Assembly: GCA_965204745.1 (NCBI GenBank)
Contig: OZ242010.1
Coordinates: forward strand, 1,984,001 to 2,048,000
Length of the DNA: 64,000 nucleotides
Direction: 5' to 3'
Source of the DNA: Candidatus Latescibacterota bacterium
GTDB lineage: Bacteria > Latescibacterota > UBA2968
In this document: positions 1 through 64,000 of the stretch, piece after piece
How positions within the stretch are numbered: position 1 is the stretch's first letter
Layout of the letters: every line of letters starts with the position of its first letter
Translations under genes and position numbers: made by a program
Notes under the pieces: model-generated
What the model was told of the DNA's origin: nothing
The model's database searches: none
Seen by the model: only the letters and a program-made list of their open reading frames with translations

Positions 1-111
1 TTTAGAAATTCACAATCTCCGGTCATCAAATTCATAAAAATTGCCCTTTGATGAGGAGTAAATTTGGTATTATATTGTAATATCTGTAAACGCTATCCAT
101 GGAGGAGTTCG

Positions 112-291
112 ATGAAAAAAGAAGTTTATCCTCTGCCCATAAAAAAGTTGTCGCTTGGTGAGTTGCTGGAAAAAGGTAATGAGGTGATCCTACAGCAACG
201 TGCGGAAACGGCGAGAAAAATGGCTGAGATCTTTGACGCTGCCAAAAAATATGGTTTGGACAAAAAAGAGCCCCCCGAGGGTCAGGGGTAA
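112..291 (+). CDS. small hypothetical protein (59 aa)
   Basis: ATG at 112 preceded by GGAGGAG (101-107); AT-rich context; no recognised motif. Confidence 0.5.
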   Translation: MKKEVYPLPIKKLSLGELLEKGNEVILQQRAETARKMAEIFDAAKKYGLDKKEPPEGQG

Positions 292-428
292 AGGGTGCCT
301 CTGAATAAGGTGACTATCGAAACCATAGAAGTCTCTCAAAGAGCGTATCATGAGGTCCTTTTAGCGAATAGGATTGGAGACAGGTACGTCACTAAATGTA
401 TCACACATTGCCATAGATTTTCGCCAGC

Positions 429-462
429 AAAAAAGCCGGTCACATTGTGATCGGCTTTTTTT
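429..462. terminator. bidirectional rho-independent terminator
   Basis: AAAAAAGCCGGTCAC-att-GTGATCGGCTTTTTTT hairpin with A and T tracts on either side. Confidence 0.7.
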
Positions 463-558
463 GTTTGAGAAGCAATCCGTTGTACCCCATGCCCATGCCC
501 ATTCATCAACGGAGCGCATCGGGTTTTGGGCGGTTGGGTGGGGACTGACCACTGACTA

Positions 559-961
559 GGTTGTGTTGACATTTACGAGCCATGCACCGGCTTGAGCGGT
601 TTATCGAGAAAATCAAGCCCTGACGTTCCTCAGTTCAAAGCAGGCATCACAACAAGTGCCCTCGCAAAACCCCTCCGATCAAGCCATCACGCACAGCGCG
701 CAAGGCCGTTTCGCAACCAACATCCCTGTTGCAACCCACTTTGCAGGCTGGCGCATATCGTTCTGTTACAAAAGCGATTTGCGCTGTGCAAGCCTCTCGG
801 CGTTTGAGAGCGGCATTTTTTGCTTACTTTTTTTTGCTGTTGAAAAAAAGTAAGTCGCCGAAGGCATCGGAGGCAACAAACGAGGCTGTAGTACCAAACG
901 CATTAAATCAGCAAGCAACACGTTTGTTTAACGTCATAAAAAATAAAATGTCAACACAACC
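559..961 (+). mobile_element. MITE family A, copy 1 (~403 bp, non-autonomous)
   Basis: Terminal inverted repeats GGTTGTGTTGACATTT / AAATGTCAACACAACC; TA on both sides (557-558, 962-963); ends shared with the copies at 17690, 45705 and 49168. Confidence 0.85.
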
Positions 962-988
962 TACTGACCACTGACCACTCGTCTTGGA

Positions 989-1567
989 TTATCCCCGCCG
1001 GCCTCTACCGCGGCGGCGGGAGTCGTGGCGAGAGCCCATGGGCAGGTAGGTGCGGGCGATTTTTTGGCTGGCGCGGTCGAGCTTGGTGAAATCGGAGATT
1101 TTGTAGCGTTTGCGCGTGATGGTGTCTGTGAAGACTACTTCGGGAAATGCGTTGAGGTTTTGGTTTTGGTCGCCGCGCAGGGTGAAGCGCGTGGGGCCTT
1201 CTCCGGTGGTGACGTGCCAGACCGCGCCGCCCTGTTTGCCGGTTTCGATGGCGCGGAGGGATTGAATGATGGGGATGTCGTAGCGGGCTTTGAGGTGTGC
1301 TTCGAGCGAGGTGCGCGCGCCTGCATTTAAGCCGTTGAGCGTGGGCAAAAGCCCGAGTTCTGCGCCGGTTTCATCGCGGAGGCTGATCCAGCGATCCGGC
1401 GTTGTGAAGGGAAAACAGCGCACCGCTCGCTCGACAGTCAATTCCTCGGCATTGGCGATGAGGAGGAGGCCCGCGCCGTTTGGGCGAATGTCGATGGCGT
1501 GCGGGACGAGTTGGTGTTGGGTGACGAGGTTGATGGCCGGGACAAAAGGAGAGACGTGATCGGGCAT
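989..1567 (-). CDS. DUF1854-like protein, downstream of ABC transporter
   Basis: RCFPxTxPDRWISLRDxxGxELG and WxVxTxxG pattern; typical position after an ABCB-type transporter. Confidence 0.7.
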   Translation of the reverse strand: MPDHVSPFVPAINLVTQHQLVPHAIDIRPNGAGLLLIANAEELTVERAVRCFPFTTPDRWISLRDETGAELGLLPTLNGLNAGARTSLEAHLKARYDIPIIQSLRAIETGKQGGAVWHVTTGEGPTRFTLRGDQNQNLNAFPEVVFTDTITRKRYKISDFTKLDRASQKIARTYLPMGSRHDSRRRGRGRRG

Positions 1568-1597
1568 GGGCGAGTCCTTTGTGTGACGATAGATGGC

Positions 1598-3391
1598 CTA
1601 CGAGATGGGGTTTTCTGCGAGGGCAAATTGCATGTCGCACAAGTGAGCGTACAAGCCAGCGCTGGCGAGCAGTTGGGCATGGGTGCCGGATTCCACGATT
1701 TTGCCGCGGTCGATGACGTAGAGACAATCGGCGCGGCGCACGGTGGATAGGCGATGGGCGATAGCAAAGGTGGTGCGCCCTGCCATGAGGCGTTCGAGGG
1801 CTTTTTGAATGAGCATCTCGGTTTCCGTATCGACAGAGGACGTGGCTTCGTCGAGGATGAGGATGCGCGGGTCGTTGAGGATGGCGCGGCCGATAGAGAT
1901 GCGTTGTTTTTCACCGCCGGATAAGCGCACGCCCCGCTCGCCGATGTGCGTGTCGTAAGCATCGGGAAAGTTGCAGACAAAGTCGTGTGCGTTGGCCATC
2001 ATCGCGGCGTTGATGATGTCGTCTTCGGTGGCGTTGAGTTTGCCGTAGGCGATGTTTTCGCGGATGGTGCCGTTGAAGAGGAATGGCTCTTGCAAGACCA
2101 TGCCGATTTGCCCGCGCAAGGATGCGCGTTGCATGTTTTTGAGGTCGCGGTCATCCACGCGCACCGCGCCAGCATCCGGGTCGTAGAAGCGGCATATCAA
2201 ATTGATCATGGTGGTTTTGCCCGCGCCGCTAGGGCCGACAAGGCCGATGAGTTGCCCGGGTTGGACTGCGAAGGAGACGTCGTTGAGCACGGCCGGGCCG
2301 CGTTCGTACGCGAAGACGACGTTTTGAAATTCGACGTAGCCGTCCAAGCGGGCAAAGGCGCGGGCCTTGGGGGCGTCTTTGATTTCGGGCTGGGTGTCGA
2401 GGATTTCAAAAATGCGGCGGGCCGAGGCCGCGGCGCGCACGATGGTGTCGTTGATGCGGGTCAGGCTTTCCACGGGGCCGTAGAACCGCCAGAGATAGCT
2501 TTGAAAGGCAAAGAGGGTGCCGATGGTGAGGTCGCCCAAGATGATCTGCCGCCCGCCGAAGAAGAGGATGAGGAGAGGGCCCATCGAAATAATCAAGCGG
2601 GCCAAGGGAAAGAAGGCCACGCGGATTTTGATGAGGGTGATGCTGATGTCGAGAAAGGCTTTGCACTTTTGGGTGAAGCGCGACAACTCGTGGCCCTCGC
2701 GGGCAAAGCACTTGATCACGCGGATGCCCGATAGGTTGTCTTGCAACAACGCGCTGATGTCGGCGATGCGCTCGCGTGCCATCGTGTAGTAGGGCCGCAC
2801 TTTGTGGTTGTAGAGGAGGATGAGGACGCTGTACATCGGCAGCGGGGCCAAGGTGATGAGGGCGAGTTCAAAGCTGAGGCCAAAGAGAATGCTGCCAAAG
2901 ATCAGGATGGTCGCGACGTTGAGGAGCACGCGCTCTAAGGTGTCGGTGATGGTGTTTTGCAGGGATTCGACATCTGCTGTGACGCGGGACATGAGTTCGC
3001 CGGTGCTGCGGTCATTGTAAAAACGCAATCCCAAGTGTTGGAGATGGTCATAGACTTGCACGCGCAGGCCGAAGAGGATTTCCTGCCCGACCCGGTTGAG
3101 CAAGTAGCGGTTGATGAAGCCAAAAAAGGTGCGGAGAATGTAAATTCCCAACAGGATGAGGGCGTAGAATTGCAGCAGGTCAAAGTCGCTTGCGATTCGC
3201 TCGTCCAAGAAGTCGCCGCCGCTATAATGGCCGTCGCTGAAGTACGGGGTTAGGATGTTGTCGATCACCTCGCGCATGAGCAGGGGTTGCACGGCTTCGA
3301 GCGCGATGACGACGAGCGTGGCGCCGATGCCGATGATGGCGCGCCCGAGGTAGGGGCGAATGTAGGTGATGAGGCGGAGGAAGACGTCCAT
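1598..3391 (-). CDS. ABC transporter, fused permease/ATP-binding (MsbA/ABCB-like)
   Basis: N-terminal TM helices; Walker A GPSGAGKTT, signature LSGGEKQR, Walker B ILILDEATS, AHRLST; likely start MDVFLRL at 3391. Confidence 0.95.
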   Translation of the reverse strand: MDVFLRLITYIRPYLGRAIIGIGATLVVIALEAVQPLLMREVIDNILTPYFSDGHYSGGDFLDERIASDFDLLQFYALILLGIYILRTFFGFINRYLLNRVGQEILFGLRVQVYDHLQHLGLRFYNDRSTGELMSRVTADVESLQNTITDTLERVLLNVATILIFGSILFGLSFELALITLAPLPMYSVLILLYNHKVRPYYTMARERIADISALLQDNLSGIRVIKCFAREGHELSRFTQKCKAFLDISITLIKIRVAFFPLARLIISMGPLLILFFGGRQIILGDLTIGTLFAFQSYLWRFYGPVESLTRINDTIVRAAASARRIFEILDTQPEIKDAPKARAFARLDGYVEFQNVVFAYERGPAVLNDVSFAVQPGQLIGLVGPSGAGKTTMINLICRFYDPDAGAVRVDDRDLKNMQRASLRGQIGMVLQEPFLFNGTIRENIAYGKLNATEDDIINAAMMANAHDFVCNFPDAYDTHIGERGVRLSGGEKQRISIGRAILNDPRILILDEATSSVDTETEMLIQKALERLMAGRTTFAIAHRLSTVRRADCLYVIDRGKIVESGTHAQLLASAGLYAHLCDMQFALAENPIS

Positions 3392-3410
3392 AAGCGGTAG
3401 GGGATGCGGA

Positions 3411-4034
3411 TCACGGGTTGACGATGTGGTCGGTGGAGACGACTTCGACGCCCCGTTGTCGCCACTCGGCAACCATGAGGTCGCCGCGTTCGGGGATGAT
3501 GGCTTGCGTGGCGTCGCGGACGAGTTGAATGGGGGCCGTGTCGCGCTTTAGGAAGCCGTTGATCGCATGCGCGTTGCACACGTCGAGGGCGACGCCGTAG
3601 AGGACGATGCGATCCGGGGCGATGGCGTTGAGCACGGGATCGACATGGGGATTGGTGAAGACGTCGAAGCGTTGTTTGCGAAAGAGGATTTCGCCGCGGT
3701 GGTTTTGCACTTGGGCGATGAGATCGGCAGGGGCGTCTGGGTCGATCCACAGGGGATTTTGCGGTCGGGTTTCGGGCACTTTTTGTTGCCCCGAGGTGCC
3801 GGCGATGCAATGGGGGGGAAAGGTGTTTTGAAAGTCTGGCCGGTCGGAGATTTCGGGGTCGTCCAAGCGGTGGTTGTCAACCGAGCCGAAGATGGGGATG
3901 CCCCGTTGTTGCGCGTGGCGCGTGAGGCGTTGGAGATTTGGCAAGATCGCTTCTGCGCCGGTGACGTAGAGGTCGCCGTCGGGCATGATGAAGTCGTATT
4001 GGGTATCCACGTCCCAGAAGATGACACGGGGCAC
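3411..4034 (-). CDS. nicotinamidase / isochorismatase-family cysteine hydrolase
   Basis: DVDTQYDF, FPPHCIAGT, RKQRFDVF, GVALDVC motifs. Confidence 0.85.
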   Translation of the reverse strand: MPRVIFWDVDTQYDFIMPDGDLYVTGAEAILPNLQRLTRHAQQRGIPIFGSVDNHRLDDPEISDRPDFQNTFPPHCIAGTSGQQKVPETRPQNPLWIDPDAPADLIAQVQNHRGEILFRKQRFDVFTNPHVDPVLNAIAPDRIVLYGVALDVCNAHAINGFLKRDTAPIQLVRDATQAIIPERGDLMVAEWRQRGVEVVSTDHIVNP

Positions 4035-4113
4035 GATGGCCTCCTTTCCGCGGAAAATCCGTCGTCATGATAGGGCGTTGGGGAGAAAGACGCAACTGTT
4101 GATTGGGCGCGCC

Positions 4114-4155
4114 AAAAAAAGAAAATCCCCGGTGCGCTACGGCAACCGAGGATTT
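4114..4155 (-). terminator. rho-independent terminator after the (reconstructed) CBS gene
   Basis: Minus strand AAATCCTCGGT...ACCGGGGATTT followed by TCTTTTTTT. Confidence 0.6.
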
Positions 4156-4197
4156 ATCGATCAGGCAACGAGGACGGATCCATGCGAACCTCCTGTT

Positions 4198-4242
4198 TTA
4201 CGATGCGCGCCAATCCAAGGTGACGAAGTCTTTGTACTGCGT
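4198..4242 (-). pseudogene. orphaned 3' end of the CBS-domain gene (TQYKDFVTLDWRAS*)
   Basis: Joins in frame to ...HVEEEV of the 5988-6413 gene when the IS607 element is removed at the shared TG. Confidence 0.75.
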
Positions 4243-4299
4243 CAGATACCTTTCTGTTGACCATTATTGAGCATCCAATCATGGTTCAACCAGTGCAAG

Positions 4300-5427
4300 T
4301 CACGCCAAACAGCGACGCAACTTGGGGGTATCTCCCAAAGCACGAAGAAAAATACCCCGTGCGCCGTTGATATCTCGATCCATCGCCTGACCATCTATTC
4401 TGCTACGAATGACCCGCGCACCACCTAACTTCTTCACCACCTCGCCTGTCCAACTGACCGTCTTGGACGTGTATGCCTCGTTCACATCCAAAACCAACTT
4501 GCCCATCTCAAATGCCTTGTGCTTCAAAAACTGCTTGAAACGATAATGAGCAAACGTCAAAAGACTACGGACAGACTTGCTACGAAGACAACGCTGACCA
4601 CGAACAACCATCTCGCTCGTACCAAAGGTCGGCAACAAGATCACATCATAATTGTCAACCAACCAACGAGACACCTGCTTGTGTAACTCATCGACCAAAT
4701 CACGTATCCGACAACGCATACGCTTAATCGCACGACCAAGACGACTCCTACGATAACCCTTCGCCCTCGCCTTACGACCAATCACCCCATCAAGATGAAC
4801 ACACAAACGATGTACCTGACCAAAATCGCCCTCGCCAATCTTACCACAACCATTTTCAGAATAGAACGTCAAGAAACTACGAATACCCGGATCAAGTGCC
4901 ACAACACGCCCTTGAGTCTCGGCTACGCACCGTGGACTTGAATAAGGCACAGTAACATAGTACCGGCCATTGTAACTCACAAAACGACCATCCCTCGGTA
5001 CAACAGACAACGGCTCCGACAAACGAATATCGCCAAGACTGCGAGGATAGATCGCCGTCAAATCCTTATTCCACGCATCCTTGCTCAAAACAAACGACTG
5101 CATAGGATTCTTGCGACTGCGAAAATGTAACTTAACCTTACGCTTTATACCTTTATCCTTCAAATCCTTACGCTTCTTCTTTACCGCCTCATGTGCCCGA
5201 TACGCATCCGTTATCGCACCATTTAATACCCTACAAGGCACATCCCTAAATCGCTTAGGCATCACAGCACGCACGATATCACGCATCTCATACTCATGAA
5301 GAGAAAAACCCAAACGATACAATGACACGGCCTCGTTATACATCCAACGACTACCTGACATCCATAACTTGACCAACTCACGCTGGTCACTTGTCAGATA
5401 GACTCTTATCTTTCTTGATTTTGTCAC
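4300..5427 (-). CDS. tnpB: TnpB RNA-guided endonuclease (IS607-associated, pro-Fanzor-like)
   Basis: RuvC motifs ALDPGIRSF, NEAYTSK, DRDINGARGI; N-terminal KSRKIRVY...QRELVKLW; start uncertain (GTG at 5427; frame is open to 5853). Confidence 0.9.
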   Translation of the reverse strand: MTKSRKIRVYLTSDQRELVKLWMSGSRWMYNEAVSLYRLGFSLHEYEMRDIVRAVMPKRFRDVPCRVLNGAITDAYRAHEAVKKKRKDLKDKGIKRKVKLHFRSRKNPMQSFVLSKDAWNKDLTAIYPRSLGDIRLSEPLSVVPRDGRFVSYNGRYYVTVPYSSPRCVAETQGRVVALDPGIRSFLTFYSENGCGKIGEGDFGQVHRLCVHLDGVIGRKARAKGYRRSRLGRAIKRMRCRIRDLVDELHKQVSRWLVDNYDVILLPTFGTSEMVVRGQRCLRSKSVRSLLTFAHYRFKQFLKHKAFEMGKLVLDVNEAYTSKTVSWTGEVVKKLGGARVIRSRIDGQAMDRDINGARGIFLRALGDTPKLRRCLA

Positions 5428-5959
5428 GATACTTGCGGAGTCCGTACAGCCGACAAGAGAACGGATGGAGCATGGACAAAATATCTTCCGTGAGTTCTTG
5501 TTCCGGACTGCAACTTGACTCGTCGAGAACCACGACATCGCCCCCGTTTTGCTTTGCCAACCAGTCAATAAGTTCAAAGCCGAACCGTGCAAGACGGTCT
5601 TGGTGGGCAACCACAATGCGCAACTTCTCTCCGCCGTGTAAGCGTTCCAATAGGGCAACAAGGCCTTTCCGCTTCCCGTTGAGACCTCCCCCAATGTCTT
5701 TGACGATCTCTGCGCCGGGATAACGGGATTGAAGCGCGACTTGACTTTGCAAGTCATCTCTTTGTCCGTAACTGCTGACACGGGCGTAGCACACAACGGC
5801 AACGCCAACGGATTCCCGCAAGAACGCATCGACATTGTATAACCTCTTTCCACCTAGACTACGGATATGCTCAATCCGACCACCATTTGCCCACCTTCTC
5901 AACGTGCTCGGATGAACCCCAAGCAAAGCAACAGCCTTGCGAGTATTTACATAAGACAT
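5387..5959 (-). CDS. tnpA: IS607 TnpA serine recombinase
   Basis: MerR-like HTH (LGVHPSTLRRW), YARVSS catalytic motif, DRLARFGF. Confidence 0.93.
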   Translation of the reverse strand: MSYVNTRKAVALLGVHPSTLRRWANGGRIEHIRSLGGKRLYNVDAFLRESVGVAVVCYARVSSYGQRDDLQSQVALQSRYPGAEIVKDIGGGLNGKRKGLVALLERLHGGEKLRIVVAHQDRLARFGFELIDWLAKQNGGDVVVLDESSCSPEQELTEDILSMLHPFSCRLYGLRKYRDKIKKDKSLSDK

Positions 5960-5987
5960 AGACAATAATATAGACAAACAACAAAAG

Positions 5988-6413
5988 TCAACAAATCATT
6001 TTACTACATGTTAGCACCTCCTCTTCGACATGTTGCAATTTGGCTTTGACAATGTCGCCGATAGAGATGATGCCGACGAGGGTGTTTTCGTCATCCAAGA
6101 CGGGCATGTGGCGAAAGCGGCCTTCTGTCATTTTTGCCATGACGTATTCGATGTCGTGATCCGGATTGCCCGTGACGAGGTCGCGCGTCATGACGTCTTC
6201 AACGCGCACGGCCCGCAAGTCCGTGTCTTTGTACACTTCGCGCATGAGATCGCGCTCGGTGATGATGCCGAGCAAGGTGCCTGTGTGATCGTGTGCGATG
6301 AGCGCGCCGATTTTGTTTTCGATCAGGGTCGCCAGGGCCAAATACAAGGTGTGGTGGGGTTCAATGGTGAGGACGCGAGTGCCCTTTTGGTTGAGGATGT
6401 CCCGAATGGTCAT
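5988..6413 (-). pseudogene. CBS-domain protein, C-terminus displaced by IS607
   Basis: Two CBS repeats (GIITERD; RHMPV...GIISIGDIVK); AGGAGG RBS at 6421-6426; last codons derive from the IS end. Confidence 0.85.
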
Positions 6414-6759
6414 GATCGTTCCTCCTAAAAAAAGACGATGCCGATGAAAAGCGATTTGCAGCCGAACTTTCATCGGCTCAAATTTTCCGGTGGCATGGCC
6501 CTCCTCCTGTTGTGGTGTTCGCAGTGGTGTTTGGGAGAATATACACCGGGCAAAACCATAAGTCAACGCTTTATTATTTTGAAAAGTATTATTGCTAATA
6601 ATACGCCTACACAACGTTACAACGCGCTTATGTTTTTGACGACAAGCCTTCAAGAGAGGGGATTGATTTTGCATTGCCAACGGGTCACAAATTGATTTTT
6701 ATGTTCAGCGGTCGTGCGGAGGTATCGTTCAGAAAAACTTAGCTTTTTAGGACAATGCG

Positions 6760-7995
6760 ATGGTTACATGGGATTGGACAAAAAATACTTGGGAATGCGA
6801 TGCGTGTGGCGCATCGGACAATCACGCCCTCGCCAATTTTTGCGCTCGGTGTGGGGCTTTGATCACGGATAAAGTCGTCTCTGTTGCGGCGCCTCCAAGC
6901 CCTTCGGAAGACCACCAGCCCGAGGAACATTTGGTTCTGCTTAGAGGGCCCGATGTGCTTTTGAACATCTTTGGCGTTGCATTGGTCGGAAAGAAAGCGA
7001 CCGGGAATATGACGGCTTTTCCCGATCCCCTCCGCGAAAGCAGTTCTTTTGACCTTCCCCACATGGACAAAGGGATCGCGCAAGTCCGTTTTGACCAAGG
7101 GTGGGTCTATGTTCTGGATGCTCTGGGCACGCTTTTTGTTTTTCCGACATCGGCACTTCGCGACGGGTCTATGGCTCGGAGTACCAAATGGCGGCGTTGT
7201 GCTGAAAATGTACACAAATTTTGGTCGTTCAAAGACAGGCTGATCGTCCTCGGCGAAGAAGGCCGGGAGATAAAAATGGGGGCGAGACCAGCCGTACAAA
7301 ATTTTTGGCGAGAAAAGGAGATGGGTTACGAACCGCAAAAAATAGAATCGCCATTTGAAGTTGAAACGCTGGTCCCGCTCCAGGGCGGGGATTTTCTGGT
7401 GGCTCTCGTGGGAAATAACCAAATGGCCTTGTTGTCCGATGAAGGTGTTTCCGATCCGTACGAGGGATTTGTAGATGGAGACCCTTGCATAGGCGCAAAC
7501 CGCGAAGGCATGCTCCGCTTGGCAACCACACTGGAAAATCGCGAGGTTAGGGTGGTTTCCTTTCAGCGCGATACCACGCAACTCCTTCCAGACGCCATAC
7601 CCGATTTACGAGCGACAGCCCTTCGCACCATAGATATCGATGGTCGAGATTGGTTTGTCGCGGTGACGAGTGATGGCATCCATTTGATAGACCCCTTGAA
7701 TCGCAATATCGCGGCAAGCCGCGAGGTTTTCATGAAGCCGGCGGATATGTGTGCCTCTTTTGGCAATCTCGTTGCGGGCTTTCAAGACGATGAAGACCCG
7801 GCCGGGTCGTCTCAAATGGCGTTGTTCCGGTTTGATCGTCACGCTATTTCTCGCTTGCACGCTTGGTCACTCAAGCCAGGGCTTAAACCCGTGACTGCGC
7901 CGGCGGGTTTTGGGCATGGCTTGTATGTGTTGATGCAGGAACGAAATCTCACAACGCTGTGCTGTTACGCGCTCTGTGGAGATGGAAGGGGTTAG
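6760..7995 (+). CDS. double zinc-ribbon protein with beta-strand-rich (propeller-like) C-terminal region
   Basis: CDACG...NFCARCG at N-terminus; first gene of the co-directional cluster. Confidence 0.7.
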   Translation: MVTWDWTKNTWECDACGASDNHALANFCARCGALITDKVVSVAAPPSPSEDHQPEEHLVLLRGPDVLLNIFGVALVGKKATGNMTAFPDPLRESSSFDLPHMDKGIAQVRFDQGWVYVLDALGTLFVFPTSALRDGSMARSTKWRRCAENVHKFWSFKDRLIVLGEEGREIKMGARPAVQNFWREKEMGYEPQKIESPFEVETLVPLQGGDFLVALVGNNQMALLSDEGVSDPYEGFVDGDPCIGANREGMLRLATTLENREVRVVSFQRDTTQLLPDAIPDLRATALRTIDIDGRDWFVAVTSDGIHLIDPLNRNIAASREVFMKPADMCASFGNLVAGFQDDEDPAGSSQMALFRFDRHAISRLHAWSLKPGLKPVTAPAGFGHGLYVLMQERNLTTLCCYALCGDGRG

Positions 7996-7998
7996 GCT

Positions 7999-9705
7999 AT
8001 GATACGAGTTATTTTTTTGAGCCTGTTGTGCGCGTTGACCTCATCGGTGGATGCACAACAGGTCAGCATACAGGTCGATGGATCCGGTTCTATGGCTGGT
8101 TTCGACAACAGCGCGGAACTCGGTACCTTGGTCGATGTCTTGGAAAAGGCGTGTGAACGGGCGGGCATGCCCTCAGAGACGGTCTTTTTTGTTTCCACCC
8201 GGTCAGATACCGTCGCTTGGCGCGATGCAGAGCGTTTTCAAAAGACAAAGGCGTGGGGGGGATATACCAATCTCGAAGCGGCGTTTAATACGGGATACGA
8301 TAGGGCGCCGATTGTGATGATGCTGACGGACAATGTTCAGGCGGCCAGCGACTTGGACGCGCGAGCACTTTATGCTTGTTTTGCCCGCGATACCATCGAG
8401 GTCTTGCGGGCGATTCCCTTGAAGCGAAGGTTTGCGGGGGTGCTATCCAATCCCCTGCCGGATAGGGGACGGGATGCGTTGCGACGCCTGAATCCGAATG
8501 CCGAAATCCAATTCCGATCAGACGGTCGGCTTTACTACAAAGGGATGAAGGGGTTCGTCCTCTATTTGTTTTTGACACAGGCGCGCTATCGATCCCAATA
8601 CGAGCACCTCGTCGCAGCCTTGCAGAAAGAGGGTATGGAGCCGATGGCGATGAAGCCGATTGACGATGCGATTATTTTGAATCGCGGCGCGATCAGGCCC
8701 ATCGTCGTATCCTTGGACAAAAGAAATCAACTGCGTTTTAATTTTACACTGGAGTCGCGGCTCGAGCATATCAATATCGAACCCTCGGAATCGGAAAATT
8801 CGGATGTGCGGTTCAAAGTCCAGTCCCCGCAAGTCCATGCGCGCAGGGTTGAAGACCGCATGTTATTGGGCCGCCGGTCTTCTCACTACGGCCGGGTCAG
8901 CCCGCCAACACTCATCGACACGCTGTCGTCTGCCGCCGAGCATACTTCTGTCTATACCTGCCTGGTACACTTTGGCCCTTTTCGGCCCGGGCATCAAAAT
9001 TTTTGGGAGTACTTAAGCCTCGCCCGAATCGGCCCTGTGCCTGCGGATTATTTTTTTTCTGTCGCAATCGAAATCCCGCCGCATTCGTTTCGCATGACCC
9101 AGGCTTACAAAGAGCGATACTTCACGGACCAGCCGGGTGTGTTGGATCGCATCTATACGCCTGCGGACCTCATCCAGTACCTCCACCAGCAACCCGCAAC
9201 CGTCGTGCCCCGGGATGGGACTATTTCTGGCGAGCTACGAGTCTCGCCCCTCGTAGGCCCTTGGATCGCGTGGATAGCACTTTGTCTCGTTTTGATAGGG
9301 GTGGTTGGCACACTGGTTTGGATCGCGTTTTATCCGATAAAATACCGGCTTACAGACAGCTTGAATCAAGTTCAGGAGCATGTGGCGCGACCTCTGCATC
9401 GGCCGGTTGATCTCAAAATTTCAAATGCCGCAGGCGACGAGATCGGTTTGGGAACGATTGAGCGACGCGCTGTTTTTCGGTTTGTCCTCTGCCCGGATGA
9501 GGGCGTTCGGGTGGAAGATGTTTTGGGCAATGATCTGGTGGAAGAATTGAGGGCGAGAGGAGGGGAAGATGGCGACGCGCAGGATCATAACGGTGCAGAG
9601 GAAGAACAGAAAGAGATTGAGGTGTTGTTAGAGCCGGGTAAGGTGTTGACCTTGGAAAAAGGCGATCTGTCGGTGGATCTCGAGCGCGTGGTTGCGCGAT
9701 TTTGA
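7999..9705 (+). CDS. membrane-anchored vWA-like protein
   Basis: Signal peptide; MIDAS-like DGSGS, TNLEAAF, LTDNVQ; one TM helix (WIAWIALCLVLIGVVGTLVWIAF); acidic C-terminal domain. Confidence 0.7.
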   Translation: MIRVIFLSLLCALTSSVDAQQVSIQVDGSGSMAGFDNSAELGTLVDVLEKACERAGMPSETVFFVSTRSDTVAWRDAERFQKTKAWGGYTNLEAAFNTGYDRAPIVMMLTDNVQAASDLDARALYACFARDTIEVLRAIPLKRRFAGVLSNPLPDRGRDALRRLNPNAEIQFRSDGRLYYKGMKGFVLYLFLTQARYRSQYEHLVAALQKEGMEPMAMKPIDDAIILNRGAIRPIVVSLDKRNQLRFNFTLESRLEHINIEPSESENSDVRFKVQSPQVHARRVEDRMLLGRRSSHYGRVSPPTLIDTLSSAAEHTSVYTCLVHFGPFRPGHQNFWEYLSLARIGPVPADYFFSVAIEIPPHSFRMTQAYKERYFTDQPGVLDRIYTPADLIQYLHQQPATVVPRDGTISGELRVSPLVGPWIAWIALCLVLIGVVGTLVWIAFYPIKYRLTDSLNQVQEHVARPLHRPVDLKISNAAGDEIGLGTIERRAVFRFVLCPDEGVRVEDVLGNDLVEELRARGGEDGDAQDHNGAEEEQKEIEVLLEPGKVLTLEKGDLSVDLERVVARF

Positions 9706-9720
9706 ATGGGAGAGTTGGCG

Positions 9721-10764
9721 ATGGCGACATATCTTTTGGGGGTAATCCCTTGGTTGCTTTTTGTTTTGTCGGGGTGCGGTGGGGGATATACGGGCGACAA
9801 CACGGCTTCGCGGATTGCCGAGCAGGAAGGCCCTGCTGTGGCCTTTGTGGTGGTTGAGAGAGAGGGGGGAAAGAGTCAAGGGTCGGGCATTGCCATCGAT
9901 GGGGCACAAGGTCATTTTCTGACCAACTGGCATGTGATTCAAGGCATGCGCGGACGCAAAGGGTGGGTGCGCGTGCAAGGCGCGGAGTGGATGCCCATTG
10001 TGGCCCTTGTGGCAAAAGACGAGCATAAGGACCTCGCGATTGTGAAGGCCGATTTGGGTGCGCAAGTCATCCACGAGGCGCGTTTGGGAAGCGTGACCGG
10101 GATAAAACCAGGAGATCCCGTGGTCGCGATTGGCAACCCGTTGGGCGAAGAATTTTCCGTCACCGATGGCATCGTCTCGCAAATACGCAATCAAGAGGGC
10201 TATAAGGTCGTTCAGACGACGGCGCCCATCTCGCCGGGCAACAGTGGCGGCCCCTTGTTTAATGAACTGGGCGAGGTGATAGGCGTTGTGACATTTACCA
10301 AACAAGATACGGCGAGGCTCGCCCAAAATCTCAACTACGCCGTGGCAATAGATGAAGCCAAACCTTTGCTGGGCAAAACGGATTACGAGTATAAGGTCGT
10401 GCCCGGCGTCGCCCCGCCGGATTACCTATCGCCCTCTCGGCTGTCCGTTTTATCGGGTTCGCTCAGGTGGGTTTTGTTGGGGATCATCATCGTTGGGATT
10501 TACTCATTTTCAACGCATGTGATCTTCAGATCCCTCATCAGAAATCGAGATCGGAGTCCCAATCAGGCGTTTGGTCTTTCGGCGGTGATTACGTTTTTGG
10601 GAAGCGCGTTGACCATCGTCTTTTTCCTCAGCGGATATTTGGATTATTTGCTGGGTTGGCAGACCACGTACGCCAAAGCCTTTTTCTGGTGGTCGGTCAT
10701 CATTTTTGTGATCGTCCTTGTAATCACTATTTTCATGACACGTACTCAGCGTCGAGAAAATTGA
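9721..10764 (+). CDS. trypsin-like (S1C/HtrA-type) serine protease with C-terminal TM helices, no PDZ
   Basis: Catalytic triad motifs TNWHV, DLAIVK, ISPGNSGGPL; lipobox-like VLSGC; three hydrophobic C-terminal segments. Confidence 0.9.
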   Translation: MATYLLGVIPWLLFVLSGCGGGYTGDNTASRIAEQEGPAVAFVVVEREGGKSQGSGIAIDGAQGHFLTNWHVIQGMRGRKGWVRVQGAEWMPIVALVAKDEHKDLAIVKADLGAQVIHEARLGSVTGIKPGDPVVAIGNPLGEEFSVTDGIVSQIRNQEGYKVVQTTAPISPGNSGGPLFNELGEVIGVVTFTKQDTARLAQNLNYAVAIDEAKPLLGKTDYEYKVVPGVAPPDYLSPSRLSVLSGSLRWVLLGIIIVGIYSFSTHVIFRSLIRNRDRSPNQAFGLSAVITFLGSALTIVFFLSGYLDYLLGWQTTYAKAFFWWSVIIFVIVLVITIFMTRTQRREN

Positions 10765-10777
10765 GCTGATGTCTTAA

Positions 10778-10929
10778 GAAGCTATCTCAAAATTATTGGG
10801 ACCTATCCCCCTAGCCCCCTTTCCTAGCAGGAAAGGGGGAATAAAGTCCCCTATTCTTGGGTTTTAATCTGCGAAAAGCGAATGTTTTTGCGGCTATTCA
10901 ATGGCGGTCAGGATTTTTAAGATGGCTTC
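10778..10929. mobile_element. small MITE family B (~152 bp)
   Basis: Imperfect TIR GAAGCTATCTCAAAA / TTTTAAGATGGCTTC flanked by TTAA on both sides; encloses one REP-like hairpin. Confidence 0.6.
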
Positions 10930-10944
10930 TTAAAACGAACTGGA

Positions 10945-11115
10945 ATCTGGCCCCTTCTGAAAGGGGATGAAGCAGATCGGTTTTGCGAGGGATTTGAGGT
11001 TTTTCATGGCCTTCTCCACACGCATCAAAGCCATCGCGCACAACCCTTGCATTCATCTATCGATCAAGCCTTGCTCCCCTTTCCTTGTAGGAAAGGGGCC
11101 GGGGGATAGGTCCCA
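10945..11115. repeat. REP-like doublet (CCCC...TTCC..GGAA.GGGG hairpins)
   Basis: Reverse-orientation relative of 39083-39280 and of the core of MITE copies 2-4. Confidence 0.75.
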
Positions 11116-11139
11116 AATCAAACACTTTGGAGGCAAACC

Positions 11140-14100
11140 ATGATGGAAACAGGAGCGACAGCAGAACGCATTGGCGGCGCGCAACGGGGAGAGGATCGAG
11201 TCAGTATCAGGCCAACTGTGCTGATCGGGTTGGGAGGTACGGGTAAGGAAGTGTTGCGGCGTCTCAGGCGGATGTTTTACGAAAAGTACCGGATGCCGGG
11301 CCTGCCCGTGATGGAGTTTCTCTGGTTTGATACGGACATCCGCAATATCGACATTACGAGAAAGGAAACGGATTTGCTGGATCGGCGCATCGATTTTTCG
11401 GCTCGTGAAATGGTGGATGGCAGTGTTGGGCCGCAAGAACTCGAAGCATACCGCAAAAACAAAGGGATGTACCCCCATATCTGGTCGTGGTTTCCCGATG
11501 CGCTTGACAGCCTTGCCTCGGATGCGATTACCCAGGGCGCAGGGCAGATTCGACCATGTGGGCGGTTGGCGTTTTTCCATCACTATGCCAAACTCCGCAT
11601 GGAGATCGAAAACAAAATCAAGCGCGTTCAAAGCGCGGATGCCGAGACAGAGATGAAACGGATGTTTCCCGACTACGATGCCGACTCGAATGATCTGGAA
11701 ATCGTGCTCGTCACGTCTATCGCTGGCGGGACGGGTTCGGGTTCGTTTATCGACATGGGCTTTCTGTGTCGAGACCTCGCCCCCAACGCCGTTAGGACAG
11801 CCTACTTGGTGTTGCCTTCTGTTTTTGATGGGGTTATAGGTGGAGCACGCCAGACGCCGCGGGCGAATGGGTTTGCCGCCATCAAGGAACTCGAACACTA
11901 TATGAAGCCTCGCTTTGATGCCCAAGGCAGTGATGGTAGCCGTCATACGACGCATATATTTGAGTGGGATGGCAGGCCGCACGAGGTCTCCGCGCCTCCG
12001 TTTTCGACCGTGTATTTGCTGGATGACAGAAATTTTGCTGGAGTCCGCGTTGAAGATTTTACCGATGTGTTTCAGATGATCGCCGAATTTCTGTTGCTCG
12101 ATTTCGATCAGACCCGGTTTGCGCTAGACAAGCGCAGTGTGCGCTCCAACATGGAGCAATTTTTACAGGAAGTCGCGACGTATAAAAACGATCATTACGT
12201 CCAGTACTTCCCGTGTCGATATGCCTCATTCGGTCTGTCGCAAATGGAGATCAACCAACCCCGCCTCGCCAATGCGGCATCCAATCGGTTCGCGCAGTAT
12301 TTGGTGGACTTTATCATCGCAGAAGAGAATGAAGTTCCCGCAGGATTTTCCACAGCCGATGTGTTGCCCCAACTAGCACAACTCGAGCTCACGGCAGACC
12401 GGCTGATCGGCCTCGCGTTGAACCGCCCGGGAGCAGATTTTACGCTCGCCGATGATGCTATCACTAAAAATTTGTCACCGGTTTTTGACGATCTTCAGCA
12501 GAAAATTCGGAAAGCACCCGAAGCGCGGGAAGTTGCGGTACTCGAAAATCAAGTGGCAGAAGCCAAATCAACGGTTGAAGGCATAACCCTTGAAATACAA
12601 CGAGAAGTGGCAGAAAAGCTCAAAGAGGAGGGAACGAGCAAAGGGGATGATATCAAACAGATCATCGACAATATTGACCGGCTGATTCCAAAGTTGGAAG
12701 ACGGATTAGAAGATTATTGTATCGGCTTGCTCTGCGATCCGATGGAATGTGGGCCCAACTATGTGGTCAGTTTCTTACAATACGGCAAGGAGGCGTTGGA
12801 AGGCGTGCTTGAGGAGTTGACTCGGCTGGCGAATGAGCCGATGGAAGGCCCCAAAGTTCCCGCTATCGACGTCGCGTTTTCAGAAGACTTTCATCTCTTT
12901 GACCAGCGGTTGAAAGAGGCGCGGGATATTCCTTTGGCTTGGCAAAGCAAAAAAATCGCGGTGCGTTACTACGAGGGGAAGAAACAAGAGGCTTTTCGAG
13001 AATGTACCCAGAAGGTCAACAGAGACCTACTCGATCAGGTGGAGGCGACGCGGCAGGAGCTCGCCGATTGGGTGCGGAAACGCTTTCGCAAGGATGCGGC
13101 CAGATTTCTCATCGATCCCGTCAAAAGAATCATCAGCCTGTTGGGAAGCCGAGCAGAGATTGTCGGAGATGATGGCAAGATCAGTCTCAGAGTGAGCGGC
13201 ATCCAGCAACAGGTTCAAATCTTCCGGGACAATCTACGGGAGATGAGCGGTGAGTTTTCAAAGATCCATCAGGCGTATATTCGGCGCGAAACGGGTGAGC
13301 GAAACTTGAATCTCACACCTGAGTTGAACTACGCTGAGGAAATCCCCGAGCATCTCCGGCGGGATAGAGAATGGCGGGAAACCGATCTGCGGCGTCTTTG
13401 CCAAAGGGCGTTGGAAAATTATTTTCGTTCTGAGGAGGCCAAAAACATATTTGCCAATCTCGCAACAGCAGCGGGTGAGGAGATCGACCTCATCAGGGCG
13501 GGGACGCGAGAGATATTCAATCGGTCTGCCAACAGTGACCGCGCCCCTCGCGATTGGGATGGCGTGCGAGAGACGATAGATAAGTACACCTTTCGGCTTT
13601 TCAAGGATTTCAAAACGGACCTTTACGCCACCGAAGAGTTGCGGCGGCGTTTTGGTGAGCGAGAGGAAATCGTCAAGCGAAGCCAGCGGGCCGCGCCTCG
13701 GGTTTCGACCGGTCGAGAATTGCCCGGGCTGAAGGATATTTCCGATAACCGCATCGGCGGAGACGCTGACTGGGTCAATGAAGTCAATCGCATTGCCTCG
13801 CCGGCCAAGGGCGATCCTTATGAGCCAACAGAGCACAGAAACGACGCCATCGTGTTTGTGAATCAATGGATGGCATTTCCCCTTTTATCCATTGGAAACA
13901 TAGATGACATGCACCGCGATTACAGGGCAGATATAGAGGCACAGGCTGACAATGTGTATAAGCGTCACATGATCGAAAATTATTTTCAATTTGCCGATAT
14001 TCTACCGCCGCAAAGCGATAGCGAAGTGCAGGCCCTGATTCAGGCACAGCGTGCGCTGATCAATGGGTTGCTTATGGGCATTGTCAACTACGATGACAGC

Positions 14101-14562
14101 CGGAAATTTCATCGTCCGTATATGATACGGGGCATTGAGGAGATGGACCGATACGGTCACGATCTCGAGCGCGCCCGGTTGAGCATAGGAAGTAGCCACG
14201 ACAAGAAAGACCGATTGGATGGCGAGATCCGAAAGATGGAAGATCAATGGCGCGGGGAACAGCGCGATGAGCGGTTTATGCAGCGGCTCGCGCTGAAGAG
14301 TTGGTTGCTCAACGAGGTGTTCCCCAAGACCTCAATTTACGTGTTGGATCGGGAAATTGAGGATACGGATAACACGTTTCGGCGATTGTTGAAGGAGTCC
14401 TACGATGAAGATTACGATCAGATGTTGAGACAATTCGGTTTGACCGAAGGAGAATTGGATGAGAAATTGGCAATGTTGATGGCTGAACTTGGCGATTTCG
14501 CTACTCCTTTGTCGTCGTATCGAGATGAGTTTTGCGAAGCTGATATTTATGTGATGAAGTGA
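11140..14562 (+). CDS. tubulin/FtsZ-like GTPase (Tubulin_2-type) with long helical C-terminal region, 1140 aa
   Basis: VLIGLGGTG and tubulin signature SIAGGTGSG; GAGQIRPCGRLAF; ANGFAAIKEL; GGAGG RBS. Confidence 0.9.
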   Translation: MMETGATAERIGGAQRGEDRVSIRPTVLIGLGGTGKEVLRRLRRMFYEKYRMPGLPVMEFLWFDTDIRNIDITRKETDLLDRRIDFSAREMVDGSVGPQELEAYRKNKGMYPHIWSWFPDALDSLASDAITQGAGQIRPCGRLAFFHHYAKLRMEIENKIKRVQSADAETEMKRMFPDYDADSNDLEIVLVTSIAGGTGSGSFIDMGFLCRDLAPNAVRTAYLVLPSVFDGVIGGARQTPRANGFAAIKELEHYMKPRFDAQGSDGSRHTTHIFEWDGRPHEVSAPPFSTVYLLDDRNFAGVRVEDFTDVFQMIAEFLLLDFDQTRFALDKRSVRSNMEQFLQEVATYKNDHYVQYFPCRYASFGLSQMEINQPRLANAASNRFAQYLVDFIIAEENEVPAGFSTADVLPQLAQLELTADRLIGLALNRPGADFTLADDAITKNLSPVFDDLQQKIRKAPEAREVAVLENQVAEAKSTVEGITLEIQREVAEKLKEEGTSKGDDIKQIIDNIDRLIPKLEDGLEDYCIGLLCDPMECGPNYVVSFLQYGKEALEGVLEELTRLANEPMEGPKVPAIDVAFSEDFHLFDQRLKEARDIPLAWQSKKIAVRYYEGKKQEAFRECTQKVNRDLLDQVEATRQELADWVRKRFRKDAARFLIDPVKRIISLLGSRAEIVGDDGKISLRVSGIQQQVQIFRDNLREMSGEFSKIHQAYIRRETGERNLNLTPELNYAEEIPEHLRRDREWRETDLRRLCQRALENYFRSEEAKNIFANLATAAGEEIDLIRAGTREIFNRSANSDRAPRDWDGVRETIDKYTFRLFKDFKTDLYATEELRRRFGEREEIVKRSQRAAPRVSTGRELPGLKDISDNRIGGDADWVNEVNRIASPAKGDPYEPTEHRNDAIVFVNQWMAFPLLSIGNIDDMHRDYRADIEAQADNVYKRHMIENYFQFADILPPQSDSEVQALIQAQRALINGLLMGIVNYDDSRKFHRPYMIRGIEEMDRYGHDLERARLSIGSSHDKKDRLDGEIRKMEDQWRGEQRDERFMQRLALKSWLLNEVFPKTSIYVLDREIEDTDNTFRRLLKESYDEDYDQMLRQFGLTEGELDEKLAMLMAELGDFATPLSSYRDEFCEADIYVMK

Positions 14563-14642
14563 CACACTCCCCCTTTCATTGTAGGCACAGGCGTAGCCTA
14601 CAATGAGCGAAGCGAATAACGGGGCCGGAGGGATAGGTCATC

Positions 14643-17600
14643 ATGAACAGTAACATCCATTGTCCCAGGTGTGGTTGGCGCGTTTCCCGCGAGGATCGTT
14701 TCTGCGGGGGTTGTGCGTATAAGTTGGTGATTTTGAAAGTCAGTCCCGACCCGGATGAAGACTTGGGTGGTCGTGCGTGGACAATTTTTGATGGCATCCC
14801 CATCGCGCTGAAGCTGAGAAATGCAGGGATCAATCCCATAGAAATTTCGGAGTTGTCGGCATCCGGATTCGAGATTACCCAATGGCACGGCACTATTGAA
14901 CCGCCATATACGCTCAATGTCGATGAAAGTGTGGAATTGCGTTGCTCGCATGATGCTCCCGAAGGCGGCGGCGGCCGGTTGGAGTTGCTTTCGTCGAGTG
15001 ACCCCGTCGATCTTTTTGTGCGATGCCAGAAAGCACCGGAAATTTCGCTCGCTTCACAAGATGATCATGTGTTGAGGCACGACACAGACGAACCGCAGGT
15101 GTGTGACATGAATCCTGACGAGGGACGCATCGGCTTTACCCTTTGTCACGATTCTCCGCTGATGCTTCAGGCGGCTCCTTATTTGTCTGAAGGCGAATCT
15201 CATTTTGTTTTGCGTGGATTGCCAGAGGCATTCCCCCATCAACTCTCGCCTGACCATCGCTTTCGATTTGGCTTTATTCGGCGACAGGATTTTTCCGAGG
15301 AGACTTGTCGTGCGGTTCTCAATTTTCCTTTTGATGGCTTGGGCGAGATCGTATTCGATTTCTCGGTGCGCTATGTTGAGAGGCCAAAGATCGATTGGCA
15401 GTTCAGCCGCCGATTTGTGAACGAGGACGCACTGGTATCCGGCGGAAAGGAGAAGATAGATTTCGCACTTACCATAACGCACGAGGGTGGGCCACCCCTG
15501 CGAATCGAGCGGGTTGAATCAAATCGGGAGTGGCTCGAGGTAAAAAGTCAGATAACAGATCAAAATTCCATTCTGATCGATTCCTCAAGTGCTGAAATTG
15601 ATTTGCTTCTCAATCGAGGTATTCTTCCGATAGAGCAGGCTACCGCCCTTGATGCCACGCTGGACATCGAGGGAATCCCCGTTGGGGAAGACGCAATATT
15701 CCGCGAGTCAATTTCTCTTCCGGTTCAGATCCGACCGCCCCAAGCTCTGGAGTATCCCATTGCGGTCGATTTTGGCACCACCAATTCGTGTATTGCATAT
15801 CAGGATCCCCAAGACGGAAACCGCGAGAAATTGTTGCGATGGGGGGTGGGTGAAGGCGAACTCCCCTCGGTGTTTCAGTTTTTGGCGATTGCAGAGCCAG
15901 ATGATTATTTGGACGTGTTACAGGCGTTGGGGCCTGATGAAAGGCGTACGGAGTTGAAGGAGCAGGAGGTCTTTTTGCGATTTGGCGACACGCTGACAGA
16001 CCTGCGGTTCAGTGCTGAAAATATCCCGTCCATTTCATGGGGCTTCAAACACAACTTGAGAACGCCCGACGAGAAGGTCACGCGCAACGATTTGGGCACA
16101 GGGAGCATCAGCATAAACGGAAGGCGCTATACCCGGGGCAATAGATATGTTGAGGTTGATGCGATAGAGATGGTGGGGCTTTATCTCCGTTTTCTCTTGG
16201 AGCGTTTTCAAGAGATGACGGGTTATTTCCCTTTGGAAGCGGTTTTTACGTATCCCGCGGTTTTTAACCATCACAAGGCGGCATTGAAAAAAGCCATTGA
16301 ATGGGCTACGGAAGGGATGAAGCTCGAAAAATTTATTTTGGATATCAGCGAGCCGGAAGCCATTGCCCTCGATTATGCGCTGGATCTCGCTGCGACACTG
16401 GAGCGAGGTCAAACGATTGTTTATGGCGTTTTCGATTGCGGGGGAGGGACGACGGATATTTCCATTGTCCGGTTGACTTCCCAAACCGAAGGACGTCCGG
16501 ATGTCGAGATTCTCGGTTCTGACGGGGATAATTCACTCGGTGGCAACTTGCTGTCTTTTCGGCTCGCACGATATTTGTATGCTCAGATCGTCCCGGAACT
16601 CTATCGGACACAATTCCCGTTTCCCAAGACCTTGAATGAGGCGCTGAGAAGTCAAAATGAAAATTTCATAACGCTCTATGAACTGGCGGAAAGAATAAAG
16701 GAGAATAGCAAAATACTGTCCGATTTTGAAGACGCGCTGGATGATGCCCAATCGCTTCATCCAACGGGGAAAGGCATTTTAGATCTGATTGAAGACCCCG
16801 ATATTACCGTGAACTGGCCGCGCATTGTTCTCTCGGAGACTGATGGCACCGCGCTGGAGGTCAGGGGTACGGAACGTTTGTTGGGTGAAACAAAACTCGG
16901 AGATATGGCCCCGTTGGATATCGGTGATCTCTATGACGCGGTTCGCGGGGATTTGGAAAAGGGCTTTGAGAAGCTCGATCAAATGCAGGCGTATCTGTTC
17001 GAGAAAGAGCGGATCGCCGACCTTGAATTGGATTGTCTGATTTTGGAAGGCAATTCCTCTCGTTTTCCGTTGGTCAAACGGGTTGCCGAAGAAAAGGCAC
17101 GCACGAAAAAAATTATTTTCAATCCCAAAAAATTAAAAAGAAGCGTGGCTTTGGGGAGTATCGAATACGGAGCGAGTTTGAAGGCTTTGCCGACGGGCAC
17201 TTTGCAAGGATCAAGCGATTCGAGTATCGAATACGGAGCGAGTTTGAAGGACTCCACGCGGCCGCGCATAATGGGAATACACAAATTGAATTATCCGATA
17301 TGCAGAAGTGCTTTTACCCATTTTGTGCCCATTTTTGACCGCTGGACACCTTTGAAGCCGAATACGACCATCACCCCTGAAACCCCGTCTCCCACCATCC
17401 CGACAGAAACGGCACGGGGCGAGATTGGGCTTTTTGAGTTTTTTGGATGGGATTTCAACACGCGGCTAACCCAAGGGGGAAATAGGGTCGCTGCCGCGTT
17501 GCGCGTGCCGATTGAAGATGACGCATTTCAACAGGCGCGATTTTGGACTTATTGCTTGGAATTGCGGTGCGATGCAGAGGGAAAGGCGAGCCTGTGGTAT

Positions 17601-17690
17601 AATTATCGCGTTGGCAATGAAGCGGATGGCAGTGACTTTGAACTCGTCTGGGAAGAACATCGACATTGTGCGGGCTTTTCCTATACCTAG
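14643..17690 (+). CDS. Zn-ribbon + beta-sandwich + Hsp70/actin-like ATPase domain protein
   Basis: CPRCG...RFCGGC; AVDFGTTNS, FTYPAVF, SEPEAIA, FDCGGGTTDIS, LGGN, LEGNSSRFP, SVALG; no canonical DnaK substrate-binding domain visible. Confidence 0.85.
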   Translation: MNSNIHCPRCGWRVSREDRFCGGCAYKLVILKVSPDPDEDLGGRAWTIFDGIPIALKLRNAGINPIEISELSASGFEITQWHGTIEPPYTLNVDESVELRCSHDAPEGGGGRLELLSSSDPVDLFVRCQKAPEISLASQDDHVLRHDTDEPQVCDMNPDEGRIGFTLCHDSPLMLQAAPYLSEGESHFVLRGLPEAFPHQLSPDHRFRFGFIRRQDFSEETCRAVLNFPFDGLGEIVFDFSVRYVERPKIDWQFSRRFVNEDALVSGGKEKIDFALTITHEGGPPLRIERVESNREWLEVKSQITDQNSILIDSSSAEIDLLLNRGILPIEQATALDATLDIEGIPVGEDAIFRESISLPVQIRPPQALEYPIAVDFGTTNSCIAYQDPQDGNREKLLRWGVGEGELPSVFQFLAIAEPDDYLDVLQALGPDERRTELKEQEVFLRFGDTLTDLRFSAENIPSISWGFKHNLRTPDEKVTRNDLGTGSISINGRRYTRGNRYVEVDAIEMVGLYLRFLLERFQEMTGYFPLEAVFTYPAVFNHHKAALKKAIEWATEGMKLEKFILDISEPEAIALDYALDLAATLERGQTIVYGVFDCGGGTTDISIVRLTSQTEGRPDVEILGSDGDNSLGGNLLSFRLARYLYAQIVPELYRTQFPFPKTLNEALRSQNENFITLYELAERIKENSKILSDFEDALDDAQSLHPTGKGILDLIEDPDITVNWPRIVLSETDGTALEVRGTERLLGETKLGDMAPLDIGDLYDAVRGDLEKGFEKLDQMQAYLFEKERIADLELDCLILEGNSSRFPLVKRVAEEKARTKKIIFNPKKLKRSVALGSIEYGASLKALPTGTLQGSSDSSIEYGASLKDSTRPRIMGIHKLNYPICRSAFTHFVPIFDRWTPLKPNTTITPETPSPTIPTETARGEIGLFEFFGWDFNTRLTQGGNRVAAALRVPIEDDAFQQARFWTYCLELRCDAEGKASLWYNYRVGNEADGSDFELVWEEHRHCAGFSYT

Positions 17691-18067
17691 GTCGTGTTGA
17701 CATTTTATTTTTTTAACGTTCCACACAGATTAGCAAATGTGTTGCTTGTTCATTTAAGGTGCTTCCTTTGATGGCTTCTCGCTCTGGTTGCTCTGATGGC
17801 GTTGCGCTGGGGGACCTATCCCCCGGCCCCTTTCCTACGAGGAAAGGGGAGTAAAGCTCCTTTGATGGCTTCTCGCTCTGGTTGCTCTGATGGCGTTGAC
17901 CGAGGGCATAAAGCGATTAAATATCCCTCATCAATCCCCTCGCAAAACCGCTCACAGTTCCCCCCTTCCTCGCAGGAAGGGGGGTTAGGGGGGTAGGTCC
18001 CGATAGGGCTTGATTTTCTCGATAAACCGCTCAAGCCGGTGCATGGCTCGTAAATGTCAACAGAACC
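17690..18067 (-). mobile_element. MITE family A, copy 2 (~378 bp)
   Basis: GGTCGTGTTGACATTT / AAATGTCAACAGAACC with TA on both sides; inserted in the stop codon of the Hsp70-like gene. Confidence 0.85.
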
Positions 18068-18091
18068 TAGTGATATTCGTGGAGATGAATC

Positions 18092-18898
18092 ATGTTTGAA
18101 GAACTGTTTTATCCATTATCGAGCACCATCATCTCTCTAATCGCACTTGCGTGCGTTTGTCTTTGGGTGAGAAAGCAGGTTTTGGGGTTGCGTGCAGAAG
18201 CAGAACGCAGGGAGGCAAAGCGCGAAAAGAGCGATCAGAATGCAGAAGAGGTTGAATGGCTGAAACGTTTGAAGGCAGGTCTTGAAGAGAGGGTGAGGGG
18301 CGTTGCAGAACGCGCAATAGCGGAAGAACACAGGCGCGAACTGAAAAAGCGCGTGGCGTATTTGAGGCGGTTTCTGGCGGCATTGGCAGAACTAGAAAGC
18401 GCGATGTCGGCGGAAGACCGCGTTTCTTTTGCGGTATATGTGGATCGGGAAATCGAGAAGCCCTTAAAACAGATGCGGGATCTGTTGACGCTGTGCGAAA
18501 TGCAAAATGCGTCGACGGATCCGGTGCTTTTGCTCAAGGGAGCTCTGCTCGGGGAAGAGGTTTTTAGTGCGTCTTCAATCGCGAGCCTTTTGCGGCGCAC
18601 GCGCCCCGGGCAGATGATCCGATATTTCTTGCCGGAAATTGACAGTCGCGTCACCGAGAACGGGCAGGAGAACGCGCAGCGCGTTTTTGATGGGATGACG
18701 GAATTAGGCGGGGATGAAGTGGAACTTATCGGTGCGCGCCCGGGCGCCCGGTTTGACACGAGCCAATACCAAATTGTCGGTCAAGACACGAGCGGCGGGC
18801 AACCTCGGGATAGTATTGTGAGATGCGTCGCGCACGGGCTTAAAAATGCCCAAACCGGAGAGACGGAACACAAAGCAAAAGTGATCATCGCTGGATAG
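18092..18898 (+). CDS. membrane-anchored GrpE-like protein
   Basis: N-terminal TM, coiled coil, C-terminal GARFDTSQYQIVG...SIVRCVAHGL...KAKVII resembling the GrpE beta domain (GxxFDP..H.Av...I..v...Gy......A.V.V). Confidence 0.65.
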   Translation: MFEELFYPLSSTIISLIALACVCLWVRKQVLGLRAEAERREAKREKSDQNAEEVEWLKRLKAGLEERVRGVAERAIAEEHRRELKKRVAYLRRFLAALAELESAMSAEDRVSFAVYVDREIEKPLKQMRDLLTLCEMQNASTDPVLLLKGALLGEEVFSASSIASLLRRTRPGQMIRYFLPEIDSRVTENGQENAQRVFDGMTELGGDEVELIGARPGARFDTSQYQIVGQDTSGGQPRDSIVRCVAHGLKNAQTGETEHKAKVIIAG

Positions 18899-18912
18899 GA
18901 AATAGGGCCGAT

Positions 18913-20541
18913 ATGTCCGATTTACTTTTTGAATGGAATTTTTTGGCGATTTGGCTGTTTGTTATGGGCCTAGTTTTTTTATTGGGTCTTCGGTTATGGA
19001 TAAAAATGATGCTCGAGATGAACAAATCGAGAAAAGCACTTGAAGATTTGAGGCGTTGGAGCAGAAGATATCCAGAATTTAGTGCGGGCATATACCACGA
19101 CAGGGAAGCAGCGGAGATCTCGGATCCCACTCTAAATCGCAAGACGCAGAGATGGTTGAAGCAGTTTTGGGCAGGGCATCGGCAAAATAAACCCCCAGTT
19201 GTCGATGAGGTGATCCAAAAGGAAGAAGACCATCTTTGTAGCGAGGATGATAAGTTCCGCACGATAAGCGGCAGTTTGATCATCTTGGGGCTTCTCGGGA
19301 CTTTCGTTGGACTTTATCAGGTCATTCTGCCGATACAGAGCATTATCCAAAATACGAAGGATAGTGCCACGATTACAGACCCGGCGGTAGCCGCACAGAG
19401 CATGACAGAAATGCTGAAAGACATCGGTGGGTCGCTTTCGGGGATGGAGTTTGCCTTTGTAACCAGTATTGGCGGGTTAGGTTGTATGCTTGTATTGAAT
19501 TGGATTTTTTCACGTTTCAGCAAGAAAAGGTTTGAACTGATCGATGAGTTGGAAACGTGTTGCAATGAAGAGATCGCGCCGAGGTTCAGATTGTTTTTGC
19601 CAGAGACACAGTTGGAGGAGGCGGTCAATAGAGCTTTCAGGTCTCTTGCAGATAGGCATTCGGAATTTATGGCGGGTCAGGAAGACTATATCAGAACCGC
19701 ACTCGAAGCGCATTTTGAGAAAGTATTGGCTTATCTCGAACCGCTTTTTCAAACGCTTAAAAATACGAGCGATACGTTCAACGCGGCGAGTGCTTCCAGC
19801 CATCGGACGAGTGAAAAGTGGCAGAAGACGCTCGATGATTTTGCCGAGCTGCACGCTAAATTTATGGCGACACAAAAAGAAAATCTCGAGACCGCGCTCA
19901 AGCCGCTTTTGCAAACCCTCAACAGTGCCAGCGATACCCTCGACAAGGCGACCGAGGATTGGAGCGAAACGTTCTCGCGGGGGGCCGAAGCGGTGCGCGA
20001 GTCAGGCGAGAATTTTGTAAAACACATCTCGAATTTCACCAAACTCAGCGAACCGCTGGAGGAGTTGAAAGCCGCGGTTGAAAAAATGGTTGAAGACTTT
20101 GATGGGCGGATCGAGGCTCTGGCACTGACGATGGGAGAAACCTATCAGGTGCTTCAAAAGCTCAACCCGGATGAACCCATGTATCAGCCCGTTTTTGAAA
20201 ATATAAAGGCGCGATTAGATGCCATTCACAGCACGGAACAAGCCCTTTTGAAGTTCCAGCAGGTGTCGGATGACGAAGCCGAGACAGGGATAGATGAAAA
20301 GGTCGAGGCTTTGCTCAAGGGCCTGTCGGGCGTTGAAAGTGCCATAGAGAATTTGAAGGAGACACTGGTGAAGAATTTGACCGTTGTCGATCAAACGCTG
20401 AATGATTTTCCCGAAGTTCTGCGCCAGCAAAAGCGGATTATCGGGTTGTTGACGAATATGGATGTCGCGGATCGTCCAAACAGGGTTAAGCGTTTGGCCG
20501 GTAAAGTGAAGGATTTTTTTAACCGACTTTATCTCGGGTAG
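18913..20541 (+). CDS. MotA/TolQ/ExbB-family (ZorA-like) membrane protein with long helical tail
   Basis: Three TM segments incl. ILGLLGTFVGL and GMEFAFVTSIGG; ~330-aa helical C-terminal tail. Confidence 0.85.
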   Translation: MSDLLFEWNFLAIWLFVMGLVFLLGLRLWIKMMLEMNKSRKALEDLRRWSRRYPEFSAGIYHDREAAEISDPTLNRKTQRWLKQFWAGHRQNKPPVVDEVIQKEEDHLCSEDDKFRTISGSLIILGLLGTFVGLYQVILPIQSIIQNTKDSATITDPAVAAQSMTEMLKDIGGSLSGMEFAFVTSIGGLGCMLVLNWIFSRFSKKRFELIDELETCCNEEIAPRFRLFLPETQLEEAVNRAFRSLADRHSEFMAGQEDYIRTALEAHFEKVLAYLEPLFQTLKNTSDTFNAASASSHRTSEKWQKTLDDFAELHAKFMATQKENLETALKPLLQTLNSASDTLDKATEDWSETFSRGAEAVRESGENFVKHISNFTKLSEPLEELKAAVEKMVEDFDGRIEALALTMGETYQVLQKLNPDEPMYQPVFENIKARLDAIHSTEQALLKFQQVSDDEAETGIDEKVEALLKGLSGVESAIENLKETLVKNLTVVDQTLNDFPEVLRQQKRIIGLLTNMDVADRPNRVKRLAGKVKDFFNRLYLG

Positions 20542-20547
20542 GTGGCG

Positions 20548-20715
20548 ATGAAAAGAAACCGAACCCGTAGGGATACCTCGCTGAATGTATGGCCGTCTTT
20601 TACGGATCTGATTACGTCTATTTTTATTTTTGCGATGTTTTTGCTCATTTTGATGGTCGTGCAAAACTATATCAGTTTGGTGCAGTTGAGCTACCATCGC
20701 ATTGTCGGCAGTTAA
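20548..20715 (+). CDS. MotB/ZorB-like peptide (55 aa; TM segment only, no OmpA domain); may be a truncated gene
   Basis: Not in ORF track; my translation MKRNRTRRDTSLNVWPSFTDLITSIFIFAMFLLILMVVQNYISLVQLSYHRIVGS*; WxxFxD motif plus TM, 6 nt after the MotA-like stop. Confidence 0.75.
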   Translation: MKRNRTRRDTSLNVWPSFTDLITSIFIFAMFLLILMVVQNYISLVQLSYHRIVGS

Positions 20716-20730
20716 ATTGAGGAGGATCAA

Positions 20731-21549
20731 ATGAACCGATTGACCAAAACGATGCGGCAGCAGTGGCACGAGCAGGGGTATTTGCATTTGAAAAATGTGA
20801 TTCCCAAAGCCGAAGCCGCGGCCTATCTCCACGCGGCCAACGACGTGATCGCGCAGTACGAAGCGGAAAATCCCGATGTGCGGGAGAAGGGGGTTTATAC
20901 GATCATTCAAACCCTTTTCCGAACGACCGGGATCGATGGGTTGATGGATCACCCCAATTTGTTCGGCATCATTCTCGATCTGATGGGGCCGTATCTCCAG
21001 ATTATGGGATCGCAGATTTACGTGCGCTATCCCAGCGACAAGGCCGATAATTTGCTCGGCTGGCACACCGATGCCGGGCGGTCATTGGCGCAAATTCGGG
21101 TCGCGCCGGACAGCTTGCCGCTGAATTTCAAAATCCAGTTTTTCCTGACCGATATTCCCCTGGAAAATCGCGCCAATTTCTGCTTGGTGCCCGGTAGCCA
21201 TCGCCGGACCTTGCCTAAGTTGCAACGCGATGAAACGCCGCTGGGCGCGATCCAACTGATCGCCGAAGCCGGCGATTGCGCGATTTTTCCAAATACGATG
21301 TGGCACGCGGTCGCGCCCAATCACTCGGATGTGGTGCGGCGCAGCATCACGTTTCGGTACGGGCAGATGTGGTGCCGGCCTTATGATTACGAGACGTGCC
21401 CTGATGAGGTGCTAGCGCGCATGACGCCCCGCCGCCGGCGGTTGATGGGCGACATGGGCGCGCATTACACGCCGACCGATTATTTCAAGCCGCGCGATCA
21501 GATCGAGGTGATCACGGATGGCTTGGATTTTGAATGCCCCCACGTTTAA
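20731..21549 (+). CDS. phytanoyl-CoA dioxygenase (PhyH) family Fe(II)/2OG oxygenase
   Basis: QGYLHLKNVI, WHTD, VPGSH, WHAV..N...RR motifs; GGAGG RBS. Confidence 0.9.
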   Translation: MNRLTKTMRQQWHEQGYLHLKNVIPKAEAAAYLHAANDVIAQYEAENPDVREKGVYTIIQTLFRTTGIDGLMDHPNLFGIILDLMGPYLQIMGSQIYVRYPSDKADNLLGWHTDAGRSLAQIRVAPDSLPLNFKIQFFLTDIPLENRANFCLVPGSHRRTLPKLQRDETPLGAIQLIAEAGDCAIFPNTMWHAVAPNHSDVVRRSITFRYGQMWCRPYDYETCPDEVLARMTPRRRRLMGDMGAHYTPTDYFKPRDQIEVITDGLDFECPHV

Positions 21550-21827
21550 GCGCGAATGTTGTGTCGAGGAGGTAAGAGGTGAGATGAGAGACGGGAGAAG
21601 GCCGCCCAACCCCTAGGCCCCAATGCGGTCAGCCTTACCGTCATTTTGGCGAAAGCCTACGCCTGTATGCTTAAAGCAGGAGGCGGAACCAGTGATTTTT
21701 GTTTTTTGTGGCGTGGAACTGGCGGGTTGTCTCGCTTTCACCTCTTGCCTCTTAAACCTTGACAATATTTCGCCTTCCCGTTACTTTTGCTTTCGCACAT
21801 CACAATCGCAGGCACGGATCGAGACCC

Positions 21828-23120
21828 ATGGCACAGTTGATTCAAAAAGTAAAAGGCACGCGGGATTTTTACCCCGAAGATTGGGCCTATCAGAAATGGC
21901 TTTGCGAGAAGTTTATCGGGGTGGGCAATTTGTTTGGCTATCGGGAATACGAGAGCGCGATTCTCGAATACATGGCCCTCTACTTGGGCAAGAGCAGCGA
22001 GGAAATCGTCACGCAACAGACATTTACCCTGTCCGATAGAGACGACAAACAACTCGTCATGCGGCCCGAACTCACGCCCACACTCGCGCGCATGGTCGCG
22101 CAAAAAGAAGGCGAACTCACCTTCCCCATCCGCTGGCAATCCTATGGCCGGTTCTTTCGGTACGAGCGCCCGCAGCGCGGTCGGGGGCGTTCGTTTTTCC
22201 AGTGGAACATCGACGCGCTCGGCAGCGACAGCTACTTGGCCGATGCCGAAATCATCGCCATTGCTTGCACCCTGTTCAAACACCTCGGCCTCGGCCCGGA
22301 ACACGCGACCATCCGCGTCAATGACCGGGAGGGCATGGAGGGTTTGATCGCCAAAACACTGGCCTTGTCGCCCGACGACATCCGCCCGGTTTTTGCGGCT
22401 GTCGACCGCATCGACAAAATGCCCGAGGAAAAATTTCGCGCCTATCTGACCGGTGATTTGGGCTTGTGTACGGGTCAAATTGACGCTCTGTACGACCTGC
22501 TCCACACCGCAGACCTGGGGTTCTCTCCGTGGCTTGCGCGCATTTTTGAGCACCTCGACAAAGCCGGCGTGAGCGAGTTTGTGGAACTCGACCTCAAAAT
22601 CGTGCGCGGGTTTGACTACTACACGCGCACGGTCTTTGAAGCGTGGGCGAAAACCTCGTTGCGCCGCGCACTATTTGGCGGCGGGCGGTACGACAATCTC
22701 ACCCGCCAAGTGGGGGGCAAACGCGAAATCCCGGGCGTGGGATTTGCCGTTGGCGACATGGCAATCGCGGAATTGCTAAAAGAAATTGACGCCTATCCCC
22801 GCATCGAAACCCCCAGCGCGTGCGTCTTTGTCGCGGTATTTTCAGAAGACCTGCTCGCGCAATCCTCTGCTTTTGCGGACCGCCTGCGCCGTGCCGGAAT
22901 TGCGACAGAACTGCATCTCGCACCGGGCCAGCGTCTCGACCGGCAATTCAGGTACGCGGACCGGCAAGGTATTCCCTTTGCCGCGGTGATTGGCCCAGCC
23001 GAGGCGGCTACAAGTACCGTCGTGCTCAAAGACCTCAAAAATCGCGCCCAACGGGTCTTTCCCAACGATGACCTATCCGCGATAAAAACAGCCCTGAAAA
23101 ACGGGATTCCCAAAACGTAG
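21828..23120 (+). CDS. hisS: histidine--tRNA ligase
   Basis: KGTRDF, RPELT, FRYERPQRGR, RGFDYYT, GGGRYD. Confidence 0.97.
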   Translation: MAQLIQKVKGTRDFYPEDWAYQKWLCEKFIGVGNLFGYREYESAILEYMALYLGKSSEEIVTQQTFTLSDRDDKQLVMRPELTPTLARMVAQKEGELTFPIRWQSYGRFFRYERPQRGRGRSFFQWNIDALGSDSYLADAEIIAIACTLFKHLGLGPEHATIRVNDREGMEGLIAKTLALSPDDIRPVFAAVDRIDKMPEEKFRAYLTGDLGLCTGQIDALYDLLHTADLGFSPWLARIFEHLDKAGVSEFVELDLKIVRGFDYYTRTVFEAWAKTSLRRALFGGGRYDNLTRQVGGKREIPGVGFAVGDMAIAELLKEIDAYPRIETPSACVFVAVFSEDLLAQSSAFADRLRRAGIATELHLAPGQRLDRQFRYADRQGIPFAAVIGPAEAATSTVVLKDLKNRAQRVFPNDDLSAIKTALKNGIPKT

Positions 23121-23129
23121 GAGACCGCC

Positions 23130-24905
23130 ATGCCAGAGTCGCTCGGCGATTGGAAACGCACGCACAACTGCGGCGAATTGCGTATTGAAAACGTAGGCGA
23201 GGAAGTTTGCCTGATGGGGTGGGTCGGCAAAAGGCGCGACCACGGCGGGGTGATTTTCGTGGATCTGCGCGACCGCTATGGCATCACGCAGGTGGTCTTT
23301 CGCCCGGACCTCGAAGCGGATACCCACGCCATAGCCGAGGGGATTCGCAACGAATACGTCTTGGCCGTGCAAGGCCGGGTCGAACCCCGCCCGGAGGGCA
23401 TGGCAAATCCCAACTTGCCCACCGGCGCCATTGACGTGGAATGTTCGGACCTGCGCCTGCTCAACGCATCGGACACGCCGCCCTTTGCCATTGAACCGGA
23501 CATCGAGGTCAACGAGGAACTGCGCCTGCGCTATCGCTACTTGGATTTGCGCCGCCCGGACATGCAACAGGCCCTGGCCTTGAGACACCGCGCCGCACAG
23601 GAGACGCGCCGATATTTGACCGCGCAGGGCTTTCTCGAAATCGAAACGCCCTTTCTCATGAAGAGCACACCCGAAGGCGCGCGGGATTACCTCGTGCCCT
23701 CGCGCGTGCAACGAGGCCATTTTTACGCCCTGCCCCAATCGCCGCAGACCTACAAACAGTTGCTCATGATCGCGGGCTGTGATCGCTATTTTCAAATCGT
23801 GCGCTGTTTTCGGGACGAAGACTTGCGCGGGGACCGGCAGCCCGAGTTCACGCAAATCGACATTGAAATGGCATTCGTCGCAGAAGGCGATGTGATGCGT
23901 CTTTCAGAAGGGCTTGCGCGGCACTTGTTCGCGCACGTCATCGGGGTTGACATTCCCGCGCCCGTCCCGCAAATCACCTATCGAGAGGCGATAGACCGCT
24001 TTGGCACGGACCGCCCAGACACGCGCTTTGCCCTGGAAATCGTGGATATTTCAGCCGCGGCGCACGCTTCGGAATTTCAGGTCTTCAAATCCGTGCTCGG
24101 TTCCGGGGGGCAGGTCCGCGGCATCAATGCCAAGGGATGCGCGACCTACTCGCGCAAGCAAATCGACGACCTCACGGCGTTTGTGGCACAACACGGCGCG
24201 CGCGGGCTCGCGTGGATCAAAGTGACCGACGAGGGCCTCGAATCGTCTATCGTCAAATTCTTCCCGGCTCGAGCGCGACAGCTACTCAGATCCGCACTCC
24301 ACGCACAACCTGGGGACCTGCTCTTATTCGTCGCGGATCAACCCGCAACTGTCGCGACCGCGCTGGGCAACCTGCGCTTGGAACTCGCGCGGCAACAAGA
24401 CCTGATGAAGGCCGACGATTTCAGTTTCTTGTGGGTGACGCAATTCCCGCTACTCGAATTTGACGACGGGGAAAAACGCTATGTCGCCTGCCATCATCCC
24501 TTTACGTCGCCGATGGAAGCGGATCTCCACGCGCTCGAGACGGCCCCCGGCGACGTTCGCGCACGCGCGTATGACCTCGTTCTCAACGGCAATGAGATCG
24601 CCGGCGGCAGCATCCGTATCCACCACCGGGAAACCCAAGAGCGCGTGTTTCGCATGTTGGGCATCTCGGAACGCGAAGCACGGGAAAAATTCGGCTTTTT
24701 GCTCGACGCGTTCCGCTATGGCGCGCCCCCTCATGGCGGCATCGCGTTTGGCTACGACCGCCTGATCGCCCTGATGGCGGGCAAAGCATTCATCCGAGAT
24801 GTCATTCCATTTCCCAAAACCAATACCGCGGCCTCGCTCATGGACGGGGCGCCATCCACAGCGGACCCGGCCCAACTGCGCGAACTCGGGTTGCGCGTGT
24901 TGTGA
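23130..24905 (+). CDS. aspS: aspartate--tRNA ligase
   Basis: RTHNCGELR, RDHGG, STPEGARDYLVP, LPQSPQ, CFRDEDLR, PPHGGIAFG. Confidence 0.98.
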   Translation: MPESLGDWKRTHNCGELRIENVGEEVCLMGWVGKRRDHGGVIFVDLRDRYGITQVVFRPDLEADTHAIAEGIRNEYVLAVQGRVEPRPEGMANPNLPTGAIDVECSDLRLLNASDTPPFAIEPDIEVNEELRLRYRYLDLRRPDMQQALALRHRAAQETRRYLTAQGFLEIETPFLMKSTPEGARDYLVPSRVQRGHFYALPQSPQTYKQLLMIAGCDRYFQIVRCFRDEDLRGDRQPEFTQIDIEMAFVAEGDVMRLSEGLARHLFAHVIGVDIPAPVPQITYREAIDRFGTDRPDTRFALEIVDISAAAHASEFQVFKSVLGSGGQVRGINAKGCATYSRKQIDDLTAFVAQHGARGLAWIKVTDEGLESSIVKFFPARARQLLRSALHAQPGDLLLFVADQPATVATALGNLRLELARQQDLMKADDFSFLWVTQFPLLEFDDGEKRYVACHHPFTSPMEADLHALETAPGDVRARAYDLVLNGNEIAGGSIRIHHRETQERVFRMLGISEREAREKFGFLLDAFRYGAPPHGGIAFGYDRLIALMAGKAFIRDVIPFPKTNTAASLMDGAPSTADPAQLRELGLRVL

Positions 24906-25062
24906 TCGCTTGGTGCGATAGCGTTTATCCACAAAACTTTTTCTTGACTTTCTGTATTTTATGTAGTAAGTTCTGCAAGTTGTTATGGAAAAAAATTATT
25001 TTTTGATAACTTCTAAAAATTTAACATAGTTAGTCAATATCTCACGAGGAGGGTATCGGGTT

Positions 25063-25326
25063 ATGACAATGCGTGGCATCACAAAAAAAGCGGCGGGTTG
25101 TGGTTTGGTGCTCGTGCTGTTCGCAGGATGTTGCACGCCAATGGCGTCAAGAGCACAACTCCAAATGCTCGAACAAACGCGCAGAGCCGCTGAATCAGCA
25201 GAGGCCGACCTCGAAGCCTGTAAGCAACGCCGGGCCGAGTTGGAGCGCCAGTTGGCAGAGAAAAAACAGGTCATGGCCGAGTGGCAAAATATCCTGGGCC
25301 AGTGCCAACAGGCCATGAGCCAATAA
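25063..25326 (+). CDS. small coiled-coil lipoprotein
   Basis: Basic N-terminus, hydrophobic stretch, lipobox LFAGC; GAGGAGG upstream. Confidence 0.7.
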   Translation: MTMRGITKKAAGCGLVLVLFAGCCTPMASRAQLQMLEQTRRAAESAEADLEACKQRRAELERQLAEKKQVMAEWQNILGQCQQAMSQ

Positions 25327-25346
25327 TGTGGAAAGGAGTTGTTCGT

Positions 25347-26189
25347 ATGACAGTTTTGAAACGTTTCGGCGGGTTGATCGTCTGTTGTGCATGTGCCCTT
25401 TTCGCCTTGCCCCAGCAGGGCATTGCCCAGATGGAAATGACCTACGACGAATACAAGATGAGACTCACCGAATACGAGACGCGGATCGCAGACCTCAAAC
25501 AGTCTTTGACCGAATGCCAAATGGCGAACAAGGGGCTCTCCGACGAGATTTCGGGTTTGGATACGCAGATCAGCGACCTCAAACAGCAAGTCTATGCGCT
25601 CGTCGAATCTGACGAAGCGGGGATCGATGCCTTTATCCAAGAACTCGGTCGCGTCGAAGGTCGCCTCATGGGGTTGCGCGAGCTTTCAGAAGATGCCCTT
25701 TTCGATGTCGTAGATGAAGTTGACCAAATCGAGGCCCGCATACCCGAACTCAAAGCGGACAAGCGGTCTTGTCTCCCAGATGCACAGACCAAATTGGCCA
25801 GCATCGATCAATTGCTCGAACAGGTTAAAGCGCGCATGCCGCGCAAGCGCATTCGGCAATACTCGGTCCTCAGTGGGGATAGCCTTTGGAGAATCGCCAA
25901 GAAGGACGACATTTACGGCGACCCCTATCACTGGCCTCGCATCTACGTTGAAAACCGAGAGAAAATCAAGAACCCCGATATGATTTATCCCCAATGGGTT
26001 CTCAACATCCCCTTTGGCGTGGATCTGCACCAGCATTTGGTGATGCGCGGCGAACACCTCTCGTCCATTGCCGGCAAGGTGTATGACGATGTCACCAAAT
26101 GGAATCGGATCTATCAGGCCAACAAATCGCAAATTCTGGATCCCAGCCTGATTTTCCCGGCTCAGGTTCTCGACGTTCCCTCAAACTGA
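25347..26189 (+). CDS. secreted coiled-coil protein with two LysM domains
   Basis: Signal peptide; YSVLSGDSLWRIA...WPRIY..N...I.NP..IYP and a second LysM repeat. Confidence 0.9.
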   Translation: MTVLKRFGGLIVCCACALFALPQQGIAQMEMTYDEYKMRLTEYETRIADLKQSLTECQMANKGLSDEISGLDTQISDLKQQVYALVESDEAGIDAFIQELGRVEGRLMGLRELSEDALFDVVDEVDQIEARIPELKADKRSCLPDAQTKLASIDQLLEQVKARMPRKRIRQYSVLSGDSLWRIAKKDDIYGDPYHWPRIYVENREKIKNPDMIYPQWVLNIPFGVDLHQHLVMRGEHLSSIAGKVYDDVTKWNRIYQANKSQILDPSLIFPAQVLDVPSN

Positions 26190-26288
26190 CCTCACCCTTT
26201 TCGATCCCAGAATTTTGGATCTTTCATAAGTTCCATGGAAGGTTCATCTATCAACCTCTAAATATGAGCTCTCGTTCCCGCAGTCCGT

Positions 26289-27293
26289 TTGGGAACGAGA
26301 GTTTTCTTTTATCAAGTGGAAACCAAAGAACTCACCCATAAATTGTCTTTGCGCGGCGTGGATTTGCTGTCCCTCTACGGTCACAACGACGCGAATTTGC
26401 TCGCCCTTGAAAACCGCTATGGCGTGCATTTGCTCGCACGGGGCGATTACCTCAATGTGCAAGGCCCTCGCCACAAAGTTCAGCACGTCTCCGGGCTGTT
26501 GGAGGAAATGATTTCATGCCTCCGGCGCGGGGATCAGTTCGACCCTTTGCACTTGCTCGCGCCGCCACGGGAAACCCACGAGTCCGAAATTGGCGACTAC
26601 GCGAGAACCATTCTCGCCACGCCTAAAATCCTCATTCGGCCCCGGTCGCAAACGCAGGTCGCCTACGCCGCAGCTATCGAAAACCACGACATCGTCTTTG
26701 GCATTGGGCCGGCCGGCACGGGCAAAACCTATCTGGCAGTCGCCGCAGCGGTTGCCGCACTCAAAAGCAAACGCATTTCCCGCATCATCCTCACGCGCCC
26801 GGCCGTAGAAGCCGGCGAAACCCTGGGGTTTCTGCCGGGGGATATTCAGGACAAAGTCGATCCCTACTTGCGCCCGCTCTACGACGCCCTGCGCGACATG
26901 TTGCCGGATACGCAGTTGCAACATCTGATGGAAATGCACACCCTCGAAATCGCGCCGCTCGCATTTATGCGGGGCCGCACCCTGAACAACGCCTTTGTCA
27001 TTTTGGACGAGGCCCAGAATACCACCATCAACCAGATGAAGATGTTTCTCACCCGGTTGGGCAACGATGCCAAGGCCGTGATTACGGGCGATATCACGCA
27101 AATCGACCTGCCGCCGGGCATTGCGTCTGGGCTCGTGCATGTGCAACACATCTTGTCCCATATCGAAGCCATTAAATTCGTCACTTTTTCAGAGCGCGAT
27201 GTCGTGCGGCACGCCTTGGTGCAACAGATCATAACGGCTTACGAGCAGAGCGAACCCCGCCATGAACCCGATGCCGATGAGGCAGAGCCATGA
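26289..27293 (+). CDS. phoH: PhoH-family ATPase
   Basis: [34 protein letters not shown]; probable start GTG 26316. Confidence 0.95.
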
Positions 27294-29533
27294 TGGTTTT
27301 TAGAAGACGGAGACGCAACCGCAAGCGTCAGCCGATCCGGTGGAAACAGCGCGGGCGACAAGTCCTCCGCGTGGCATTGGTGTTCGCCCTCTTGGGGGTG
27401 CTGACCGTCTTGTTTCCCACGCAACAGCAGCACGAATACAGCGCGTTCCGCGAAGGGGCGATTGCGCCGGACGAAGTCATCGCCCCCACGACATTCCCGG
27501 TGCATAAAAGCGCGGCAACATACCAAAGCGAAGTGGAAACGGCCCGCCGCCAGGTTTTGCCGATCTTGCGATACGACGACGCGGTGCAGCAGAACATGCA
27601 GAAGGCCCTATCGACATTTTTGCGCGACACGGAAAAACACCGGGGCCAAACCCTGACCGATTCGCTCTCAAACGCGTTGCACCTTTCGCATCCGGAGATC
27701 GGCCCTCTGTCGGAATCCACCTTGCAATTTCTCGTGCCGCAGTCCCGCCGCCGGTCGCCCGCGCGCCGCAAGTTGATCGCCACAGTCGATAGCATGCTTC
27801 AAAGCACGTACCAAAACGGGGTGATCGACCAAAAACTCACTATTGCCGAAGAGGGCTACGACGAGGTTATCCTGCTGAAAAACAAAGCCGACCAGCGCGT
27901 CGTTCTCGAAACAGTCGTGGATATGGAAAGCGTGACCTCTGCCCTTCAACAGACCATTGAACAACACTTGCCAGATGCCGGGGATACCGAACTGCGCGCG
28001 GGCAGCGAACTGGTCTTGGCGTACTTGGCCCCCAACATCGTCTATGACGTCGACGAAACCCAGAAGCGCGGGCAGGACGCCGCAGACCATATCTCCCTCG
28101 CCAAGGGCACTGTGCTCCAAGGCGAGCGCATTATCGACAAGCACGACCGTGTGACCGCTGACCACATCGACAAACTCAGGTCATTGGCCGAACAACTCGA
28201 TCAACGCCGCGGCGAAGACCCATTCGTCAACCTGATCCAACGCGGCGCGAGCTTGGTGCTTTGCGCCTTGGTGCTGACGACGTTTTTTGTGTTTCTAAAA
28301 TTTTACCGCCCCACGCTGTACGGCCCGTCCAAGAACATCGTCCTGTTCGGCATTCTCATTTTGTTCCCCACTGCCATCGCCGATTACGCGGCCCAAAGCC
28401 AAGCCATCTCCCCGTTTCTCGTTCCGGTCGCGCTGTCGGCCATGCTGGCAACCGTGCTGTTCGACGCTGTCGTGGGCATGGTGATCACCCTGGTCATTAC
28501 CACGCTTTGCGCCAGCATTTTGGGCGATCTCCAATACGGGATCGTGTTTCTCATCACCGGGATTATCGGCGCGTTTTCGGTTCACCAAGTGCGGCATCGC
28601 AGGGATTTTTACCTGCCCGGCCTGTATCTCATCGCAACCTATACCCTGACCATTAGCGCGGCGGTCGGCCTGCGTTTCACCTATGCCAACACCGCCGAGT
28701 TTTGGTCGGAAATCAGTTGGCATCTGCTTTGGGGGGGCGTCTCTGCCTTTGTTTCTCTCATCCTGACTATCGGCTTGTTGCCCCTGTTCGAGAGCGTTTT
28801 CAACATCGTCACGTCCATAACCTTGCTCGAGTTGGCGGACCTCAACCGGCCGTTGCTCCGCAATTTAGCCATTCGCGCGCCCGGCACGTTTAGCCACAGC
28901 ATCAACATGGCGAACATCTCGGAATCCGCGGCCACGGCCATCGGCGCGGACCCCCTGTTTGTGCGCGTGGGGTGCTATTATCACGACATTGGCAAAATGC
29001 GCCGCCCGCATTATTTTATCGAAAACCAGCAGGGCATCAATCCCCACGATGGGTTGCAGCCGCGCATCAGCGCGCTCATTCTCATGGCGCACGTCAAGGA
29101 TGGCATCGAATTGGCAAAAGAGGAAGGGTTGCCCACGGCGATCATCGATCTCATCCCACAGCACCACGGGACTTCGGAGATGACTTCGTTCAAGCATCAG
29201 GCGCAACTGATGGGAGATCGAGCGGTGCGGGATGCGGACTTTCACTATCCCGGCCCCAGGCCGCAGACCAAAGAAGCGGGCATTATCAACCTCGCAGACG
29301 CGGTTGAATCCGCCACGCGGTCTTTGCCCAACAGCGACCCAAACGAGATCGGAAAGCTCGTTCAAACCATCGTCAAAGGCCGGTACGACGCCGGGGAATT
29401 GGACGAGTGCGATCTCACCTTGCGCGACCTGACCCGAATCCAAGAAGCCTTTTTGCCGGTATTGCGGGCTTCGCAGCACCAGCGCGTGCCCTACCCGTGG
29501 CAGACGCAACAACGAGAACGCACAACCCGATGA
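27290..29533 (+). CDS. 7TM-HD (HDIG) phosphohydrolase, PgpH-like
   Basis: Extracellular domain, multiple TMs, APGTFSHS, YHDIGK..RP.YFIENQ, QHHGT. Confidence 0.93.
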   Translation: MMVFRRRRRNRKRQPIRWKQRGRQVLRVALVFALLGVLTVLFPTQQQHEYSAFREGAIAPDEVIAPTTFPVHKSAATYQSEVETARRQVLPILRYDDAVQQNMQKALSTFLRDTEKHRGQTLTDSLSNALHLSHPEIGPLSESTLQFLVPQSRRRSPARRKLIATVDSMLQSTYQNGVIDQKLTIAEEGYDEVILLKNKADQRVVLETVVDMESVTSALQQTIEQHLPDAGDTELRAGSELVLAYLAPNIVYDVDETQKRGQDAADHISLAKGTVLQGERIIDKHDRVTADHIDKLRSLAEQLDQRRGEDPFVNLIQRGASLVLCALVLTTFFVFLKFYRPTLYGPSKNIVLFGILILFPTAIADYAAQSQAISPFLVPVALSAMLATVLFDAVVGMVITLVITTLCASILGDLQYGIVFLITGIIGAFSVHQVRHRRDFYLPGLYLIATYTLTISAAVGLRFTYANTAEFWSEISWHLLWGGVSAFVSLILTIGLLPLFESVFNIVTSITLLELADLNRPLLRNLAIRAPGTFSHSINMANISESAATAIGADPLFVRVGCYYHDIGKMRRPHYFIENQQGINPHDGLQPRISALILMAHVKDGIELAKEEGLPTAIIDLIPQHHGTSEMTSFKHQAQLMGDRAVRDADFHYPGPRPQTKEAGIINLADAVESATRSLPNSDPNEIGKLVQTIVKGRYDAGELDECDLTLRDLTRIQEAFLPVLRASQHQRVPYPWQTQQRERTTR

Positions 29534-29955
29534 GCACACTTGAAATGACGACTTTGGTCGATGTCCCGGATCTGGATATCCCGCGCATAGAAGCGGTGGT
29601 GAACCAACTCTTGTCGGACAAGGGCGTGCGCACGCCGGTGTCTTGCGTGCTGACGTGCGACGCGCATATCCGACAACTCAACAACCAGTATCGCAACGCG
29701 GACCAACCCACTGACGTGCTTTCCTTCGACCTTTCAGACGCGGTGCATCCCGAAGCCCAGTGTTGTGGGGAACTCTACATTTCAGTCGAGCGCGCACGCC
29801 ACCAGGCCGCCATGCACAACCGCTCCCCGCAAACGGAGATCACCCACCTGACCCTGCACGGCGCCCTGCATTTGCTCGGCTTTGAACACGATACCCAAGC
29901 GGGCTACGCGCAAATGCGCCGCGAAGAAGAGAAATATTTGGCTTTGATGGGGTGA
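29530..29955 (+). CDS. ybeY: rRNA maturation endoribonuclease YbeY
   Basis: TDVLSF, HGALHLLGFEH; conserved phoH-HD-ybeY order. Confidence 0.93.
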   Translation: MSTLEMTTLVDVPDLDIPRIEAVVNQLLSDKGVRTPVSCVLTCDAHIRQLNNQYRNADQPTDVLSFDLSDAVHPEAQCCGELYISVERARHQAAMHNRSPQTEITHLTLHGALHLLGFEHDTQAGYAQMRREEEKYLALMG

Positions 29956-30071
29956 GAAAAGCACAAAAAGGAATGGGCGAGCCATCCGCTTGCCGTCACT
30001 CTGGCGCACGCGCAAGCGGCCGTAGCCAACGCCGGAGTCCCGCCCGTAAATTCGCTTCCCGCGAAAGGAGT

Positions 30072-31382
30072 GTGATTTTTTTGGATGAAGCAATTTTCAC
30101 GACCATCGCTGCTCTCGTCCTGACAGCGGCTTTTTCGAGGCTCGGCTCAATTGGTATCTCGCGCACGGCCCTCGAGCGCATGTACGAAGAAAAAATACCA
30201 CGCGCAGGACTTTACCTGTGGCTTTATCGGTCGCGCGATTTTGTGTCACAGATGGTTTTGCTCGGTCAGACCATCGCCATATCCATAGGTGCTCTCGCGC
30301 TGTTGTCCCTGTTTTTTGAATCCCCGGGGTTCTGGCAGTACCTCGGCGCGGTGTGGTTCGTCGCGCTCTACGTCTTTCTCGCGCTGTTCATCCGCAGCAT
30401 CGTTCCCCCCTACCGCAGGGAAGAAGGTTCAGACCGTCCCCTGCCCCTTTTGCCGATCTGTTTCCTGCCCGTGTACGCCATCCTCGTGTTGCCCACGCTC
30501 TTGTTGCAAAAGGCGCAAACCGCGTTTGTGAGCGAAGACGACAACCGCACATTGAAAGAAGAGGAATTGCGAAACATCGTGGAATTGGAAACGGAAGAGG
30601 GCACCATCGAAGCAGAAGAACGCGAGATGATCGAGAGCATCTTCGACTTTGGCGAAACCACTGTCAAGGAAGTGATGATCCCGCGCATCGACATGATTTC
30701 CGCCGAGATAACCGCCACGCCTCAAGAACTCCTCGAGTTGATCCGACAATCATGGCATTCGCGCATCCCGATTTACGAAGAGCGCATCGACAACATCAAG
30801 GGCGTGGTGTATGTCAAAGATATTTTGCTCAATCTGGCGACCAATCAGACGTGGTCCATTCCACAGGTCATGCGCGCGCCTTATTTTGTGCCCGAGACCA
30901 AAACACTCGACGATTTGATGGCGGAGTTGAAGCGCGAGAAGGTACACATGGCGATTGTCGTCGGGGAATACGGCGGCACGTCTGGCCTGATTACGATGGA
31001 AGACATCATCGAGGAGATCGTCGGCGAGATTCAAGACGAATACGACGATGAGGAACCGCTTTTTGAATGGCGCGACGAGGGCGAGGTCCTCATCGCAGAT
31101 GCGCGCATTGACATCGAAGACCTCAATGACGTGCTCCAGGTCGAACTGCCACAAGAGGGGTACGAAACCCTCGGCGGGTTCATCTTCAACGCACTCGGAC
31201 ACGTCCCCGAGGCCGGGGAAAATTTGGAATACGGCCATCTGGTGATCGAAATCCTCGAAGTCGTGGGGCAGCGCATCACGCGGGTCAAAATTTCCAAACT
31301 CGGCGATCCCTCACCGGGCAGGGCAGATAGCAGCACAACGGAGGCAGAGATGCCCCCACAGAATGACAAAGGAGAAAAATAA
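30072..31382 (+). CDS. hemolysin/CNNM family CBS-CorC transporter-associated protein
   Basis: N-terminal TMs, EVMIPRIDM, HSRIPIY, EYGGTSGLITMEDIIEEIVGEI; GTG start after AAGGAG. Confidence 0.9.
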   Translation: MIFLDEAIFTTIAALVLTAAFSRLGSIGISRTALERMYEEKIPRAGLYLWLYRSRDFVSQMVLLGQTIAISIGALALLSLFFESPGFWQYLGAVWFVALYVFLALFIRSIVPPYRREEGSDRPLPLLPICFLPVYAILVLPTLLLQKAQTAFVSEDDNRTLKEEELRNIVELETEEGTIEAEEREMIESIFDFGETTVKEVMIPRIDMISAEITATPQELLELIRQSWHSRIPIYEERIDNIKGVVYVKDILLNLATNQTWSIPQVMRAPYFVPETKTLDDLMAELKREKVHMAIVVGEYGGTSGLITMEDIIEEIVGEIQDEYDDEEPLFEWRDEGEVLIADARIDIEDLNDVLQVELPQEGYETLGGFIFNALGHVPEAGENLEYGHLVIEILEVVGQRITRVKISKLGDPSPGRADSSTTEAEMPPQNDKGEK

Positions 31383-31437
31383 CTTGACAAATGTCCAAAA
31401 ATTCGGTTTTTTGTGTTTCAACACTTGGACATGTGGT

Positions 31438-31514
<77 letters not shown>

Positions 31515-31521
31515 AGAAAAT

Positions 31522-31559
31522 AGGGGGACCGATATTTTCGGTCCCCCTTTCTTTTTTTT
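31522..31559 (+). terminator. rho-independent terminator after tRNA
   Basis: AGGGGGACCGA-tatt-TTCGGTCCCCCT followed by T tract. Confidence 0.85.
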
Positions 31560-31694
31560 GGGGCACGGGCCTACACTGAAACGCTTTAATCAGGGGGCAC
31601 CGCCTCTACCTTCTTGTATCTTTGGGCGAGCACAGGAGCATCGCCCCTACGTTTCTATCCTCGCCTCTTGCCTCTCCCCTCTCCCCTCTCCCCA

Positions 31695-32858
31695 TCAATA
31701 AAACACATGCAGTTGCAGGGCGTAGCGCGATGAGCGGAAGGTCTCGGTGTCGAGGATGCGGTATTCGGGCCGCAACTCGATTTGCGGGGTCAAAAACATC
31801 TGTATGCCGAACACGGCTTGTCGCGTGGTCAGCTCTGTGGCGCGGACCGTTGCGCCGCGTTCTCCTCGTGCGAAGAAGAGCAAGCCGGGCCGCGCTTGAA
31901 ACGAGACATCGAGAGACGCGGTTTTTGTCTCGCGCAGGTCATCCTTATCGGCGAGGGCGTATTCGACCATGACCGCGAGCATGTCCTGTATGCCCATCCC
32001 GGCAAAGAGATTCGTCATCGCAAAATCGCCATTTTTGAGCCACGATCCGCCCACATAAAAATTGATCTTCTGCTCGACCCATCGCGGCCACAACACGACG
32101 CGCCCCAAAAAGGACGGTTTATCCCGGTCCGCGATCAAAGAGACCAGCGCGCCTTGGGCGTCTCGCACCGTGTTTTCCGCGAGGGCGTGGGCGCGATGAA
32201 TCCCCGCGGTCAGGGACAGCCACAGGTATTTGTAATAATGCACTTCCGCGCCGTATTCGGCGTAATTGGGCGCGATGAGGGACGAGTACCCGGCAACATG
32301 GGGCGTTTGCCGAACCAGCATGGTGTGATCGTCATACCGCATGCCGATGGATGGCTGAAAATGTCCCACGCGCACCGCGGGCCAGTCGTAGTTGGGCTGG
32401 TAAATCGCAGACGCGGTCCACGCTCGCTGCCCATCGTATTTCTCCGGGCCAAAATTGTACGTGCCTTCAACCTTGAAGGCATTGGAGGGCCGCACGACAC
32501 CATACAGCGCGACCTGCATGGGAAAGACCTTGCGCGCCGCGTCTGGCGAGATATGTGACCGCGCCATTTGCCCGCGCACATCCGCGCCCAACAGCAGCAG
32601 GCCATCGGCAAACGCGGTCTTGCCCGGCAAAACGTAATTGGGCGCGAGCATTCCCACGCCATCCATCGAATACTGCCCCAACTCGTCCCGCTGCGCCCCG
32701 CCCTGCGTGCTGACGTGGCAGTTGATGCACCGATTGCCGGTGAGCAAGGCAAATTGCGAGAGGGCCTCGGCCTGTCCCATCCATCCGATCCCTATCCCGA
32801 TCACCCATCCCAACACGCGAAAATACGTCGTCATACTTTTATCCCTTCTCGTCATCAT
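31695..32858 (-). CDS. putative outer-membrane beta-barrel with N-terminal CxxCH motif
   Basis: Signal peptide, RCINCH, alternating beta-strand pattern, C-terminal aromatic (LHVFY). Confidence 0.65.
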   Translation of the reverse strand: MMTRRDKSMTTYFRVLGWVIGIGIGWMGQAEALSQFALLTGNRCINCHVSTQGGAQRDELGQYSMDGVGMLAPNYVLPGKTAFADGLLLLGADVRGQMARSHISPDAARKVFPMQVALYGVVRPSNAFKVEGTYNFGPEKYDGQRAWTASAIYQPNYDWPAVRVGHFQPSIGMRYDDHTMLVRQTPHVAGYSSLIAPNYAEYGAEVHYYKYLWLSLTAGIHRAHALAENTVRDAQGALVSLIADRDKPSFLGRVVLWPRWVEQKINFYVGGSWLKNGDFAMTNLFAGMGIQDMLAVMVEYALADKDDLRETKTASLDVSFQARPGLLFFARGERGATVRATELTTRQAVFGIQMFLTPQIELRPEYRILDTETFRSSRYALQLHVFY

Positions 32859-32913
32859 CGTCGCCTTCTGTTAGGTTGAACCGCGTTTGAGGTCGTTCAC
32901 GAAACGAAATACG

Positions 32914-32952
32914 ACCCCTCCCCCGGCCCCTCCCCGAAACGGAGAGGGGAGT
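32914..32952. repeat. REP-like hairpin
   Basis: CCCCTCCCCGGCCCCTCCCCGAAACGGAGAGGGGAG. Confidence 0.6.
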
Positions 32953-33064
32953 CCTGATCTCCTACCTCGTAGGATTGGGGTAGGAAAAAAACAATTTCTG
33001 AGTTCGTTTGGAAAATGAATGATGTGATCTGAAGCAAAAGAATCCAGTTGTGGTTTTGCGTCCA

Positions 33065-34231
33065 TCATGTTTTCCCCTGATTTGGTTCGATGAGTGCTAC
33101 TCGATGCGCTTTTTGCGATTCCTCGTAAAAGATCATCATGTCCAAATCTGGCACTTCTGCGGGCGCGAAGTACCACTTTGCAATGAGCGTCTCGCCCTCT
33201 ACTGCCAGCACTTTCAGATCAAAAAACACCTCTGGGGTTGAGAATTTGCGCTTGACCTCGGCGCGCACGCGCTTCAGGTCTGCGGGGAAGGATGCACCGC
33301 GCTTGGGCACGGTGAGTTCGGCATGCACGAAAAGCGGCACTTGTCGTTGATTGAAGGTCGGCAACCCGTGTATTGGCGCGAGGCCATCGAGGTAATATTG
33401 TAGCAACTTGTCGGTTTTGCGATCAACGACAATTTGTTTCGTCAGCGCACGGACGAGCGCGAGCGCGAAGCACACCAGATGGTTGACCTGTTTGCTACTC
33501 AAGGTCAAGCTGGTTCCCGCTTTGGAATCCGAGAGGGTCAATGTGTCTCCGGAGACAGAGAAGCTATTTTTGTGTATGACCGCATTCCGATACGGCATCA
33601 GTTGACAAAAGAGGGCCTTCGCGTAGTCGTAAAGGTGCGGTTGGTTTTTGAACGGGTCGGGGAGTTGGAGATTGGATGCTCGTTGCGTCAGAATTTTCAC
33701 TTTGTCCGCAAAACGCCAAGGTACCTTTGAGATGTTCCCACAGTTATGATTCTCTTCAAGGATCCATTCAAAGATCATATCCAGCGTCTTGAAAGATGCA
33801 ACGAAGGTGAGGGGCATCATGGCGTTCAGGAGACTTGAGTCGGGGCCAAAAACAGATTCCTCAAAGGTTAGCTCATGCGAAATCTGCTGTTCGCCATTCG
33901 TGATCCTGATCACCGGAGCGTCGCGCTGGCTTCTGCCCATTTCATAACGCTTTTCCAGAAAATCGAGAAACCAGGCCTCATACTCCAACTTGTCCAAAAG
34001 CCTTCCCCGCTCTGTACTTTGGGGATTAGCCCTTGCTTCTCGTTGGAGTTTCGATCTGCTCTGTGAGATGCGTTTGACAACCGGTGGCGCGTACAGCCGC
34101 TCGCCACAACGCAGACAAACTTCCGCTTGAATTTTCACGATCTCGGAAAGAGCGCCAACTCGCACAATTTTCTCGACTTTCTTTTTTTTTATCCCGCCAC
34201 CACATACCGGACATTTATCAAACGACGCCAT
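33065..34231 (-). CDS. YgiT/MqsA-type zinc-finger fused to uncharacterised domain with RxxxxH (HEPN-like) motif
   Basis: CPVCGG...AEVCLRCGERLY; YRNAVIH. Confidence 0.6.
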   Translation of the reverse strand: MASFDKCPVCGGGIKKKKVEKIVRVGALSEIVKIQAEVCLRCGERLYAPPVVKRISQSRSKLQREARANPQSTERGRLLDKLEYEAWFLDFLEKRYEMGRSQRDAPVIRITNGEQQISHELTFEESVFGPDSSLLNAMMPLTFVASFKTLDMIFEWILEENHNCGNISKVPWRFADKVKILTQRASNLQLPDPFKNQPHLYDYAKALFCQLMPYRNAVIHKNSFSVSGDTLTLSDSKAGTSLTLSSKQVNHLVCFALALVRALTKQIVVDRKTDKLLQYYLDGLAPIHGLPTFNQRQVPLFVHAELTVPKRGASFPADLKRVRAEVKRKFSTPEVFFDLKVLAVEGETLIAKWYFAPAEVPDLDMMIFYEESQKAHRVALIEPNQGKT

Positions 34232-34274
34232 TAGGTTCTCCCAATTCGCAATTCTCTTATGTGGTCGCGTTTGA

Positions 34275-34835
34275 TTAAAACGTCTGTCCGTCGCCGGGGG
34301 CGCCGCCGCCGAAGGTCACTTCCATGCCCGTGAGGTCGCGTAGAAAAATTTGCAGGCGGATGATATGCACATTGCCCGCGCCCATTCGCATGTTCAGGCC
34401 ATCGATGACTTCGGGCGTGAGGAAATCGAGGTTTTGCTCCAAGAACGCGATTCCGTCGAGATAGTCTTCAAACGCGGCTTCAAACTCTTCGATGTGCAAC
34501 CGGCGCAAATACGGATTCTCGGGGCGCATGGCGCGCAAGGTCCCCAAAATGGCGTGCAGGCGTGCGGTCATGTTGTGGATAAATTGCCGCGACCAATAGA
34601 CCGGGATCGCGTTTTGCGTGACCTCGGCCGTTACCCCGCCGTATTCCGCGAAAAAGACGTCAATGGATGGAAAGACCCCGTTGATCGCGCTGATGTACGC
34701 ATTGGCCTCATCCGCGGTTGCGTAGTCAAAAGTCAGTTCGGCGGGCGGCTCAGGCTCTAACGTCGCGGGATTTGTGGGAGTTGAAGACCCGCATCCGATG
34801 CACAGCAATGCAAAACACAAGATCCATGGTTTCAT
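34275..34835 (-). CDS. hypothetical lipoprotein
   Basis: MKPWILCFALLCIGC lipobox-like; AGGAG RBS. Confidence 0.65.
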   Translation of the reverse strand: MKPWILCFALLCIGCGSSTPTNPATLEPEPPAELTFDYATADEANAYISAINGVFPSIDVFFAEYGGVTAEVTQNAIPVYWSRQFIHNMTARLHAILGTLRAMRPENPYLRRLHIEEFEAAFEDYLDGIAFLEQNLDFLTPEVIDGLNMRMGAGNVHIIRLQIFLRDLTGMEVTFGGGAPGDGQTF

Positions 34836-35009
34836 AACGTCTCCTGCAACTGTCTTAAAAACCCTGACAGCCATTGAATAGTTGCAAAAGCAGTCGCTTT
34901 TCGCAGGTCAAAACCTCACATACCGCTAAGATGGGATGCCTTTATTTAGGCTAAACGGATCGATTCCCGCGTTGGCTACGCCTGTGCCTACGAGAATGAG
35001 GGGTGGAAG

Positions 35010-35537
35010 TCATACCATATAAATCAAACGCCGTTTCTGGTATCGTTCGGTATTTCCCAAAAGGCGAGCGATTTCGTCGTCCGACAGGGGGCGACGCGGT
35101 TTGGCGGGGACCCCGGCCACGAGCGTGCGCGGCTCAACTTCCGCGCCTTCCAAGACGAGGGCGTGCGCGGCCACCAGCGCGGATTCGCCCACCACTGCGC
35201 CTGTCAACACGGTTGCCCCCATCCCGATAGTCACGCCAGGTTTGATTTGACACCCGTGCAAAATCGCGTTGTGTCCCACCGTCACATTTTCGCCCACGTC
35301 ACAGGGATAGCCCGGATCCGTATGCACCACAACGCCATCTTGGATATTCGATCCCTCGCGGATGACAATGGGCTCGACATCGCCCCGAATCACCGCGTTG
35401 AACCAGACACTCACCCCCGCGCTGATCACCACGTCGCCAATGACCACCGCGCCGGGCGCGACATAAGCCGACGGGTCGATGCGCGGGGTTTTGTCTTTGT
35501 AGGGCAAGATCGTCATGGTCTCATCGCCTCTTATCAT
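35010..35537 (-). CDS. gamma carbonic anhydrase family (hexapeptide repeat) protein
   Basis: VIGDV, RGDVEPI, SNIQDG..VH, VTVGH.A.LHGC. Confidence 0.92.
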   Translation of the reverse strand: MIRGDETMTILPYKDKTPRIDPSAYVAPGAVVIGDVVISAGVSVWFNAVIRGDVEPIVIREGSNIQDGVVVHTDPGYPCDVGENVTVGHNAILHGCQIKPGVTIGMGATVLTGAVVGESALVAAHALVLEGAEVEPRTLVAGVPAKPRRPLSDDEIARLLGNTERYQKRRLIYMV

Positions 35538-36483
35538 CCGCGACCGGGCCGAGGGTAAATGTCTCGCTGCTCTGCGTGGCTTTCGCGCCTGTCACCAGCC
35601 CGGTCACGAAACCGAAAATGCCAAAAATTGCGGCGGCCCAGATCATCGTCTCTTTGACATCGGCATTGGCCTGCCAGGCAGCGAGCGCGCCTGTCACCGC
35701 GCCCGTGGCCGCGCCGCCGAGTCCCGATACAATGGCCCGTTCCATCGCAACCGAACCGCGTTGACCAAAGAACCGCACCTCGCGGATATCGGACGTAGCG
35801 ACTTTTTGAACTTGCAAATCCGTCTCGATCAAAATGCTGTGATCTTCGTACATCGGCAGAAATTCGCCTTTGATTTGCTCGCCGTTCTTCAAGGTGAGCA
35901 TGCCGGGAAAGCGCGTTTCCACGCGAAAGCGCGTCTTGCGTTCTTCAAAAGAAATGGCGTCTTCGGTGTATTGCGGATAGGTCGCATCGCTTGTTGACGT
36001 GTCCGCTAACGCGTACTCGCCCTTGATGATCTCATCGAAATGCTCGATGTAGTCCCGCAAGCGGTGCAAGTCGTTTTCATTTCGCAAATCGACCAACTGG
36101 GTTTCGATGCGTGGGCCGGAGCGGTATTGAATTTTGATGGCGAGTTTGCCATTGTCGCGCTTCATAAACTCGGCGGACTGGAATCCCGATACGCCCAAGC
36201 GCAAGACCGGCAGGTCTATTTTTTGCGAATACACGGTCGCGCCTTGAAACAGGGCGTAGCGATTGCTCTCTTCCAAGTCGATTTGAGCACCCACCCGTTG
36301 GCTCAACACGATGCGCGTGCCAGACACGCGGCGCACATCCACGATCCCCCAGGCATCTTCGCCCAAGCGGTCGATCACGCGCTCGGCTGGCATCTCCTTT
36401 TCGCGGTCAGCGGCCCGCACCGGGCACACGGAAAACAACAACATGCACATCGCGGTTATGATGGAAATTGATTTTTTGATCAT
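35521..36483 (-). CDS. hypothetical exported protein with C-terminal glycine-zipper TM segments
   Basis: Signal peptide after AGGAG RBS; GLGGAATGAVTGALA. Confidence 0.7.
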   Translation of the reverse strand: MIKKSISIITAMCMLLFSVCPVRAADREKEMPAERVIDRLGEDAWGIVDVRRVSGTRIVLSQRVGAQIDLEESNRYALFQGATVYSQKIDLPVLRLGVSGFQSAEFMKRDNGKLAIKIQYRSGPRIETQLVDLRNENDLHRLRDYIEHFDEIIKGEYALADTSTSDATYPQYTEDAISFEERKTRFRVETRFPGMLTLKNGEQIKGEFLPMYEDHSILIETDLQVQKVATSDIREVRFFGQRGSVAMERAIVSGLGGAATGAVTGALAAWQANADVKETMIWAAAIFGIFGFVTGLVTGAKATQSSETFTLGPVADDKRR

Positions 36484-36629
36484 GAAATTCTCCTGTGAAA
36501 AATGGATGAAAAGGAAAAAAACAAAAATCACTGGACCCGGCGTTGGCTACGCTTGGGTGACGAAAACTTACACAAAATTGAATTGCCATTGTCCTGATGT
36601 GATATGCTACCAGCCAGTGATCCCCTTGA

Positions 36630-36911
36630 AGTTACGCACAGATTAGCAAATGTGCTACTTGCTCATTTAAGGCGTTTGGTCCTACAGCCTCGTTGGTTGC
36701 CTCCGATGCCTTCGGCGACCTACTTTTTTTCAACAGCAAAAAAAAGTAGGCAAAAAATGCCGCTCTCAAACGCCGAGAGGCTTGCACAGCGCAAATCGCT
36801 TTTGTAACAGAACGATATACGCCAGCCTGCAAAGTGAGTTGCAAGATGGACATGGGTTGCCAATGGACTTGCGCGCTGTGCGTGATGGCTTGATCGGAGG
36901 GGGTTTTGCGA
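36630..36911 (-). repeat. TIR-less copy of the internal region of MITE copy 1
   Basis: Reverse complement of ~660-935 (e.g. CTTGCACAGCGCAAATCGCTTTTGTAACAGAACG); no GTGTTGACA ends. Confidence 0.85.
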
Positions 36912-37056
36912 TGGCAGAGCGGATGCGCGATGCGATGGACGCGGCATCGCCCCTACACCCTTTTGTGCCTTTTGTATTTTTGTGTTTTTGTGCCTTTTGT
37001 GGCTCTCTTCAGGTTGGGCGGCCGGGTAGGGACTGACCACTGACCACTGACCTCAC

Positions 37057-37683
37057 CTATTCCCCGCGAATGGCCTTGGAAATGCCTTCCAAAATATACG
37101 GGCGGTACTTGCGAAATCGCAGGCGGGGGTGGAAAAAGGTGCGCTCGGGATCGGCTGTGCCGGGGATGGGAATCAGGCGCGTCAGATCCACGCTGGACAA
37201 GGTGGCTTCGCCCAAAAACCACTCTGCGATCTGCTTGACCGTGCGGTTGGGGCGACCGTCTTCAATGGCGATTTCTTCGTCTAGTGGAAAGAACAAGGCG
37301 CCATCTCCCATGACCGACACATCTTTTTGGTACGCGAGTGCGGCTTCTGTGAGTTGCCCGGGTTCTGAAATGACCACGGCCGTGACGCAGGCGACGTCCC
37401 GCTTGGACACAATGTCGCTAAACAGGGTGCGGATGCGATTTTGCAAGCCCCCGTATTCGTCCAAAAGCCGGAGCGTCCGGGGATTCACGCCCGCTTGTAG
37501 CAGCCCCAAGGCGTTGTAGCGGAGGCACTCGGCTACAAAATCGTCTTCATTGTCAAACAGGCCCACGCCGATGAGATGATCCTCATCCATCACATTGATC
37601 TGCGTGAGTCCAGACCCTGCCTCGTGCTGGAGCAAATCGTAAAAACGCCGCACATCCCGCTCGTGAAAACGCCTCATCCACAC
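37057..37683 (-). CDS. hypothetical protein, overlaps argH stop; faint primase-polymerase-like motifs
   Basis: GVNPR and DLTRLIPIPGT motifs. Confidence 0.6.
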   Translation of the reverse strand: MWMRRFHERDVRRFYDLLQHEAGSGLTQINVMDEDHLIGVGLFDNEDDFVAECLRYNALGLLQAGVNPRTLRLLDEYGGLQNRIRTLFSDIVSKRDVACVTAVVISEPGQLTEAALAYQKDVSVMGDGALFFPLDEEIAIEDGRPNRTVKQIAEWFLGEATLSSVDLTRLIPIPGTADPERTFFHPRLRFRKYRPYILEGISKAIRGE

Positions 37684-39074
37684 GCCTTTCTAGGGGTCAG
37701 CAACCGCCGACCCGCCTCGATCTGTCGCAAAACGGCGTCGCGCCCGGTGCCCCCGTCCAAGTTGCGCGCTTCGAGACTCGCCTCGGCTGACAAAACCTCG
37801 CGCACATCTGCATCGAACACCTCGGACGCCGCCCGCAGGGTTGCCATGTCCAATGCCTCCAATCGTTCCCCACGCGCCAGGGCCGTTCTGACGAGTTGGC
37901 CCACAATGCGATGGCACACGCGAAAGGGCACGCCTTTGCGCGCGAGATAGTCCGCCAAATCCGTGGCCAAGATGGTGCTGTCCAGCGCGTCTGCCATGCG
38001 CTCGCCATTGATTTTCATGGACTGCCACGCGCCGGCAACCACGGACAGGGCGATATGCACGGTGTCTGCCGTGTCAAAAACCGGCTCTTTGTCCTCCTGC
38101 ATATCCTTGGCGTACGTCAGGGGAATGGCCTTCATCACGGTGAGCAACGACATCAAATTGCCGTACACGCGCCCGGTCTTGCCGCGCACCAGTTCCAGCG
38201 AATCGGGATTTTTCTTTTGTGGCATCATGCTCGACCCCGTGCTGAACGCGTCGTCCAATTCGATGAACCCAAACTCCGAAGACGACCAGAGGATCAAATC
38301 CTCGCAAAACCGGCTCAAGTGCCCCATCAAAATGGCGGCTGCAGACAGGTACTCCAAAAAATAATCCCGGTCGCTCACCGCGTCGATGCTGTTCTCCGCG
38401 ACGCGCGCAAAGCCCAACTCCGCGCGCAAAAATTCTCGGTCGAGCGGGTACGCGCTTCCGGCCAACGCGCCCGCGCCCAAGGGCATGGCATCGGCGCGGT
38501 TCCAGCAATCCTCAAAGCGCGTGCGGTCGCGCGCCAGCATCCAGAACAGGGCCATGGCGTAATGCGAAAACCGGATCGGCTGCGCCTGTTGCACATGCGT
38601 ATAGCCCGGCATGATCACATCGAGATGGGCTTCGGCAACGGCTAGCACCACGCCCATCACGCGCTCGATCTGCGCGATGGCGTCGGCGATGGCGTCGCGC
38701 AAAAACAATCGCTCGTCCAACGCGACTTGATCGTTGCGACTGCGGCCCGTGTGGATTTTCGCGCCCGCGTCGCCGACCAATTCGATCAACCGCTTTTCCA
38801 CCGCCATGTGGATGTCTTCCAGATCGTCGGTCAGGGGCAACGCGCCCGAGTCGATCTCTCGCTCCACGCGATTGAGACCCGCGAGCACCCGTTCCCGCTC
38901 CCCCTTTGTCAAGATGCCCATTCGGGCCAGCGCGCGGGTTTGTGCGCGGCTGCCTTCGATGTCCACTTTGTACAGCCGCTTGTCAAAACCGATAGAGGCG
39001 TTGAATTTTTCCATCAGTTTTTCGGTCGATCCCGCGAAGCGCCCGCTCCAGGGTTTTTCGGATGAATTGTTCAT
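37674..39074 (-). CDS. argH: argininosuccinate lyase
   Basis: WSGRF, EDIH, HTGRSRNDQV, GSSMMPQKKNPD. Confidence 0.97.
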   Translation of the reverse strand: MNNSSEKPWSGRFAGSTEKLMEKFNASIGFDKRLYKVDIEGSRAQTRALARMGILTKGERERVLAGLNRVEREIDSGALPLTDDLEDIHMAVEKRLIELVGDAGAKIHTGRSRNDQVALDERLFLRDAIADAIAQIERVMGVVLAVAEAHLDVIMPGYTHVQQAQPIRFSHYAMALFWMLARDRTRFEDCWNRADAMPLGAGALAGSAYPLDREFLRAELGFARVAENSIDAVSDRDYFLEYLSAAAILMGHLSRFCEDLILWSSSEFGFIELDDAFSTGSSMMPQKKNPDSLELVRGKTGRVYGNLMSLLTVMKAIPLTYAKDMQEDKEPVFDTADTVHIALSVVAGAWQSMKINGERMADALDSTILATDLADYLARKGVPFRVCHRIVGQLVRTALARGERLEALDMATLRAASEVFDADVREVLSAEASLEARNLDGGTGRDAVLRQIEAGRRLLTPRKACG

Positions 39075-39082
39075 GTTCAGTA

Positions 39083-39280
39083 GGGACCTATCCCCCCGGC
39101 CCCCTTTCCTACAAGGAAAGGGGGAGTAGGGCTTGCTTGATAGCGAACGCAAGGGCTATTTGGATGGCTTTGGGATGTGTGGATCAAGCCATGAAAACCC
39201 CCAAAACCTCTCACACAATCCCTCGCAAAACCGATCCTCGTTCCCCCTTCCTCACAGGGAGGGGGGCTAGGGGGGTGGGT
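39083..39280. repeat. REP-like doublet filling the intergenic space
   Basis: GGGACCTATCCCCCCGGCCCCCTTTCCT..AGGAAAGGGGGAG ... CCCCCTTCCT..AGGGAGGGGGGCTAGGGGG. Confidence 0.8.
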
Positions 39281-41292
39281 CACGGATCGCAATGAATCTC
39301 ATGCCCATCGCCGGGGAACCAAAAGAAATCGACAAAAACGCCCAGGGTCACGCCGGCGATATAGCCCATGATCATCCCCAAGAAAAAGGGCGCGTAGTGT
39401 CGGTAGCGTTCCAACCCACCCAATTTCATGATGATGGTCTTCACGCCCCACATCAGAAACAGGCTAAAGGAATTGTCCTGCATTTCCACCATGCCGCAAA
39501 TCGTGAACCCGATGGGATGGATGGGAAAGCCCGGGAACCGATACCGCAGGTAGTAGAGCGTGGCTGTAAATACGCCTCCGATGCCCATGCACAGGAAGCG
39601 GTTCCAATCCGTGAACAGCGTGTCTGATTGAAGTCTCGACACGGCCAAGCGGCTGAAGCCCGCCCCGTTGAGCGCGCCGATGCCCTTGAAGGTGGTGCGT
39701 CCAAAATTCGCGCTGCCAATGCCGTAGTAGCCCTGATAGATGACGAACCCGACGACCGCGATGACGCCGAGCAGGCAACCGATGAGCACTGTGGGCGCCA
39801 CGGCTTTGCGGCTGCGCTTTGCCATGGCCATGCTCAAGCGCGGGATATGCGCCATTTGCGTGGTGGCAAAGGTTTTCCCATCCGCGACCAGGCTCATCGT
39901 GAGGGTCAAAATGGACGCGCCCGCAGGGCCTAAGTTGCCGACCCCAAAGGCGTGCCAGGTGAATCCCTGCGCGGTGAGGGGCACGCGGAGATACACGAGA
40001 CCGCTCTCGACCACAATGCGCGACATGCCGACAAACAGGACGAGCATGGCAAAGGACCAGCCGAGAACCGCCCCCGGCCCCATGCCTGCGCGCAACAGCC
40101 ACAAAAAGACAAACCCGCAACACGCGAGCAAGAGGCCGACTGCGGTGCGGTAGGACATGATCTCTTCCGAGTCGTCAACGCTTTCGTCGCGCAGAACGGC
40201 TTTGCGGAAAATGTCGCGGAAATGGGATCGCGCGATGTAAAACCCCCAGCCGACAAACACGGCCATGCCGCCAAAGGACATCCAACCAATCGCGGGATGG
40301 CTCGAACTCCACGGGTCATTCGCGCCCAAGTCCAAGCCAAAGCGGTTGAAAAGCCCGACCACGCAGATCTGAATGACGTGAAAAAACCACAGGCTAAACA
40401 GAACTTCCAGTTTGGTGAAGTAGCCCAGACAAAACGTGAGCAACACAAAGGTGGTGACGATGCTCGGAAATCCCGGCGCGACCGAAATCACATGCCTGCC
40501 GTATCGCCCGGCCAGGAAGGGGAACATCGGCAGGTTGACGCTGAACCAGGTGAACACGTTCCAAGCGATGATGGCAAAGGTCAGGCCAAATCCCCACTGA
40601 AACAGGCGGTTGCGTGCGAGGGTTCGCAAGGTGCCGGTCGTGCCCGAGACCCCGGTGAGTTCCAAAAGCGCGGTGGCAACCGGGAAAGACAGCCGCTCGT
40701 AGTCCATCCACTGTTTTCGCAACAACACGCTGAGACACAGGTGAATGGTCAAAATGCCCGCGATCAGCAGGCCCCACCAGAAAAGCACGGAGAACCACTC
40801 GCCCCACGGAAAAGGCGCGCCGGGCACTTGCCCTTCGTAAAACCCGCGCACCGCGTCTCGGTTGGTGATGGTCGTCCAACTCGGCATGTGGGGCAGGAGG
40901 AGCTCGTCAAACCTATTCTCGGGCGAGGCGTAATAAGCGGGCATGGTCAGCATTTGCAGAAACCACACCGTCAACCATTCGCCCTGCATGGTGGATGCCA
41001 CAAAGCCGATGCAGCAAATCGCCAGCAGCTCCGTCGGGGAAAACCCCATGCCGCGCCGCTCGAGAAACGCATTCAGAACCAGCAAGGCCACAAAGGGGAC
41101 GAGCATCGCCATCGACAGGTGCGAATGATCCGCCCGCGTGGAGTTGAGCACAAAGCTGGTGTACGTGGGCCACAAGGGCATGAGCACGCCCATCCCCAAG
41201 CCGATCAAGAGGGATCGCTTGGTGATAACAGACGATCCCTCGGCTGTATCCGATTTTGGGGCTTGCGATTTTGGTTGTGCAGACATGGGCAT
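39280..41292 (-). CDS. multi-pass membrane protein, DUF6785/DUF6784-like putative transporter
   Basis: RKQW...ERLSFP, GFPIHPIGF, PFFLGMIMG motifs; many TM helices. Confidence 0.75.
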   Translation of the reverse strand: MPMSAQPKSQAPKSDTAEGSSVITKRSLLIGLGMGVLMPLWPTYTSFVLNSTRADHSHLSMAMLVPFVALLVLNAFLERRGMGFSPTELLAICCIGFVASTMQGEWLTVWFLQMLTMPAYYASPENRFDELLLPHMPSWTTITNRDAVRGFYEGQVPGAPFPWGEWFSVLFWWGLLIAGILTIHLCLSVLLRKQWMDYERLSFPVATALLELTGVSGTTGTLRTLARNRLFQWGFGLTFAIIAWNVFTWFSVNLPMFPFLAGRYGRHVISVAPGFPSIVTTFVLLTFCLGYFTKLEVLFSLWFFHVIQICVVGLFNRFGLDLGANDPWSSSHPAIGWMSFGGMAVFVGWGFYIARSHFRDIFRKAVLRDESVDDSEEIMSYRTAVGLLLACCGFVFLWLLRAGMGPGAVLGWSFAMLVLFVGMSRIVVESGLVYLRVPLTAQGFTWHAFGVGNLGPAGASILTLTMSLVADGKTFATTQMAHIPRLSMAMAKRSRKAVAPTVLIGCLLGVIAVVGFVIYQGYYGIGSANFGRTTFKGIGALNGAGFSRLAVSRLQSDTLFTDWNRFLCMGIGGVFTATLYYLRYRFPGFPIHPIGFTICGMVEMQDNSFSLFLMWGVKTIIMKLGGLERYRHYAPFFLGMIMGYIAGVTLGVFVDFFWFPGDGHEIHCDP

Positions 41293-41665
41293 TTGGGGTA
41301 AGTAAAACCAATTTGAATGGCTGTTGTCCTATTCCTGGAACACTTCAACTATCACTGCTTCGGACAGGCTATGGGGGCCTGTCCCTACGATACGTCTATC
41401 CGCGCCGACAAATCATTCAGCAAAAACTGAGCAGATGGTCGTCTTGCAATATAATACAATAACGCCCGAGATGCGTAATATCCATAGTTTCCCCTCTCCC
41501 CTCATCCGCCCGTGCGTGCCCGTCCTGTCCCCACCCCGCCGTGTGCGTCATGCGATTTGTCTCTTATCTCTTCGGGCGAGCACGGAGGCATCGCCCCTAC
41601 ACACGGCTCACCTTTTGTGCCTTTTGTGCTTTTTGTGGCTAAAATCCCCTCTTGCCTCTCCCCTC

Positions 41666-42553
41666 TCACCTCTCCCTCCTCAACCTCGCCATCGTCTCCT
41701 CGATCCGTGCGCGTTGGGCAGTGCTGACGGGTCTGCCCGGGGGTCTTGGGTCTCCGCAGTCAATGCCCAAGCGCGCGCTCAACGCTGCTTTGATCAGGGA
41801 ATGAAAGCCACCGCCCGCGCCTGCGCTCAACGCCTCGTACGCATGCGTGGCTTTTTCCTGTGCGGCTTCTGCGGCCTGCAAATCGCCTGCGCGATACGCG
41901 GTCCAAATTGCCACCCACAATTCGGGCAACACAGTCAGGGGGCCATCCACGCATCCACACGCGCCGATGGTCAGGCCCGGTAGCATCAACCGATGGTTGC
42001 CGATAAAACACGCCAAGCCCATCCGTGCAAAGGTCCGCACATTGGCAAACGTCAGCGCGGAATGTTTTAATCCGGCCAGTTGCGGCACGCGATCCTGAAT
42101 TTTTGCCATCATGCCCGGCGTGATTTCCACACCGGTCGCGCCCGGCAAATTGTACACGAACAACGGCAAATCCGCCGCGCCGGCCACAACCCGATAGTGC
42201 TCGGCAATGTCGTCATCGTCGCGGCGATAGAAAAACGGCGGCACGCAACACAGCGCGTCTGCACCCGCACGGGCCGCGTGCTCGGCCAATCGCGCCGCGC
42301 GATCCGTTGTCGGCGCGCCCACATGCATGATGACCTTGGCCCGCCCCCGCGCTTGATCCACAATCGCAGAGGCGATCTGTTTGTTTTCCGCGTCGTCCAA
42401 CAACACGCTTTCGCCCGTGCCTCCGGCAACCCAAAATCCGTGGACACCGGCCTCGATGTTGAACGCGACAATTTTGCGAAATGCCGCTTCATTGAACCGT
42501 CCCGCTCGGTCCATCGGCGTTGCTATCGCAGGTACGACACCTTCAAAGCTCAT
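41666..42553 (-). CDS. DapA/NanA family aldolase/lyase
   Basis: GVVPAIATP, GGTGE, VYNLPGATG, GLKHS. Confidence 0.9.
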   Translation of the reverse strand: MSFEGVVPAIATPMDRAGRFNEAAFRKIVAFNIEAGVHGFWVAGGTGESVLLDDAENKQIASAIVDQARGRAKVIMHVGAPTTDRAARLAEHAARAGADALCCVPPFFYRRDDDDIAEHYRVVAGAADLPLFVYNLPGATGVEITPGMMAKIQDRVPQLAGLKHSALTFANVRTFARMGLACFIGNHRLMLPGLTIGACGCVDGPLTVLPELWVAIWTAYRAGDLQAAEAAQEKATHAYEALSAGAGGGFHSLIKAALSARLGIDCGDPRPPGRPVSTAQRARIEETMARLRRER

Positions 42554-42658
42554 GGTAATCTCCTCGTGTGATCCTCCTCCTCCTCACCCCGCTGCCCGTG
42601 CGTGCCTCTCCTCGCCCTGCCGCCCGTGTGCGTTTTCTCAGCTACGATTGCTTTTTGC

Positions 42659-43414
42659 CTATCCCAACGTGCGAATGTCCAGCCGTGTGACGCTCACGTG
42701 GCCTTCGCGCAGTGCCATGCCATCCGTGCCTTTGTGTTCATCCACTTCGGGCTGGTCGATGGCGTGGTGATACCCGTTTTCCGATGGCTTGAAACAAGAG
42801 GTGTAAAACGTGTGCCCGAGCGCGGTTGGGACGACCTGCCAGTTGGGGGCCAGTTCGCAGGGCAGGTTCACATTCCACGTTACCGGGGCGGACAGAAAAT
42901 CGTCTCGTGCGGTCAAAAACGCAAAAACGCGGTGCAACATGGCGCGACAATTTTTCAACAGCGCGTCCTGCACATCAGGGCGTAGGGCGCGGTGTGCAAT
43001 CCAGTGTTGAAACACAGGCCCGTGCAAAACCTGCGACAAGGCCACGCCCGGCACGCCTGCGATATTGGCTTCTAGCGCAGCGCCGATGGTGCCGGATGAG
43101 AGCGCGAATCCCAAACCCGCGTTGCTGCCCATGTTGATGCCCGAAATCACCAGATCGGGTTTGCTGTCGAACAAGTGGTAAATGCCGAAATTCGCGCAGT
43201 CTGCCGGCGTTCCCGAAAGCGCGTACGCCGCGCACGCAAAGCCGTCCAAAGGCTCCAGATGCAACGCGCCCAACCGCGTCATGGCCTTGCCCTTCCAACT
43301 CTGCTCTGTTGCCGGCACCACAGCCATCACCTGCGCCTTCGCCTGAAAATAAGCCATTGCAAAGTGAAACAAAGGCGAATCCAAACCGTCGTCATTGGTC
43401 AATAGAATTTTCAA
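42659..43414 (-). CDS. surE: 5'/3'-nucleotidase SurE family
   Basis: ILLTNDDG, GTPADC, DLVISGINMGSN, SSGTIGAA. Confidence 0.92.
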   Translation of the reverse strand: MKILLTNDDGLDSPLFHFAMAYFQAKAQVMAVVPATEQSWKGKAMTRLGALHLEPLDGFACAAYALSGTPADCANFGIYHLFDSKPDLVISGINMGSNAGLGFALSSGTIGAALEANIAGVPGVALSQVLHGPVFQHWIAHRALRPDVQDALLKNCRAMLHRVFAFLTARDDFLSAPVTWNVNLPCELAPNWQVVPTALGHTFYTSCFKPSENGYHHAIDQPEVDEHKGTDGMALREGHVSVTRLDIRTLG

Positions 43415-43474
43415 GTCGCGCTCCCTTCAATCGCAACCGCGGATGAACGCGGCCGGGCATTTCGTAACAGACAG

Positions 43475-46400
43475 TCAGTTTGACGACACGGCTTTCCCAA
43501 AATGATTGGCAAAGACCAGGAAATCGTTAAACCCTATCGCGCCATCGCCATCCAAATCAAACCGCGCATCATACCCTTCGTCATTCTGACTCAATCCAAA
43601 CTGCGCGACGAACAGCAGAAAATCGGGAAAACCAACCGCGCCATCGCCATCAAAGTCGGACATAAGGGGCGTGATATACGGCGACATATCCCACAGCAGA
43701 ACCGTGCCATCCCATGATCCGGATGCGAGCGTTGTGCCATCGGGCGAAAATGCAACAGAAACGACCAAATCGGTATGCCCCTCAAGCGTAGCGATCTCTG
43801 TTCGTGTCGCAAGGTCCCACAACTTGACTTTTTCCCAGGCACCCGAAGCGAGTGTCGTGCCATCGGGGGAAAATGCAACAGAATACGCTTCATTTCTATG
43901 CACAGCCCGAAGAAAGGCAATCTCCTTTCGCATTGCCACATCCCATAGCCTGACACCGTTGTCTGCCCCTGAAGCAAGCGTTGTCCCATCGGGCGAAAAT
44001 GCAATAGAAAACACCTGGCTTGTATGCCCTTCAAGAATAGCGATATTTGTCCGTGTTGATACATCCCATAATCTGACTGTCATATCCCATGATCCGGAAG
44101 CGAGCATTGTACCATCCGGGGAATACGCGACAGCGGTGGCTAGCTCCGTATGTCCTTCAAGGGTGGCGATACTTTCTCGTGTCGATACATTCCACAGCTT
44201 AATCGTCCCATCCGATGACGCTGACGCGAGGGTTGAACCATCGGGCGAAAACGCAACTGACCGGACCGACGACGCCCGCACCGTCGTGATATGTTGTCCT
44301 GTCTCAACATCCCACAGATAGAGATCCCCTGAGTTTACTAAAACGAGTGTCGCCCCATCAGGTGAGAATACGCCTGAGAATACGCCTGAGAATACGGCAT
44401 ACTCCCCACCCTTGAGTATGGGGATGTTTTGTCCTGTTGCCACATCCCAAAGTCTGTCTCCCGCAAAGAGGGTTGAACCATCGGGCGAAAACGCAATTCC
44501 ATCAATGTAACGACTTCCCAAGCGAGCGAGTGCGCCGTCGGGTAAATGCCATGTCCGGCCTCCCAAGGCATTAAAAGTCGCCTCAAGTTCAACCTCAACA
44601 GCATTTACTCCAGGCTGTAGCGTTAGCGTGCTTAGCACCCTGCCAGTCGCCACAAGTTCAGCAACAGATACCTCAACAGCATTTATTCCCGGCTGTCTTC
44701 CAAGCGTCAGCAGGCTTTGCGCCCTGCCATTGGCATCGGTTGTTGCGTTCTCAACTGTGAGCGTTCCATCGCCTTCGGTGACAGTAAATTTAACTTGAGC
44801 ACCTTGTAAGGGATTGCCGTATTGATCTTTCACTTCAATAACATAAGGGTCCGGCAATGTTTCACCCGGTGCCCCTTCCTGTTCATCCCCTGAGATTTTC
44901 ACCAGCACTTGAGGACGCGGTTGTATCAATTTAGGTATATCCCACAGCAGAACCACTCCATCCAAGCCTCCAGAAGCGAGGGTTGAACCATCAGGCGAAA
45001 ACGCAACAGAAGAGACCCCCCAATGCCCTTCAAGTGTAGCAATATTTGTTCGCGTTGCAATATCCCACAACTTGACCGTGCCCGCCCCGGAGGCGAGGGT
45101 TGAACCATCAGGCGAAAACGCAACAGAGGAGACCTCCCCTCTATGCCCTTCAAGTGTAGCGATATTTGTTTCCGTTGCCATATCCCACAACTTGACCGTG
45201 CTATCCCAAGACCCTGACGCGAGGGTTGAACCATCTGGCGAAAACGCAACTGATTTGACCCAAAACGTATGTCCCCTAAGAGTGGCGATATTTGTTCGCG
45301 TTGCCATATCCCACAGCTTGACCGTTCCATCATCTGATCCGGAGGCGAGGATTGAACCATCTGGCGAAAACGCAACTGAAGAGACCCAAAACGTATGTCC
45401 CCTAAGATTGGCGATATTTGTCCGCGTTGCAATATCCCACAACTTGATCGTTTCATAATCTGAGAAGGCGAGGATTGAACCATCTGGCGAAAACACAACT
45501 GATTGGGCCTCCATCTCATGCTTAAACATAGCGATTTTTGCTCGCGTTGCCACATTCCACAGCTCGACCGTAAAATAATTATTTCTTGCCGAGGCGAGGG
45601 TTGCACCATCGGGTGAAAACGCAACCACCAGTCCTTTACCTTTAATCGTGACGGTGTCGGTCTCTGTTCGCGTTGCAATATCCCACAAATTGATCGATTT
45701 ATTAGGTTGTGTTGACATTTCATTTTTTGACGTTACGCACAGAGTAGCAACTGTGTTGCTTCTTGCTCATTTAATGCGTTTGGTCCTTTGATGGCTTAGG
45801 TTGCTCTGATGGCGTTGCGCGAGGGGACCTATCCCCCGGCCCCTTTCCTACGAGGAAAGGGGAGTAAAGTCCCTTTGATGGCTTCTCGCTATGGTTGCTC
45901 TGAGGGCATAAAGCGATTAAATATCTCTCATCAATACCCTCGCAAAACCGCTCACCGTTCCCCCCTTCCTCGCAGGAAGGGGGGTTAGGGGGGTAGGTCC
46001 CGATAAGGAGCGACTGTTTCAGTTTCTCAAACCTTCTGCGATAGGGCTTGATTTTCTCGATAAACCGATCAAGCCAGTTGCTTTGCTCGTAAATGTCAAC
46101 AGAACCTAGCTCCGGAGGCGAGGGTTGCGCCATCGGGTGAAAACGCAACTGATTCGACGTCACCTAAATCCCCCTGAAAATCGGCAATAATACCTAGCGC
46201 AACATCCTTCAGCCTAAATTCTTTCAGGACACTATTCCCGCGAGTATCTACTGCCATGACGAAAATTCGATGCCAAAGCGCATCGGAAAGACCGATGCCT
46301 CCTGCGCCATCATAATCGAATTGAACAGTGGCAGTTTTTTCTCCATTCAATCCCTGACACGCCCTTAATCCCCTCCTGCCGTATGGACTGTCGTATAGAA

Positions 46401-47301
46401 GTACTTGATGGAGTCCGGCCGGATAGAGTCTGTCCAGATCGCTGATTTTGAGTTGGATAGAGATGTTCTTTGAACCTGTCGGGTATAAATGTGATGATAT
46501 GGGTTTGATTGTTGGTGGCTGTGCATCTTCAATTGGTACGGGCTTGAAATAGGGATGAACGGACAAAAATTTAGCAGCACACGCAGATAGCGAGTTTCGT
46601 TGCGCCCCATACGACATGATATACGCCCCATCCCGCCAATCGTGTTCCAAGCCAAAGGCATGTCCAAGTTCATGGGCGGCGGTTGTCCAGTGAAATCCGC
46701 CAGGAACGAACACACTGCCCTGATTTTTTCGTCTCCAGATTTCCGATCCAAATCTAGTCCTACCGACTAGGGCTGTTCTTCCTAGTGCAGTCCCGATTCT
46801 GTCTGTACTATTATCAACAACGATAAAGTAAATGTTCTGATAGAAATCAAACGCCTGCTCAGCTTCCCCAACCGTACCGCTAAGATAGTGGCTATCGGGG
46901 TGTTGCCCATCCACTCGGTGAACCAAGGGTTCGCCTTGGGCATCGGTTTCAAAGCGGAAGGTCATGTCCCCATGTCCATGCGCTCGCATCTGATCGCGGT
47001 AAAAAGTCTGAATGTTGCGAATCTCATCTTTCATTTTCTGAACGATCTCGGCGCGATACGGCCGGTCATTGGGCAAAAAGTAGATCATCCGCACAGTGCG
47101 CGGTTCACCCACGTTCCGATTCAACGCATGCTTGCTTGCGGCATAGAGGCTATCGCGTGCTCGCATGGCTTCCAAGGTGAGGGGCAAACAGAAATGCACC
47201 TCTTGCTCTGCGAGTGGCGGAGACGCCTGCGCGATAGACGCGAAGCAGAGCAACGCAAAAACGCACGCGGTCAATTTGGCTGGGATGGCGAAAGGGGTCA
47301 T
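43475..47301 (-). pseudogene. secreted zinc-metallopeptidase + WD40 + Ig-like (Big_1) + WD40 + EF-hand/dockerin-like protein, split by a MITE
   Basis: HELGHAFGLEH; many SVAFSPDG..LASG..D.TVKLWD repeats; KISGDEQEG...TTDANGRA; DFDGDGAVGFPDF; the two ORFs join in frame when 45705-46106 plus one TA is removed. Confidence 0.88.
45705..46106 (-). mobile_element. MITE family A, copy 3 (~402 bp)
   Basis: GGTTGTGTTGACATTT / AAATGTCAACAGAACC, TA duplicated (45703-45704, 46107-46108). Confidence 0.92.
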
Positions 47302-47575
47302 GGTTGTGCTCCTTGTTGCTATGTGGCTATGCCTGTGGTGCATGCGAAATGACGTTTGCGCTTCTTGATGCGATGTAGGCTATGCCCGTAATGCGTTCTG
47401 CCACTGCCATGCCATCGCCGAGGCGAGGACAGGCACGGGGGCCTGTCCCTACGGGTGATTGCTGACCGATTGGGGACTGAGGGCTGTGTGGACTGACTAC
47501 TGACCACTTGGAGCAACGCAGATGGGTGGCCGGGTTTCAATCCGCGCAATCCCCGAATCCGCGCAAATCCGCGAA

Positions 47576-49051
47576 TCAGACGCGCTCTTCAAAAGGATAC
47601 ATGGGCCTGCGCCGAAATTGGTAGTCGAAATTTCGCATATCCGCTACGGTCGCGCCGGGGGTATCCACGCGGATCAGCGTGGTGCAGACGGGTTGGTACG
47701 CCGCGACCGGGGCGTGGACGCCTTTGGCGACGATCACCTGAAACGCCGAGGGGGTGAGGCCGCAACTCGTCATCAACCCCAAGCTCACGGGCACGGTGCG
47801 CCGCGATGTCAAGCTGATCGCGAGTTGGGTATCCGTCTCCACAATGGCCGTGGCGCCCATGTCAAAAGCGGTTCGCCCGCCGTGCCGCACTTCGGTCTCT
47901 CTGAATTTTCCATCGTGCAGGCTCCGCACGCACACTTCGGCCTCTAAGGGCGCGCCGTGCAACTCGTCCGTCTTGCCGCCGATACGCAACGCAAGGCGAT
48001 TGCCGACTCCTGCGTCTCGGGCGCGCTGTTGCGATTCCGGATCGAAAATGCACACAAAGCTCGGCGCGGTCCCTCGCCTGTGCAATTCGCGCACGATAGC
48101 CGTGCCGTCGCCCGCTGAGCCGCCGCCCACATTGTCGCCCATGTCGAGCAGACAAACCGGACCTTGTTGCGCCATCGCCTGATCGACCGCGTCGGGAATC
48201 GCGATGTATTCGCCCACAAATTCTGCGCGATGGACGTACAAATAATCCGCCAGCCGATTTGCCAGCACTTGCGCGCGGTCTGGATCACCATCTGTCACCA
48301 CCACAAATGCCGCTCCCATTTCTTCGACATCGGCATAAGGGAACCCGAGCAAGATGCTGTTCGACAACACCCCCGGTTCTCGCAACATCTCATCTGCCAA
48401 TTCGTACATCGGCAAACACGGCGGTGCAGAGGTCAGTTGCCGCTCGATATTGATGCCAATGGAGGGAAACGCGCCGGCCTGCGTGGGTTTGACTCCGCCT
48501 CTCAACGTGCGTGCCATCAGGGTTGCGGCTTCCAACCCGCGCTGTTTTTGATCCAGATGGGGATTCGACCGATAGGCTATCGTGGCATCGCACGCGGCAA
48601 CCATGCGCGGGGACAAATTGGCGTGGGGATCCAGGGTGCAGATCATCGGCTTTTGCGGCCCGACCCGTGCGCGCAACCGCGACAGCCAATACCCATCCAA
48701 ATCCCGGTACGCGTCGCCCTCGCCCGCATTTGCCCCGTGCGGCGCGACCAGGTAGCCATCCACTTCGCCAACCGCTACCACTCGGTCAAACATCTGCGCC
48801 ATCAATGCGTCACAAGCCGCTTTGGCAATGCGCCCAGATGGCGTTGTGCCCGCATGAAAAATCGGCAGCGCGTCAATGCCTGCTGCCGTCAAGCCCTCCA
48901 AAAAGCCACTGACTTCGTGGTGCCTGCCCGAGTAGTGATCGTACATCGCCTGCCCGGTCAAAATCCCGTCTCGCTGAAAAGCGTCTAAAGTCGTCGGTGC
49001 GTTGATAAACGTGTTCGACTCGTGCAACAGAGAAATAACGCCCACGCGCAT
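47576..49051 (-). CDS. M81 family metallopeptidase (MlrC-like)
   Basis: HESNTF, PHGA, LDPHAN, YRSNPHLD, DMGDNVGGG. Confidence 0.92.
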   Translation of the reverse strand: MRVGVISLLHESNTFINAPTTLDAFQRDGILTGQAMYDHYSGRHHEVSGFLEGLTAAGIDALPIFHAGTTPSGRIAKAACDALMAQMFDRVVAVGEVDGYLVAPHGANAGEGDAYRDLDGYWLSRLRARVGPQKPMICTLDPHANLSPRMVAACDATIAYRSNPHLDQKQRGLEAATLMARTLRGGVKPTQAGAFPSIGINIERQLTSAPPCLPMYELADEMLREPGVLSNSILLGFPYADVEEMGAAFVVVTDGDPDRAQVLANRLADYLYVHRAEFVGEYIAIPDAVDQAMAQQGPVCLLDMGDNVGGGSAGDGTAIVRELHRRGTAPSFVCIFDPESQQRARDAGVGNRLALRIGGKTDELHGAPLEAEVCVRSLHDGKFRETEVRHGGRTAFDMGATAIVETDTQLAISLTSRRTVPVSLGLMTSCGLTPSAFQVIVAKGVHAPVAAYQPVCTTLIRVDTPGATVADMRNFDYQFRRRPMYPFEERV

Positions 49052-49167
49052 GGGGACTCCTTAGAGAAATGAGGAGAGAATGTAGGGGCGATGCCCGTCC
49101 GTGAGTAGTCAGTTGTCAGTAGTCAGTCCCCGCCCAACCGCCCAAAGTCGTTCTATCGAGATGTTTA

Positions 49168-49586
49168 GGTTGTGTTGACATTTACGAGTCATGTAACTGG
49201 ATTGAGCGGTTTATCGAGAAAATCAAGCCCTATCGCAGAATATGCTCTCGGTTTGAGAAACTTGGAACAGTCGCTACTTTTCGGGACCTACCCCCTAACC
49301 CCCTTCCTGCGAGGAAGGGGGAACAGTGAGCGGTTTTGCGAGGGGATGGTGTGAGGGATTTTAATCGTTTTATGCCCTCGGTCAACGCCATCAGAGCAAC
49401 CAGAGCGAGAAGCCATCAAAGGAGCTTTACTCCCCTTTCCTCGTAGGAAAGGGGCCGGGGGATAGGTCCCCTCGCGCAACGCCATCAGAGCAACCTAAGC
49501 CATCAAAGGACCAAACGCCTTAAATCAGCAAGCAACACATTTGCTACTCTGTGCGTAACGTCAAAAAATGAAATGTCAACACGACC
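49168..49586 (+). mobile_element. MITE family A, copy 4 (~419 bp)
   Basis: GGTTGTGTTGACATTT / AAATGTCAACACGACC, TA on both sides; inserted in the Rieske gene stop codon. Confidence 0.88.
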
Positions 49587-50026
49587 TATATTTCTACGAT
49601 GAGATACGTTTGCTCCACTGTGACTGGATATGTCTCTGCTACATAAGGGCCTTTTGCCAACCCGGCCATGGCTTCCGCGCCTTTGATTTCTGTGCCGGGG
49701 GTGATTTCTACGTCATAGCTCCGCACGCGCACGCTGGCGGGATCGACCCAGGACTGCCCGGTTTTGATATCGTATTCCCAGCCGTGCCACGGGCAACGCA
49801 AAATTTCGCCCTTGCGCGTGTACTCGTATTCCCCAGGCACGCTTGCGGTGACAAAGCCCGATACCCGGCCCTTGCACAGCGCGCCGCCTTGATGCGGGCA
49901 GCGGTTGCGAAGCGCGTAAAATTCGCCGCGAATATTAAATATGCCGATTTCGCGCCCCGCGACCGTCACCAATTTCCGCGCCCCCGGCGGGATTTCGTCA
50001 ACTGTTCCGATAATGTGTTTTGCCAT
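49586..50026 (-). CDS. Rieske (2Fe-2S) protein
   Basis: NRCPHQG and RCPWHGWEYD. Confidence 0.93.
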   Translation of the reverse strand: MAKHIIGTVDEIPPGARKLVTVAGREIGIFNIRGEFYALRNRCPHQGGALCKGRVSGFVTASVPGEYEYTRKGEILRCPWHGWEYDIKTGQSWVDPASVRVRSYDVEITPGTEIKGAEAMAGLAKGPYVAETYPVTVEQTYLIVEI

Positions 50027-50145
50027 ATCGAGTTACGCTCAATATACGCCGCGAGGAGTCGCTCTCTTGCAGCGCGTGACCAATCGCACTCCTCGTCGTC
50101 CATATCTGGAATCGCGATCACAATGTCATGACCCGGTTTGTGCGG

Positions 50146-51231
50146 TCACGCCAGATTGTACAATGCCCGTGCGTTTTCGGCCAGGATATTGCGGCGGACG
50201 CCCTTGTCCATGCCGGAGGGCAGGGCCACGTCGGGCGCGTCAAAATCCCAGTGGGGATAATCCGTGGCAAACAGCAACCGGTCGTTCATGTCGAGGTGAT
50301 CCATCATCTCGAAAAAGTAGTCGCGCACAGGGGGTTCTTCCATCGGTTGCGTGCTGATCCAGAAATGATCGCGGATATAGTCCGACGGCAGGCGTTTCAG
50401 TTGCGGCAACTCCACCCTCAACTGCCGGTAACAGCGATCCAGCCGCCACATCAACGCGGGCATCCACGCAAACCCGCCTTCGATCAACACCACCTTCAAC
50501 TCCGGAAAGTGCTCGAACACGCCTTCATACACCAAACTCGTCACCTGCGCCTGAAAGGCCGTGGGCATGCCCCCGTGGTCTTCGATGTAGTGCGACGGCT
50601 TGCCCGCGCCGGTGATCGGCCCTGCGCCCGTGCCGCCAAAGTGAATCGCAATGGGCAATCCCTTTCGCACCGCCGCCTCGTACATCTTCCAGTACTTGCG
50701 CCTGCCCAGGGGTTCCAGCGTACGCACGATGAGCAACACCTGCACAAAGCCGGGGTGATCGCCCACGCGGTCAATTTCTGCGGCGGTCAAATCCCCGTCT
50801 TCGTAGGGCACGATAATGGACCCGCGCAACCGAGGCTCGCGCCTGAGCCACGCGTCGGCTTGCCAATCGTTCACGGCGCGTCCCATCGCCGCGGCATAAG
50901 CCAAATTCTGTTGCCCGCCCACGCCGATCAAAGGCGTCAGGATGCCGTAATCCATGTCCCACTCGTCCAACAATTGTGCGCGCAAAAACGCCAAATCAGA
51001 CCCAGGCGGCCCGGATGGGGGCCAGGCGTCGTGGCGCGCGGCATTGGGCACGGCGCGCGGATACGCGGATCCCATTCGCCCATGCCCGCCAATGGTTCGG
51101 TGATACTCGTGCCATGTATTCGGCAGATATCGAAACCACACATCACCCGATTTCATGGTGACGTGAATATCGCAATCGATCACCGCGGTTCTCCGCCGCG
51201 TCTCGACTTCGGCCATCAGTGTCGCTGCCAT
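50146..51231 (-). CDS. amidohydrolase_2 family protein
   Basis: IDCDIH, IAIH, IEGGFAW, FATDYPHWDFD. Confidence 0.92.
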   Translation of the reverse strand: MAATLMAEVETRRRTAVIDCDIHVTMKSGDVWFRYLPNTWHEYHRTIGGHGRMGSAYPRAVPNAARHDAWPPSGPPGSDLAFLRAQLLDEWDMDYGILTPLIGVGGQQNLAYAAAMGRAVNDWQADAWLRREPRLRGSIIVPYEDGDLTAAEIDRVGDHPGFVQVLLIVRTLEPLGRRKYWKMYEAAVRKGLPIAIHFGGTGAGPITGAGKPSHYIEDHGGMPTAFQAQVTSLVYEGVFEHFPELKVVLIEGGFAWMPALMWRLDRCYRQLRVELPQLKRLPSDYIRDHFWISTQPMEEPPVRDYFFEMMDHLDMNDRLLFATDYPHWDFDAPDVALPSGMDKGVRRNILAENARALYNLA

Positions 51232-51318
51232 GTCGCACCTCCTCGAAATTCACTGCGCGGTTCAATCACAATCGCACAAAAGTATAACGCAACACCGTTC
51301 AAAACGCAACCCCAAGCA

Positions 51319-51347
51319 TTGACAAGCATGCGTTTTTAATATAATCT
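51319..51347 (+). promoter_or_regulatory. sigma70-like promoter upstream of RM locus
   Basis: TTGACA (51319) and TATAAT (51340, 15-nt spacer; alternative TAATCT at 17 nt). Confidence 0.5.
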
Positions 51348-51349
51348 GA

Positions 51350-51592
51350 GGCACGCTGTTCGATACGGATTCGCTGCGGCGCGCCATCGAAGACATTTAC
51401 CGCTATCCCCTGCGTCAAACAGCGGTGGATACGCTGAACCGCCAGTTGCACAGCAGCATCTCTGACGAGGCCCTCGCGCAGTTGGTCATCGCGCTCAGAG
51501 ACGACGACCGGCTTTGCATCAGGCACAAAGAAGACGAACGCCAAGAGTCGCGCATTATCTGCTCTCTGGGCTTGAACGGGGATTCATCATGA
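51350..51592 (+). pseudogene. 3'-terminal remnant of a larger gene (probably the RM-associated helicase)
   Basis: 80 codons GTLFDTDSLRRAIEDIYRYPLRQTAVDTLNRQL...RIICSLGLNGDSS*, in-frame TGA directly upstream, no ATG, stop overlaps the MTase ATG (ATGA). Confidence 0.6.
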
Positions 51593-54500
51593 CGCTTAAC
51601 AGAGACAGAGTCAAACAACACCTGAAGAATTGCGATCTCCAGCCGCTCTTTATTGAGGAACTCGGCTGGGACCACGGCGGATCGGATATCGCAGTCGCAG
51701 GCGAGACTTACGCGCTCGAGGCCATCGCCCATAAGCGCGGTATGGTTGCCTATCAATACGTGGCGGATTCGGCCGGGGCCTTGCCCGACTATCCGACGCG
51801 GCAGAAGATCGAGCGGGATGTCGGCAAGACGGTGCGCGAACACCTCATCATCTACGCCGATGCTGACGCGCAGTACTGGCACTGGGTCAAGCGCGAGCCG
51901 GGGTGGCCGGATCGGTCTCGACACCATATTTATCGCCAGGGGCAAGCGGGCGAATCCCTGATTCAAAAATTGGAGCAAATCATGGTCGCGCTGGAGGAAG
52001 AGGAAGATCTCACCCTTGTCGATGTGACGAGCCGAGTGCGTGCGGCTTTCGATGTGGAGAAAGTCACCAAGCGATTCTATGACCGCTTCAAGAAAGAGCA
52101 CAGCGCGTTTCTGACTTTTATCGAGGGGATCGAGAACGCAACCGACCGCGAGTGGTACGCCTCGCTGATGCTGAACCGAATGATGTTCATTTACTTCATC
52201 CAAAAGCGGGGTTTTCTCGACGGAAATCCGGATTATCTGCGCGACCGGTTGGAACGGGTGCGCCAGCAACAGGGCGAGGGCAACTTTCTCGGTTTCTACC
52301 GGCTGTTCCTGTTGCGGCTGTTTCACGAGGGCCTGGGTCAACCCGAAGCCGACCGTGCGCCCGAATTGGCGGCCCTGCTCGGCAAAGTCCCGTATCTCAA
52401 TGGCGGCTTGTTCGAGGTGCATGATCTGGAGCGGGCCAACCCGCAGATTCACATTCCCGACGAGGCGTTTGAACAAATTTTCGCGTTTTTCGACGCGTAC
52501 CAATGGCATCTCGACGACCGCCCGCTCCGCAACGACAACGAGATCAACCCCGACGTGCTCGGGTACATTTTCGAGAAGTACATCAACCAGAAGCAGATGG
52601 GGGCTTACTATACGAAAGAGGACATCACCGGCTACATCAGCCGCAATACCATCATCCCATTTTTGTTCGACCGGGCGAAAAAGGCATGCGCCATCGCGTT
52701 CGCGCCAAAGGGCTGGGTGTGGCGGTTGCTGTCGGACGACCCGGATCGGTATTTCCACGAAGCGGTGCGCCACGGCATCACCTACGACATGGACAACAAA
52801 GTGGAACTCGCCGAAAAACGCGACCTGCCGAATGAGATCGCCGCTGGTCTGGACGACGTCGCCAAGCGCGATGGCTGGAACCAAGCGGCCCCACCGGAGT
52901 ATGCCCTGCCGACTGAAACGTGGCGCGAGCACATTGCCCGTCGCCAACGCTATGAGGACATCCACGCCAAACTCGCCGCCGGTGAAATCGCGTCGATCAA
53001 CGACCTGATCACGTACAATTTGGACATCGAGCGATTCGCCCAAGACGTCATCGCGAGCAGCGAGGGGCCGGAACTGATCCGCGCTTTTTGGAAGGCGATC
53101 AATGCGGTATCTGTCCTCGATCCGACCTGCGGCTCGGGCGCGTTCTTGTTCGCCGCGCTCAACATTTTGGAGCCGCTCTACGTCGCCTGCTTGGAGGCCA
53201 TGCGCGGGTTCTTGGACGACTTGGAGAGATCGCACCACAAGCACCGTCCCGAGAGACTGCGCGATTTTCGCCAAGTGTTGCAACGGGTTGATGAGCACGC
53301 CAGCGAACGCTATTTCATCCTCAAGTCGATCATCATCGACAATCTTTACGGCGTGGATATCATGGAGGAGGCGGTGGAAATCTGCAAACTGCGCCTGTTC
53401 CTCAAACTCGTCGCGCAGTTGGCTACTTACGAGCAGATCGAGCCGTTGCCCGACATCGACTTCAACATCCGCGCCGGGAACACGCTCGTCGGCTTCACGT
53501 CGCTCGCGCAAGTGAAGGAAGCATTGAGCAGCGACCTGATCAAGCGACTGTCGCTTCCCCAGATTGAGGAAAGCGCCGAGATCGCGGACCGGGCGTTTCG
53601 GCAGTTCCGCACCATGCAGACCCAACACGGCTTGGACGCCAGCGCGTTCACCAGCGCGAAGTCGCAACTGCGAAAACGCCTCACCGATCTGCGCGATGAG
53701 TTGGACGAGTACTTGGCCGGCGAATACGGCGTCAAGCCCAGCGACGGAACAGCATATCAACACTGGCGCGACAGGCACCAGCCGTTTCACTGGTTCGTGG
53801 AGTTCTACGGCATCATGCACAAAGGTGGGTTTGACGTGATCATCGGCAACCCGCCGTATGTCTCGTCCAGAAAAGTGCGGAAATTTTATGCTGTGAAGAA
53901 CTCGGTCTGCGATAAATGCCCTGACATTTATGCTTGGGTATTAGAGCGTAGCCAGGCTTTACTCCGGATGCGTGGTCGAACCGGCATGATCGTACCGCTC
54001 AGTCTCGGCTTCAGTTCCGCTTTTGATTCATGCCGCCGCCTTCTATTTTCGGGATACAGCGACAACTGGTTTTCATCCTTTGGTCGCATTCCGTCCGCTT
54101 TGTTCAGTTTTAATGTGCGGGTGCGAAACACCATTCACCTCGCGCTCAAGTCAAAAGGACCGACAAGCACTCTGACGACGCGATTGCACCGCTGGTTCCG
54201 TGCTGCACGTCCGACACTCTTTCAAGAACTGGAATACGTACCATTTCAACCAGAGGTTTGGAAATATAGGATACCAAAACTGAACAGTGCCGCGCTTGCT
54301 AAGGCTTTCGAGCGACTTCTCGCTTCACAGAAACACACGCTTGAAGCCGCAATTTCGCCCCGTGTGAAAGAGCACGTATTACATTTTAAGAAAACGGCTT
54401 ACAACTGGCTAAATTACTGTCGTGAGATGCCACCTTGTTACAACGACAAAGGACAACCCATTCCACATACGAAGTTCGGTCAGCTATATTTTGAAAATTT

Positions 54501-54891
54501 CGAAACGTGCCAACTTGCGATGTTGCTTGCAAATGGAAAGATCATGCTGACTTTTTGGTTTGTCATTGGTGACGACTTCGACGTGACGCGCCGGGTCTTT
54601 GCCGATTTTCCAGTTGACTTCAAGCGGTTCCCCAGAGAACGGACATTTGATCTTCTCGAAGTCGTTCCATCATTGGAATCCGCAATGGCACAGGCTACCC
54701 AATTCAAATTGAATGCCACCAAAATGGTCGGCAACTACAATCTTGCTAAGTGTCGAAAGATTACTGATTTAAGCGATAAAATTTTTTGTCGAGCACTGGA
54801 AATAGAAGATGTGTGGGAAGATATTGAGCTTTATTGTGCCCAAACAGTACGAACGGATTTTCATTCAGATGACGAGGAGAATAAGGGATGA
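51589..54891 (+). CDS. Eco57I-like N6-adenine DNA methyltransferase (type IIG-like RM subunit)
   Basis: YLNGGLF, GAYYT, VLDPTCGSGAFL, LYGVDI, FDVIIGNPPY; C-terminal TRD. Confidence 0.92.
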   Translation: MTLNRDRVKQHLKNCDLQPLFIEELGWDHGGSDIAVAGETYALEAIAHKRGMVAYQYVADSAGALPDYPTRQKIERDVGKTVREHLIIYADADAQYWHWVKREPGWPDRSRHHIYRQGQAGESLIQKLEQIMVALEEEEDLTLVDVTSRVRAAFDVEKVTKRFYDRFKKEHSAFLTFIEGIENATDREWYASLMLNRMMFIYFIQKRGFLDGNPDYLRDRLERVRQQQGEGNFLGFYRLFLLRLFHEGLGQPEADRAPELAALLGKVPYLNGGLFEVHDLERANPQIHIPDEAFEQIFAFFDAYQWHLDDRPLRNDNEINPDVLGYIFEKYINQKQMGAYYTKEDITGYISRNTIIPFLFDRAKKACAIAFAPKGWVWRLLSDDPDRYFHEAVRHGITYDMDNKVELAEKRDLPNEIAAGLDDVAKRDGWNQAAPPEYALPTETWREHIARRQRYEDIHAKLAAGEIASINDLITYNLDIERFAQDVIASSEGPELIRAFWKAINAVSVLDPTCGSGAFLFAALNILEPLYVACLEAMRGFLDDLERSHHKHRPERLRDFRQVLQRVDEHASERYFILKSIIIDNLYGVDIMEEAVEICKLRLFLKLVAQLATYEQIEPLPDIDFNIRAGNTLVGFTSLAQVKEALSSDLIKRLSLPQIEESAEIADRAFRQFRTMQTQHGLDASAFTSAKSQLRKRLTDLRDELDEYLAGEYGVKPSDGTAYQHWRDRHQPFHWFVEFYGIMHKGGFDVIIGNPPYVSSRKVRKFYAVKNSVCDKCPDIYAWVLERSQALLRMRGRTGMIVPLSLGFSSAFDSCRRLLFSGYSDNWFSSFGRIPSALFSFNVRVRNTIHLALKSKGPTSTLTTRLHRWFRAARPTLFQELEYVPFQPEVWKYRIPKLNSAALAKAFERLLASQKHTLEAAISPRVKEHVLHFKKTAYNWLNYCREMPPCYNDKGQPIPHTKFGQLYFENFETCQLAMLLANGKIMLTFWFVIGDDFDVTRRVFADFPVDFKRFPRERTFDLLEVVPSLESAMAQATQFKLNATKMVGNYNLAKCRKITDLSDKIFCRALEIEDVWEDIELYCAQTVRTDFHSDDEENKG

Positions 54892-56012
54892 GCGTTGAAC
54901 ACAACTTCATGGCCCATGAAGTATCCTCGACCCTGCTTCACCAGTTGAGAAGTGGCGAAGCTACCGCGTGGGCTACGCCAAGGTTATCGACAAAATCGAC
55001 GCTTTGGCAAGGGATCGCAGACTGGCCAAGGCCCGACATTGCGTTTGAGGATAGTACGAATAACTCGTCGTTCGCCATAGAGTTCAAACCACCCAACCAA
55101 GTAAAGCGCGAATATGTAACGGGCCTTGGCCAAGCAATCACGTATCTTAGCGATTTTGAGTTCTCCGGACTCGTTGTGCCAAAACGCACTGCCGATGGGT
55201 TCGAGATTTCCAAGTATTTGAATAACATTCTCGACCAAGAGCTTGCGACGTTGTCCCTCGCGCTTTTTGAATACGACCAAGATATAAACAACCTCACTGT
55301 CCTGCGGCCGCTAACGCCTCGTGAACCACCTCCCTCACAAGTGCCCAAAGGAATCGGTCGTAAAGTCTTCTGGGGCTATTGGCGCGATTTGTCGAACTAC
55401 GATCTTTTTGAGTTGCTCCGGCTTTCTGACGAGATGGATGGTCAGGGTTTTGATAAAATTTTCCAGCGTTTCTGGACCGGATTTGCTACCAAAGGTACTG
55501 CCTTGACGTGGGAAGGAAAAACTCGAAAGGCAAAAATGCCGGACGCCAAAAGTTTCGGAGCAGAACGTCTGAACGCTCAACTGGCTATGCGCCATTCAGG
55601 ACTTTTGTCAGTGGACGGACGGCTGACAGCATCTGGTCATGATTTGCTTCGCATCGGAAAAATCTACTCTCCTGATAGTGTCGCTTTCTTGGAGATGCTT
55701 ACGTATTACATTTTAACGGACGGGCATCATCTCAATCTCATTTTTTGGATCGATGAGCAAAATCGAGCTATTGATGTTTGTGATAAGAATGACCGAAGCC
55801 GATACTTTGCCGCATTGGATAAGGCACTCGTCGAAATAGGCGTAATTGCACCGCGAAAGCACCACGCCAAGACGCATTTTATTCGCGACGAACCCAAGTT
55901 GTGGAATAAACTTGGACTCTTGGTCCGCGACGGTAATAGAAGGTACTTCCACAAGAGACATGGATTGCTTTTTGATTGGCGAAAAATCATATCTGTCACG
56001 AACAGTAGGTGA
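54888..56012 (+). CDS. putative PD-(D/E)xK restriction endonuclease
   Basis: RPDIAF...AIEFKP...GLGQAITY; ATGA overlap with MTase; low GC. Confidence 0.6.
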   Translation: MSVEHNFMAHEVSSTLLHQLRSGEATAWATPRLSTKSTLWQGIADWPRPDIAFEDSTNNSSFAIEFKPPNQVKREYVTGLGQAITYLSDFEFSGLVVPKRTADGFEISKYLNNILDQELATLSLALFEYDQDINNLTVLRPLTPREPPPSQVPKGIGRKVFWGYWRDLSNYDLFELLRLSDEMDGQGFDKIFQRFWTGFATKGTALTWEGKTRKAKMPDAKSFGAERLNAQLAMRHSGLLSVDGRLTASGHDLLRIGKIYSPDSVAFLEMLTYYILTDGHHLNLIFWIDEQNRAIDVCDKNDRSRYFAALDKALVEIGVIAPRKHHAKTHFIRDEPKLWNKLGLLVRDGNRRYFHKRHGLLFDWRKIISVTNSR

Positions 56013-56127
56013 ACACCCTTGGAGATTTTTGTTTATTTTGTCGATTTTAGTATATTTTCGCCAACTGTTATTTATCCCATGCTAAATGAAGGGCTGACCT
56101 TATTAGGTCAATTCAAGGAGATAAACC

Positions 56128-56313
56128 ATGAGACTCAAGACCTCCCCACAGAGTCAGAAACCATCCTCACCGCCGAGGAGCCGAGTAGTCCAGGACGCGG
56201 TGAAGACAGCCATCCGGTTGTCGAAGGGGGATAAATCGCGCAAATGGGAAGCTGTTGCCCCTCGGGCAATCCCTCGCTGGCCTTCTCCTAAAAACGGCGA
56301 AAGCAGGGCGTAA
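56128..56313 (+). CDS. small basic hypothetical protein
   Basis: AAGGAG RBS 7 nt upstream of ATG; no motif. Confidence 0.35.
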   Translation: MRLKTSPQSQKPSSPPRSRVVQDAVKTAIRLSKGDKSRKWEAVAPRAIPRWPSPKNGESRA

Positions 56314-56338
56314 TTTGTATCTCGCGGCAATTTGACAA

Positions 56339-56433
56339 AACCCCGTCTGGTCTATTCCATGGCGGGGTTTTTACACGGACCAAAAAAACGCGCTCCATTG
56401 ATGTGCGTTTGGGATGGCGTCACAATTTGGTCA
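56339..56433 (+). repeat. ~95-bp direct repeat, copy 1
   Basis: AACCCCGTCTGGTC(T)ATTCCATGGCGGGGTTTTTACACGG...GGATGGCGTCACAATTTGGTCA. Confidence 0.9.
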
Positions 56434-56445
56434 TTTTTGAATGCT

Positions 56446-57105
56446 ATGGATTTTGGGAATCACAGGTTGTTCAGGCCCGACGCTACGGGCTATCCGGCGG
56501 TGTTGCGCCGATGTACGGATGGTGGGCATCCGCCTGTTGTCACAGCGCAGGGCAGTCTCGGCGTATTGGCCGGAACGCTGATCGGGTTCTTTTGCTCTGT
56601 GCGTTGCCCGGGCGACATTATTCTCAAGACTTACGATCTGGCACGCGCACTCCGAAGGGCAGACGCGGGGATCATCGGCGGTTTTCAGGTCGCGATAGAG
56701 AAAGAGTTTTTAGACATTCTGCTACGGGGCACGGCGTCTGTTGTCATTTGCCCGGCGCGAGGGCTTAGTCGCCTGCGAATGCCGAAAAGCTGGCGGGATC
56801 CCCTCACCACGAAACGCATGCTCATCCTGTCCTTTTTTGCGGACCATATCCGTCGCCCAACCGCGGGCATCGCGGCCCGGCGCAATGCGTATGTCGCCAC
56901 ACTAGCTGACCGCATCCTCATCGCCCATGCCGAGCCGGGTAGCAAAACCGAGGGGCTATGCAAAGACGCGCTCGCCGCGGGCAAGCCGGTATTCGCTCTG
57001 GCTTCAGCGGACAACGCCCACCTCGTAGAACTCGGCGCCATCCCCATCCCGGCTGATAACCCCGAAACGCTTCTGTCACGACAAAAAAACGCTACATGTG
57101 GATAA
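56446..57105 (+). CDS. short DprA/SMF-like protein
   Basis: FFCSVRCPG, IIGGFQ..IEKE, VICPAR, RRN.YV..LAD.I.IAHA.PGSKT; start uncertain. Confidence 0.75.
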   Translation: MDFGNHRLFRPDATGYPAVLRRCTDGGHPPVVTAQGSLGVLAGTLIGFFCSVRCPGDIILKTYDLARALRRADAGIIGGFQVAIEKEFLDILLRGTASVVICPARGLSRLRMPKSWRDPLTTKRMLILSFFADHIRRPTAGIAARRNAYVATLADRILIAHAEPGSKTEGLCKDALAAGKPVFALASADNAHLVELGAIPIPADNPETLLSRQKNATCG

Positions 57106-57131
57106 GGAAGGCACCGTGCGCTAGCATACCC

Positions 57132-57225
57132 AACCCCGTCTGGTCATTCCATGGCGGGGTTTTTACACGGAAAAAAAAACGCGCCCCATTGTTGCGCGTT
57201 TTTGGATGGCGTCACAATTTGGTCA
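57132..57225 (+). repeat. ~95-bp direct repeat, copy 2
   Basis: Near-identical to 56339-56433. Confidence 0.9.
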
Positions 57226-57362
57226 ACTATATTTTCAAAATTCCGACATCTTGTCTCGCGCCTTGGACAAGGTGAACTGCCAATTCAAGGATGCGCTTGG
57301 CCTCCCGCTCTTGAATTAGTTTTAAGACAATTTCCGAAACCGCATAGCGAAAGGACAACTTC

Positions 57363-57590
57363 ATGTTTTTGCTGGCAAGTCTGCTCAAAATTTACGGCTA
57401 TATCATCATCGTGCGGGCGATCATCTCTTGGGTGAATCCCAATCCATACAACCCGCTCGTCAGACTGATACACGGCCTCACCGATCCCGTTCTCGAACCC
57501 ATCCGCCGCTTGTTGCCGGACATGGGCGGCTTGGACATTTCGCCCTTTGTCGCTCTTCTCATCATTTGGATTCTCATGTCCCTGATTTAG
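57363..57590 (+). CDS. yggT: YggT family membrane protein
   Basis: IISWVNP.PYNP...LTDPVL.PIRR..P..GGLDISP. Confidence 0.88.
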   Translation: MFLLASLLKIYGYIIIVRAIISWVNPNPYNPLVRLIHGLTDPVLEPIRRLLPDMGGLDISPFVALLIIWILMSLI

Positions 57591-57609
57591 AGGGAAGGAG
57601 ACTTGAACC

Positions 57610-58116
57610 ATGCGCTTTTTCAACACCACGGCCCCCGTGGTGGCTGAAGACCACGACTGCATCCCGCCACTGAAACGGCTGGACCTCGCGGGGATTCGCC
57701 GGCTCATCCGCGAGAAACGTTGCTTTATTTTGCACGCGCCCCGGCAGACGGGCAAGACCTCTGCCCTGTTGGCCCTGCGCGATCTGCTCATAGTCTGGTC
57801 GCAGGGCGAGATGCAAACATTGCTCGCACAACACACCGAGGAGGCTGGGCAGGTGTTCAATCCCGCCGCACTGGAGACGATTTGGACGCAACCCCAAGGC
57901 CAGCCGTGGCTCGTCAATGCGCTGGCGTACGAAGCCTGCTTGCAGACCATTGCCGAGGGTTTGGCGCAGACTGCGGATTACGTGGATCGTTGCGATGCAG
58001 AGGCGGGGCATTTGGCGATCTTTGATCGACGCGAGGACCGGCAGTGGAGAGACGAGATCTTTCAAGGACGCCGTGCGGCGGGCAGTGGGATCGAGATCGA
58101 CGGTTGGGGCATGTGA
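57610..58116 (+). pseudogene. internally deleted P-loop ATPase (MRFFNT.GP / APRQTGKT family)
   Basis: N-terminus, Walker A, GQPWLVN and C-terminal GHL.IFDR...WGM present, but no Walker B; only 168 aa. Confidence 0.7.
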
Positions 58117-59327
58117 TGGAGGCAACAGAACCGCGATCCCCGAGGTCTCGCATCCTCATTCCGGTTTTGCTCACCGGGTTGTCTGGCCTGCCGCCGTTGT
58201 CTATCGACATGTTCTTGCCCTCGATGCCGGCGATGGTCGAGGAGTTCCAAACCCATCCCACCGGTATCCAGCCCGCTGTCACCTCGTTTTTGATGGCTCT
58301 GGGCGCGGCGCAACTCGTGTTTGGCCCGCTGTCTGACCGATTTGGTCGCCGCCCCATTTTGCTCATTGGCTTGGCCTGTTACGCGCTTGCGGGCCTAGGC
58401 TGTTTGTTCGCACCCACGGTGGGCGCGCTCATCGTGGCGCGTGTGGTGCAGGGATTTGCCGGGGGCAGCGGGCCTTCGGTGAGCCGCGCTGTGGTGCGCG
58501 ACATATACGGCAAAGCCCACGCGGCCAGAATGATGGCTTATATGGCGACTGCGATTGCGCTGGCACCCATTCTCGCGCCGGTGATCGGCGGATTTTTGCA
58601 GGCCCATTTTGGATGGCAATCCGTCTTTGTCGTATTGAGTGCTTTGGGCGGGTTGTTTTTTATCGGCTATTTGTGGGCCGTGCCCGAGACCAATCAGATG
58701 ATCGATTCCACGGCCCTCAATCCCGCACGCATGGGCGCGAATTACCGCGACCTCTTGGGCAACCGCCAGTACCTGGGATACACGATGATGGTCGCCATTT
58801 TGTTTTGGGGCATGTTCGCGTTTATCGCCAATTCGTCATTTGTGCTGATTACCGAGTTGGGCGTTTCGCCCCAAGGCTATGGCTTTTGTTTTGGCGCGGT
58901 CGCCGTGGGACTTATGATCGGCGCGTTTTTGTCTGCCCGCCTCGGCGACCGGTTCGGCAGTGCGCGCGTCATTCAGGTCGGTAGCCTGATCGCTGCGGGC
59001 GCGGGTTTGCTGATGATGGGCCTCAAATTGGCCGGGGTATTTTCTGTCTTGAGCATTGTCGCACCGATGTGTTTGTTCACCATAGGCGGCGGGATGGTGC
59101 GTCCGCAAGCGATGGCCGGCGCGATTGTGCCCTATCCGGAAAAAGCCGGGCTCGCGTCTGCGCTGATGGGATTTCTGCAAATGAGCACAGCGGGATTGTT
59201 CGTCACCTTTTTTGGCGAGTTGTTCAGCGCGTCCTCTGTGCCGATGGTCGTCGCCATCGCCAGCGCGGGTATCCTCGCCCTGCTCGTGCGCCGCGTCCTG
59301 TTGCCCTTTCGAGAGGGGAGAAGTTAA
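58116..59327 (+). CDS. Bcr/CflA family MFS efflux transporter
   Basis: SIDMFLPSMP, GPLSDRFGRRP, AVVRDIY, WQSVF, PET. Confidence 0.92.
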   Translation: MEATEPRSPRSRILIPVLLTGLSGLPPLSIDMFLPSMPAMVEEFQTHPTGIQPAVTSFLMALGAAQLVFGPLSDRFGRRPILLIGLACYALAGLGCLFAPTVGALIVARVVQGFAGGSGPSVSRAVVRDIYGKAHAARMMAYMATAIALAPILAPVIGGFLQAHFGWQSVFVVLSALGGLFFIGYLWAVPETNQMIDSTALNPARMGANYRDLLGNRQYLGYTMMVAILFWGMFAFIANSSFVLITELGVSPQGYGFCFGAVAVGLMIGAFLSARLGDRFGSARVIQVGSLIAAGAGLLMMGLKLAGVFSVLSIVAPMCLFTIGGGMVRPQAMAGAIVPYPEKAGLASALMGFLQMSTAGLFVTFFGELFSASSVPMVVAIASAGILALLVRRVLLPFREGRS

Positions 59328-59329
59328 AG

Positions 59330-60592
59330 ATGCCTGCGTTAGCGGAGGTCTATTCGGTGATCCCGGAAAATTTTGGTTTTGATGCGCGGAAGATCAACCG
59401 CGCCGAGCGAGTTTTACAACGCCATGTGTCGATGCGGACCACGCCCGGCGCCGTGGGGCTCGCGTTGCGCCGCAAGGGCGTTGTCGCATGTTGGGCCGTG
59501 GGGCGTCATACTTATCAGGCGGATGCCGCGCCCGTGCAAGTCCATACCCTGTACGACTTGGCTTCTGTCACCAAGGTCGTCGCCACGACAACGCTTTGTA
59601 TGTTGTTCGCGGATGAAGGCCGTCTCGATCTCGCCGCGCCCGTGCAGTCCTATCTGCCTGATTTTGTGGGAAAGAATAAGGATCGCGTTACCGTTCGGCA
59701 TCTGCTCGCGCATTGCAGTGGCCTGCCCGCGCATGTGCATCTTTACAAAGGGGAGAGGGGAGAGGTAAGAGGTAAGAGGGGAGAGGTAAGAGGGGAGAGG
59801 CAAGAGGGGAGAGGGGAGAGAGAGGTAAGAGGCGAGAGGCAAGAGGCAAGAGGGGAGAGAGAGGCAAGAGGCAAGAGGGGAGAGGAGAAAGGAGAGAGGG
59901 CACTGTGGCCCGCCCGACAGCGGGAGGCGCTGTTCGATGTGGCGTGTCGGTTGCCTTTGGTTTATGAACCGGGGACGGGGACCGCGTATAGCGATATGGG
60001 CTTCCTCGTTTTGGGCAAGGTGTTGGAGACTATCGGCGAGGGGCGGTTGGATGTGCTCGCCAAACAGCGCGTTTTTGAGCCGCTCGCAATGCGCGACACC
60101 TTGTACTGTCCATCTCCCGATCTCCTGCATCGCATTCCCCCCACCGAGCGCGGCACCCATTTGCGCGATGGCCTCGTACACGGCGAAGTCCACGATGAAA
60201 ACGCCGCGGCAATGGGCGGTATCGCATCCCATGCGGGCCTGTTTTCCACAACGAGAGATCTGGCGAAGTTCCTGCGCGCATGGCTCGGCGCGGGCATTTT
60301 TCCCGAGCGGGGCATCCGCCAATTCACCACGCGGGCGAATATCGCGCCCAAAAGCACATGGGCACTCGGCTGGGACACGGTCTCACCCGGCATCAGTTCG
60401 AGCGGACGCCATTTTAGCGAACGAGCCTTCGGCGCCCTCGGATTCACCGGCACATCCGTTTGGGCAGACCCGATCCGCGACCTCGGCGTCGTCCTGCTCA
60501 CCAACCGCGTTCACCCCACGCGCGAGAACGCGCAAATCAAACACCTCCGCCCAGAATTTCACGACGCGATATCCGAAGCCCTGATCGAATAA
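59330..60592 (+). CDS. serine hydrolase (beta-lactamase class C-like) with low-complexity insertion
   Basis: LASVTK (SxxK), YSDMGF, GEVHDENA, HAGLFST, GFTGTS. Confidence 0.9.
   Translation: MPALAEVYSVIPENFGFDARKINRAERVLQRHVSMRTTPGAVGLALRRKGVVACWAVGRHTYQADAAPVQVHTLYDLASVTKVVATTTLCMLFADEGRLDLAAPVQSYLPDFVGKNKDRVTVRHLLAHCSGLPAHVHLYKGERGEVRGKRGEVRGERQEGRGEREVRGERQEARGEREARGKRGEEKGERALWPARQREALFDVACRLPLVYEPGTGTAYSDMGFLVLGKVLETIGEGRLDVLAKQRVFEPLAMRDTLYCPSPDLLHRIPPTERGTHLRDGLVHGEVHDENAAAMGGIASHAGLFSTTRDLAKFLRAWLGAGIFPERGIRQFTTRANIAPKSTWALGWDTVSPGISSSGRHFSERAFGALGFTGTSVWADPIRDLGVVLLTNRVHPTRENAQIKHLRPEFHDAISEALIE
59750..59900 (+). repeat. purine-rich heptamer array (AGAGGNR) inside CDS
   Basis: GAGAGGG/GAGAGGT/AAGAGGC units; reading frame preserved. 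Confidence 0.9.
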
Positions 60593-60631
60593 TGGACATT
60601 CCGCAACAACGCCTTTTTCGCGTCCATCCGT

Positions 60632-62551
60632 TTAATCCGCGATCCGGATTGTCCATGCGCCGCGGGGTTTGGGATTTTTGACCGTCAGCACGATTCTTCT
60701 CAACACATCGCCCCAGATGGCGTTGAGGCGGGGGTCTTTGATGGGGATGGTTTCGATAGCAATGTCGAACACATCCGCGTCGCAGTGCAAGTGCGCGGTG
60801 CCGGACACGCGGCCACCTGCCAGTTCTGCTTGGTTCAAGGCGAGCGTGCCATTGCCGCGGTCTTCAACCGTGCAGGCGGTCAACACATGCATGACGAGAT
60901 CGCCGGTGATGGCTTTTAGTGCGTATTGGTCCGTGATGGTCACGCCTTCGCCACGCTCCAAGGTGACGGTTCTGACCCACGAGTCGATCTGCGCTTCGGG
61001 CGGGTACGCTTGGGCGATGTCCAGCGTCATAGTGGCTGTTGCATCGTTTGCACCATGCGACACATCCCGTGCGGCAATGTCGTAGTGATAGTCGATCCCG
61101 GCGTCGGAATACACCCGCCCGGGCATCTGCATGTGTCCGTTCACCGTGGGCAAGGTGTGGTATTGGGATTGCATGGTCCAAATCTCATACCGCTCGCTGC
61201 TGAACGTCTTGGCCGTGTACGTCTCCACGCCGGCGTCCACGATCACGGGTTTGCCATCGACATAGACCACCACTTGCCCGATGTCATTGTGGTTGTGGCT
61301 CTCGGCATTGTGCCCGCCCTTCGCGCCCACGAAAAACCCATCGGACGACCCGGCGCGGTCACGCGCGACAAACACCTCGATTTCATCCAAAAACACATCG
61401 CGCGGCAATGGGGTCGCGGCCTTTGCGTCGAGGATTTCATCGAGCGAAAACAGCGCGGGCAATGCGCGGCCCATGCTCCCAAACGCTTCGGTGATGCCCT
61501 TCTCGGCGGCGCCTTGTCGGCGTGCGGCCCACGCGCCCAATGCCATCATGGATTCGTCGCCCACGCGCTTCCCATAGCCATAGACCACGGCAAAGGCGGG
61601 CATCACCACAGGCGACGCGTCGGCAAAGTTGATGAAGTATTGATCGGCAATTTGCACGCGGTAGATGAACTTGCCGATGTTCTGAATCAGCGGCTCGTCG
61701 TACACATCTATCGCGCCGCGGGTCGCGCTGTGCAGCCATTCCAAGCAGTCGTAGAGCGCGGCACCCGCGCGGCCCCAATAGCCCGGGCCCTCGTCGCACC
61801 CGCCATCTTTGGGATAGGGATCGATGAAATGATCCACTGTCTCCATCGCTTTGAACACCGCGGAAACCCGGCGCGCCTCATCGGTTTCCATCAGCAAATT
61901 CGAGGTCAGCCAGTTCGACGCGATCCACGGATTCCAGTTGTTCACGCGCGCCCCCGAATAGCCCATCCAGCCAAAATCCTCGCGTTCCAACAACGGCGTC
62001 AAGATGCGGGATTGAATTTCGCGGGCGATGCGGGGGACGATCAGCGGCGAGACCGAGTCGAGTTGTGGGCCGAGCAAATACGCGGTCCACGCCAGCAACT
62101 CGGAGGTCTCTGCGGCGAAAAGATCGACAATCGGCTCGGCGGTATCGGGCAACCCGCTGCCGGCCTGTTGCACGCCGATGTGCGCGGGCACGCCCCAAAA
62201 GGATTCTTCGCAGATGCACCACACGCCATTTGTAATCTCGTCCAAAAAACGACCCTCGTCCTCCGCGCATTCGGCCAGCACGAGATCGGCCAGGGCAGTG
62301 CGCCGCCCAAAACTCAGGGCTTCGTAGCGCGAGCGATTGCCATTGCGCGCATAATCCAAAAAGCGCGTTGCGGGCACGGGCGGCCAGTCAAAATTCAGGC
62401 GGTCTTCCCCGCGTGCGATTTGCGCTTGCCGAACGCGCTCGGGCAACGCCTCCCACGCATCGCGCCTAGACGCGGTCGGAAAGGGCCGCCAGTCAGCGCG
62501 GGGAATCAAAACATCGCGCACCCTGGCTTTGGAATAGAGTTGTGAAAGCAT
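60632..62551 (-). CDS. heparinase II/III family protein
   Basis: NNWNPW, DGGCDEGPGYW, INFAD, KGGHNAESHNHND.G. Confidence 0.88.
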   Translation of the reverse strand: MLSQLYSKARVRDVLIPRADWRPFPTASRRDAWEALPERVRQAQIARGEDRLNFDWPPVPATRFLDYARNGNRSRYEALSFGRRTALADLVLAECAEDEGRFLDEITNGVWCICEESFWGVPAHIGVQQAGSGLPDTAEPIVDLFAAETSELLAWTAYLLGPQLDSVSPLIVPRIAREIQSRILTPLLEREDFGWMGYSGARVNNWNPWIASNWLTSNLLMETDEARRVSAVFKAMETVDHFIDPYPKDGGCDEGPGYWGRAGAALYDCLEWLHSATRGAIDVYDEPLIQNIGKFIYRVQIADQYFINFADASPVVMPAFAVVYGYGKRVGDESMMALGAWAARRQGAAEKGITEAFGSMGRALPALFSLDEILDAKAATPLPRDVFLDEIEVFVARDRAGSSDGFFVGAKGGHNAESHNHNDIGQVVVYVDGKPVIVDAGVETYTAKTFSSERYEIWTMQSQYHTLPTVNGHMQMPGRVYSDAGIDYHYDIAARDVSHGANDATATMTLDIAQAYPPEAQIDSWVRTVTLERGEGVTITDQYALKAITGDLVMHVLTACTVEDRGNGTLALNQAELAGGRVSGTAHLHCDADVFDIAIETIPIKDPRLNAIWGDVLRRIVLTVKNPKPRGAWTIRIAD

Positions 62552-62605
62552 GATCTTCTCCTTATTTTTTTAGCATCTACCACGACATCACGCGAAGGGA
62601 ACGCC

Positions 62606-63589
62606 ATGGCACTTCGGATCGCACAAATCGGCTCTGACGGACATCAGAACATGGTGCTCGACGGCATCGCGCAGATTTCAGACGCGCAGTTGGTCGCGTG
62701 TGCAAAGGGACAGGCAGAGGATGCGTTGGACGCGGTCAAAAAGCACGTTGGCGCGCACACCCGCATCTATGACGATTATCGCGAGATGCTCGACTCGGAG
62801 GACATCGATCTGGTCGGCATTTGCCGGCCGTATTCGCTCAACGCCGAAGCGTCGATAGCCGCTGCACGGCGCGGGATCGACATCGTCAGCGAAAAACCGG
62901 TGGCGACCACATTGGCGGATTTGGACGCACTCGAAACCGCAGTCAAAGACAACGGCATTCGCCTCACCGCCATGTTTGGGACGCGCCTATCGCCCGCTTT
63001 TCGGGCGGCACACCGAGCCGTGCGAGAGGGGCTGATCGGCGAACCCATTTTGGCAACCGCGCAAAAATCCTACCGCTTTGGCACGCGCGCTGACTTTTTC
63101 AAACAGCGAGAAACTTATGGCGGGACAATCCCATGGGTCGCAATCCACGCGGTGGACTACACGCGCTGGGCGAGCGGGCAGGAATACTCACAAGTCGCCG
63201 CGCTACACGGCAACCTCGCGCATCCGGACTATCCGGGGTGCGAAGATCACGGTGGCCTTCTCTTTCGCTTTGCCAATGGCGGCACCGCCGCGATCCACTT
63301 TGATTATTTGCGCCCCGGCACTGCGCCCACGCACGGCGACGACCGCCTCCGCATCGCCGGTTCAAAAGGCGTCATCGAAGTGATCCATGACCGCGCTCAC
63401 CTGATCCGCTCGGGCCATGCCCCCTGCGATTTGCCCTTGGGGATCGAGGAGAATTTTCTCGTCAATCTCTACGCCGAGCGCACGGGCAAATCCCCCCACA
63501 TTATCGGCCCTGACGAAGCCATTCACGTCACGCGCATCTGCCTCTACGCCCGCGAAGCCGCGGACACGGGGAAGGTGGTGGCGTTGTGA
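62606..63589 (+). CDS. Gfo/Idh/MocA family oxidoreductase
   Basis: YDDYREMLD, VSEKPVA, GLIGEP, GGTIPWVAIH..D. Confidence 0.9.
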   Translation: MALRIAQIGSDGHQNMVLDGIAQISDAQLVACAKGQAEDALDAVKKHVGAHTRIYDDYREMLDSEDIDLVGICRPYSLNAEASIAAARRGIDIVSEKPVATTLADLDALETAVKDNGIRLTAMFGTRLSPAFRAAHRAVREGLIGEPILATAQKSYRFGTRADFFKQRETYGGTIPWVAIHAVDYTRWASGQEYSQVAALHGNLAHPDYPGCEDHGGLLFRFANGGTAAIHFDYLRPGTAPTHGDDRLRIAGSKGVIEVIHDRAHLIRSGHAPCDLPLGIEENFLVNLYAERTGKSPHIIGPDEAIHVTRICLYAREAADTGKVVAL

Positions 63590-63639
63590 TCTCCCCGCCG
63601 CCAAGCGGTCAGTTGTCAGTTGTCAGTTGTCAATGCGAA

Positions 63640-64000
63640 TTAAGAGTAGAAAGCGAGTAAGAAGCAAGCCGCGGTCAATCGCCCAAAGACATGAACGAGT
63701 AAGCCCTCATAGGATCGTACCCGAGACGCCATCGAGATGTTCGTCTTTCGTTCAATCCAACTGAACAAGGCCTCTATAGGCTGTCGCATGCTCGAAACCG
63801 CCCGAGAAAAGTCTTTTTCGGCCTCGGTCAGGCTTTCTTGCCCCTTTTTTCGCTTCACCGGCGTCTCGAAGATCAGGTTCTGCTGTTTGCTAAGCGTGTC
63901 TTTTAAGGGCTGATCGGCGTAGATTTTATCGCCGTAGAGGTGTCCATCACGCAAAACGGGTAAGACATGTCGCAAAGCAGTCAGGTCATGCTCTGCTGCA
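63640..64000 (-). mobile_element. IS982-like DDE transposase, 3' part (continues beyond window)
   Basis: LYGDKIY, TPVKRKKGQ, VSSMRQPIEALFSWI, ASRVRSYEGLLVHVFG. Confidence 0.8.

Follow-up and report, generated by a model that had tools for sequence, protein, structure and literature searches.

Eight co-directional open reading frames, g1 to g8, lie on the forward (+) strand at positions 6760-20715 of the window, the whole 64,000-nucleotide stretch of DNA that was analysed, as the initial annotation had described them. The spacers from g1 to g8 measure 3, 0, 375, 80, 401, 14 and 0 nt, in that order. The operon belongs to a Latescibacterota bacterium, and its DNA is present in sponge and marine metagenomes. 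Alignments with homologues indicate that the catalytic or binding motifs are intact in g2, g3, g4, g5 and g8. A motif scan of the eight proteins found no Walker A motif, and no kinase family (Pfam) or GTPase family other than Tubulin_2 (Pfam and NCBIfam) was identified among them. All TM helices and topologies reported here were taken from hydropathy.

The large gaps between the genes had been read as repeats, and this was correct. The 375-nt spacer between g3 and g4 (10765-11139) is filled by a dispersed repeat with terminal inverted repeats, which has 125 matches in the 5.48-Mb genome of the same organism. The 401-nt spacer between g5 and g6 (17691-18091) is filled by a MITE-like dispersed repeat with a 24-nt terminal inverted repeat and an internal 41-nt direct repeat; it has 75 matches in the same genome, many of them at 80-96% over about 300-420 nt. 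The corresponding spacers in relatives are 0-110 nt (g3-g4) and about 20-300 nt (g5-g6), and both large spacers are repeat insertions absent from these relatives.

The first three genes encode a zinc-ribbon protein, a vWA-like protein and a protease. The g1 product (6760-7995, +; 411 aa) is cytoplasmic, with an N-terminal zinc ribbon (CDAC...CARC) and a beta-rich body of about 350 aa. A double zinc ribbon had been proposed, and only a single CxxC...CxxC ribbon was found. No match to g1 was obtained in Pfam, PADLOC or NCBIfam, and orthologues are present in 14 of 14 full related loci. Its body is possibly a beta-propeller; the Protein Atlas look-alikes, which are leads only, include an unnamed cluster with the best score (0.90) and the NHL/SBBP propeller families (0.80). 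The g2 product (7999-9705, +; 568 aa) is an exported protein with a signal peptide, beta-sandwich domains, a MIDAS-type DxSxS...T...D motif, one TM helix (426-444) and then a cytoplasmic tail of about 120 aa. The MIDAS residues D27, S29, S31, T90 and D111 are invariant in 15 homologues. There was no Pfam match to g2, VWA included, and the MIDAS region gave one weak PDB profile match (8s05_A, 4e-4). Beta and alpha elements alternate at residues 22-220 of the AF2 model (pLDDT 78.9), and a Foldseek comparison of the whole model with the PDB gave TM-scores of 0.08-0.17 (integrins and Ig-like proteins), which neither show nor exclude a vWA fold. The motifs and the PDB profile match suggest that g2 is vWA-like. 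The g3 product (9706-10764, +; 352 aa) is an HtrA/trypsin-like serine protease of lipoprotein type whose C-terminal part contains three TM helices. It matches Trypsin_2 (2e-26) and, weakly, DUF350 in Pfam, and Do/HtrA family models in NCBIfam (1e-31, under their cut-offs). The trypsin domain also matches RT-Protease_XI in PADLOC, and the lipobox and the His/Asp/Ser motifs are kept in both clades of related loci.

The next three genes encode a tubulin-like GTPase and an Hsp70/GrpE-like pair. The g4 product (11140-14562, +; 1140 aa) is a tubulin-like GTPase of the FtsZl1 type whose C-terminal part is long and helical. Residues 27-389 match Tubulin_2 (PF13809, 8.2e-67) with 226 bits against a Pfam cut-off of 27, the loops GGTGKE and AGGTGSG are conserved, and the gene is single-copy in its genome. 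The g5 product (14643-17690, +; 1015 aa) consists of a zinc ribbon, an N-terminal region of about 340 aa, an Hsp70/actin-fold nucleotide-binding domain and a C-terminal domain of about 135 aa. In addition to zinc-ribbon matches, Pfam HSP70 was matched (4.4e-11) at residues 523-649 only, which correspond to profile positions 126-238 of 599, and DnaK/HscA models in NCBIfam gave 35-57 bits against cut-offs above 600. The Hsp70 substrate-binding domain was not detected with Pfam or NCBIfam, no match extending into it. The phosphate and adenosine motifs are invariant across 16 distant homologues, and g5 belongs to a close family of about 26 clusters. A profile search gave 47 representatives at <=1e-30. 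The N-terminal region is possibly Ig-like; its Ig-like look-alikes in the Protein Atlas (0.84-0.88) are a lead only. A tblastn search of plasmids with g5 returned only ordinary dnaK, in five Pseudoalteromonas records.

The g6 product (18092-18898, +; 268 aa) has an N-terminal TM anchor (8-31), a coiled coil and a small C-terminal GrpE-like domain. The window's g6 has no Pfam GrpE match of its own. In its family, 18 of 35 members match GrpE (PF01025) at E <= 0.01, the best at 1.6e-8, and the protein of locus L063 scores 28.5 bits against a cut-off of 25.8. The C-terminal block can be aligned across both clades. A g6 profile searched against PDB sequences gave coiled-coil and chance matches only, with no GrpE, and the AF2 model is poor (pLDDT 44). 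These family matches suggest that g6 is GrpE-like, a link that holds at the level of the family. A predicted complex of g5 (365-880) with g6 (60-268) scored 0.00 and, being without controls, weighs neither for nor against binding.

The last two genes resemble an ion-channel motor. The g7 product (18913-20541, +; 542 aa) is a ZorA/MotA-like channel subunit with three TM helices and a helical cytoplasmic tail of about 340 aa. It matches ZorA in PADLOC (1.3e-8), ZorA_2 in NCBIfam (2e-9, 37 bits against a cut-off of 100), MotA_ExbB in Pfam (1.2e-4) and, over residues 258-513, Pfam coiled-coil families. The 57-aa product of g8 (20542-20715, +), which keeps a TM helix and the conserved Asp, matches ZorB1 in PADLOC over residues 4-42 (1.3e-4). 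It had been taken for a natural MotB-like peptide and is instead the 5' remnant of a ZorB/MotB-like gene: the orthologues in all 15 relatives are full-length (207-376 aa), and the alignment with them ends at the window's stop codon. For example, the ZorB-like protein of L008 matches OmpA at 2.4e-12 and ZorB1 at 4.4e-21. The peptidoglycan-binding part is missing from g8, and no remnant of it was found elsewhere in the window. The deletion junction (20712-20723) lies between the ZorB-like stump and a PhyH dioxygenase gene, g9, which is unrelated and begins 15 nt downstream of g8. In four of four metagenome runs examined, a contig matches the window up to 20712 and then diverges. The window's own junction was found in other contigs (X1 record 4 and X5 record 16), and in X8 the PhyH side, from 20723, is preceded by a different sequence. 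The truncation is therefore a real deletion that is polymorphic, with full-length alleles in the same samples. With the peptidoglycan-binding part gone, it is doubtful that the window's copy of the operon forms a functioning ion-driven machine. Two repeats also lie between its genes, and the copy is probably impaired.

All 14 full Latescibacterota loci have the genes in the order g1-g8, and one cut contig carries g5-g8, for a total of 15 loci. The full loci form two clades, at 55-85% and 27-45% identity, and their flanks differ. Related genomes are kin, and these counts therefore overstate independence. A core of vWA-like, FtsZl1 tubulin-like, zinc-ribbon Hsp70-like, GrpE-like, ZorA-like and ZorB-like genes also recurs on metagenome contigs, where five clusters are labelled Cloacimonadota and the others are unlabelled. 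The earlier view of the genes as one system agrees with this co-occurrence. An array of chance neighbours, or of several unrelated small operons, could be suspected from the two large spacers that break it in the window's genome and from the unrelated PhyH gene close downstream. This is extremely improbable for several reasons. First, both spacers are repeat insertions that relatives do not have. Secondly, gene order is conserved in all full loci while the flanks change. Lastly, the core recurs in another phylum. Latescibacterota inherit the eight genes as a single unit.

In 81 further loci, the tubulin-like gene adjoins an Hsp70-like gene in 16. Where at least 3.6 kb of sequence was available downstream of such a pair, ZorA-like and/or ZorB-like genes followed in 10 of 13 loci, in the same order and with a vWA-like gene upstream. 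The remaining three (L017, L018 and L033) have no ZorAB-like genes despite the room for them, and the motor is therefore not obligatory. The ZorB-like proteins of the further loci match PADLOC ZorB with values down to 3.5e-19 and the ZorA-like proteins match ZorA down to 7e-9; one MotA_ExbB match and one GrpE match were above the Pfam cut-offs.

The closest known match for g7/g8 is ZorAB (PADLOC, with relatives' proteins), as the initial annotation had suggested by analogy. When the operon is compared with Zorya types I-III as presented in the text of Hu et al. 2024 (PMC11946911), g7 and g8 match ZorA and ZorB best among defence families. Both have an A subunit whose three TM helices are accompanied by a long helical tail in the cytoplasm, a B subunit with a single TM helix and the conserved Asp, and an A gene that immediately precedes the B gene. 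In each of the 15 relatives, the B subunit also has a C-terminal periplasmic part of at least 150 aa; L007 and L008 are matched by ZorB models, and an OmpA domain is present in L008, the one relative tested for it. However, the ZorC/ZorD, ZorE or ZorF/ZorG partners of Zorya are absent, and their places are taken by a tubulin-like GTPase, an Hsp70-like ATPase, and GrpE-like, vWA-like, protease and zinc-ribbon proteins. PADLOC detected no ZorC/D/E/F/G in g1-g6 or g9, its other matches there being only RT-Protease_XI and a weak PbeC; the absence of a ZorC/D/E, flagellar or TonB partner within the operon (Pfam, PADLOC) had been noted before. The window's ZorA matches are also under the curated cut-offs, and its ZorB-like gene is without the peptidoglycan-binding domain that Zorya needs. 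According to the same text, mutants of this ZorB domain lose defence and the ZorA tail recruits effectors.

The other half of the operon resembles the FtsZl1, vWA and OmpA-family operons for which Makarova & Koonin 2010 (PMC2875224) predicted, in the text of that paper, a role in membrane remodelling or vesicles. In both, the FtsZl1 protein begins with a GTPase and extends into a long, helical C-terminal part. Both also have a neighbouring vWA-type protein (here the vWA-like g2, with intact MIDAS residues and no Pfam VWA match), many membrane proteins and an OmpA-family protein (here in relatives). However, our operon has neither the divergent P-loop GTPase nor the protein kinases described there, which are frequent and not universal, and the main text of PMC2875224 names no Hsp70, GrpE, MotA or protease partner.

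A housekeeping-type role in membrane remodelling or vesicle formation can be drawn from that prediction. The polymer would shape or pinch the inner membrane, the Hsp70/GrpE-like pair would recycle it, and the motor with its OmpA-type anchor would couple it to the wall, with no invader involved. The flanks fit such a role: no defence island was found around the 15 loci, most of the 58 flank ORFs belong to metabolism or housekeeping, and among them PADLOC matched only four families, with one member each. The defence role considered in the initial annotation thus has no contextual support here. All catalytic motifs are also kept over deep divergence, as would be expected of a housekeeping function. 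However, the module has a patchy distribution, being present in 16 of 168 genomes of the phylum and in five of 20 other genomes of the genus. Its copies decay, as seen in the ZorB deletion here, in the interrupted tubulin gene of the relative L013 and in the IS copies of L018, and the closest known relatives of its motor are the anti-phage ZorAB proteins. On this evidence, a purely housekeeping role is possible and rather unlikely.

The text of Kaur, Burroughs, Iyer & Aravind 2020 (PMC7159879) proposes tubulin and HSP70 as multimerising effectors of GTPase-centred conflict systems. These DO-GTPase/GAP1 systems share with our operon a tubulin that is extended by a C-terminal helical part, vWA proteins that carry TM helices, HSP70 (including forms without a peptide-binding domain) and GrpE, N-terminal zinc ribbons, an occasional trypsin and membrane-proximal action. 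They differ in that no DO-GTPase, a member of the TRAFAC clade, is present here, the Walker A motif being absent from all eight proteins, and no GAP1, GASH or FNIII was matched in g1-g8 (Pfam, E <= 0.01, which may have no GAP1 or GASH models). In that text, the tubulin and HSP70 themes are non-overlapping and occur in firmicutes and actinobacteria, whereas both occur together in our operon; it also does not mention ZorA, MotA or MotB, whereas here the themes are joined to a ZorAB-like motor. The Hsp70/GrpE-like pair resembles the DnaK-GrpE cycle in the nucleotide-binding domain of g5, with its conserved phosphate and adenosine motifs, and in the coiled coil and GrpE-type C-terminal domain of the g6 family. 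Differences are the undetected substrate-binding domain and the N-terminal extension of about 370 aa with its zinc ribbon in g5, the lack of a DnaJ, and the membrane anchor of the GrpE-like protein in the window's clade. The combination had been called undescribed. This stands for the whole set of eight genes, for which full-text searches returned no description, and does not stand for its parts, which were predicted in PMC2875224 and PMC7159879.

Signal peptides and TM helices suggest a layout for the proteins. The vWA-like domain and the HtrA-like protease would face the periplasm, and the tubulin-like GTPase, the Hsp70-like ATPase and g1 would be cytoplasmic. The GrpE-like protein would be anchored on the inner side of the membrane, and the ZorA-like and ZorB-like proteins would form a MotAB-type ion channel with a long tail reaching into the cytoplasm. 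Our preferred reading, to which we give slightly less than an even chance, is a conserved accessory envelope-spanning machine in which a proton-driven sensor-motor governs a membrane-proximal tubulin-like polymer that is recycled by a dedicated Hsp70/GrpE-like ATPase cycle. When the envelope is disturbed, the ZorAB-like complex would anchor to peptidoglycan and, by analogy with Zorya, proton flow would rotate the tail. The tail would then trigger or position GTP-dependent FtsZl1 assembly at the membrane, in place of nuclease recruitment. The Hsp70-like ATPase and the membrane-bound GrpE-like exchange factor may remodel or dismantle this assembly, providing a threshold and a reset. Outside, the vWA-like protein and the protease may contribute ligand binding and regulated cleavage, the cytoplasmic tail of the former signalling inward. 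The role of such a machine would most likely be to contain an invader or to repair a damaged envelope. The initial annotation had also inferred a membrane-sensing, ion-driven machine; the conserved unit is consistent with this, and a working motor in the window's copy is doubtful, the ZorB part being lost.

The same components could instead serve surface adhesion or gliding-type transport, with a proton motor on a tubulin-like track driving a vWA adhesin (compare Agl-Glt with MreB). A MotAB-family motor, a cytoskeletal NTPase and a vWA-like protein that is exported and has a cytoplasmic tail are all present, and non-flagellar MotAB relatives power gliding according to the text of PMC12505986. 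However, the operon has no conserved outer-membrane or other gliding components, the motor is long-tailed and like ZorAB rather than AglRS or TolQR, and the only anchor of the vWA protein is in the inner membrane. Adhesion or gliding is a very unlikely explanation.

Within the preferred reading of a sensor-motor that governs a polymer, the operon may represent a fourth Zorya-like kind, in which a proton-driven rotary sensor, rather than recruiting nucleases, mechanically switches on a tubulin-like polymer at the membrane, the Hsp70/GrpE-like pair acts as timer and reset, and the vWA-like protein and protease, in the periplasm, act as an outward sensor. This narrower proposal is speculative, and we consider it more doubtful than the general one.

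The operon combines known themes, the FtsZl1-vWA operons and Zorya, in a whole combination that was not found in print. FtsZl1 proteins have been without a known function since 2010, and this operon links them to a ZorAB-type motor and an Hsp70/GrpE-like pair. The way in which ZorAB-type motors signal to their partners in the cytoplasm is also under active study, and the operon is a concrete object for both questions. A natural comparison is available between the truncated ZorB-like alleles and the full-length ones that occur in the same samples. It raises the questions of whether a rotary envelope sensor can control a cytoskeletal polymer and whether an Hsp70-type ATPase can recycle that polymer. 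If the proposed mechanism is true, the effector set of Zorya-type motors would be wider; if the operon is a fourth Zorya-like kind, it would be a prokaryotic module of motor, cytoskeleton and chaperone that serves immunity or wound repair.

All eight genes of the operon (g1-g8, 6760-20715) are present as ORFs on the + strand, as the initial annotation proposed, and the intergenic spacers from g1 to g8 are 3, 0, 375, 80, 401, 14 and 0 nt. Each of the two long gaps, between g3 and g4 (10765-11139) and between g5 and g6 (17691-18091), is filled by a dispersed repeat, which has 125 matches in the 5.48-Mb genome for the first gap and 75 for the second. Both bear terminal inverted repeats, which agrees with the proposal that gaps in the array are filled by repeats or MITEs. 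The same two spacers are short in related loci, and thus the 375- and 401-nt gaps are insertions into the operon, not borders between operons. Dozens of copies of these two MITE-like families occur across the genome; one family is about 300-420 nt long, is bounded by 24-nt terminal inverted repeats and has a 41-nt direct repeat in its interior. Additional MITE-like copies lie near 39083-39236 and 49166-49576.

The initial proposal depended on the genes occurring together in other genomes. A scan of species genomes identified 15 loci in Latescibacterota and a single distant one in Bryobacteraceae, and tblastn recovered the order g1-g8 in every full Latescibacterota locus (14 of 14) and g5-g8, in the same order, in L006, whose contig is cut. 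Identities are 55-85% in a near clade (L002-L007) and 27-45% in a far clade (L008-L016), where g6 was identified through its position and a profile. Flanking genes are shared upstream with the two nearest relatives only and downstream with none; thus, the unit is g1-g8. The g5 family is narrow; a search of 5.8 billion proteins gave about 26 clusters at E < 1e-170. Within the phylum, g5 was found at E <= 1e-20 in 16 of 168 genomes, which may be an undercount since incomplete genomes could hide copies. By genus, these are the window's own genome plus 5 of the 20 other genomes of its genus, and 8 of 31, 1 of 15 and 1 of 3 genomes of three more. In L013, an insertion of about 1.2 kb (6687-7918) splits the tubulin-like gene between residues 459 and 472, leaving a decayed operon copy.

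The products had been read as including a double Zn-ribbon protein, a transmembrane trypsin-like protease, a 1140-aa tubulin-like protein, a Zn-ribbon-Hsp70-like ATPase, a transmembrane GrpE-like protein, a MotA-like protein with a long tail and a MotB-like peptide. This reading needs correction for g1 and g8. The first protein, g1 (6760-7995, 411 aa), has a single zinc ribbon and no family match in Pfam, PADLOC or NCBIfam. The vWA-like g2 (7999-9705, 568 aa) has a signal peptide and, by hydropathy, one transmembrane helix at 426-444. It has no Pfam match; its MIDAS-type residues (D27, S29, S31, T90 and D111) are invariant across 15 homologues, and the region containing them has a weak profile match to PDB 8s05_A (4e-4). 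In a structural model of fair confidence (pLDDT 78.9), strands and helices alternate at 22-220 and are followed by beta-sandwich domains; Foldseek with the whole model gave no decisive match. The protease g3 (9706-10764, 352 aa) is of the trypsin/HtrA type (Pfam Trypsin_2, 2e-26); it has a signal of the lipoprotein type, its His/Asp/Ser triad is conserved, and three transmembrane helices lie at its C-terminal end. The tubulin-like g4 (11140-14562, 1140 aa) is the sole FtsZl1 protein of its genome (Pfam Tubulin_2, 8.2e-67), and its GTP loops are conserved.

The Hsp70-like g5 (14643-17690, 1015 aa) combines one zinc ribbon with an Hsp70-type nucleotide-binding domain (Pfam HSP70, 4.4e-11, residues 523-649), and its phosphate and adenosine motifs are invariant across 16 distant homologues. 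No substrate-binding domain was detected with Pfam or NCBIfam models. In g6 (18092-18898, 268 aa), an N-terminal transmembrane helix precedes a coiled coil. This protein has no Pfam GrpE match of its own; 18 of 35 members of its family do (best 1.6e-8), and its C-terminal block can be aligned across both clades. The GrpE-like proteins of the far clade (about 13060-14120 in L008-L016; 310-337 aa) do not have the N-terminal helix, so membrane tethering of this component is not universal. The ZorA-like g7 (18913-20541, 542 aa) has three transmembrane helices and a tail of about 340 aa that matches coiled-coil families only. Among named families, ZorA models match it best (PADLOC, 1.3e-8; NCBIfam ZorA_2, 2e-9, below cut-off).

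The last gene, g8 (20542-20715, 57 aa), matches the ZorB/MotB N-terminus in PADLOC and is a stump. The ZorB-like gene encodes 207-376 aa in all 15 related loci, and g8 aligns with these proteins over 57-58 residues and then ends. The L008 protein matches an OmpA domain (2.4e-12) and ZorB1 (4.4e-21), and the L007 protein matches ZorB1 (7.5e-16). An unrelated PhyH dioxygenase gene begins 15 nt after g8, and no remnant of the missing part was found elsewhere within the window. Contigs from four public sequencing runs of four studies were compared with this region, a comparison that is weak as independent support for a deletion since one of the runs may be the source sample. In all four, a contig matches the window up to 20712 and then diverges into other sequence, whose first codons resemble the relatives' ZorB-like protein at the same point. 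The window's own junction was found on contigs in runs X1 (record 4) and X5 (record 16, which begins 30 nt ahead of it), and in X8 the PhyH side carries different upstream sequence. Since contigs exist with and without this junction, the truncation is a real deletion and is polymorphic. In Zorya, mutations in the ZorB peptidoglycan-binding domain are reported to abolish defence (PMC11946911), and by analogy the operon copy in the window is probably impaired.

Public runs matching window 20100-21300 (20 rows, 8 studies) are labelled as sponge or marine metagenomes, and only 5 of the 20 rows contain at least half of the sequence words. Among the relatives, the ZorB-like protein of L002 (15894-17415; 376 aa) has a low-complexity insert rich in Thr, Lys, Gly and Glu, and its gene follows the ZorA-like gene after a gap of about 400 nt. 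Translations inspected by eye apparently show two tandem OmpA-like periplasmic repeats in L003, L005, L006 and L007 (304-330 aa) and a single repeat in far-clade proteins (218-224 aa).

Beyond the phylum, a g5 profile search matched 47 representatives out of 1.84 billion at <= 1e-30; at <= 1e-10 it matched 674, the weaker of them including ordinary Hsp70s. ORFs of 81 loci (the 80 top-ranked of 347 confirmed stretches from a metagenome scan, plus L017) were searched with HMMs from 13 Latescibacterota operons. The tubulin-like gene adjoins the Hsp70-like gene in 16 of these 81, and at least 3.6 kb of downstream sequence is available in 13 of the 16. In 10 of the 13, a ZorA-like gene, a ZorB-like gene or both follow in the order of the Latescibacterota operons, and a vWA-like gene lies upstream; several contigs are near-duplicates, so they do not amount to ten independent cases. 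The other three (L017, L018 and L033) have no ZorAB-like genes. Pfam and PADLOC confirmed HMM calls on samples: MotA_ExbB above cut-off, with OmpA also present, in L027, GrpE above cut-off in L063, and ZorB and ZorA matches down to 3.5e-19 and 7e-9. Candidatus Cloacimonadota accounts for 5 of 7 name-bearing clusters and Latescibacterota for one (L018), with three further clusters unlabelled; five of the motor-bearing loci span 0.29 to 0.56 in G+C. The HMMs did not detect g1 or the trypsin gene in these loci. L018 (13262-19104, 14503-21701) holds g1-g5 and three GrpE-like paralogues, with no ZorAB-like genes within 10 kb. It also has three copies of an IS-like pair of 109-aa and 304-aa ORFs, at least one with an HTH_21 match.

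Related arrangements have been described. Operons of FtsZl1, vWA, GTPase and OmpA-family genes were predicted to be membrane-remodelling systems (Makarova & Koonin 2010, PMC2875224), in a main text in which MotA, Hsp70, DnaK and protease do not occur. Kaur et al. 2020 (PMC7159879) reported DO-GTPase/GAP1 systems with a tubulin and vWA theme or an HSP70 and GrpE theme, which they called non-overlapping; neither MotA nor MotB occurs in its main text, where the only ZorA match is an author's name. The Walker A motif is absent from all eight proteins of our operon. The claim that the combination is undescribed agrees with the outcome of full-text searches, in which no paper was found to link tubulin-like or Hsp70-like partners to Zorya/MotAB-type motors. 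Such neighbourhoods may nonetheless be listed in Additional files 5 and 6 of PMC2875224 and in the source data of PMC7159879. None of these terms occurs in a 2025 preprint that deals with modular defence discovery. The operon is no named system and varies on already known kinds.

The anatomy supports an envelope-spanning machine. The vWA-like protein and the protease would lie on the periplasmic side, a long-tailed, ion-driven motor of ZorAB-like type in the membrane, and the tubulin-like GTPase and Hsp70-like ATPase in the cytoplasm, with the GrpE-like partner tethered to the membrane. By analogy with Zorya, the motor may control a tubulin-like polymer, which the ATPase, by analogy with Hsp70 cycles, may recycle. 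The ion-driven machine of the initial annotation fits this anatomy in general; in the window's copy, where g8 is truncated, it is probably impaired.

Enrichment near defence islands, a suggested check, was not observed: neither 58 flank ORFs of 15 loci nor the window's neighbours gave a defence-island signal, and PADLOC found only four families in the flanks, with one member each. The flanks are mainly metabolic or housekeeping (for example, glycogen debranching enzyme, sulfatases, binding proteins and TonB-dependent receptors; also two integrases). The window's neighbours are ABC transporter, isochorismatase, TnpB-like and CBS protein genes upstream and PhyH, HisRS and AspRS downstream. The TnpB/IS605 OrfB-like gene (4300-5853, - strand; Cas12f1-like TNB domain, 5e-13) is flanked by the isochorismatase and CBS genes, and the corresponding syntenic parts of L002 and L003 do not match it. 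Envelope remodelling is a possible role of the operon, in keeping with its ordinary flanks and deeply conserved motifs. Its patchy distribution, its polymorphic decay and its kinship with ZorAB tip the balance somewhat towards a role in conflict.
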